Below, one piece after another: positions 1 to 47,765 of a DNA stretch of 47,765 nucleotides. Position numbers and translations under genes: made by a program. Source of the stretch: a bacterium (GTDB taxonomy: Bacteria; SAR324; NAC60-12); the NCBI GenBank assembly GCA_965233585.1, contig CBDDTI010000287.1, positions 1 to 47,765 of the forward strand. Direction: 5' to 3'. Below the pieces are notes generated by a model. That model was not told the origin of the DNA, searched no databases, and saw only the letters and a program-made list of their open reading frames with translations. Numbering within the stretch: position 1 is the stretch's first letter; every line of letters begins with the position of its first letter.

Positions 1-685
1 ACAATTCAAAATTCAGAAACCAGAGATTAACGGTTCAGCAACATTCAGCAACTATGTTTCCGAAACTAAACATTCTTATCTCAGAAGCTATGATTGCGCC
101 CTTTCGAAGAGTTCTTGTCTCAGTTCCAATTCATTTTAAATACCCCCCCTTCCCAAACGCCCCACAAGACGCAATAGTCTGGCCTTCCCCTTCCAAGAGT
201 TCTTGTCACGGTTCCGAGTCCTTTAAAAAACCTTTCCCCCCTGCGAAGCAAGGAGCAAAGGATTGCTATGTGAATTTACCCTGGAAACAAACAAGCGGGA
301 GCACCACCGATAGACGCCCTTTTCATCCCTTTTCTGGACTGATCGATGTGCTGCAGAGCCCACTGAAGGGCGAGTCCGCCTAAATGGAACCAGAGTAGGC
401 AGTTTGCGTGCGGTTCAATCTGAAACATGTCATATCGCAGGATGGTCGGCCATGGGTCTTGTCAATGGGTCTCAGCTTGCGGATCCTCTTCAACATTTTC
501 TCTACTTTCTTTTGCCCTCGCCCCATTCTGCACCTCCTCCTCCCTTTCCTGGCTTTCGTTCCTCCCTTCTCAGGATTATAGGGGCGGAAGCCCAGGAACC
601 ATTAAAGGGAGGGCAACATCTCTACGCAGTATGGTTTAGTGCCACATTCCATTCAGTCTGCAGTGCTTGTGTGTGTGTGCGTGTA

Positions 686-1985
686 CCATACCAAAATGTA
701 AGCGACATTTCTTGGGACCCCCCCTTAAATATAAAATTGGTTGCTGAACGTCGTTTTTGTGGGGAGGGTCTTCAAAGTACCTTCAAAATGTAAGCTGACA
801 TTTTCAAGGCCCCCCTCCAAAACACCTTGAAAAATGTAGCTTACATTTTGGGTACGTACCCCCTCCTCAAAAGGTGATTATAAAGATATATCAAAGTTAT
901 ATCGTCACCACCCTTTTCGTGGGGTGTAAGCATGGGCGACGTGCAAAAAAATGTAAGCAACAGTTTTGACCCCTTCATATTTTTTCCCAATGGGGAAGGC
1001 TGTATGTATGTTAGACCCCCCCACGTCAAAAACCGATCTCCGTAATAGATACGTCACCCCGCGTTTCCCCCCCGTACTCTACGGAAAGGGGTGGGAGGTA
1101 ACAATTGCTCATTGTCCGAAACCTGTCCCCAAGAAGTTTGCAGATGTTTGTAGTCAACCTACACCTAAATAAAGTCCGTATTTCCTTTCAGAAACTGCTC
1201 AAAATAGATGGTAAAGCCAAAGATAAAATCATGCAACCATCACAGACCTAAGGTCCATATTTCCTTGCAGAAACAGCTCAAAATAGATTGTAAAGCCACA
1301 GGTCAGATAACGTAACCATTCTACATCTAAGGTCCATAGTTCCTTGCAGAATCTGCACAAAAATAGAGGGTAAAGATAAGATAGGATCAACATGACACAT
1401 GTCTACATTGTTATTATATTATGGTTGGAGGGTCATAAGGGGGGCTAGATAGGAACCGTGGCAGAAGGGTGTTTAAGTTCGAAGGGTGTTTAAGTTCGTT
1501 CATGTAGGTACATAAGGGGGGCTTACCATGGGGACCCCATGAAGGTTTATTTGATGTCCATTTGAGGTCCATTTGAGATCTTTATATGTATTCTATTGTT
1601 TTTCCATAGACCGGAGGTAAATTTGAAGACCTTCAACATCTCATTTTACAGTTTTTGAAGTTCAAGGATTCTCCAGTAATTTGAAAGGAGTAATATACCT
1701 TCTATACCTCTACGTTACATGTGGAACACTATAATTTTACATGTTGTTTTTCCTGTTCTTTCCTTTCTTAAAAAATTGCAATCTTACATTTTGAACGCCC
1801 CTCTGTGTTTTTTTGCAAATAAATGAAATCCCGTAAAGAATGAGGGGACCTACTAAAATGAAATTTTGCAAACAGAACGAAGTTAGAAAAAAAGTGCTTG
1901 CTGACATTTACCATGCCCCCCTCCCTCAAAAAAGTTTAAATTGTGTCTTGCAATTTGGGTACACGCCCCCCCTTAAAAGGGTAGT
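686..1985. mobile_element. Possible non-autonomous DNA-transposon-like element with repeated subterminal motif
   Basis: AAAATGTAAGC..ACATTT-like motif recurs at ~693, 785, 832, 947, 1773 and 1891, interspersed with C-/G-runs. Starts right after a (GT)n tract. No clear right TIR or TSD seen. Confidence 0.3.
1174..1380. repeat. Degenerate ~79-bp tandem repeat, about 2.6 copies
   Basis: GTCC(A/G)TA(T/G)TTCCTT(T/G)CAGAA..GC(T/A)CAAAA(A)TAGA..GTAAAG recurs at ~1174, ~1252 and ~1331. Confidence 0.75.
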
Positions 1986-3084
1986 GATATTATATACACA
2001 TATTCATATGTTATATGTTCAACATGTTGCACATTGGGTTTCACTTGTCATACATAATATACTTGTTTGTTAAGTTTATAAGTTTGGCCCTCCAGTTCGC
2101 CACGATGGCAAAGCAAGAATCGTGCCAGGTTGCTTCAAGAAAATCATCTTCGTGCTCTTTGGAATATCGTGGACAAAGATGGAGCCCAGGAAAAAAACAC
2201 AACGCAGAACCCGCAGAGCTGTCAAGCTGATGTCCTCATTGTAATCGAACAGGTTTTTGAACAGGATGCACCAGATTGAACAAGTGTCTTCAAGGGGGGG
2301 TCTGTTTCAAGTTCGTGAACTCTTGACTTCCTGATTTTTGATATGTGCTTGAGATTGTTTGAGCATGTTTGAGCTGTGTTAAGGAAGCGGCTGCGTAGAG
2401 TTCGAAGAATTCTTGCAATGGTTTCACAGCCATTTCTTGAAGGAGAAGCCGCCAGCGAGAAGTCTGCACAGTTGCGCGTTTCAAATTTAAGCAATGTCTT
2501 AAGGCTTTTGGGATTTAATTTTGTTGGGACTAAAAGTGTTCAAATCCTTTCCCACCATGTCATACGTTTTTATTTTTCCCGAAGGTCTCTATATAGTCCA
2601 AAGGCTCACGATCTGATAAACTTACATGGATTTGCTTTTTAAAGATCAATGATATTGCGGAAATGATTCTGCATGGTCCATTCAAATCCATTTAAGAGCC
2701 GCGTGCACGTTGTTGAGCCAGAACCTGCAAACAAACAACACACAATACACACAACACGCAGTACACTGGAGTCACTATATCCACACGGATCCCTGACTGT
2801 GGTTGTATATTGTTCGACTGTCTTCCACCATCTTTGGGTTCGCAGAAGCAGCTTGTGAGGTGGAACGATGGTGGAATCAGTCACAGAGCATTTCTACGCG
2901 TCCATGGGGGTGAACCGCTTGCGTGGCTACCTGACGAGCTTTGGAGAAGGAGCCGGGCTGAATATGGGTATATCATTGAAATCACGAAAGGTAGATCCAG
3001 TGGGGCTACCTTGAGTTCTGCTTTCGAAGTAAAGGGGAGGGCGGCCAGCCCCGTTACCTGATGATTCACAGACTGCCAGTCATT

Positions 3085-3420
3085 CCAGTACCCCCCCACC
3101 CCCTCTGCGTCCCCCACGCACCCTAAGAGCAGACCCAAAACATTGAATTTACAGTTTTTTGTCCTTTTCGGATATAGAAACTACATCTTGCAACATGGTG
3201 AAACCTGCGTAAATAAAAAACATACCAGTGCTTTTGCTAGGTGCTGGCCAAAAAAAGATATAAATACCGTGACTTTTGCTACCAGAGGCAAAACATCATC
3301 GTAAATACCGTGGTTTTGGGCTTCCGACCCGCCAAAAACATTGGTATTTACGGTGTTGTTTGCCCCGAGTCTTGCAAAAACGTGCAAAAACACCAGCTAT
3401 TTGACAATTTTCGGCCCCTC
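3085..3420 (+). repeat. Dispersed repeat; diverged inverted copy at ~19600-19980
   Basis: Reverse complement of 3150-3350 (GAAGCCCAAAACCACGG..TAGCAAAA.TCACGGTAT..CAAGATGTAGTTTCTATAT) aligns by eye with 19680-19850. Confidence 0.75.
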
Positions 3421-3449
3421 ACTACAGGACTGAGAAAAAAGCTTCAGGG

Positions 3450-4440
3450 GCAGCAACAACAACAACAGCAACAACAACAACACCACCAACACCACCAACA
3501 CCAACAACACCAACAACACCAACTGCACCAACAGCACCAACAGCACCAACAGCACCGACAACACCGACAACAACAACACCAACAACATCAACAACACCAA
3601 CAACACCAACAACCCCAACAACCCCAACAACCCGAAAAACCCAACAACCCCAACAACCCCAACCACCCCAACAACCCCAGCAACCCCAACAACCCCAACA
3701 ACACCAACACCAACACCACCACCACCACCAACAACAACAGCAACAACGACAACAAGGACAACAACAACAACACCAACAACACCACCAACACCAACACCAC
3801 CAACAACACCAACTGCACCAACAGCACCAACAGCACCAACAGCACCAACAGCACCGACAACACCGACAACAACAACAACACCAACAACATCAACAACACC
3901 AACAACACCAACAACCCCAACAACCCCAACAACCCGAAAAAACCCAACAACCCCAACCACCCCAACCACCCCAACAACCCCAGCAACCCCAACAACCCCA
4001 ACAACACCAACACCAACACCAACACCACCACCAACACCACCACCAACAACAACAACAGCAACAAGGACAACAACAACAACAACCAACAACCAACAACCAA
4101 CAACAACAACAGCAACAACAACAGCAACAACAAGGACAACAACAACAACAAAAACAGCAACAACAACAGCAACAACAGCAGCAACCGCAATGACAGCAAC
4201 AACAGCAACAAAAGCAACGACAGCAACAATAGCAGCAACAACAACCAGAACAACAACAAGAACAACACCAACACCAGCGACAACAGCACCAGAAACAACA
4301 ACAACACCAGCAGCAGCAGCACCAGCAACAGCAACAGCAACAGCAACAACAACCGCGACAGCAACCGCGACAGCAACAGCGACAGCAACAAGAACAACCA
4401 CAACCACAACCACAACAACAACGACAGCAACAACAACATC
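3450..4440 (+). repeat. Compound (CAA/CAC/CAG)n microsatellite with internal ~290-300 bp duplication
   Basis: Low-complexity trinucleotide tract. Landmarks AACTGCACC (3521, 3811) and CCCGAAAAA (3631, 3933) are repeated. The poly-Q/N/T/V/L ORFs are by-products. Confidence 0.95.
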
Positions 4441-4452
4441 TGCAAGCTCTAG

Positions 4453-4715
4453 ATCGCAGTGTCCCCTGCCGGACCCGAACAGCAACCTCTGGATCGGAGT
4501 AATCCCCGCCGGACCTCCACCCCGCGCACCGGATCAGAGTGTTGCCCGCCGGACCTCAACTACCAAGGATCTCCGAAGATATACCCGATAGAACGCCACA
4601 AAGAAATTCAGAAAATGTATGTATGAGATAAAATGCGAATGCCAGATGGGATGTCAGAAAATATGTCAAAAAAGTGTCGTTTGGCGGTACTTACTCGCTC
4701 GATGAAAGTAATTTG
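4453..4715 (+). repeat. Dispersed repeat with CCGGACC(TC) subrepeats and ATGTCAGA-like tail
   Basis: GCCGGACC at ~4468, 4508 and 4548, followed by ATGCCAGA/ATGTCAGA/ATGTCAAA units. Confidence 0.5.
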
Positions 4716-4887
4716 TTCCGAAGGCTTTCAAAAATTGATTTAAGACATTTAAGAGCCAAAATGACGCCTTGCCGGGCCCTGCGGGCATCATCGCCATCAG
4801 CAACAACGGAAACGACATCAAGCATTTGAACTTGGATTCTTTTTGGTGAGGCATCTTGCACCAATACATATCTACAACCAGACGACG

Positions 4888-5553
4888 TTACGCACAGAAG
4901 CCTTTACACAGAGCAGCTTTAACGCGCAGGTATTCATACACAGAGAGGTTTGTGCACAGAGAAACTTTTGTACACAGACACCTTTACACACAGAGGTTTT
5001 TTCTACAAAGAAGGAAGTTTTTACATACCGATGCTGTGCGTGAAGATGCTTTTGCGGGCATAGACAAAGGCACGTAGGCAGTTTTACACACAGAACCCTT
5101 CCCACAGAGAAGCCTTTGCACAGAACAATAGTTTTAGACATATTTTTTGCACAGAAAGAAATAGACACTGAGAAAATTGTACACACAGACTGCGCCAAAA
5201 AAAACACACCGAAAATTTGCACGCAGAAACTTTACCCAGAACTGTTTTTACACAGAAGAAACTCTTCCGCACAGAAGCCTTTACGGACAGATTTGTTTAA
5301 ATCCACAGCAATTATTACAGACAGATGGTTTTTACACAGAAAGTTTTCCGTACAGAAGTCTTACGCACAGACGGTTTAACGCACAACATGTTTTTACATA
5401 CAGACGTTTTTATACACAGATGCCTTTACACGGAAGACGAATTGCACACAGAAACTTGTGCGCATAACACACTTTTACACGCAACCTGTTTTTACACAGA
5501 GAGGTTTTGTTTCCCCTTCTTGATCACCTACCTTTCGCGTTCCCCCTTTCAAG
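4888..5553 (+). repeat. Degenerate ~16-17 bp minisatellite (TTTTACACACAGAAG-like)
   Basis: Dozens of TTT(T)ACAC(AC)AGA variants in tandem. Confidence 0.8.
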
Positions 5554-6897
5554 TTTTTTTAATGGCGATGCACGTTCGTGGGCCCAGACTGAGATAGTGA
5601 AAATGCCATTGTGGCACACATTGTTTGGTACTGCCGGTGGTTTTAATCGCGCGTTAAGTGTTTGCTTGCTTGCCGCCCCCAAACTGTTTTCCGTCGCATT
5701 TTTTCGTAATAAGCGCGCTAGGCCGCTGATTTGTTGCGGGACTGTTCTGCCGTATCCTGCCATCCCTTTAAGACCAAACCGAGCAGGAGACCAGGAGGCA
5801 GACGAGGACTGGTCACAGGTGCATGACTAGTCCATGTTGCGCACAGAAGTGCAATGCCTCAGCCTTTTTTTGATTTGCTCATCCCTTGAAGATTCGACTT
5901 CACAGCAAACAGTCACAAATCATTCAGCAAAGCTGGGTTGGCGGCACTCGTTCCAACAAGGGCTTGCTTTGGTTGATATTGGTTCGTGCTTGGCAAGGAC
6001 GAAGTAGAACCAGTTGCTGGAGAGGCGGATAGTGACTATTGTCACACATGTTGTCAGCCATGTTCCACAAGCCGCAAGCACGCGCTTGTGGAGTTTTTTC
6101 AGCACGCAGAGAATTGCAGAGATATTGAGTGATATTCAGAGCATTCGTCGCCTATCAAAACTTTGGTAGACAATCAGTTCTTTGTTTTGTTTGTTTGCCG
6201 TTCAGGGCCAGCATAACGGGGCCAATACATGACAATAAGACAAGAATGAGGCTGTGATCTCATCTCTGACATAGTTTTATAAAAAGTGAGAGAGTGAGTT
6301 GGGAAAGGTAACACGATCTTGGCAGGATTCGCCCAAATCTCGCAAGAAGACGGTATGGTTTCTTGGCTTTGATTTGGTGCTGTTCCCTTTTTGAGTCTTG
6401 AGAGTCATTCGATATTTTTCGTCGCATCAAGCAGTCTTAACATGACGGGACGCCGTACGCAGAGGGTCAATTTTCTATTTTTTGTTCACTGTCAATAGAT
6501 GCATTTCTCTGAGGTACTTTTCTCGTTTTGTCGTGATTACATGTGATCATCGTGTGCCGTGCTGTCATTCCAAGCATTGATTGCATCCCGCTGGACAGAA
6601 ATTGGAAGGTTGAGTTTTCAGAGACATAAGATCAGATGACATAAAGATACATAATTAAAGATCATAAAGTAAGAGAATGCAAATATATCAAGTAGATTAA
6701 AATAACCAGGATTTAGGCAGAGCATTTGCGCTGGCAGTGGCAGTTGTTGAAGCTGTCCATTCAGTGAGGCTTCGGGCAGGGCTGGTCGCAGCAACTGGAA
6801 AAGGTGCTGTTCTCAATTCATACGTGTAAGGGCGCAGTTGATTCCATGGGAGTTGGTCCTAAAAAAATTCAAAGATTCTAAAAGTCTAGATCGTTAC

Positions 6898-7108
6898 TGT
6901 GAATTCTAACCAGCATGTTGAGCGCATGATATGACATTCCTGTTTTGCACATGACATTCCAACGGCAATTCAACCATCTCCTCGCCGTCCGTGTGCAGTG
7001 ATCACTCGAGCTGCCCCTTTTAGCAAAAAGCCTGCGTGCTTCGCCTGTTGCAATTGCATTTGCACATGGAACCTTAAGACTTGGCACAAGCTGCAAGTGT
7101 CACAGTCA
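6898..7108 (+). repeat. 5' LTR (211 bp, TG...CA)
   Basis: Identical to 15865-16075 except one substitution (GCAATTGC vs GCCATTGC). Confidence 0.96.
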
Positions 7109-7110
7109 GT

Positions 7111-7127
7111 TGGCACCGGAGCTGGAC
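7111..7127 (+). promoter_or_regulatory. Primer-binding site (TGGCACCGGAGCTGGAC)
   Basis: TGG begins 2 nt after the LTR-terminal CA, the classic PBS position complementary to a tRNA 3'-CCA. The tRNA was not identified. Confidence 0.65.
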
Positions 7128-7135
7128 CCCTGGAG

Positions 7136-8297
7136 ATGTCATCAGACGATGCTACGTTTGATTGGTCACCTTCGGAAGTGGCGGCTGAGGAACGCCGATT
7201 AGACCGAGACCTTGATGGTGCTCCTCCAAGGGGTGATCCGACGGGACCTACAACTGGAGAAGAAGCCCAATGGCAGTGCCTTTCATGCCACTCTGCTGCA
7301 CGGAGATGGGATGATGAGAAGGGATACACATGTCCTACGTGTGGTGGATGTGAATACTTCAACGTGTCACAACCTACGAAGCTCGAAACACCCACTGGAA
7401 CATGGATGTATGTGCCTCATGGACCAGACTCTGTAGCAAGTGGTTCGGGTGACGCCTCTAGCTCCCCGACCCCTGTCAATCGTAGATCGGGTTTTGGTGG
7501 CCCCAAGCTATTTCATGGATACCCACCTGGTGATGCTCATGGAGGTGGATCTGAAAGAGCTGAGAGCGAGGCGCCGACCTTCGATCCGATTGTCAACCCT
7601 GATGAACCGATTCCTGGTGGCAGACGGCGCCGAAGACGTGGTGGAAGCCAAGTCAGCGAGCCTGCTGATGCACTACATGGCCCAGTTCTCCCCGATGCTG
7701 CGGTTCAACGAGACGATCCTGCAGAACTATACCAACGACATGGACATGGAGATGATATGCTTGATGTCATGCGACAGCTGTTGCATGAAAAGCGATCTAC
7801 TGCAAAGACTGGTAGCGAGGCCTCATGGAATAGCATGAGAGGGCCCGCACCTGGAGTGAGATGGAGAGGCGGTGCTCCACCTCTGCCGCCAAAGTGGATC
7901 TACCAACAGTCAGATCTACGAGCCTTTGCAAAGTATGAGAGAAAGGTGAGAACTTGGGAGCTTCAGGCAAAAAGCTTCATGACTGCCGCCGAGATGGGCC
8001 TGGCACTCTACACAAGCTTGCAAGGTGAAGCTGAAGCTGAAGCCGAACACCTGGAGTTATCCAAGATCAACCACAAGAATGGAGTCAGCTACATCCTTGA
8101 TGAACTTCGAGGACCCCTGCAACAGAAGGTACTCTTCCAGAAGAGAAAGCTCTTGGCTGACTTCGAGGGCGTTAGACGCCACAATGCCGAAACCGTCAGA
8201 CAGTATGTCAACCGGTATCGCAGAATTGAACGAGATCTACAAACCATTGGCATAGAGACCAGCAACATGTACGACAGTGAAGCTCGTGGAAACAGAT
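7136..8297 (+). CDS. gag: Gag N-terminal part (Zn-ribbon CLSC..CPTC plus capsid-like region); frameshift at ~8297
   Basis: First ATG after the PBS (MSSDDATF). Capsid-like AFAKYERKVRTW..LYTSLQGEA..YVNRYRRIE. Reading continues in the -1 frame as LERCQLSPDLQRLVLIG. Confidence 0.8.
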
Positions 8298-9234
8298 CCT
8301 GGAGCGTTGTCAGCTGTCTCCAGACCTACAACGACTGGTGCTGATTGGAGCCGGGAATTGCCTGGACTACGAGAAGATCACGGAGTCTATGTGCATGCAG
8401 TTTCCAGACTTCAAGCCAACTCCTATGGTTTGGACCTCCAGTCACAACAGACAGCAAGCAGACAACCAGACTTCAGCCTCTTCGAGCTCATCTTCCAACC
8501 GGAGCTCTGCTGGCACTTTCAGGTCGTCGTCTACTGCAACGTCTTCTGGAAAAGGACGTTTCACTGGAAAGGGGAAAGCACCAAAGACGTATCCCCATGG
8601 AAAAGGGCCTCCTCGCAGTGTCTTCCAAACGGAACAAGTCGAGGATGAGGCTGACAATGAGGAAGACGATGCAGAGGACTTCGAAGACGCAGAATGCCAA
8701 CCTGAAGATGGAGAAGAGCTGGAGCCGATTCCTGAAGAAGGAGACGGTGACTATGAGGAGGCAGATGCGCCTTCCATCGACGTTGAAGCCTTGGCCGACT
8801 TAGCTCAGGTGCTCACCGTCACCTCCAAGAAGCTCCAAGCCTCTGTTCTGGGACGGAAGTTCACTGGACGGAAATCGATAGAAGAGCGGAAGAAAACAAG
8901 CACATGCAGCGCTTGTGGCCAGACAGGTCACTGGGCAGGTGACTCAGCCTGTTCGATGTCGGCATCCAAACGCGATGGCGGTGGAAAAGGACAAAAAGGT
9001 GCTGGGGGTTCTTCCTTTTCATCTACATCCTCACCTGGTCAGAAGTATGTCAAGAAAGCCTATGTGGTAGGGGTTCAACATGGAGAACATTCACATGAAC
9101 CACAGGATGATGAAACTACCCCGAGCTCTTCATCAACATATTTTACCTTCACCACCAACCAAATTTTTGGGGCCGATGCAACATCAACTACATGGATCAC
9201 GAGTCCATTGACCTTGGGGGTTACATGGTTTTAG
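8298..9234 (+). CDS. gag: Gag C-terminal part with CCHC zinc knuckle
   Basis: CSACGQTGHWAGDSAC knuckle, with acidic and GK-rich linkers. Confidence 0.82.
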
Positions 9235-12200
9235 ATACTGCCTGCCAAAGATCATGCTGTGGTGAAGTTTGGTTGAAAACCCATGCCAAAATCCTGGAAC
9301 GACATTGTCTCAGGGTCAAGATGATCGAAAGCTCTGATCACTTCCAGTTTGGCTCAGGCAAGCCGATTGCAGCTGCAGAGCGTGCCTACATCCCCATCGA
9401 GATGGAAGGCCAGGAGACCAAGGGATTATTGTTTGGGGTTAGCGTTTTGTCCACCAACATACCTTTTTTGGCAAGCAGAACTTTGCTGGAACGTTTGGGT
9501 TGCATCATTGACATGTTCACCAAGACCATCACTTTTGCAAACCTTGGTGTTACATTGCCTTTGACTCACAAACATGGTCATTTAGCAGTCAATATTGCGA
9601 TGTTTTCAGAAGATTTGGCAAACCATCCGTGCTGGAAGCATCTCTCGCGAGATCAACTTTGGCATGAACCTGATCCTGAACTCATGTTTGCACCGGGAGC
9701 TTTCAACAAAGGCTTAATTCGTGATTTGCCGCCCGAAGCCTTGTTGCCTACGGATGTTCCGTGCGGCAGCTCCAGAATGGCTGAAGCGATGGCAGATACT
9801 GTATGCCCTGGTGATGACAATCGAGCTCAGGGCCTACAAGGCTATGTCGAGCATGGTGCGCTTTGGACTGGCAACCCGGTCTTGGATGACCTTGGACGAG
9901 AACATCAAGGAGATGGAGCGTCAACGCTCAGAGATTGTCAACAAAGCGCCGAAACAGGCCAATCCAGCGACATGCATGCACCCCGAGTACAAGAGGTACG
10001 GCAACGACAAGGGTTCGTTCAGCCGATGCAAGAGATGCCAACAGGTTTTCAAGTGGGACCCAAGTCAAAAAGGATGGCGCCCACATGGAAGTCCGCAGTC
10101 GCAAGTTTCTTCGCACTTGCCACTGCCCTCATCTTCCAACATCCTGGAGCCCACCAACAGGGGAACGAGTTCTTCGACATCGAGGACTACAACTTCCAAG
10201 TCCCGAGCGAAGCCCAAGGCCAGACCACAAGAAGTTTTCCTGCCAGCGATGGAGGAGATTTGGGATCCGGAGGCTTATCCTCCCGAGTCAGATGGCGGCG
10301 AGGATGGATACCACGGATGGGACGAAGCCATGGAGATCCAAGACTATGCATGAACGATGAGGCCGACTGGTGGGAAGTTGGCAAAAACGTGGTCACGAGG
10401 GTTCACAACATGCCACGCAAAAGTCTTTTCAACATGGATGACTTCTACAATGGCGAACCTTGTCCAGTGCATGTGAAACGACTGAGCCTGGAGTGCGCAG
10501 CCGAGATGAACTATGAGGATGGCAGGACACAAATGCTCACCTATGACTGGAGCACGTCCGGGGCATCCACTATGAAACAACACTGGACTGGGAAGACAAT
10601 TTTCCGCGTTCACCCTTTGCCTGAACGACATGTGTCAACCAACCTGGTGCGGAAGAGCTTGCGACATGCAGTTCGACAAGTCGCGCACTTGCTTCAGGTT
10701 GAGCATGATGTGATGCTGGCTGGCACTACATCCTCCTCTACTTCAACATCCTTGAAGAGCAGGCCACGGGTGGATTTATTAGAAACCTTTGCTGGACGTG
10801 CTGGAATCACTATGAAGGCTACCAAACTTGGTTTGAAAGCACTCCAACCCATTGACTACAACACCGGCTATGACCTTGAGAAGGCCAGCCACCAACAACA
10901 TGTGGACTATTTGATTGACCACTTCAAGCCCCTCTTCCTCGTGCAAGGCATCGACTGCCGTGATTGGTGTCTTTTACAAGACAACACCAACTACGTGAGA
11001 CGCAAGATCTTGCTTTTGATGCGGAGGGAGAAGGCCAGGAAGTTGCTACGTCGAGTAGTTCGTTGGTGTGTCAAACAAGCTGAAGCTGGAAGGTTTTTCC
11101 TTTTGGAGAACCCTGCAACAAGTCGACTTTGGCTTGAACCGCTGGTGCTGAGACTTTCAAGACTTCCAGGAGTCTATGCAGTTGTTTGCCATTCAGGCGC
11201 TTATGGCGGCACCAACTCCAAAGGCCAGATGATCAAGAAGAGTTTCAAGTTTCTTGGCAACTGCCCTTGCGTGCTAGAGCGACTGACCAGAAAACTTGAT
11301 TCAGAGCAACTGCTTCAATGTGTCCCTTTGGTTGGAAAAGAAACAACTCTTTCACAGCACTACCCTGATGAGATGATCAAGCAGATCGTGCAGGGAATCA
11401 AACAGACCGCTGCACAACATGATCCAGAACGTTTTCATGTTTTTTCCACAAGTTTTCAGGTGATGGCTGTGAACACAACACCGGATGATTGGGTTCCCAT
11501 TTTTGAATCTGCCCAGAAGTCCTTTGACATGACACGACAACGACGCTATGTTCTGCCCACATCAGACACGACATGGAAGATGGTTCAACAACTTGTGCAA
11601 TGGCATCAGCTTGAACGTGTGCAGATTGCGTATCAACCAACCATGCTGCGTTTGCCCTTGCACATTCCTCATACGCACCGTGGGTGGGCATTGCTCTACA
11701 ACGACCAGACCGTGGAAGTTGTTGAAGAGGACCTGGCGGATGTGAGACACCCAAGAGCCAAGTTCCGCAAACCTGTGAACATTGGCATCTTCTTCTTTGG
11801 ATATGCAACACCAAGTAGCCATGCAAATCAACCTGTTTCAGCACGACCTGATGTACAACCTCTACAAGAACCAGCTGAAGATGACCCACAAGCAATTGTG
11901 GCTCACAACACAGAGGGCATCACCTTTCCAAGGATGCCTGGTCCTTCACAAGACGTCAAGACCTTGCTTTCAAGACTTCATCGCAACCTTGGACATCCTC
12001 ACAACAATGAGTTGAAAAAGATGCTTGCGATGAATGGCATCAAAGATCAGAAGGTCTATGATGCAATTGAAGCTTTGACATGCGAATCTTGCTTGCGTGT
12101 GAGGGGACCTGGCAAACCTGAACCTGCAGGCATTCCTCAAGATGTGAGTTTGCAGTTTGGCGATGTTTTGCAGATCGACATCGTCTATGTCAGGGACATC

Positions 12201-13616
12201 ACCTCCACCAACTACATCTTCTTGGGCATCATTGATGAGTGCACGCACCTTCACATGGCCTTGCACTTGAATGACCGAAGTCCCGAGGAGGTGCACTACA
12301 AGTTTTCTACGTTTTGGGCCCGACCTTTTGGTTTTCCACTGAAGATCAAAGCTGATCCCGACGGAAGCTTCCGTGGATCATTCGAAGCGGCAATGGATGA
12401 AGCTGGAACCTACATGGACTACATCCCTGCCGAGGCCCACAACAAGATTGGTCTGATTGAAAGGCACAACGCCACCTTGAGAGAGCTGATGGAGAGAACC
12501 ATTGATGCAAGAGCAGTGGTAGGACCTGAAGCCATGGAACAAGCAGCCATAGCAGCCTGTTTCGCAAAGAACTCCTGCACATGGTCTTCAGGGCGACCTC
12601 CTTTTGTGGCGGCCTTCGGAAGAGTGCCACGCATGGGCATGAATCTTCTTTCAGATCAACATGGACTTGTAACTGGTAGAACACGTGAACAAGCTCAACG
12701 CGAAGCTGACTACATGCGTGCAGAAGCACAACAACATTTGTCAGCGATGAGTGTGGATAGCAACCTACGGCGTGCTTTGCTGAGGAAGTCTACCTCCAAC
12801 CAACTTCAAGAACTACCAGTTGGTTCCATTGCAGCATACTGGCGATGGACTGCGAAATCTGGCAAGAAGAGGGGTGGATTCAAACTGGCTCGTGTTTTGG
12901 GCCGTGACCCTGACAACAAGAGCATTTGGCTTCAAGCAGGCACCAACACCGTGAAGGTAGCACCACATCAAGTTCGACCAGCACTTGGATTTGAACAATG
13001 GAATCCCAACTACGACGACATCAAAGCTTTGAGGTCAGCTGTTGAAAACCTCCAACATGGCATTCTTCAAGACGAGCAACTACCAGATCCACCGCAAGGA
13101 CAAGAACTACCTGGTTTTGAAGAAGTGCAACCCGAGGTGCAAGTGCCTCCACCTGTTGGAATAGAAGATGGCATTCCCGAAGCACATCAACATGAGCTCA
13201 TTCCTGTGCCTCGGACACCTTTGCCTGATCCAGTGCAACAACCTCCTCAAATTCAACTTGAAGAGGAAGCTACACAAACGGATCCATACCAGCAGCAGCA
13301 GACGACCATCAACATGAATATGTCGTCACCAACCTACAGACAGACCATCATCCAGAACCAATCCTTTGGTATGAATGAAGCACAGCGCTCTAGACCCACA
13401 GTCAATGTGCCTGTCAGGAAACGACATGCTTCAAGGTCGAAAACACCTGTTCGACAACTACGAGCATTGACACCACATGGCGAAAGAGCCCAACCTGCTT
13501 CAGTACGACAGTTGCCTGATGAACCTTTTCTAGAGCAAGCACATCAACCTTATTCAGTGCAACCGTTGGCGAACCCACCTTTGCATTGGCACCGTCCAAT
13601 CCAGCCGGTGGTATAA
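9192..13616 (+). CDS. pol: Pol part 1: aspartic protease, two unknown domains, C5 DNA methyltransferase, integrase
   Basis: Protease MVLDTAC..IPFLASRTLL. DNMT ETFAGRAG/GIDC/ENP. Integrase HHCC (LHRNLGH..CESC) and DDE core (QIDIV..IIDE..ADPDGSF..GLIERHN). Confidence 0.92.
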   Translation: MDHESIDLGGYMVLDTACQRSCCGEVWLKTHAKILERHCLRVKMIESSDHFQFGSGKPIAAAERAYIPIEMEGQETKGLLFGVSVLSTNIPFLASRTLLERLGCIIDMFTKTITFANLGVTLPLTHKHGHLAVNIAMFSEDLANHPCWKHLSRDQLWHEPDPELMFAPGAFNKGLIRDLPPEALLPTDVPCGSSRMAEAMADTVCPGDDNRAQGLQGYVEHGALWTGNPVLDDLGREHQGDGASTLRDCQQSAETGQSSDMHAPRVQEVRQRQGFVQPMQEMPTGFQVGPKSKRMAPTWKSAVASFFALATALIFQHPGAHQQGNEFFDIEDYNFQVPSEAQGQTTRSFPASDGGDLGSGGLSSRVRWRRGWIPRMGRSHGDPRLCMNDEADWWEVGKNVVTRVHNMPRKSLFNMDDFYNGEPCPVHVKRLSLECAAEMNYEDGRTQMLTYDWSTSGASTMKQHWTGKTIFRVHPLPERHVSTNLVRKSLRHAVRQVAHLLQVEHDVMLAGTTSSSTSTSLKSRPRVDLLETFAGRAGITMKATKLGLKALQPIDYNTGYDLEKASHQQHVDYLIDHFKPLFLVQGIDCRDWCLLQDNTNYVRRKILLLMRREKARKLLRRVVRWCVKQAEAGRFFLLENPATSRLWLEPLVLRLSRLPGVYAVVCHSGAYGGTNSKGQMIKKSFKFLGNCPCVLERLTRKLDSEQLLQCVPLVGKETTLSQHYPDEMIKQIVQGIKQTAAQHDPERFHVFSTSFQVMAVNTTPDDWVPIFESAQKSFDMTRQRRYVLPTSDTTWKMVQQLVQWHQLERVQIAYQPTMLRLPLHIPHTHRGWALLYNDQTVEVVEEDLADVRHPRAKFRKPVNIGIFFFGYATPSSHANQPVSARPDVQPLQEPAEDDPQAIVAHNTEGITFPRMPGPSQDVKTLLSRLHRNLGHPHNNELKKMLAMNGIKDQKVYDAIEALTCESCLRVRGPGKPEPAGIPQDVSLQFGDVLQIDIVYVRDITSTNYIFLGIIDECTHLHMALHLNDRSPEEVHYKFSTFWARPFGFPLKIKADPDGSFRGSFEAAMDEAGTYMDYIPAEAHNKIGLIERHNATLRELMERTIDARAVVGPEAMEQAAIAACFAKNSCTWSSGRPPFVAAFGRVPRMGMNLLSDQHGLVTGRTREQAQREADYMRAEAQQHLSAMSVDSNLRRALLRKSTSNQLQELPVGSIAAYWRWTAKSGKKRGGFKLARVLGRDPDNKSIWLQAGTNTVKVAPHQVRPALGFEQWNPNYDDIKALRSAVENLQHGILQDEQLPDPPQGQELPGFEEVQPEVQVPPPVGIEDGIPEAHQHELIPVPRTPLPDPVQQPPQIQLEEEATQTDPYQQQQTTINMNMSSPTYRQTIIQNQSFGMNEAQRSRPTVNVPVRKRHASRSKTPVRQLRALTPHGERAQPASVRQLPDEPFLEQAHQPYSVQPLANPPLHWHRPIQPVV
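9754..10353 (+). CDS. Nested +1-frame ORF (199 aa) with CxH-GN-CxxC Zn-finger-like motif
   Basis: ATG at 9754, TGA at 10351-10353. Motif TCMHPEYKRYGNDKGSFSRCKRC is paralleled by TCPHP..KGTNQYGTWTKCLQC in the second element. The stop overlaps an in-frame pol ATG (ATGA). Confidence 0.65.
   Translation: MFRAAAPEWLKRWQILYALVMTIELRAYKAMSSMVRFGLATRSWMTLDENIKEMERQRSEIVNKAPKQANPATCMHPEYKRYGNDKGSFSRCKRCQQVFKWDPSQKGWRPHGSPQSQVSSHLPLPSSSNILEPTNRGTSSSTSRTTTSKSRAKPKARPQEVFLPAMEEIWDPEAYPPESDGGEDGYHGWDEAMEIQDYA
10767..11405 (+). other. C5 cytosine DNA methyltransferase domain within Pol
   Basis: Motif I LLETFAGRAG, motif IV QGIDC (Cys 10956-10958), motif VI FLLENP (11106-11114), then IKKSFKFLGN and SQHYP, in C5-MTase order. 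Confidence 0.85.
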
Positions 13617-15901
13617 CGCCTCCACTAGAAACACCACAGACCGAGGTGATCGTGGTGCAAGATGATGATGACACTGCAGGGCAACCTGCATCGTCTCATG
13701 GACAACAAGTTCTACCACAGAGCCAGACCGCTGTGGCAGACGACATTGGAGATCAAGCTCCAACAACACCAGAAGCATTGCGGCTGACACCAGCCAAAAG
13801 AACCTTTGATGAAGCTGCAGCAGATCAAACTTTTGATGTTTCCTTTTTGCGACCATTTCGAGATGAAAGGTCGACCAATTCAATTTCTTCAACAATGCAA
13901 GATCACTACGTCGACTTCGACAATTATGATGTCGACGGCATGACGTTGATGGCTAGAGGATTTGATGGATCACCAGATGTCTACATGCCGTACTCCAACA
14001 AGAGCTTCATGACGGCATACCGCCAACATGGCGACTACAACGGCAATGGCGACAGCGACGAATCTGACGCTGATGTCAAGGATTTCCGTGGAGAGCAAAA
14101 GCCCATTCCACCTACCTTGACCCGCCAAGAGAAGAAAGCCTTAGACAAAGAGATCCCTTGGCAGAACATCATGCGTATGGATGAAGCCACCATCCAGCAG
14201 TACGTTGATGCAGCAAAAGCTGAAGAGCGCTCATGGCTTGACTTCAGCAGTGTGCGCCCCATTTCCAAGAAGGAAGCTGCCAAGATCCTTGGAGACAAGG
14301 AACTACGCAAACGGGTTCTACGTTCCCGTGCAGCCTTCAGAGACAAGTCTAGAGGAGTTGGTCCACTACGACCGAAGTGCCGCATTGTCGCAGTGGGATG
14401 CAGCGATCCAGACCTTTGGACGCTTCAACGTGAAAGCGCCACTCCAACCAGACAGTCTGAGTTCTTGGTTTTTGCAATCTACATAGCAGGCCGAAATGGG
14501 AAGATGATGGGCAATCCCAACGCAGTTTGGTGTTTGTGGGCTGGCGATGTCAAAACGGCCTTCCTTCAGAGGACACCCGAGCAGAGGAGAATGCCAATTT
14601 TTCTTCTTCCACCTGCTGATGGAATTTGCAAAAGAGCCGGCATTTTCAGAGGAGCAGATCTACTGGAAGTTGTGGGTAACATTTATGGACTTGCTTCAGC
14701 ACCACGCACTTGGCAGATGCATGTTGTGAAGGTTTTGAAACAGATTGGATACCAACAATCTTCTCTGGATAAGATGCTTTTCTACTACTACCAGAAGTTT
14801 GAAGGAGAATCAGAACCTGTCCTTTGCGCTGTCATCATAGTGTATGTGGATGACTTCCTGTTGACCCACGACAGCCGCTATGACCGCAACCACCTGCTGA
14901 AGATGTTCAAGTGGGGAAGCCAGAATGAGCTGACCTTAGAGAACAGCCTGGACTTCAAGGGTAAGCGCATTTCCTTGAAGCACGACCGCAACAATAATGA
15001 GTACACCCTCAAGCTCGACCAGGAGAAGTTCATTTCAGACATGAAAGGTGGCACCGTTCCGAAGAAACGGCACAAAGAGACCTTGGATGCCTCCGACCTG
15101 GGAGAGTTTAGAAGTGTGTCAGGATGTTTGCAATGGTTGGCTGGACAGACGAGACCTGACGTTGCTGCAACCGTCAGTCTGTGCAGCAGAGGTGCGAAGT
15201 CAACATACGAAGACTTGCACAACATGTATATGGCTGTTGAGCACCTGCATCAAACAAAAGATCATGGCTTGGTTTTGCGACCCGTGCCCATCGACTATTC
15301 CACGATGATCACCACCTATGCTGATTCCAGTTGGGCCAATGCTGTTGGACATGCAAGTCAACATGGTGCTTTGATTTTGCTTTCCAGCCCTAAGGCTACT
15401 GATGCGATTCAACCTGGACTCCTGGTGGATTGGAAGAGTTCGAGATCTACGCGCGTTTGCCGATCCACTCTTGCTGCTGAGGCCTCTACGGCCGATATGA
15501 GTGTTGATCGTGCCAGCCTGATCAACTACATGCTGAGTGAGCTGCTTCTGAACCGGCCGGCGTTTCACATTCCCTCTTGCGATTTGTTGCGAATGGTTCA
15601 GGCAACCGACTGCCGTTCGCTTTACGATGTCTTAGTTAGTGAGAATCCTCGCACCGAGGACAAGAGGACCATTGTGACCATCCGGTCGGCCCAGCAATTT
15701 CTGTCTAGGGACAATGTGTTTTGGATTCCAACTGCAATACAATTTGCAGACGGTTTGACCAAAGTGAGTCAAAACCTGATGATCTCATTTTACAACTGGC
15801 TTCAAGAGCCTTGGATCCAATTGCACGAGTGCCAGAGGAATGCCAATCAACAGACTTACTGGAGTGTGAATTCTAACCAGCATGTTGAGCGCATGATATG
15901 A
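13586..15901 (+). CDS. pol: Pol part 2: copia-type reverse transcriptase and RNase H
   Basis: RT motifs KCRIVAVG, GDVKTAFLQ, IYGLASAPRTW, VYVDD. RNase H motifs TYADSSW, RSTLAAEA, TDCRSLYD, QFADGLTK. The stop lies inside the 3' LTR. Confidence 0.95.
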   Translation: MAPSNPAGGITPPLETPQTEVIVVQDDDDTAGQPASSHGQQVLPQSQTAVADDIGDQAPTTPEALRLTPAKRTFDEAAADQTFDVSFLRPFRDERSTNSISSTMQDHYVDFDNYDVDGMTLMARGFDGSPDVYMPYSNKSFMTAYRQHGDYNGNGDSDESDADVKDFRGEQKPIPPTLTRQEKKALDKEIPWQNIMRMDEATIQQYVDAAKAEERSWLDFSSVRPISKKEAAKILGDKELRKRVLRSRAAFRDKSRGVGPLRPKCRIVAVGCSDPDLWTLQRESATPTRQSEFLVFAIYIAGRNGKMMGNPNAVWCLWAGDVKTAFLQRTPEQRRMPIFLLPPADGICKRAGIFRGADLLEVVGNIYGLASAPRTWQMHVVKVLKQIGYQQSSLDKMLFYYYQKFEGESEPVLCAVIIVYVDDFLLTHDSRYDRNHLLKMFKWGSQNELTLENSLDFKGKRISLKHDRNNNEYTLKLDQEKFISDMKGGTVPKKRHKETLDASDLGEFRSVSGCLQWLAGQTRPDVAATVSLCSRGAKSTYEDLHNMYMAVEHLHQTKDHGLVLRPVPIDYSTMITTYADSSWANAVGHASQHGALILLSSPKATDAIQPGLLVDWKSSRSTRVCRSTLAAEASTADMSVDRASLINYMLSELLLNRPAFHIPSCDLLRMVQATDCRSLYDVLVSENPRTEDKRTIVTIRSAQQFLSRDNVFWIPTAIQFADGLTKVSQNLMISFYNWLQEPWIQLHECQRNANQQTYWSVNSNQHVERMI

Positions 15902-16075
15902 CATTCCTGTTTTGCACATGACATTCCAACGGCAATTCAACCATCTCCTCGCCGTCCGTGTGCAGTGATCACTCGAGCTGCCCCTTTTAGCAAAAAGCCT
16001 GCGTGCTTCGCCTGTTGCCATTGCATTTGCACATGGAACCTTAAGACTTGGCACAAGCTGCAAGTGTCACAGTCA
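15865..16075 (+). repeat. 3' LTR (211 bp)
   Basis: Direct repeat of 6898-7108, followed by GA and then GTTAC. Confidence 0.96.
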
Positions 16076-17147
16076 GAGTTACAAGTAAAATGCTTCTTTT
16101 GAGCGATTTCCAGGGTTTGTGAAAGATTTCCAGGGTTTGTGCCGCCTTTTTTGAGCGTTTTTGACATCTCGAGGCCGATTAGTTGTGAAAGATGAAAGCG
16201 ATCGTTGAGTGCCCTGAGCCAGTGCATGTTATGGATCCAAAAGGGACAGGCTCATTCAGAGTCTATCGAGTGCCTTGAGCTTACTTCGCAAGATTTTGCA
16301 AGCGCTTTAGTCTTGAGTCATGAGTCCGTTTGACTCACATTGACTCATGAGCGGCTCGATTGTGCTGTCGTCAGCATGCCATTTGGCAAATAATGCTGGT
16401 CGTATAACCTTGTGGTGCCGTGAAGGCACTGATCTGAATCAAACCAGCTGATCCACGACTGAAGGCAGTTCCTGCTGAAAAAACAAGGAAAAAAACATGG
16501 TTGTATGTTTGCTGGGACAGGCTGTGTGAATCATTTGTTTGATTTTTCTGCTCAGAAACGATGTTCAACAAGTTTCAGCTCTCATTTGCCGAAGTTTCAC
16601 TCCCAGCGGGGCAATGTGCGCACGAAATCACACGGCCAACCCCGGGTAACAAAGGCAGAGCGTGCAGGGCAGTATAGACGTTCCACATGTTTCCACCGGG
16701 TTTCCAATAGTTCATCATGACATGGCCTTTTAAAAAGCTCATGCTGGTTGATGTTGGTTGTCTAGCGTTCCACCACATTCCATCATTCATACATTGCGAA
16801 AGCTTGTAAACCAGGAATGCTAGCAGGCTAGCAGGGTTGGCTCTGATAAAGGCTTTGGCCCAGCAATTTTGCAATTTCCTAGAATTGTTCCTCACAACTG
16901 ACACCTCGGCCCTCGGTTACTTTGACATCTTATATATATATATATATTTGTGTGTGTATAAATTATGTATATTTTATCTACAACACGCACACACATATAT
17001 ACAGAGAGAGAGAGGGACTTGCACACCGCCGATGCCATAAGGTTTATGTATAGTAGTGTGAGTGTTGGTGTTGTTTTGCGCGCAGGTGCAGAGCACAGTA
17101 TGATGTGCTTTTCATACCGCAGCTTGTAACACATTTTTTGTCGCATG

Positions 17148-17258
17148 TTTTTGCTGCTTGTGCTTCTTGTTGTTGTTGTGGTTGTTCTTGTTTTTGTTCT
17201 TCTTGTGCTTCTTGTTCTTCTTGTGCTTCTTGTTCTTCTTGTTCTTGTTGTACTTGTA
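17148..17258. repeat. (GTT/CTT)n-(GTACTT)n simple repeat; resumes at 19547-19565
   Basis: GTACTT units flank both sides of the 17259-19546 insertion. Confidence 0.8.
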
Positions 17259-19546
17259 CTATCCCCCTTTAATTTCTCTTAAATCCCGCCACCCGGGGGG
17301 CGGGACCCAATTTTTATAGGGTCCCGTCCCCCGTTTTTTTTTTAAACATGGCTTATAAAATTGGTTTTTTATAACGGGTGCCCCAAAAAACCATCATTTT
17401 ATACACGACCACTTTTTTCTGGGGCTATAAAATGACTAACGTGGGTTATCTCCTCAGGAGAAAAAGTGGGGGCGGGGTCAGTATATTTTATTTTGTTTAC
17501 TACATTTTTGCGTTATAAAATCATGGTTCCTTTTAAGCCTGTCATGTATAGTTATAGTATCGATTTGTATCGATTTGTCATTTAATAAACACCTGGAGAA
17601 CAACGCCTTATAAAATGATGGTTTGGTAAATCTTGTGATGGAGTGGCGAACACTCATTTTATAAGAAACTATTATATAAATTAAATTTGAAAAACAAAAC
17701 TATCAAACTTTGATAATATTTTCATAGGTTGTAGCATTGTGATCTAGCATTCTATAATGTTTGAGTTTGCGGCCATCAAATCTATAGACTGAATCCCAGC
17801 ATGACAAAGCGTGGGGAGGGGGGGAGGGCGAGCAGAAAAAACATGACACTCGCTGCGGCCCTGACAACTTCTTTGTGGTTCAAGATCATTTGAATGCAAG
17901 GTACTCGAAGCCCAAGATGTCAAAAAATGTCAAAACACACAAGATGTGTAAAATATTGTAAAATCAATTCTTTTGAGCTTGGTCCCAATGTGCATCCTCC
18001 TCAGGGAACATAAATTAGGAGATAGATGGTAAGTTAGATGCAAAACTCGCTTCCATGATTGGCCTCCACCAGCTTGAGTGTGGGCTAACTTTGTGGATTT
18101 CTCCGAGGGTTTAATTAATCCAAAGGTGTAAAATGGGTTTGAACCCCAAAAAGTGCTCATATCCATTGAAACTTTTGCCAGATAAAAGTGCTACACTGGA
18201 ATCTCCAGGATATTATTGAGACATATTGAGAAATATTGAAAATGATTGAAAACTATTGAAACATTGAAACATACGAAAACATCGTACACAGTGAAAAATG
18301 AATTTGAAAATATGCTGAAATTACTCAAATTCAACGATCAAAAAAGAAGTACAGACCTGATGTCAAACAATATCAAGCATTGTCTTTCTATACCAAACCT
18401 ACTCATGCAAAAAACATCTAAAACGTCTTGGTGTAAAATGGTATAAAATAGGTTAAAAAGCGAAGACAATTGTATACACATATAATAACAATTAATAACA
18501 TATCTAAATTGTTCAAAAGTGTTCAAAATGCAAAGCACGTCAAAATTATTGAGACATATTGAGATCCCAATTTTTCTGAACAAAATAACAAAACAATACA
18601 AAAATATAAAGTGGTAAGAGATGGTAAGAGAACATAACGCAATGTTTGCCCATGGTTGCCCATTATGTCGTAGTTTATATTCCAATATATTGCGATAGTT
18701 TCCAATATGATAGATAATATAAGAGTATATAGGTGTGCACAACGATGCATATAAATGTATAAAGTATTCATATGTAGTATATTGTAGAATTATGAAATTA
18801 TAAAATGACAATAATGTTATATCTAGCATTCTTACCACAGTATGATTATCATTTTATATCAGGCAGGCCGCCCAGGGTTATATAAAAGACAGTATGACTT
18901 GCATTTGGCATTCATAAGGCCCAAACTGGTGAGGGTAGTAAGTTTTTTGGTTTCTTATATTATGCTTATTGTTTGCAGCTGTGACCTTGAGACACTATTT
19001 GCCATTTTATAATGTTTCTAAAGCTTATTGCATGTGTGCAAGACTCATATTCGCTTTTATTGATTATCCATTATTTAAGGTACACTTACTTTGCAAATCT
19101 TTGCAATATAAACAATTTCTTTTGAAAATTACAGGTTTTACCAGCACAAACTGAGAAAAACATACCCGGAAAAATCAGGTTTGCACAGGTTTTGTTCTTA
19201 TAAGATGCCCTGGAGGTGCCTTATAAAATGACTCCCTTCTCGGGGACACCAAGTTAGTAGAATTTCCACTCCCGCTTTATAAAATGAGTTTCGAATCCTG
19301 TGCAAAAAGTTAGGTCAGGATCCCGGGACGCCGTAAGAGATTTTCATTCTGATTTTGGTAACTGGGAGTCTCATTTTATAAGCCGTTATTCTTTGCTAAA
19401 TCCATTGCCATATATTGCTGTAGGTCCTGCAATTGCCATTTTGTAAACTTTGGTGTGGTGCATTTGTCATTTTATAATGGAAAAATGCGGGGTTCTTATA
19501 TATTGGCGCCACCCGGGTCAGACACTTAATTATAAGGGGGATCTCG
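17259..19546. mobile_element. Non-autonomous TIR DNA element (~2.3 kb, AT-rich) with probable TA TSD
   Basis: Imperfect TIRs ATCCCCCTT-TAATT (17261) and AATTATAAGGGGGAT (19528-19542). TA on both sides. More than 10 TTATAAAATG-like motifs clustered near both ends. No transposase ORF. Confidence 0.72.
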
Positions 19547-19599
19547 TACTTGTACTTGTACTTGCAACATATCTTATTGTCGCATTTTTGTGCCCCTAA

Positions 19600-19980
19600 A
19601 AATCGTCACACATTTCGCATTTTGTGACATTCTCGGAGCAAAAAAATGCAAACACAATTTAAATACGGATGTTTTTTGCGCCTCGGAAGCCCAAAACCAC
19701 GGCATTTACTGTTTTTTAACCTTTAGTAGCAAAAATCACGGTATGTATCATGTTTTTGTGCCCGTGCCTAGAAAAAACACTGGTATTTACGCAGTTTTCA
19801 CCATATTACAAGATGTAGTTTCTATATGCGAGAAAGACAAAAACATTGTATTTTACGATGTTTTTGCTTCCCGGGCGCAGCAAAAAAAAAATGTCAACAG
19901 ACTGCTCAAAAATGACCCAAAATCAACTTCAAAAAGCATCTTATAATTCGTTCATCTTTTTTCCCGGCCCCGGGGGCCCA
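19600..19980 (-). repeat. Dispersed repeat, inverted relative of 3085-3420
   Basis: Shared blocks with 3150-3400 on the opposite strand. Confidence 0.7.
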
Positions 19981-20007
19981 TTTGAGGGTAAAGGATCATA
20001 AAGTCTG

Positions 20008-20270
20008 TAGGCGCATCTTGGGGCGAGGTTGGCCCAGCTTGCGGCTATGTTGGCACCTCTTCGACCCCAGCTTGGAGCCATCTTAGGGGCTATGTTGGCC
20101 CGTCTTCGAGCTATGTTATGTTGGCCCATCTTGGAGCTATGTTGGCCCATCGTGGGGCTATGCGGGCCCAGCTTGTGGTCCATGTTGGGCCATCTGGGGG
20201 ATTCTGGGGGCTATGTTGGGCCAGCTTCCGCGCATTTTGGGGCTTATGTTGGGCCATGTTGACCCATCTT
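20008..20270. repeat. ~21-22 bp minisatellite (GGCCCATCTTGGAGCTATGTT-like)
   Basis: About a dozen degenerate tandem units. Confidence 0.85.
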
Positions 20271-20287
20271 CATCCACAAGATCGAAG

Positions 20288-20726
20288 CAAGATGCAGCCC
20301 ACGAACCCGAATGCAGTCATGTAGAACACTTTTGTGAAACAAGTTAATTGAACAGTCTATATTTTCCCCCTGTTACCGTACCAGTGCACAGTGGACTGTG
20401 GAATGCGGAAGAGGGTGGAGTGCAAAGTGTGGAGTGTGAAGTGTAAAGTGTAGAGTGCGGAGTGTAAAGTGTGGAGTGTAAAGTGCGGAGTGTAAGGTGT
20501 AAGGTGTGGAGTGCGGAGTGTAAAGTGTAGAGCGTGGAGTGTGGAGTGTAAAGTGTAGAGTGTAAAGTGTAGAGTGTAAAGTGTAGAGTGTAGAGTGTGG
20601 AGTGTGGAGTGTAAAGTGTGGAGTATGGAGTGTAAAGTGTGGAGTGAGGAGTGTAAAGTGAAAAGTGTAAAGTGTAAAGTGTGGCAGAGTGTAGAGTGCA
20701 AAGTGTAGAATGCAAAGTGTAGAGTG
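20288..20726. repeat. Left part of a dispersed repeat with a 7-bp (GGAGTGT/AAAGTGT/AGAGTGT)n tract, interrupted by the second copia
   Basis: Heptamer tract at 20413-20726 resumes at 25196 directly after the candidate 3' LTR. Confidence 0.8.
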
Positions 20727-21781
20727 CCCACGGACGGTGCAGGCCACGTGCCCACACCCGGAGGATTTCATGGTGAAGGGCACCAACCAGTATGGAACAT
20801 GGACGAAGTGCCTGCAATGTGAAGCTCAGAAAGCCAAAGGCCGACCTCCAAGGAGGCCAGACAGCAGCCGACGATGTGCACGGCAGCCAGGGCAGAGATC
20901 CAGGGCCATGCAGAGAAGCTGAAGAACAAGTCCAAAGCCGAAGCCGCCTCAAGTCAGTCCTGAGTCGTCATTCTCAGGAAATGGGCCTCGTCTCTGGTGA
21001 ATGCATCCACTCTGGTGATGCAGCAGCAAGCGGCTTTGACCCAGCAACTGGGATACGCTCTGTGAACAGCTCCATCGCAGCCATCGATGAAAATGAGCCA
21101 GTGGCCGATCACTGGTGCCGGCCAAGGACGACGAGATGGACAATCCGAACGAGGGAGCTGGGAGCACTTCACCTAGGCTCCAAAATGATCATGCTGAGAG
21201 AGCTCGTCCCAGAAGGTGGTGAGGGTTGGTTTGTTTGCACCTTTTCTGGCCAAATGGGTCAGAATCCATCTGCGCATGAGAGTTTCACATTTTTTGTGGC
21301 ATCCACCAGAGTCCGAACAGGTTTTTCGTTTGCAGGAATCCCAAGCTTTGTTTTAGTTTTGATTTGGTTTTTCGGACGTGCTGGATGATCGAGAAATTTC
21401 CCCTATATTTCCTTTCAAAGAAGCAGAAGAATTCCACCCAGAGAGAGCTCAAGGGAATTGATCTGTACAGCGCACGATTTAGCATTTTGTCAGGACAAGA
21501 AACCAGAAATAATGCGCAGGAGACGCAAGAACTCCAAGAAAAGGCAGCGGGGACGCGAAGACCCCATCCTAGGAATGGATTAGGATATGGTGATTACAAG
21601 AACAAAAGAAATAGCGCGGAGGAGACGCAAAGACTCCAAGAAAAGGCGGCGCATGGAGACGCAAGGATTCCTGAGTAGGATTAGGAGCTTGTTGCCAGGA
21701 ACCACCAGCTCGTTAGAGCTCAGTGCCCCTAGTTCAGACCGTGCTCCGTCATATCCTGACGCCGCTTTGGGAAGAGGCAAT

Positions 21782-22101
21782 CGCCTGAAAGTCTGCGAGC
21801 TGTTCTCTCCACCAAGGCTCACAGCGCATGTCAGGCGAGAAGGGGTTCACTCCACCACAGAGCCCTCAAATTTTGATCGTCAAGTGGGTTGGGAATTCAA
21901 CGACCCTACTCACCGCAGAGAATTTTTGGAAGGTGTTGGAGGAGCAACAACCAGATGTGGTGTGAATGTCGCCAGACTGCTGATTTTTCAGTCAGCGTCC
22001 TGATGCATTCCAACATCAGCCGCATGGACCCAGAAACAGTCCGCCGCGGCAGAACTGAGGCGTTAGCAATGCTGCACTTTTGTGTGCAGGTGGCAGAGTA
22101 C
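21782..22101 (+). pseudogene. C5 DNA methyltransferase N-terminal remnant
   Basis: VCELFSPPR (variant motif I), GWEF, then frameshifted PDVV*MSPDC*FF (motif IV) and LHFCVQVAEY. Truncated before the ENP motif. Confidence 0.7.
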
Positions 22102-22828
22102 CTAGAACGACTTGAGGCCATTCCAGAAGAAGCTGAAGTGACACGGTTGGAACCACCAACCATTCTTCAAGATCTTCAACCACCGCCACAAGGAGCACTT
22201 CTCAGGGCGATCGCCCCGCCGTCTCCAGCTCCAGTGACTCCTTCACCGGCATTTGTGAGAAGGGTGTGAAACCAAACCGTGGATGAGCCTCTGGCCGAAC
22301 CAACACCAGTCTCGCGCACTTCCATAGCAGAACACAGACGTGAAGAGCCAAAGAGAAGAAAAGCCTCCTCTGCCACGGGTTCCAGTGGCACCTCCACTCC
22401 ACAGGCCTCCGGCCAGGTGAGGAAAAGAGTGAGCGACATGGAAGCCCAGAGGCTGGAGAGAGAGGCGCTCAAGTATCTGAGAGCATGGAAAAGGAGGAAA
22501 GAGCTAACCGCCAGAGAGCAGGAAGGCCAGGCCCCCCGGCCACTGTGGCAGCCTCCTCCTCTTCACCTCCAGCAGCTGAACAGGAGGAAGCAAGAGGTGA
22601 TGAAGAAGATGACGCCAACCTATGATCTACCCTAGAGGAATTGATCATCCACGAGAACCTCTCCTGCTTCTCTCTGTCTGAACAGCCAAGTGAAGATGGC
22701 AGCATTTCTCTGCTAGCAAAACCAGCCAAGAACTCTGAGTTCAACAGTTCAACATGTAGGGGGCAGCTCCCGAGGAGCGACTCGGCTTCAAAGAGTCCGA
22801 TGGCTCCGAGTGGAACTCCATCCTTGGT

Positions 22829-24984
22829 ATGAAGGCTGTGCGCGTCTTGAGTAAGGCAGAATCAAAGAAGATTCTCAATCAGTGCCCAGACCGAGTGGTG
22901 TCAAGTCGATTCAAGTCGCATGATCTGAAGAAAGAAGCCAGTGCCAGGGTTGGAGCCTACAAATTCAAGAGCCGTTGGCGCATTCACGGTCATCAAGACC
23001 TGACACCGGAACCTTTGAGGTATTCTGGAGCGATCACCATTTTTTTAAGGTCTCCCCCAACAAGTTTTTATCAGTGTGCTTTCTGGATGTGAAGAACGCT
23101 TTCTGCCAGTCAAATGCTTTGAAAAGACCAAAAGGAAAACTATATGCCAAGCCATGCGAGGGACTAGATGTCGATCCAGAATGCCTGATCGAAATCATTG
23201 CACCGATCTACGGGCTCGACGACGCGCCCCTACTTTGGCATCACACCCTTTTGGAGTTTTTCGAGCAGTTGGGTTTCCAGAGGACGCTCCTAGAACCCTG
23301 CTGGCTGGTCAAGCGTGACGAGAACGGCAAAATTTTCGCCCATGTTCTCATAGAAGTGGATGACCTGAACTTTGGTGTGACAGACCACTACCTCCCCGTC
23401 TTGAAGAAGACATTGGTGGACCGATTCGCCTTTGGTAAGATGGAGTTTAACGAGGCAGATTTTGCAGGCAGACATTTGAAGGTTGAGCAGAACAGTACAT
23501 TTTGGAAAAGATCTTCCCTCACAAACTTTCAAAGGGAAAGCTCTCTGATAAGTCAGCTATATAGACTTTCAGCAGAAGATTTTGAAGTCTACAGGTCTCT
23601 CCTCTATCGCGTGACCTGGGTTGCACGTCAAATCAGGCCTGAGGCAGCAGGAGTGGTAAGCTTGCTTGCCTCTAGGCTACAACATGCCACAGTTCACGAC
23701 TTGGCCTGTCTCAACAGGATGGCCGTGCACTTGAGAAACACAGCCAGGCAACCTCTTGTCCTGCACCAATTTGATTCAAGCTCCATGATCTTTGTTGCAG
23801 CCTCTGACGCGGGCGGAATAGATGGGAAGCCAATCTTAGCTAGGTTCAAGATAGGTGGTAGAGGCCTTAAGTAAGATCCAAACATGTCTGGTACGTACGG
23901 CTGGTAGGTTTGGTTTTCTTGGTACGGTACGGTTGGTACATGTGGTACGGTACAGTTGGTACGGTTGGTACGCTTGATAAGGTACGTTTGGTACACTTAC
24001 CAACCGTACCGACCGTACCAACCGTACCAGTGAAACCGTACCACCGTACCGTACCAGATTAAGGGGGGGTCAAGGGGGGGGCGTTTTGGATGTACCAATA
24101 CTACCAAAACGCCCCCCCCTTGACCCCCCCCTTAATCTGGTACGGTACGGTGGTACGGTTTCACTGGTACGGTCGGTACGGTTGGTAAGTGTACCAAACG
24201 TACCTTATTAAGCGTACCAAGCGTACCTACCCAAAGCGTACCAAGCGTACCAAGCGCACCAAGCGTACCAAGCTTAGCGTACCTATCTTATAGCTGGATA
24301 TCAAGCACCTATCTTGAACTTAGATAAAGCCAATCTTCAACAATTCAGAAGACACAGTTCAAGGGGCGTGTGTCATCTTGGCAACAGGATCTATGCCTAA
24401 CGAAAGTGAAAGCCTCTGTTTTGCCGCGGAGATCCGCAAAGCTGCGTAGGAGAGTAGCTTCCATCTTAGCAGGAGAGGCCTTGTCTGTTTCCCAAGGCCT
24501 TGGAGAGCTGGAGTGGCTACAAATCATGTTTCAGGACGTGGTCCTTGGGAACGTCTCCCGAAGCGACTGGAAATCTTCCCTCAGCCCTTTCCTGGCTGTC
24601 ATGAAAGAAGACTGTGTCCTACAGAACCGGCTAGAGCAGTGCGAAGTCACTGACGCTCAGAGCCTCTTTGACAACTTGAAGAAGCAATCTCCCACTAGCC
24701 GTCAAGGCAGAAGGAGATCCAGTGAATTAGCGATCATCATAGAGTCCTTGCGGAAGTCAAAGTCATGTCTCCGTTGGTGCCCTCATCCCCGACTGATTGC
24801 TGATGCTTTGACGAAGGATGACATAGGCACGTCAAATGGAGGCTTGGAGGAATTGCTGAGAACCTCCAGGTTCTGCTGGTGGCACGAAGATGATGAGTTA
24901 GCGCGGAGCAAGTTAGATCCACATTCGAAAGGCCGATCAAAACGAGCCTCAACCAAACTATCAGCTGCGAGAGGATGTTCATGA
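22829..24984 (+). pseudogene. pol: Copia RT/RNase H pseudogene, frameshifted and interrupted at 23837-24326
   Basis: FKSRWRIHGHQD, LDVKNAFCQ, IYGLDDAPLLW, IEVDD, ASDAGG, SILAGEA, VTDAQSLFD, LIADALTK. Confidence 0.9.
23837..24326. mobile_element. 490-bp foldback/MITE with 21-bp TIRs and 10-bp TSD (Mutator-like)
   Basis: TIRs TAGCTAGGTTCAAGATAGGTG / CACCTATCTTGAACTTAGATA match at 19/21. TSD AAGCCAATCT at 23827-23836 and 24327-24336. Removing it restores DGKPIFNNSEDTVQGACVILA. Confidence 0.92.
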
Positions 24985-25004
24985 CAACAAGAAGTTTGGG
25001 GAGC

Positions 25005-25195
25005 TGTTGAATCTAACCACCAGTCATGATCCCAATGCTGTTTCCACTTGTCAGAGCCACTGCACGATGTCAGGTGTTGCTTCCTCCTGTCATGATCATC
25101 CCACATTCATAGCCTCAAGCCCATAGACTCCGCCCTGTCACTGCGAGCAACTGTTGGATGGAAAAGGCGCTTCGCGGGCCTCTTGCCACTTCTCA
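25005..25195 (+). repeat. Candidate 3' LTR of the second copia (191 bp, TG...CA)
   Basis: Follows the RNase H stop and GGGGAGC. Starts TGTTGAATCTAACC (cf. TGTGAATTCTAACC in element 1). Ends CA exactly where the host heptamer tract resumes. No partner LTR is present. Confidence 0.6.
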
Positions 25196-25760
25196 AGTGT
25201 AAAGTGTAGAGTCTGGAGTGTAAAATGTGGAGTGTGGAGTGCGGAGTGTAAAGTAAGGAGTGTGGAGTGTAAAGTAAGGAGTGTGGAGCGTAAAGTGTGG
25301 AGTGTGGAGTGTAAAGTGTAGAGTGTGGAGTGTGGAGTGTGGAGTGTGAAGTGTGGAGTGTAGAGTGTGGAGTGTAGAGTGTGGAGTGTAGAGTGTAGAG
25401 CACGCAATGCGACACGTCTGAAGTGCTGCACCTGCCACGCAAAATGACGATGGAGTCTCCAAAGTGCCGCGCCTGCCACGAGAATTGCAACTCATCGTGT
25501 GGAAACGACGCAAAAGTATTGCGCCCGAGCCTGCCACACCAAACGACTTTCGGCACGTTATCAAGCAGGTTGGAATGTCACAAAGAGCCACGCCTGCCAC
25601 GCAAAACGACATGACAACCTGCTTGGAAACATTCAGAAAGGAGAGGTGTTACAGCTTCCCCCATAGACACGGCGAGGCCACAGGGAAACTAGAGACTCGA
25701 GACGAGACATGTTGGAGCATCAAGACGAGCATTTCGTGCGAGACCCCCTCAAATTTTCAC
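25196..25760. repeat. Right part of the heptamer-tract dispersed repeat with CCTGCCAC subrepeats
   Basis: Heptamer tract to ~25400, then recurring CCTGCCAC(GCAAAA) units. Duplicated at 34854-35431. Confidence 0.8.
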
Positions 25761-26451
25761 ATGGTGGAGAATCATGCCTTCAAAAAGGTGCTTAGCATGC
25801 CTTATGGACCTTTTTTGACGAGAGATTTTGCACCTGAAAAAGCACCTCTGCCATGCTTAAACACAATGGCAGTGAAGGACGGACATGGTGGAGAACCATG
25901 CCCCGAAAGGTGCTTAACATGCCTTGCGGATCCCTATTGAAAAGAGATTTGGCCGGAAAAAGGGCCTCCGCCAGGCTTACCAGATCACTGTTGAAGACAT
26001 GAGAGTTAGCAACTGCACCCCCGCCACGCTTAAGCACCATGCCCCGGAAAGGCGCCTAACGTGCTGGACCCCTAGTGAAAAGGAATCTGGCAGCTGAAAA
26101 AGCACCTCCGCCAGGCTTACCACATCACTGAAGGCGTTGACGACATTAGATTTGGCAACTGAAAAAGCACCTCCGCCACACTCAAACACCGTAGCAGTGA
26201 AGGACGGACATTCTGGCTCAACTGAAAAGAGATGTGGCCACCAAAAGAGCACCTCCGCCGCGCATTCGCCACGCATTCGCCACGCATAAACAACATGGCA
26301 CCGGAGGACAAACATGGTGTTGTTGCTGTGGTTGTTGTTGTTGCTGTTCTGTTGTAGTGGTGGTGGTTGTGGTTGTCGTCGTTGTCGTCAACAACGTTTG
26401 TGACTCCTAGTCTCTGTGCGCGCTCCCCCTTGCTGTCGGCCGGGTCGGCGG
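25761..26451. repeat. Dispersed repeat with AAAAGCACCTC subrepeats, (GTT)n and GC-rich end abutting (TA)n
   Basis: AAAAGCACCTC(C/T)GCC variants at ~25838, 25959, 26098, 26163 and 26244. Ends GGCCGGGTCGGCGGA-(TA)n. Confidence 0.6.
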
Positions 26452-26577
26452 ATATATATATATAATGTTTGCATCTGATTAGTGTGAGGGGCCCCCCCCA
26501 AACAATTTGAGGATACTCTATAACTCGCACTTTTTTTTGCCCCCCCTCAACTTTTTTTGGTCAATCAACTTAAGAAA

Positions 26578-26931
26578 GGATTTCAATTTACTTTCAATTG
26601 ATTTCAATTTACTTCAATTGATTTCAATTTACTTTTAATTTACTTTCAATTTACTTTCAATTGATTTCAATTTACTTTTAATTCACTTTCAATTTACTTT
26701 CAATTTACTTTCAATTGATTTCAATTTACTTTTAATTTACGTTCAATTTACTTTCAATTGATTTCAATTTATTTTTAATTTACTTTCAATTTACTTTCAA
26801 TTGATTTCAATTTATATACTTTTAATTTAATTTCAATTGATTTCAATTTACTTTTAATTTACTTTCTATTTACTTTCAATTGAATTCAATTTACTTTCAC
26901 TTGATTTCAATTTACTTTTAATTTACTTTCA
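26578..26931. repeat. AT-rich 10-11 bp minisatellite (TTTCAATTTAC / TTTCAATTGA)
   Basis: Direct tandem units. Confidence 0.92.
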
Positions 26932-29900
26932 TTTTTTCACTCCAAAAAGTTGGTGTTCACAATAGAGTACCATCCAAACAATTATATTATTGAGTAACTG
27001 AGCCACTCATGAGGTACCCCCTTGAAAAATTGTCTGGATGCTGCTTTTTAATAAGGGTTTAATAAGGCATCTAATTATTTGGGAAACCTTGCATTTTAAA
27101 GTTTTAACACAACTATGGCTTTCTAAAGTGAAAGGACCAGCTTTACCCAAAGAAAGGTGGAGAAAGGGTTTCGTTTCTTTTTTCACTCCAAAAAGTTGGT
27201 GCTCACAATAGAGTACCATCCAAACAATTATATTATTCAGTAACTGAGCCACTCAGGAGGTACCCCTTTGAAAAATTGTCTGGATGCTGTTTTTTAATAA
27301 GGGTTTAATAAGGCATCTAATTATTTGGAAAACCGTGCATTTTAAAGTTTTAACACAACTATGGCTTTCTAAAGTAAGGGGCCAGCTTTACCCAAAGAAA
27401 GGTGGAGAAAGGGTTTTGCTTTTTTTTTCACTCCCAAAAGTTGGTGCTCAAAATAGAGTACCATCCAAACAATTATATTATTCAGTAACTGAGCCACTCA
27501 TGAGGTACCCCCTTGAAAAATTGTCTGGGTGCTGTTTTTGATAAGGGTTTAATAAGGCATCTAATTATTTGGAAAACCTTGCATTTTAAAGTTTTAACAC
27601 AAATATGGCTTTCTAAAGTAAAGGGACCAGCTTTACCCAAAGAAAGGTGGAGAAAGGGTTTTGCTTTTTTTCACTCCCAAAAGTTGGTGCTCACAATAGA
27701 GTACCATCCAAACAATTATGTTATTGAGTAACTGGGCCACTCATGAGGTACCCCCTTGAAAAATTGTCTGGGTGCTGTTTTTTAATAAGGGTTTAATAAG
27801 GCATCTAATTATTTGGGAAACCTTGCAGTTTAAAGCTTTAACACAACTATGGCTTTCTACAGTAAAGGGGCCAGCTTTACCCAAAGAAAGGTGGAGAAAG
27901 GGTTTTGCTTTTTTTTCACTCCCAAAAGTTGGTGCTCACAATAGAGTACAATCCAAACAATTATATTATTGAGTAACTGAGCCACTCATGAGGTACCCCC
28001 TTGAAAAATTGTTTGGATGCTGTTTTTCAAATAAGGGTTTAATAAGGCATCTAATTACTTGGGAAACCTCGCATTTTAAAAGCTTTAACACAAATATGGC
28101 TTTCTAAAGTGAAAGGACCAGCTTTACCCAAAGAAAGGTGGAGAAATGGTTTTGTTTCTTTTTTCACTCCAAAAAGTTGGTGCTCACAATAGAGTGCCAT
28201 CCAAACAATTATATTATTCAGTAACTGAGCCACTCATGAGGTACCCCTTTGAAAAATTGTCTGGATGCTGTTTTTAAATAAGGGTTTAATAAGGCATCTA
28301 ATTATTTGGGAAACCTTGCATTTTAAAGTTTTAACACAACTATGGTTTTCTACAGTAAAGGGGCCAGCTTTACCCAAAGAAAGGTGGAGAAAGGGTTTTG
28401 CTTTTTTTTCACTCCCAAAAGTTGGTGCTCACAATAGAGTACCATCCAGGCAATTATATTATTGAGCAACTGAGCCACTCATGAGGTATCCCCTTGAAAA
28501 ATTGTCTGGGTACTGTTTTTTAATAAGGGTTTCATAAGGCATCTAATTATTTGGAAAAACCTTGCATTTTAAAAGCTGTAACACGAATATGGCTTTCTAA
28601 AGTGAAAGGACCAGCTTTACCCAAAGAAAGGTGGAGAAAGGGTTTTGCTTTTTTTCACTCCCAAAAGTTGGTGCTCACAATAGAGTACCATCCAGGCAAT
28701 TATATTATTGAGCAACTGAGCCACTCATGAGGTATCCCCTTGAAAAATTGTCTGGGTACTGTTTTTTAATAAGGGTTTCATAAGGCATCTAATTATTTGG
28801 AAAAACCTTGCATTTTAAAAGCTGTAACACGAATATGGCTTTCTAAAGTGAAAGGACCAGCTTTACCCAAAGAAAGGTGGAGAAAGGGTTTTGTTTTTTT
28901 CACTCCCAAAAGTTGGTGCTCACAATAGAGTACCATGCAAACAGTTATATTATTGAGTAACTGAGCCACTCATGAGGTATCCCCTTGAAAAAATGTCTGG
29001 GTGCTGTTTTTTAATAAGTGTTTAATAAGGCATCTAATTATTTGGAAAACCTTGCATTTTAAAGTTTTAACACAAATATGGTTTTCTACAGTAAAGGGAC
29101 CAGCTTTACCCAAAGAAAGGTGGAGAAAGGGTTTTGCTTTTTTTTCACTCCCAAAAGTTGGTGCTCACAATAGAGTACCATCCAAACAACTATATTATTG
29201 AGTAACTGAGCCACTCATGAGGTACCCCCTTGAAAAATTGTCTGGGTGCTGTTTTTTAATAAGGGTTTAATAAGGCATCTAATTATTTGGGAAACCTTGC
29301 ATTTTAAAGCTTTAACACAACTATGGCTTTCTACAGTAAAGGGGCCAGCTTTACCCAAAGAAAGGTGGAGAAAGGGTTTTGCTTTTTTTTCACTCCCAAA
29401 AGTTGGTGCTCACAATAGAGTACCATCCAAACAATTATATTATTGAGTAACTGGTCCACTCATGAGGTACACCCTTGAAAAATTGTCTGGATGCTGTTTT
29501 TTAATAAGGGTTTAATAAGGCATCTAATTATTTGGAAAACATTGCATTTTAAAGTTTTAACACAACTATGGCTTTCTAAAGTGAAAGGACCAGCTTTACC
29601 CAAAGAAAGGTGGAGAAAGGGTTTCGTTTTTTTTTCACTCCTCATGAGGTTCCTCTTTGAAAAATTGTCTGGATGCTGTTTTTTTAATAAGGGTTTAATA
29701 AGGCATCTAATTATTTGGAAAACCTTGCATTTTAAAGTTTTAACACAAATATGGCTTTCTAAAGTAAAGGGACCAGCTTTACCCAAAGAAAGGTGGAGAA
29801 AGGGTTTTGTTTTTTTTCACTCCCAAAAGTTGGTGCTCACAATAGAGTACCATCCAAACAATTATATTATTCAGTAACTGAGCCACTCATGAGGTACACC

Positions 29901-31425
29901 TTTGAAAAATTGTCTGGGTGCTGTTTTTTAATAAGGGTTTAATAAGGCATCTAATTATTTGGAAAACCTTGCATTTTAAAGTTTTAACACAAATATGGCT
30001 TTCTAAAGTAAAGGGACCAGCTTTACCCAAAGAAAGGTGGAGAAAGGGTTTTGCTTTTTTTTCACTCCCAAAAGTTGGTGCTCACAATAGAGTACCGTCC
30101 AAACAAGTATGTTATTGAGTAACTGGGCCACTCATGAGGTACCCCCTTGAAAAATTGTCTGGGTGCTGTTTTTTAATAAGGGTTTAATAAGGCATCTAAT
30201 TATTTGGGAAACCTTGCATTTTAAAGCTTTAACACAACTATGGCTTTCTACAGTAAAGGGGCCAGCTTTACCCAAAGAAAGGTGGAGAAAGGGTTTTGCT
30301 TTTTTTTCACTCCCAAAAGTTGGTGCTCACAATAGAGTACAATCCAAACAATTATATTATTGAGTAACTGAGCCACTCATGAGGTACCCCCTTGAAAAAT
30401 TGTTTGGATGCTGTTTTTTAAATAAGGGTTTAATAAGGCATCTAATTACTTGGGAAACCTCGCATTTTAAAAGCTTTAACACAAATATGGCTTTCTAAAG
30501 TGAAAGGACCAGCTTTACCCAAAGAAAGGTGGAGAAATGGTTTTGTTTCTTTTTTCACTCCAAAAAGTTGGTGCTCACAATAGAGTGCCATCCAAACAAT
30601 TATATTATTCAGTAACTGAGCCACTCATGAGGTACCCCTTTGAAAAATTGTCTGGATGCTGTTTTTAAATAAGGGTTTAATAAGGCATCTAATTATTTGG
30701 GAAACCTTGCATTTTAAAGTTTTAACACAACTATGGTTTTCTACAGTAAAGGGGCCAGCTTTACCCAAAGAAAGGTGGAGAAAGGGTTTTGCTTTTTTTT
30801 CACTCCCAAAAGTTGGTGCTCACAATAGAGTACCATCCAGGCAATTATATTATTGAGGAACTGAGCCACTCATGAGGTATCCCTTTGAAAAATTGTCTGG
30901 GCACTGTTTTTTAATAAGGGTTTCATAAGGCATCTAATTATTTGGAAAAACCTTGCATTTTAAAAGCTGTAACACGAATATGGCTTTCTAAAGTGAAAGG
31001 ACCAGCTTTACCCAAAGAAAGGTGGAGAAAGGGTTTTGTTTTTTTTCACTCCCAAAAGTTGGTGCTCACAATAGAGTACCATGCAAACAGTTATATTATT
31101 GAGTAACTGAGCCACTCATGGGGTATCCCCTTGAAAATTGTCTGGGTGCTGTTTTTAAATAAGGGTTTAATAAGGCATCTAATTATTTGGAAAAACCTTG
31201 CATTTTAAAAGCTTTAACACAAATATGGTTTTCTACAGTAAAGGGGCCAGCTTTACCCAAAGAAAGGTGGAGAAAGGGTTTTATTTTTTTCACTCCCAAA
31301 AGTTAGTGCTCACAATAGAGTACCATCCAGACAATTATATTGTTGAGTAACAGAGCCACCCATGAGGTACTTTTGAAAAATTGTCTCGATGTTTTTTTAA
31401 ATAAGGGTTTGATAAGGCATCTAAA
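26932..31425. repeat. 245-bp satellite array, ~18 monomers, with one ~182-bp deleted monomer
   Basis: Equivalent ORFs at 29001, 29246 and 29491 give period 245. Variant series repeats at offset 2391. Confidence 0.97.
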
Positions 31426-32511
31426 ATAAAATCAAAAATAAACATAAATAGAAAAATAATTTAAAAAAATAAAGTTAATTAAAGCATTTGGAAAAAATAA
31501 AAATTGAAAAAAACAATCTGGAAAAAAAATCTCACAATAGAGGCCCCCTTCCCACAATTAGCATGTGCTGAATTAGGAGCAAGAAATTTCTCACAATAGG
31601 GTACCATCTCTTTAATCGGGTGCAAACATTATATATATGTTATTTCCTAATTATATAATGCATATACATATATACATATATACATATATACATATATATA
31701 TATATACACGTGCATGTACTTGCATGTGCTCTCTCATAAATGAACGCTTCATCTTGATTAGGTTTGATCTGTTTCGCCGCTGCGCAGAGTGCTGAAAGTA
31801 CTTCGCGGTCGGCGTGCCGGTGCACCAACAGCACTTCTGGAGTTTGAAGACTTTGTCATTTTCAAAATAATGAATGAATTGTTCAGGTGTAAACACCCTC
31901 TGGACCTAAATGTGATCCTGCTTGCTTGAAATATCGTGGAATACTTGCATGGAGGCGGTTGGATAGCAGCAGTCCATTCTGCGGCCCTGCTCCCTTACAA
32001 GCCAAATATCGCTTGATGCGGATTGATTTTTAAGATGTCATGCTGGGCCATGGTCTCTGCAGCGTTTCAAAACCACGGCTTGCAAACAGATTGAAACCAG
32101 TGACTGCTATAGCCCACCAGCCACCAAGTGATGCAAATGCAAACGTAATAATTATAACGTAACTGTATATATTTGCACCGTACATATGTGTGCGTGCGTA
32201 CTTGTATGTGTTTTACCATGATGATATACAATAATTCTGTGGATCGCAAGAACACGATTGTAAGCTCAAACGCCGGTTGCAAACAGATAATAGACAACAG
32301 ATTGAGAATGATTCAGCAGTGATGTTTCAGGGTTGCACTTGGTTGGCACGCCCAAGTGAAGGAATATAATTACTGGAGGTCAATTGCCATGACCTGCAGC
32401 GAAATATTTCACAACGGCGAAAACTTTGACATTTTAGCTGCCTGTCTGGATTTATGCACAATGCCAGACGCGCTGCAACAAAGAAGCTTTTGTGACAGCA
32501 ACTGGACTGAG

Positions 32512-32669
32512 GTCGGGGGTATCTCCGCAGACAGGCCCACCGCAACATGCTCACCTGAACACACCCTTTTTGAAGCCAGCGAGCTGCTTCAGTCTACAGG
32601 GCGAACAGCGGCGGTTATACTGGATAGTGAGCAATCTGTTCTTGGAGTTCTCACTGAGAATGACATGCT
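32512..32669 (+). CDS. Exon of CBS-domain protein (copy A, exon i)
   Basis: AG|G acceptor. Reads VGGISADRPTATCSPEHTLFEASELLQSTGRTAAVILDSEQSVLGVLTENDM, with a CBS GxLTxxD motif. GC donor at 32670. Confidence 0.75.
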
Positions 32670-32856
32670 GCCTCTCGTCATCTCTTGAAATGTCATGAGC
32701 GGCTCAGATGGTTTCAAGCGGCAAAGGATCCTGAGCACATCAAAGGCAAACTTTTGCAATCACTTGATTCAATGCTCTTGTTTTTCTACTTCAAACCTTG
32801 GTGGTACTGATGTCGAAAAGAACCGACACTCACCTAGTCAGAAACTTTGCACTGAG

Positions 32857-32920
32857 GTTGGCCTTCATTGACGGCGTAAGTTCCACGTGTACAGTGAGCC
32901 AGTGGCTTCATGGTGGAGAG
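32857..32920 (+). CDS. Exon of CBS-domain protein (copy A, exon ii)
   Basis: ACTGAG|G acceptor, phase-compatible with exon i. Reads LAFIDGVSSTCTVSQWLHGGE. GA donor at 32921. Confidence 0.65.
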
Positions 32921-33121
32921 GACAGATTGTATATGATTACGTCAGCCGTCAGACTGTGTTGGATTATCATTAATCCCTTGAATATTATTGCTCAGCTAGC
33001 GCATGTGTGTTTTTGTTATACATTGCTCACTTTTGCCTCTTTGGGGTTGGTTTCGACATGGGACGCTGTGATTTGCCGTCACCACATACGCGATGTCCGT
33101 ATGAACTCCAATCATTTTCAG

Positions 33122-33208
33122 GCGCGACTACCGAGTTTCTTGATTTCACCTTTGACACTACGTCCTGATGTGCCCTTGGTCGAAGCAGCTTTGAGAATGG
33201 CTACAATG
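33122..33208 (+). CDS. Exon of CBS-domain protein (copy A, exon iii)
   Basis: TTTCAG|G acceptor. Reads ARLPSFLISPLTLRPDVPLVEAALRMATM, the start of the next CBS repeat. GT donor at 33209 (alternative at 33216). Confidence 0.68.
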
Positions 33209-33787
33209 GTCAAAGGTGGGGCTCCAAGGAGCTGAGCTGAAGATTAAAAAAAAAACGGCACAACAATGCAGAACAACAATGCCGCAACATTTGGTAAACA
33301 AACGCTGAACATTGCTGACTGATTACGATGTGACAGAATTCGGCAGAGCCCCGCAAGTTTCGCACAGTAGAAACCTGTCAAACGGAGTCAAGGGGAAGAA
33401 CATTTGTTTTCATTCGATGTTGTGTGCCGCCATGGTGTGTTAGATTCTCCTTGCAGGCTCATGATTTCTCCTGAGAACTGATTCTTGCCATTTGATTTTC
33501 AGAGGCATAGATTCTTGTTGTATCATGTTGTATCACGTTATATCAAAAAATAGAATTGCATGAATAAGATAGAAATCCGGAATCTGGGCAAAATATACCT
33601 CCCTACAGCATGTCGGGTGCAGCAAAAGTTGAAAAGCTGGTTGCTGAACAAAACCTGCCATTTTGTATGGAGAAATGTTTGCTTGCCCCCATTCAGTCTG
33701 TAGGCTTTATTGCAAGGGCCCGGGGTTTATAGCGATAAGAAGCGGGCTCTGATTTCAACCGGGATATAGTTACAATTACTTAGTTAC

Positions 33788-33960
33788 ATAAGCGAAGGAA
33801 GTTAAGAAGCAAACTTCCAATAATATGGACGGATGGAATATCAGAGGTGGGAAGTGGGAAGAGCCAGAGAAGAGAAATGAAGATAATGAAGAAGAAAGAA
33901 AATCAGGGAATCGAGAAAGAGTCAGAAGAAAGAAGATCCAGGTTCGCGAAAAAGTAGAGT
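33788..33960 (+). repeat. Purine-rich 5' fragment of a dispersed repeat
   Basis: CGAAGGAAGTTAAGAAGCAAACTTCC hairpin-like start, then a GA-rich tract ending abruptly at ~33960. Confidence 0.45.
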
Positions 33961-34483
33961 CATTAAAGAGCCCTGGGCTACTCCTAACAGGGCTACTCCT
34001 AAGAGTTGCTATCCTTTCAAAAAATATCTTTGAAAATTCCAAAAAATTCGCGAAAAAATCTAAACAAAAAATATCCAAAAAATAAAAAACTTACAAAAAG
34101 TCAATCCAACAAATCCACCAAAAAAAATCAAACCTTGAAGGAACAGCAAACAAAAAAGGTCCCAAAAAGAAACAACAAGTTGAAAGGAAAAATCCAAAAA
34201 GTTCAACAAAAAAATCTTCAATCGTTTTATCCAGCACAACTTTCAGGTCATTGCACTTACTGAGCCAAAACTGATGTTTGGCTCAAGATCCGCCACTGCA
34301 AAAAAAAAGAGCGTTGCTGCTCTGCAGTTAGCTGTCGTTTGAAGCCTACAAAGTTAGGTTATCAGCCGTAGGCTCTCCCGTGCTGTTTGCCATTGCTGCT
34401 TCGCTTCATCATCCGTTTGCTGTTTGATCACTGGTTGCTTGTGGCTTGGTCCTTTGTCTCTTGGCTGCAACCTCGGAGGTTGC

Positions 34484-34855
34484 ATGGGGAAAAGGGGTAA
34501 CCAAGGGTCTTCTGGGTATCATATTCAACATCCCACAAGGGACAAGTTTGACCCCAATTGGAAACCTCGTAGGGGAGGCAAAAAGGCTCGCAAACAGAAA
34601 GAGATGTTTGAAAGGCGGTAAAAAGAGCGGTTGGAATCTAAGGGAGTACCGCCAATTTCTCCTGAAAACATTGAAGAGATTCAATCGGACGACAGTGGGC
34701 TCCCAGATTTTCCTAGCCGTGGACTTATCCATTTGGAATTGTCGGACGAAGAGGTAGAGGTAGTGATCGAGGAGGATTTGGAAGATGCTGTTGCCTCTGG
34801 GTCAGCTTCTTCTAGTTCCAAGGGTCCTTCGGTTGCCCCTCCACGTGTTGAGTAG
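34484..34855 (+). pseudogene. Truncated basic/acidic ORF start, probably from a mobile element
   Basis: MGKRGNQGSS..RRGGKKARKQK, one in-frame TAA (34619-34621), then the same frame continues to EEVEVVIEEDLED. Cut at the duplication junction. Confidence 0.4.
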
Positions 34856-36248
34856 TCTGGAGTGTAAAATGTGGAGTGTGGAGTGCGGAGTGTAAAGTAA
34901 GGAGTGTGGAGTGTAAAGTAAGGAGTGTGGAGCGTAAAGTGTGGAGTGTGGAGTGTAAAGTGTAGAGTGTGGAGTGTGGAGTGTGGAGTGTGAAGTGTGG
35001 AGTGTAGAGTGTGGAGTGTAGAGTGTGGAGTGTAGAGTGTAGAGCACGCAATGCGACACGTCTGAAGTGCTGCACCTGTGCGACACGTCTGAAGTGCTGC
35101 ACCTGCCACGCAAAATGACGATGGAGTCTCCAAAGTGCCGCGCCTGCCACGAGAATTGCAACTCATCGTGTGGAAACGACGCAAAAGTATTGCGCCCGAG
35201 CCTGCCACACCAAACGACTTTCGGCACGTTATCAAGCAGGTTGGAATGTCACAAAGAGCCACGCCTGCCACGCAAAACGACATGACAACCTGCTTGGAAA
35301 CATTCAGAAAGGAGAGGTGTTACAGCTTCCCCCATAGACACGGCGAGGCCACAGGGAAACTAGAGACTCGAGACGAGACATGTTGGAGCATCAAGACGAG
35401 CATTTCGTGCGAGACCCCCTCAAATTTTCACATGGTGGAGAATCATGCCTTCAAAAAGGTGCTTAGCATGCCTTATGGACCTTTTTTGACGAGAGATTTT
35501 GCACCTGAAAAAGCACCTCTGCCATGCTTAAACACAATGGCAGTGAAGGACGGACATGGTGGAGAACCATGCCCCGAAAGGTGCTTAACATGCCTTGTGG
35601 ATCCCTATTGAAAAGAGATTTGGCCGGAAAAAGGGCCTCCGCCAGGCTTACCAGATCACTGTTGAAGACATGAGAGTTAGCAACTGCACCCCCGCCACGC
35701 TTAAGCACCATGCCCCGGAAAGGCGCCTAACGTGCTGGACCCCTAGTGAAAAGGAATCTGGCAGCTGAAAAAGCACCTCCGCCAGGCTTACCACATCACT
35801 GAAGGCGTTGACGACATTAGATTTGGCAACTGAAAAAGCACCTCCGCCACACTCAAACACCGTAGCAGTGAAGGACGGACATTCTGGCTCAACTGAAAAG
35901 AGATGTGGCCACCAAAAGAGCACCTCCGCCGCGCATTCGCCACGCATTCGCCACGCATAAACAACATGGCACCGGAGGACAAACATGGTGTTGTTGCTGT
36001 GGTTGTTGTTGTTGCTGTTCTGTTGTAGTGGTGGTGGTTGTGGTTGTCGTCGTTGTCGTCAACGTTTGTGACTCCTAGTCTCTGTGCGCGCTCCCCCTTG
36101 CTGTCGGCCGGGTCGGCGGATATATATATATATATGTTTGCATCTGATTAGTGTGAGGGGCCCCCCCCAAACAATTTGAGGATACTCTATAACTCGCACT
36201 TTTTTTTGCCCCCCCTCAACTTTTTTTGGTCAATCAACTTAAGAAAGG

Positions 36249-36590
36249 ATTTCAATTTACTTTCAATTGATTTCAATTTACTTCAATTGATTTCAATTTA
36301 CTTTTAATTTACTTTCAATTTACTTTCAATTGATTTCAATTTACTTTTAATTCACTTTCAATTTACTTTCAATTGATTTCAATTTACTTTTAATTTACGT
36401 TCAATTTACTTTCAATTGATTTCAATTTATTTTTAATTTACTTTCAATTTACTTTCAATTGATTTCAATTTATATACTTTTAATTTAATTTCAATTGATT
36501 TCAATTTACTTTTAATTTACTTTCAATTTACTTTCAATTGAATTCAATTTACTTTCACTTGATTTCAATTTACTTTTAATTTACTTTCAT
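36249..36590. repeat. AT-rich 10-11 bp minisatellite (copy B)
   Basis: Same as 26578-26931. Confidence 0.92.
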
Positions 36591-39500
36591 TTTTTTTCAC
36601 TCCAAAAAGTTGGTGTTCACAATAGAGTACCATCCAAACAATTATATTATTGAGTAACTGAGCCACTCATGAGGTACCCCCTTGAAAAATTGTCTGGATG
36701 CTGCTTTTTAATAAGGGTTTAATAAGGCATCTAATTATTTGGGAAACCTTGCATTTTAAAGTTTTAACACAACTATGGCTTTCTAAAGTGAAAGGACCAG
36801 CTTTACCCAAAGAAAGGTGGAGAAAGGGTTTCGTTTCTTTTTTCACTCCAAAAAGTTGGTGCTCACAATAGAGTACCATCCAAACAATTATATTATTCAG
36901 TAACTGAGCCACTCAGGAGGTACTCCTTTGAAAAATTGTCTGGATGCTGTTTTTTAATAAGGGTTTAATAAGGCATCTAATTATTTGGAAAACCTTGCAT
37001 TTTAAAGTTTTAACACAAATATGGCTTTCTAAAGTAAGGGGCCAGCTTTACCCAAAGAAAGGTGGAGAAAGGGTTTTGCTTTTTTTTTCACTCCCAAAAG
37101 TTGGTGCCCAAAATAGAGTACCATCCAAACAATTATATTATTCAGTAACTGAGCCACTCAGGAGGTACCCCTTTGAAAAATTGTCTGGGTGCTGTTTTTT
37201 AATAAGGGTTTAATAAGGCATCTAAAACCTTGCATTTTAAAGTTTTAACACAAATATGGCTTTCTAAAGCAAAGGGACCAGCTTTACCCAAAGAAAGGTG
37301 GAGAAAGGGTTTTGCTTTTTTTTCACTCCCAAAAGTTGGTGCTCACAATAGAGTACCATCCAAACAATTATATTATTCAGTAACTGAGCCACTCATGAGG
37401 TACACCTTTGAAAAATTGTCTGGGTGCTGTTTTTAAATAAGTGTTTAATAAGGCATCTAATTATTTGGAAAACCTTGCATTTTAAAGTTTTAACACAAAT
37501 ATGGCTTTCTAAAGTAAAGGGGCCAGCTTTACCCAAAGAAAGGTGGAGAAAGGGTTTTGCTTTTTTTCACTCCCAAAAGTTGGTGCTCACAATAGAGTAC
37601 CATCCAAACAACTATATTATTGAGTAACTGAGCCACTCATGAGGTACCCCCTTGAAAAATTGTCTGGGTGCTGTTTTTTAATAAGGGTTTAATAAGGCAT
37701 CTAATTATTTGGGAAACCTTGCATTTTAAAGCTTTAACACAACTATGGCTTTCTACAGTAAAGGGGCCAGCTTTACCCAAAGAAAGGTGGAGAAAGGGTT
37801 TTGCTTTTTTTTCACTCCCAAAAGTTGGTGCTCACAATAGAGTACCATCCAAACAATTATATTATTGAGTAACTGAGCCACTCATGAGGTACACCTTTGA
37901 AAAATTGTCTGGGTGCTGTTTTTTTAATAAGGGTTTAATAAGGCATCTAATTATTTGGGAAACCTTGCATTTTAAAGCTTTAACACAACTATGGCTTTCT
38001 AAAGTAAAGGGACCAGCTTTACCCAAAGAAAGGTGGAGAAAGGGTTTTTGTTTTTTCACTCCCAAAAGTTGGTGCTCACAATAGAGTACCATCCAAACAA
38101 TTATATTATTCAGTAACTGAGCCACTCATGAGGTACCCCCTTGAAAAATTGTCTGGGTGCTGTTTTTGATAAGGGTTTAATAAGGCATCTAATTATTTGG
38201 AAAACCTTGCATTTTAAAGTTTTAACACAAATATGGCTTTCTAAAGTAAAGGGACCAGCTTTACCCAAAGAAAGGTGGAGAAAGGGTTTTGCTTTTTTTC
38301 ACTCCCAAAAGTTGGTGCTCACAATAGAGTACCATCCAAACAATTATGTTATTGAGTAACTGGGCCACTCATGAGGTACCCCCTTGAAAAATTGTCGGTG
38401 CTGTTTTTTAATAAGGGTTTAATAAGGCATCTAATTATTTGGGAAACCTTGCAGTTTAAAGCTTTAACACAACTATGGCTTTCTACAGTAAAGGGGCCAG
38501 CTTTACCCAAAGAAAGGTGGAGAAAGGGTTTTGCTTTTTTTCACTCCCAAAAGTTGGTGCTCACAATAGAGTACAATCCAAACAATTATATTATTGAGTA
38601 ACTGAGCCACTCATGAGGTACCCCCTTGAAAAATTGTTTGGATGCTGTTTTTTAAATAAGGGTTTAATAAGGCATCTAATTACTTGGGAAACCTCGCATT
38701 TTAAAAGCTTTAACACAAATATGGCTTTCTAAAGTGAAAGGACCAGCTTTACCCAAAGAAAGGTGGAGAAATGGTTTTGTTTCTTTTTTCACTCCAAAAA
38801 GTTGGTGCTCACAATAGAGTGCCATCCAAACAATTATATTATTCAGTAACTGAGCCACTCATGAGGTACCCCTTTGAAAAATTGTCTGGATGCTGTTTTT
38901 AAATGAGGGTTTAATAAGGCATCTAATTATTTGGGAAACCTTGCATTTTAAAGTTTTAACACAACTATGGTTTTCTACAGTAAAGGGGCCAGCTTTACCC
39001 AAAGAAAGGTGGAGAAAGGGTTTTGCTTTTTTTCACTCCCAAAAGTTGGTGCTCACAATAGAGTACCATCCAGGCAATTATATTATTGAGCAACTGAGCC
39101 ACTCATGAGGTATCCCCTTGAAAAATTGTCTGGGTACTGTTTTTTAATAAGGGTTTCATAAGGCATCTAATTATTTGGAAAAACCTTGCATTTTAAAAGC
39201 TGTAACACGAATATGGCTTTCTAAAGTGAAAGGACCAGCTTTACCCAAAGAAAGGTGGAGAAAGGGTTTTGTTTTTTTTCACTCCCAAAAGTTGGTGCTC
39301 ACAATAGAGTACCATGCAAACAGTTATATTATTGAGTAACTGAGCCACTCATGAGGTATCCCCTTGAAAAAATGTCTGGGTGCTGTTTTTTAATAAGTGT
39401 TTAATAAGGCATCTAATTATTTGGAAAACCTTGCATTTTAAAGTTTTAACACAAATATGGTTTTCTACAGTAAAGGGACCAGCTTTACCCAAAGAAAGGT

Positions 39501-42500
39501 GGAGAAAGGGTTTTGCTTTTTTTTCACTCCCAAAAGTTGGTGCTCACAATAGAGTACCATCCAAACAACTATATTATTGAGTAACTGAGCCACTCATGAG
39601 GTACCCCCTTGAAAAATTGTCTGGGTGCTGTTTTTTAATAAGGGTTTAATAAGGCATCTAATTATTTGGGAAACCTTGCATTTTAAAGCTTTAACACAAC
39701 TATGGCTTTCTACAGTAAAGGGGCCAGCTTTACCCAAAGAAAGGTGGAGAAAGGGTTTTGCTTTTTTTTCACTCCCAAAAGTTGGTGCTCACAATAGAGT
39801 ACCATCCAAACAATTATATTATTGAGTAACTGGGCCACTCATGAGGTACACCCTTGAAAAATTGTCTGGATGCTGTTTTTTAATAAGGGTTTAATAAGGC
39901 ATCTAATTATTTGGAAAACATTGCATTTTAAAGTTTTAACACAACTATGGCTTTCTAAAGTGAAAGGACAAGCTTTACCCAAAGAAAGGTGGAGAAAGGG
40001 TTTCGTTTTTTTTCACTCCTCATGAGGTTCCTCTTTGAAAAATTGTCTGGATGCTGTTTTTTTAACAAGGGTTTAATAAGGCATCTAATTATTTGGAAAA
40101 CCTTGCATTTTAAAGTTTTAACACAAATATGTCTTTCTAAAGTAAAGGGACCAGCTTTACCCAAAGAAAGGTGGAGAAAGGGTTTTGTTTTTTTTCACTC
40201 CCAAAAGTTGGTGCTCACAATAGAGTACCATCCAAACAATTATATTATTCAGTAACTGAGCCACTCATGAGGTACACCTTTGAAAAATTGTCTGGGTGCT
40301 GTTTTTTAATAAGGGTTGAATAAGGCATCTGATTATTTGGAAAACCTTGCATTTTAAAGTTTTAACACAAATATGGCTTTCTAAAGTAAAGGGACCAGCT
40401 TTACCCAAAGAAAGGTGGAGAAAGGGTTTTGCTTTTTTTTCACTCCCAAAAGTTGGTGCTCACAATAGAGTACCGTCCAAACAATTATGTTATTGAGTAA
40501 CTGGGCCACTCATGAGGTACCCCCTTGAAAAATTGTCTGGGTGCTGTTTTTTAATAAGGGTTTAATAAGGCATCTAATTATTTGGGAAAGCTTGCATTTT
40601 AAAGCTTTAACACAACTATGGCTTTCTACAGTAAAGGGGCCAGCTTTACCCAAAGAAAGGTGGAGAAAGGGTTTTGCTTTTTTTTCACTCCCAAAAGTTG
40701 GTGCTCACAATAGAGTACAATCCAAACAATTATATTATTGAGTAACTGAGCCACTCATGAGGTACCCCCTTGAAAAATTGTTTGGATGCTGTTTTTTTAA
40801 TAAGGGTTTAATAAGGCATCTAATTACTTGGGAAACCTCGCATTTTAAAAGCTTTAACACAAATATGGCTTTCTAAAGTGAAAGGACCAGCTTTACCCAA
40901 AGAAAGGTGGAGAAATGGTTTTGTTTCTTTTTTCACTCCAAAAAGTTGGTGCTCACAATAGAGTGCCATCCAAACAATTATATTATTCAGTAACTGAGCC
41001 ACTCATGAGGTACCCCTTTGAAAAATTGTCTGGATGCTGTTTTTAAATAAGGGTTTAATAAGGCATCTAATTATTTGGGAAACCTTGCATTTTAAAGTTT
41101 TAACACAACTATGGTTTTCTACAGTAAAGGGGCCAGCTTTACCCAAAGAAAGGTGGAGAAAGGGTTTTGCTTTTTTTTCACTCCCAAAAGTTGGTGCTCA
41201 CAATAGAGTACCATCCAGGCAATTATATTATTGAGCAACTGAGCCACTCATGAGGTATCCCCTTGAAAAATTGTCTGGGCACTGTTTTTTAATAAGGGTT
41301 TCATAAGGCATCTAATTATTTGGAAAAACCTTGCATTTTAAAAGCTGTAACACGAATATGGCTTTCTAAAGTGAAAGGACCAGCTTTACCCAAAGAAAGG
41401 TGGAGAAAGGGTTTTGTTTTTTTTCACTCCCAAAAGTTGGTGCTCACAATAGAGTACCATGCAAACAGTTATATTATTGAGTAACTGAGCCACTCATGGG
41501 GTATCCCCTTGAAAAATTGTCTGGGTGCTGTTTTTAAATAAGGGTTTAATAAGGCATCTAATTATTTGGAAAAACCTTGCATTTTAAAAGCTTTAACACA
41601 AATATGGTTTTCTACAGTAAAGGGGCCAGCTTTACCCAAAGAAAGGTGGAGAAAGGGTTTTATTTTTTTCACTCCCAAAAGTTAGTGCTCACAATAGAGT
41701 ACCATCCAGACAATTATATTGTTGAGTAACAGAGCCACCCATGAGGTACTTTTGAAAAATTGTCTCGATGTTTTTTTAAATAAGGGTTTGATAAGGCATC
41801 TAATTACTTGGGAAACCTCGCATTTTAAAAGCTTTAACACAAATATGGCTTTCTAAAGTGAAAGGACCAGCTTTACCCAAAGAAAGGTGGAGAAATGGTT
41901 TTGTTTCTTTTTTCACTCCAAAAAGTTGGTGCTCACAATAGAGTGCCATCCAAACAATTATATTATTCAGTAACTGAGCCACTCATGAGGTACCCCTTGA
42001 AAAATTGTCTGGATGCTGTTTTTAAATAAGGGTTTAATAAGGCATCTAATTATTTGGGAAACCTTGCATTTTAAAGTTTTAACACAACTATGGTTTTCTA
42101 CAGTAAAGGGGCCAGCTTTACCCAAAGAAAGGTGGAGAAAGGGTTTTGCTTTTTTTCACTCCCAAAAGTTGGTGCTCACAATAGAGTACCATCCAGGCAA
42201 TTATATTATTGAGCAACTGAGCCACTCATGAGGTATCCCCTTGAAAAATTGTCTGGGTACTGTTTTTTAATAAGGGTTTCATAAGGCATCTAATTATTTG
42301 GAAAAACCTTGCATTTTAAAAGCTGTAACACGAATATGGCTTTCTAAAGTGAAAGGACCAGCTTTACCCAAAGAAAGGTGGAGAAAGGGTTTTGTTTTTT
42401 TTCACTCCCAAAAGTTGGTGCTCACAATAGAGTACCATGCAAACAGTTATATTATTGAGTAACTGAGCCACTCATGAGGTATCCCCTTGAAAAAATGTCT

Positions 42501-44925
42501 GGGTGCTGTTTTTTAATAAGTGTTTAATAAGGCATCTAATTATTTGGAAAACCTTGCATTTTAAAGTTTTAACACAAATATGGTTTTCTACAGTAAAGGG
42601 ACCAGCTTTACCCAAAGAAAGATGGAGAAAGGGTTTTGCTTTTTTTTCACTCCCAAAAGTTGGTGCTCACAATAGAGTACCATCCAAACAACTATATTAT
42701 TGAGTAACTGAGCCACTCATGAGGTACCCCCTTGAAAAATTGTCTGGGTGCTGTTTTTTAATAAGGGTTTAATAAGGCATCTAATTATTTGGGAAACCTT
42801 GCATTTTAAAGCTTTAACACAACTATGGCTTTCTACAGTAAAGGGGCCAGCTTTACCCAAAGAAAGGTGGAGAAAGGGTTTTGCTTTTTTTTCACTCCCA
42901 AAAGTTGGTGCTCACAATAGAGTACCATCCAAACAATTATATTATTGAGTAACTGGGCCACTCATGAGGTACACCCTTGAAAAATTGTCGGGATGCTGTT
43001 TTTTAATAAGGGTTTAATAAGGCATCTAATTATTTGGAAAACATTGCATTTTAAAGTTTTAACACAACTATGGCTTTCTAAAGTGAAAGGACCAGCTTTA
43101 CCCAAAGAAAGGTGGAGAAAGGGTTTCGTTTTTTTTCACTCCTCATGAGGTTCCTCTTTGAAAAATTGTCTGGATGCTGTTTTTTTAACAAGGGTTTAAT
43201 AAGGCATCTAATTATTTGGAAAACCTTGCATTTTAAAGTTTTAACACAAATATGGCTTTCTAAAGTAAAGGGACCAGCTTTACCCAAAGAAAGGTGGAGA
43301 AAGGGTTTTGTTTTTTTTCACTCCCAAAAGTTGGTGCTCACAATAGAGTACCATCCAAACAATTATATTATTCAGTAACTGAGCCACTCATGAGGTACAC
43401 CTTTGAAAAATTGTCTGGGTGCTGTTTTTTAATAAGGGTTGAATAAGGCATCTGATTATTTGGAAAACCTTGCATTTTAAAGTTTTAACACAAATATGGC
43501 TTTCTAAAGTAAAGGGACCAGCTTTACCCAAAGAAAGGTGGAGAAAGGGTTTTGCTTTTTTTTCACTCCCAAAAGTTGGTGCTCACAATAGAGTACCGTC
43601 CAAACAATTATGTTATTGAGTAACTGGGCCACTCATGAGGTACCCCCTTGAAAAATTGTCTGGGTGCTGTTTTTTAATAAGGGTTTAATAAGGCATCTAA
43701 TTATTTGGGAAACCTTGCATTTTAAAGCTTTAACACAACTATGGCTTTCTACAGTAAAGGGGCCAGCTTTACCCAAAGAAAGGTGGAGAAAGGGTTTTGC
43801 TTTTTTTTCACTCCCAAAAGTTGGTGCTCACAATAGAGTACAATCCAAACAATTATATTATTGAGTAACTGAGCCACTCATGAGGTACCCCCTTGAAAAA
43901 TTGTTTGGATGCTGTTTTTTTAATAAGGGTTTAATAAGGCATCTAATTACTTGGGAAACCTCGCATTTTAAAAGCTTTAACACAAATATGGCTTTCTAAA
44001 GTGAAAGGACCAGCTTTACCCAAAGAAAGGTGGAGAAATGGTTTTGTTTCTTTTTTCACTCCAAAAAGTTGGTGCTCACAATAGAGTGCCATCCAAACAA
44101 TTATATTATTCAGTAACTGAGCCACTCATGAGGTACCCCTTTGAAAAATTGTCTGGATGCTGTTTTTAAATAAGGGTTTAATAAGGCATCTAATTATTTG
44201 GGAAACCTTGCATTTTAAAGTTTTAACACAACTATGGTTTTCTACAGTAAAGGGGCCAGCTTTACCCAAAGAAAGGTGGAGAAAGGGTTTTGCTTTTTTT
44301 TCACTCCCAAAAGTTGGTGCTCACAATAGAGTACCATCCAGGCAATTATATTATTGAGCAACTGAGCCACTCATGAGGTATCCCCTTGAAAAATTGTCTG
44401 GGCACTGTTTTTTAATAAGGGTTTCATAAGGCATCTAATTATTTGGAAAAACCTTGCATTTTAAAAGCTGTAACACGAATATGGCTTTCTAAAGTGAAAG
44501 GACCAGCTTTACCCAAAGAAAGGTGGAGAAAGGGTTTTGTTTTTTTTCACTCCCAAAAGTTGGTGCTCACAATAGAGTACCATGCAAACAGTTATATTAT
44601 TGAGTAACTGAGCCACTCATGGGGTATCCCCTTGAAAAATTGTCTGGGTGCTGTTTTTAAATAAGGGTTTAATAAGGCATCTAATTATTTGGAAAAACCT
44701 TGCATTTTAAAAGCTTTAACACAAATATGGTTTTCTACAGTAAAGGGGCCAGCTTTACCCAAAGAAAGGTGGAGAAAGGGTTTTATTTTTTTCACTCCCA
44801 AAAGTTAGTGCTCACAATAGAGTACCATCCAGACAATTATATTGTTGAGTAACAGAGCCACCCATGAGGTACTTTTGAAAAATTGTCTCGATGTTTTTTT
44901 AAATAAGGGTTTGATAAGGCATCTA
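36591..44925. repeat. 245-bp satellite array, ~34 monomers, with 3123-bp higher-order duplication
   Basis: Matching variant ORFs at 39380/42503, 39955/43078 and 41034/44157 (offset 3123). Deleted monomers near 40020 and 43140. Confidence 0.97.
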
Positions 44926-46003
44926 AAATAAAATCAAAAATAAACATAAATAGAAAAATAATTTAAAAAAATAAAGTTAATTAAAGCATTTGGAAAAAAT
45001 AAAAATTGAAAAAAACAATCTGGAAAAAAAATCTCACAATAGAGGCCCCCTTCCCACAATTAGCATGTGCTGAATTAGGAGCAAGAAATTTCTCACAATA
45101 GGGTACCATCTCTTTAATCGGGTGCAAACATTATATATATGTTATTTCCTAATTATATAATGCATATACATATATACATATATACATATATATATATACA
45201 CGTGCATGTACTTGCATGTGCTCTCTCATAAATGAACGCTTCATCTTGATTAGGTTTGATCTGTTTCGCCGCTGCGCAGAGTGCTGAAAGTACTTCGCGG
45301 TCGGCGTGCCGGTGCACCAACAGCACTTCTGGAGTTTGAAGACTTTGTCATTTTCAAAATAATGAATGAATTGTTCAGGTGTAAACACCCTCTGGACCTA
45401 AATGTGATCCTGCTTGCTTGAAATATCGTGGAATACTTGCATGGAGGCGGTTGGATAGCAGCAGTCCATTCTGCGGCCCTGCTCCCTTACAAGCCAAATA
45501 TCGCTTGATGCGGATTGATTTTTAAGATGTCATGCTGGGCCATGGTCTCTGCAGCGTTTCAAAACCACGGCTTGCAAACAGATTGAAACCAGTGACTGCT
45601 ATAGCCCACCAGCCACCAAGTGATGCAAATGCAAACGTAATAATTATAACGTAACTGTATATATTTGCACCGTACATATGTGTGCGTGCGTACTTGTATG
45701 TGTTTTACCATGATGATATACAATAATTCTGTGGATCGCAAGAACACGATTGTAAGCTCAAACGCCGGTTGCAAACAGATAATAGACAACAGATTGAGAA
45801 TGATTCAGCAGTGATGTTTCAGGGTTGCACTTGGTTGGCACGCCCAAGTGAAGGAATATAATTACTGGAGGTCAATTGCCATGACCTGCAGCGAAATATT
45901 TCACAACGGCGAAAACTTTGACATTTTAGCTGCCTGTCTGGATTTATGCACAATGCCAGACGCGCTGCAACAAAGAAGCTTTTGTGACAGCAACTGGACT
46001 GAG

Positions 46004-46161
46004 GTCGGGGGTATCTCCGCAGACAGGCCCACCGCAACATGCTCACCTGAACACACCCTTTTTGAAGCCAGCGAGCTGCTTCAGTCTACAGGGCGAACAG
46101 CGGCGGTTATACTGGATAGTGAGCAATCTGTTCTTGGAGTTCTCACTGAGAATGACATGCT
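46004..46161 (+). CDS. Exon of CBS-domain protein (copy B, exon i)
   Basis: Translation and splice sites identical to 32512-32669. Confidence 0.7.
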
Positions 46162-46348
46162 GCCTCTCGTCATCTCTTGAAATGTCATGAGCGGCTCAGA
46201 TGGTTTCAAGCGGCAAAGGATCCTGAGCACATCAAAGGCAAACTTTTGCAATCACTTGATTCAATGCTCTTGTTTTTCTACTTCAAACCTTGGTGGTACT
46301 GATGTCGAAAAGAACCGACACTCACCTAGTCAGAAACTTTGCACTGAG

Positions 46349-46412
46349 GTTGGCCTTCATTGACGGCGTAAGTTCCACGTGTACAGTGAGCCAGTGGCTT
46401 CATGGTGGAGAG
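46349..46412 (+). CDS. Exon of CBS-domain protein (copy B, exon ii)
   Basis: Identical to 32857-32920. Confidence 0.6.
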
Positions 46413-46613
46413 GACAGATTGTATATGATTACGTCAGCCGTCAGACTGTGTTGGATTATCATTAATCCCTTGAATATTATTGCTCAGCTAGCGCATGTGT
46501 GTTTTTGTTATACATTGCTCACTTTTGCCTCTTTGGGGTTGGTTTCGACATGGGACGCTGTGATTTGCCGTCACCACATACGCGATGTCCGTATGAACTC
46601 CAATCATTTTCAG

Positions 46614-46700
46614 GCGCGACTACCGAGTTTCTTGATTTCACCTTTGACACTACGTCCTGATGTGCCCTTGGTCGAAGCAGCTTTGAGAATGGCTACAATG
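46614..46700 (+). CDS. Exon of CBS-domain protein (copy B, exon iii)
   Basis: Identical to 33122-33208. Confidence 0.63.
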
Positions 46701-47765
46701 GTCAAAGGTGGGGCTCCAAGGAGCTGAGCTGAAGATTAAAAAAAAAAACGGTACAACAATGCAGAACAACAATGCCGCAACATTTGGTAAACAAACGCTG
46801 AACATTGCTGACTGATTACGATGTGACAGAATTCGGCAGAGCCCCGCAAGTTTCGCACAGTAGAAACCTGTCAAACGGAGTCAAGGGGAAGAACATTTGT
46901 TTTCATTCGATGTTGTGTGCCGCCATGGTGTGTTAGATTCTCCTTGCAGGCTCATGATTTCTCCTGAGAACTGATTCTTGCCATTTGATTTTCAGAGGCA
47001 TAGATTCTTGTTGTATCATGTTGTATCACGTTATATCAAAAAATAGAATTGCATGAATAAGATAGAAATCCGGAATCTGGGCAAAATATACCTCCCTACA
47101 GCATGTCGGGTGCAGCAAAAGTTGAAAAGCTGGTTGCTGAACAAAACCTGCCATTTTGTATGGAGAAATGTTTGCTTGCCCCCATTCAGTCTGTAGGCTT
47201 TATTGCAAGGGCCCGGGGTTTATAGCGATAAGAAGCGGGCTCTGATTTCAACCGGGATATAGTTACAATTACTTAGTTACATAAGCGAAGGAAGTTAAGA
47301 AGCAAACTTCCAATAATATGGACGGATGGAATATCAGAGGTGGGAAGTGGGAAGAGCCAGAGAAGAGAAATGAAGATAATGAAGAAGAAAGAAAATCAGG
47401 GAATCGAGAAAGAGTCAGAAGAAAGAAGATCCAGGTTCGCGAAAAAGTAGAGTCATTAAAGAGCCCTGGGCTACTCCTAACAGGGCTACTCCTAAGAGTT
47501 GCTATCCTTTCAAAAAATATCTTTGAAAATTCCAAAAAATTCGCGAAAAAATCTAAACAAAAAATATCCAAAAAATAAAAAACTTACAAAAAGTCAATCC
47601 AACAAATCCACCAAAAAAAATCAAACCTTGAAGGAACAGCAAACAAAAAAGGTCCCAAAAAGAAACAACAAGTTGAAAGGAAAAATCCAAAAAGTTCAAC
47701 AAAAAAAATCTTCAATCGTTTTATCCAGCACAACTTTCAGGTCATTGCACTTACTGAGCCAAAAC

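Follow-up and report, generated by a model that had tools for sequence, protein, structure and literature searches.

A conserved zinc-finger gene probably nested in the +1 frame of pol in a dinoflagellate copia-like retrotransposon

We present evidence that a stretch of the pol gene of a dinoflagellate retrotransposon very probably codes for protein in two frames at once, a complete open reading frame (ORF) for a 199-residue zinc-finger protein lying in the +1 frame (9754-10353) while the pol frame runs through it without a stop. An overprinted gene at this place had been proposed from the letters of the sequence, with both frames open for about 200 codons. The gene is real and conserved, with both frames maintained in several diverged families, and the coordinates are exact, the +1 ORF lying inside a pol frame that is open from 9114 to 13616. 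The fuller statement, namely that this is a nested zinc-finger gene in the gag-pol of a dinoflagellate element and that it is expressed from its own AUG, we favour by a modest degree.

The window (the whole stretch of DNA that was analysed, 47,765 nucleotides) lies on a contig that is dinoflagellate DNA (Symbiodiniaceae-like) wrongly placed in a bacterial bin. The host element of the nested gene, of which the source assembly holds a single copy, is a young Ty1/copia-like LTR retrotransposon with the following parts:

6898..7109, forward strand: 5' LTR (at least part), a direct repeat of 212 nt, 100% identical to 15865-16076
6935..9234, forward strand: gag with CCHC knuckle, in ORFs 6935-8344 and 8281-9234; the Pfam gag and zf-CCHC matches are weak
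9114..13616, forward strand: pol frame 0 (protease, spacer, beta domain, DNMT-fold domain, integrase), a 1,500-codon open frame with a family profile match
13523..15901, forward strand: RT-RNase H ORF, in another frame than pol in the source contig; RVT_2 32.0 bits against a cut-off of 31.6
15865..16076, forward strand: 3' LTR (at least part), 100% identical to 6898-7109 over 212 nt

Both the flanking repeats (6898-7109 and 15865-16076) and the domain order PR-IN-RT-RNase H with a copia-type RT are those of Ty1/copia elements. The protease motif of the pol frame reads DTACQRS, a gag_pre-integrase match (E=0.0017, below the Pfam cut-off) covers pol residues 952-994, and RVT_2 reaches 44.5 bits in relatives. 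Two single-base deletions, after 8295 and 9200, divide gag between two frames in the source contig. These breaks in the gag/CCHC/PR frame are peculiar to that contig, since one base is inserted at each position in four of four sequencing runs, and a relative with 96% identity (P0134) carries gag-CCHC-PR within a single ORF. At either frame boundary of the nested ORF, contigs of the same four runs show no insertion or deletion at all.

From stop to stop the +1 frame spans 9718-10353, and the nested gene can be divided as follows:

9754..10353, forward strand: nested +1 ORF, a 199-residue zinc-finger protein and its stop (ATG 9754; 199 codons; TGA 10351-10353)
9754..9756, forward strand: conserved AUG, likely start of the nested gene, from the position of Met in relatives
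9775..9942, forward strand: N-terminal helical hairpin, residues 8-63 (AlphaFold2 helices 8-36 and 47-63)
9973..10077, forward strand: zinc-ribbon core (C74, H76, C92, C95, then W101 and W108), from conservation in 60 sequences and four short strands in the AlphaFold2 model
10117..10137, forward strand: conserved linear motif LPLPSSS (L122, P123 and P125 at least 90% conserved in 60 sequences)
10198..10224, forward strand: basic patch KSRAKPKAR, residues 149-157, from the sequence and the family alignment
10261..10350, forward strand: C-terminal tail, acidic and aromatic, from the sequence and the family alignment; predicted disordered (AlphaFold2)
10350..10353, forward strand: ATGA, in which the +1 stop TGA shares bases with a pol-frame ATG, from the sequence

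The motifs first noticed by eye in the +1 product are all found, that is T73-C74-M-H76-P, five residues, G83-N84, seven residues and C92-K-R-C95, then the basic patch and the acidic tail. Across 60 +1 sequences C74, N84, G87 and C92 are invariant, and conservation is 90% or higher at H76, R81, G83, C95, W101 and W108. The helical hairpin is predicted with a mean pLDDT of 87-95 per 10-residue block (residues 11-60, AlphaFold2). At the site homologous to ATGA, frame-0 relatives have M-K, M-M or V-N, so that the same +1 TGA is possible in them. Contig depth is at its maximum at the LPLPSSS motif (bin 10114-10200) in four of four sequencing runs.

The protein belongs to no Pfam family. Seven of the 60 family members match HEWD (PF20576), three of these with 17-20 bits against a cut-off of 27 and over profile positions 12-39 only; the gathering threshold is not reached, the window protein has no match, and nothing relevant was found in the literature on HEWD. 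The structural search that had been suggested for the 199-residue protein came back empty, Foldseek with the AlphaFold model giving no PDB match at E<=1e-3. A wide VIA-align comparison of the same model returned generic matches to the helices only (best Z 5.3), which fill the match list and leave the ribbon barely probed, and the ESM Atlas gave no usable match. Complex prediction between +1 residues 1-118 and the pol segment 10353-11852 scored 0.00, which counts neither for nor against binding.

Chance does not explain the double opening at 9754-10353. When the codons of the +1 frame are permuted, frame 0 stays open in a fraction 0.0001 of 20,000 trials (P=1e-4); when they are resampled synonymously with the codon usage of the element, a mean of 13.6 pol-frame stops is expected and none is seen (0 of 20,000 trials open); and codons ending in T never precede AA, AG or GA codons (0/54, against 30/144 elsewhere, Fisher 3.5e-5), such codons amounting to 19-22% in control regions. 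The longest off-frame open run elsewhere in the host element is 133 codons. Taken alone, the family of P0137 shows no significant stop avoidance (0/32 versus 8/76, p=0.10; permutation P=0.05). GC content by codon phase does not distinguish the frames, GC1 and GC3 being both high.

The two frames are kept in different ways. Over the nested gene the pol frame forms the following segment:

9700..10349, forward strand: pol-frame "spacer", an unconserved linker with the lowest frame-0 conservation, no Pfam match and no stop

Among five families, frame-0 conservation is 0.22-0.40 in this spacer against 0.46-0.77 in the protease. Between the window and the family of P0137 (109 codons), amino-acid identity is 0.43 in the +1 frame versus 0.26 in frame 0, and nucleotide differences at the three +1 codon positions are 0.45, 0.39 and 0.58, hence with a peak at the +1 third position and a minimum at the frame-0 third position; this is a comparison of one family pair, with the nucleotides of the relative inferred from two protein records. 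Purifying selection at the amino-acid level on the nested frame is found in this one pair. At the level of sequence comparison, it is shown that +1 is the frame under amino-acid constraint at 9754-10353, and that the pol frame reads the same DNA as a linker that lacks conservation, placed between protease and DNMT-fold domain and kept free of stops. Since the absence of stops is the sole visible constraint on the linker, ribosomes that make the polyprotein must read through it.

Both frames can be followed in the relatives. The +1 product has relatives in 97 representative clusters (50% identity) at E<=1e-3, 83 of them of at most 383 residues, which have in common the helical hairpin, a C-x-H...C-x2-C zinc ribbon, LPLPSSS, the basic patch and the acidic tail. 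Five close relatives are 56% identical over the full length and share the position of the stop, and at least five diverged +1 ORFs end where that of the window ends. In frame 0, the region is crossed without a break in P0134 (96% identity), P0135 (49%), P0136 (48%), P0137 (35%) and P0138 (33%), these five coming from a search restricted to 825-2,625 residues, which favours open copies. Frame 0 is also kept in P0140, P0141, P0155 and P0160. The frame-0 polyproteins of seven diverged families cross the nested-gene region uninterrupted, and each has a single site that could encode the hidden +1 zinc motif. This motif, C-x-H-x4-R-[YH]-G-N-x2-G-x4-C-x2-C-x5-W, is codon-compatible at one site only, the spacer, in 8 of 13 proteins, and at no site in the other five. 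A single DNA sequence can encode P0137 in frame 0 together with P0022 in +1 over 123 codons; dual openness on one molecule is thus inferred from proteins for the P0137 family, and is directly seen in the window's own family only. A profile scan of metagenome and genome contigs with the family alignment confirmed no locus of relatives.

Downstream of the spacer lies the domain that had been called a DNA methyltransferase (DNMT):

10770..11433, forward strand: DNMT-fold domain of pol, residues about 140-360 of the model, from Foldseek

This name stands as regards the predicted fold, but not as regards sequence matches. The model (mean pLDDT 75) has 16 Foldseek matches at E<=1e-3, and all those listed are DNMT3A, DNMT3B, DNMT1 or MET1 (E about 4e-4, probability 0.97-1.00), whereas in six proteins no Pfam match to the DNA_methylase family appears even at E<=10, and the domain has no PDB sequence match at E<=1. 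The strings ETFAG, IDC and ENP are conserved in 13 sequences of the DNMT-fold domain; compared by eye with the usual consensus, they may correspond to C5-methyltransferase motifs I, IV (Pro-Cys) and VI (ENV).

The sequence-only reading also held that the finger is conserved between two elements of the window. The motif is indeed present in the second one:

20746..20820, forward strand: weak relative of the zinc core (TCPHP...CLQC) in a degraded second element, from the family profile

The match is weak, however (E=0.0015 among 1,207 six-frame pieces), a stop lies 35 codons downstream with no second open frame there, and the element is degraded, retaining RT and RNase H only.

How would the nested gene be expressed? 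Among 42 relatives that extend upstream, 39 have a Met no more than 16 residues (5-12 in nearly every case) ahead of the W in a PPxW motif, or 26 of 29 when two false motif matches and 11 near-duplicates are set aside, and the frame-0 residues at the site of the AUG vary (D-V, N-A, H-A/Y-A). The conservation of this AUG suggests that the nested gene initiates its own translation, and the zinc-finger protein would then be made separately, from AUG 9754. As this start is located about 2.8 kb into the element, a shorter RNA would be needed, which could arise by cis-splicing, by spliced-leader trans-splicing or from an internal promoter. Dinoflagellates trans-splice their mRNAs, and spliced-leader-capped subgenomic transcripts had been envisaged from the start, yet neither the RNA-library contigs nor a match to the leader gave evidence for them. 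These contigs, which may be contaminating DNA and prove neither transcription nor translation, are unbroken across 9476-10022 and 10117-10543; no spliced-leader junction or splice joint was seen in them, and they cannot show RNA ends. The loose contig ends, among those listed, are related copies or adapter sequence and not leader. A 15-base part of the dinoflagellate leader has one match, with two mismatches, at 9344-9358, which is equalled in 23 of 100 shuffles. As to the function of the product, its zinc ribbon, NLS-like basic patch and acidic tail lead us to suggest, with low confidence, a nuclear accessory factor that might for example bind nucleic acid or tether the integration or methylation machinery. 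The roles put forward from the sequence alone, namely nucleic-acid binding, chromatin targeting, anti-silencing or partnership with the adjacent methyltransferase, find no backing in a match to any known fold or family.

A different route to the same protein is unlikely in our opinion: translation could enter the overlapping gene from the gag-protease frame, through a +1 ribosomal frameshift or slippage of the polymerase, in the manner of influenza PA-X or potyvirus P3N-PIPO, giving a gag-PR-zinc-finger protein that ends at TGA 10351 and could set the ratio of short to full-length product. In close relatives the +1 frame indeed extends without a stop far ahead of the AUG (by 48-60 codons in P0004-P0006), the stop at 9715 occurs in the source contig only, fused protease-finger ORFs recur in several families, and Ty1, of the same superfamily, has a +1 frameshift. 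However, the host element has many off-frame stretches of 50-130 codons without a stop, and the Met keeps a fixed distance to the first helix, with variable pol-frame residues at its site. Moreover, the fused ORFs switch frame at different points, on either side of the first helix, as expected from random frameshift mutations, and 9500-10360 contains no Ty1- or Ty3-type heptamer (CTTAGGC, GCGAGTT), no XXXYYYZ and no homopolymer of six or more, although unfamiliar signals could escape such a search.

The fused ORFs also bear on a second alternative, which we regard as improbable, in which the finger is an ordinary domain of pol (gag-PR-ZnF-DNMT-IN-RT), displaced here by two compensating frameshifts, mutational or programmed (+1 then -1), the open pol frame being incidental. 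It had been foreseen that homologues might carry the finger in frame with pol, and on the surface 14 of the 97 relatives, those above 400 residues, could do so; nine that were read carry it fused in frame to protease or DNMT parts (P0012, P0048, P0054, P0069 and P0073, among the 14, were tested for motifs or Pfam only, and P0095 for motifs only). Thus P0014 reads ZnF-DNMT-IN (12 cluster members), P0016, P0058, P0056 and P0097 are fused to neighbouring parts, and two Polarella gene models (P0086 and P0104; Polarella accessions CAE8699183.1 and CAE8672696.1) have the finger in frame. Yet the switch points differ, and the proteins of Polarella and Cladocopium derive from eukaryotic gene models in which protease parts are left out; in P0104 a hidden +1 W..W helix motif lies 71 residues before the in-frame zinc core, where other relatives have 53-65, and this suggests that the model changes frame in between. 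In our view, frameshifts in the copies or introns within the gene models best account for these relatives. Against a displaced domain also speaks the specific avoidance of stops in the pol frame, since ribosomes that had left this frame would gain nothing from it. Two complete polyproteins among the cluster members, of 3,003 and 2,777 residues, pass through the region in frame 0 within a single intact ORF, the frames of the window copy are confirmed in all four runs, and the diverged +1 ORFs share its stop. Finally, that the gene is a relic, a former in-frame or separate cistron now decaying and conserved in appearance by recent common ancestry of copies, is very improbable: many copies in these genomes are broken and the second element of the window is degraded, but 97 clusters at 50% identity keep invariant zinc ligands, substitutions concentrate at +1 third positions, and the LTRs of the window copy are 100% identical over 212 nt.

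Returning to a nested gene with its own start, one may imagine an old dinoflagellate copia-like clade organised like a small retrovirus, with a single giant gag-pol ORF that includes a DNMT-fold domain not recognised before, a zinc-finger gene fully nested in the pol spacer and translated from its own AUG on a trans- or cis-spliced subgenomic RNA, and a nuclear product that targets or masks insertions together with the methyltransferase or integrase. This picture is speculative and we would not expect it to hold in full; if it did, LTR retrotransposons would have their first described case of an overprinted accessory gene, and trans-splicing would be tied to the expression of retroelements. 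Our literature searches found no description of an overlapping gene in pol of this element type. Overlapping genes that are both long and conserved typify viruses, whose genomes are limited in size, and are unexpected in pol of cellular LTR retrotransposons. If the nested gene is real, the annotation of a retrotransposon lineage that abounds in coral symbionts lacks at least one protein, whose gene, nested on the same strand, is out of reach for standard gene callers, and the expression of internal cistrons in dinoflagellates becomes a testable question.

Several known systems resemble this arrangement in part. Ty1 is of the same superfamily and its TYA and TYB stand in the same +1 relation, but they overlap by a few dozen bases and the downstream ORF continues pol, whereas in the window element pol continues in frame 0 and the +1 frame holds a separate 199-codon gene with its own stop. 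Influenza PA-X, potyvirus P3N-PIPO and alphavirus TF are likewise short shifted-frame ORFs inside a polyprotein gene, with stops and synonymous change suppressed; they have no start codon of their own and need a conserved slippery site, whereas the nested zinc-finger ORF has a conserved AUG and no recognisable slippery site, is longer (199 codons) and has a predicted folded domain.

Non-canonical protein modules have been gained by other LTR elements, such as the orchid Ty3/gypsy elements with an ALKBH domain (PMC9289625). Such modules sit in frame or between pol and the LTR and, unlike the zinc-finger gene, are not nested in another frame of pol. In the same hosts as ours, SymbioLINE-Dnmt and SymbioDIRS-Dnmt3 are LINE and DIRS retrotransposons with a cytosine-methyltransferase module, and the Symbiodinium Copia elements are stated to lack any DNMT domain (de Mendoza et al. 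2018, PMC5890265); in that article the words "zinc" and "frameshift" each occur 0 times. Compared with these two elements, ours is copia-like and its DNMT-fold domain goes undetected by Pfam. Together with such a domain, missed by sequence profiles, the nested gene suggests that in Symbiodiniaceae transposons and DNA methylation interact more widely than is apparent from the LINE and DIRS cases described so far.

The closest analogue of the nested zinc-finger gene is, in our view, the preS/S gene of hepadnaviruses, whose preS region overlaps the poorly conserved "spacer" of P. According to PMC5604429, the hepadnavirus envelope ORF is nested within the polymerase ORF. In both cases a complete ORF in another frame lies within the polymerase gene of a reverse-transcribing element, over a poorly conserved interdomain linker, with most of the amino-acid constraint resting on one of the two frames. 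The hepadnavirus gene encodes a membrane envelope protein, has its own promoters and is thought to be the younger frame, whereas the dinoflagellate nested frame exceeds the pol frame in conservation and in folding, predicts a soluble zinc-finger protein and resides in an LTR retrotransposon. It may offer a natural test case, independent of hepadnaviruses, for overprinting next to a tolerant polymerase "spacer".

The stretch at 9754-10353, where a 199-codon frame lies open in the +1 frame of the pol gene of a copia-like element (element 1), is very probably a real and conserved dual-coding region. The sequence-only reading had proposed here an overprinted zinc-finger gene in the +1 frame of pol, and this main inference stands: the two frames are open beyond chance, the +1 product is conserved, and the pol frame (frame 0) is open in diverged families. 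The features concerned are the following (forward strand).

6898-16076, forward strand: element 1, bounded by a 212-nt direct repeat (100% identical)
9114-13616, forward strand: open pol frame (frame 0)
9754-10353, forward strand: nested +1 ORF, 199 codons, from ATG 9754 to TGA 10351-10353
10770-11433, forward strand: DNMT-fold domain of pol, whose predicted fold matches DNMT3/DNMT1

Element 1 encodes, in this order, gag with a CCHC knuckle, a protease (DTACQRS), a spacer overlapping the nested gene, a beta-rich domain, the domain with a cytosine DNA methyltransferase (DNMT) fold, integrase and RT/RNase H. The gag N-terminus (~7240-7340; relatives P0013, P0135 and P0160) also carries a CxxC...CxxC zinc-ribbon-like motif, with a weak Pfam Zn_ribbon_RRN7 match in P0135. 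The conserved beta-rich domain (10353-10640; W...R.H..PR..LF...TY.W...WTG.T.F) separates the nested gene from the DNMT-fold domain, is absent from the P0155 and Polarella families, and has no family assignment. The ORFs for integrase and RT lie in different frames in this contig and share 13523-13616; in P0138, P0155 and P0160 a single ORF covers both.

The accuracy of the contig was checked by comparing 8200-10800 with contigs of four sequencing runs, two from RNA libraries and two of no recorded library type (taken as DNA). In all four an extra base follows 8295 and another follows 9200; the breaks between gag and CCHC and between CCHC and protease are therefore single-base deletions or errors of the window contig, and in P0134, a 96% identical relative, gag, CCHC, protease, spacer and DNMT share one ORF. 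No indel occurs at either boundary of the nested gene in any of the four runs' contigs; 11 bases are missing at 9926-9938 in one diverged contig of a single run (X7). Position 9715 is C in all four runs and T in the window contig; the +1 stop shortly before the ORF is therefore peculiar to this contig, in agreement with the protein record P0004.

That the double opening is due to chance can be dismissed on both permutation tests, on synonymous recoding and on the distribution of T-ending codons. When the +1 codons are permuted, frame 0 stays open in 1 of 10,000 trials, and when the frame-0 codons are permuted, +1 stays open in 2 of 10,000; the same protein recoded with the codon usage of the element gives a mean of 13.6 frame-0 stops, with at least one in each of 20,000 trials. 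A frame-0 stop requires a +1 codon ending in T followed by one starting with AA, AG or GA, and T-ending codons occupy 0 of 54 such positions against 30 of 144 elsewhere (Fisher 3.5e-5), the equivalent positions in protease, DNMT-IN and RT having 19-22% T. The pol-frame ATG and the +1 stop overlap as ATGA at 10350-10353. The third forward frame is also open at 9890-10360 (156 codons), but has four stops in 9754-9889; all three forward frames are thus open over ~460 nt, where about four stops would be expected in the third.

The motifs listed in the sequence-only reading are all found in the +1 product. A word-index search gave five relatives of this protein, two of them full length with 56% identity and the same end position, and an exhaustive phmmer search gave 97 representative clusters at E<=1e-3, 83 of them with at most 383 residues. 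In an alignment of 60 sequences C74, N84, G87 and C92 are invariant, and conservation reaches 90% or more at H76, R81, G83, C95, W101, W108, L122, P123 and P125. The AlphaFold2 model built on this alignment predicts with confidence a hairpin of two helices (8-36 and 47-63), where 10-residue blocks average a pLDDT of 87-95 over residues 11-60; the Cys/His ligands sit on a ribbon of four strands (residues 79-110, block averages 79-89), and the C-terminal tail is disordered. Pfam has no family for the protein (HEWD, PF20576, is sub-threshold in 7 of 60 members), Foldseek gave no match at E<=1e-3, the ESM Atlas none, and VIA-align only generic helices (Z<=5.3), in a comparison that barely tested the ribbon. 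With its helical hairpin of dimer-like form, zinc ribbon, conserved Ser/Pro motif, basic patch resembling an NLS and acidic, aromatic tail, the protein may be a nuclear adaptor or an accessory factor that binds nucleic acid.

How would this protein be expressed? Upstream sequence of 16 residues or more is present in 42 relatives, and in 39 of them a Met precedes the W of PPxW by no more than 16 residues (in nearly all by 5-12, in most by 7-9); the figure is 26 of 29 after removal of two false motif matches and 11 near-duplicates. Because this Met is kept while the frame-0 residues at its position vary, the comparison points to an independent translation start at AUG 9754. The stretch 9500-10360 contains neither a heptamer of the Ty1 or Ty3 type nor an XXXYYYZ site, nor any homopolymer of at least 6. 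The spliced-leader motif does not occur beyond chance, and no splice joint is seen in the RNA-library contigs covering the region, which cannot show RNA ends and may be contaminating DNA. The AUG could be reached on a subgenomic RNA, which splicing, trans-splicing or an internal promoter might produce.

A search with the frame-0 protein gave P0134 (96%), P0135 (49%), P0136 (48%, a gene model), P0137 (35%) and P0138 (33%), all of which read straight through the region, and in their text the zinc core and the linear motif LPLPSSS can be recognised as read in frame 0; two of these clusters include complete single-ORF polyproteins, of 3,003 and 2,777 residues. The +1 potential of the relatives was deduced from protein records through the genetic code, which allows a mean of ~2.9 possible +1 residues per adjacent frame-0 pair. 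The motif C-x-H-x4-R-[YH]-G-N-x2-G-x4-C-x2-C-x5-W is codon-compatible at exactly one site, in the spacer, in 8 of 13 proteins examined (P0001, P0134, P0135, P0136, P0137, P0138, P0140 and P0141), and nowhere in P0139, P0104, P0105, P0013 and P0020.

Furthermore, one DNA could encode both P0137 in frame 0 and P0022 in +1 over 123 consecutive codons, where a single inconsistent codon separates two chain-consistent blocks; the nucleotides inferred from the two proteins for a 112-codon block are ambiguous at only 4 sites. Against this block the window has, over 109 codons, an amino-acid identity of 0.43 in +1 and 0.26 in frame 0, with nucleotide differences of 0.45, 0.39 and 0.58 at +1 codon positions 1, 2 and 3. 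The most variable site is thus the +1 third position and the least variable the frame-0 third position, a pattern that would be expected if the +1 protein were under selection and frame 0 were not. Frame-0 identity across five families is 0.46-0.77 in protease and 0.42-0.57 in the core of the DNMT-fold domain; in the spacer it is 0.22-0.40, rising locally over the zinc core. Stop avoidance within the P0137 family by itself does not reach significance (0/32 vs 8/76, p=0.10; permutation 0.05); T-ending codons are scarce overall in this family.

An improbable alternative is that the finger belongs in frame with pol, which the sequence-only reading had named as a refutation. On the surface, the long relatives say so: 14 of the 97 exceed 400 residues, and the nine that were read join the finger in one frame with parts of protease or DNMT (motif tests, with Pfam for four of them, covered the remaining five). 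However, the frame-switch sites and the gene models argue against it. In P0020, P0015, P0013 and P0022 protease-frame text turns into +1 text at four different places; in P0014 (12 cluster members) +1 passes into frame 0 just after LPLPSSS-NIL and on into DNMT-IN; and the Cladocopium entries P0123 and P0105, like the Polarella entries P0086 and P0104, are eukaryotic gene models from which parts of protease are left out. The hidden +1 'W..W' helix motif of P0104 lies 71 residues before the in-frame zinc core, against 53-65 in other families, which suggests a frame change inside the model. The in-frame relatives are thus probably frameshifted copies or modelling artefacts.

The proposed conservation between the two elements of the window fared less well. 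A parallel motif (TCPHP...CLQC, 20746-20820) does keep the invariant C, N, G and C, but it matches the family profile at E=0.0015 only, is followed by a stop and has no second open frame; it is the database relatives, not this copy, that argue for conservation. The second element has RT and RNase H matches only. Short-tandem-repeat blocks (20344-20767 and 25107-25577), with HSTLYTL-like heptads on the minus strand, flank this degraded element and may be its terminal repeats.

The contig belongs to a 12-Mb assembly classed as prokaryotic (92% completeness), yet it is eukaryotic DNA, probably a mis-binned dinoflagellate-like contig, since it contains LTR retroelements and long 245-bp satellite arrays and its named nearest protein relatives are from Cladocopium goreaui, Polarella glacialis and Symbiodinium sp. 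Coral metagenomes and metatranscriptomes are among the runs containing it. The two arrays of the ~245-bp satellite (26850-31430 and 36510-45000; GC ~36%) are separated by a 5.5-kb block of higher GC (~31.4-36.5 kb), and a tandem array of 9-base period at 3333-4300 has extreme strand skew (GC skew -0.53, AT skew +0.55).

For the neighbouring DNMT-fold domain, Pfam DNA_methylase gave no match even at E<=10 in six relatives, and neither did a PDB sequence search. The AlphaFold2 model of the segment (mean pLDDT 75) matched DNMT3A/3B, DNMT1 and MET1 in all listed Foldseek matches (E ~4e-4, probability 0.97-1.00). De Mendoza et al. 2018 (PMC5890265) describe Symbiodinium LINE and DIRS elements with a DNMT and state that the abundant Copia elements lack any DNMT domain, whereas the copia-like pol of the window holds a predicted one. 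In the literature covered, we found neither the +1 protein described nor any ORF nested in pol of an LTR retrotransposon. The closest known analogue is the envelope ORF of hepadnaviruses, which is nested in the polymerase ORF.
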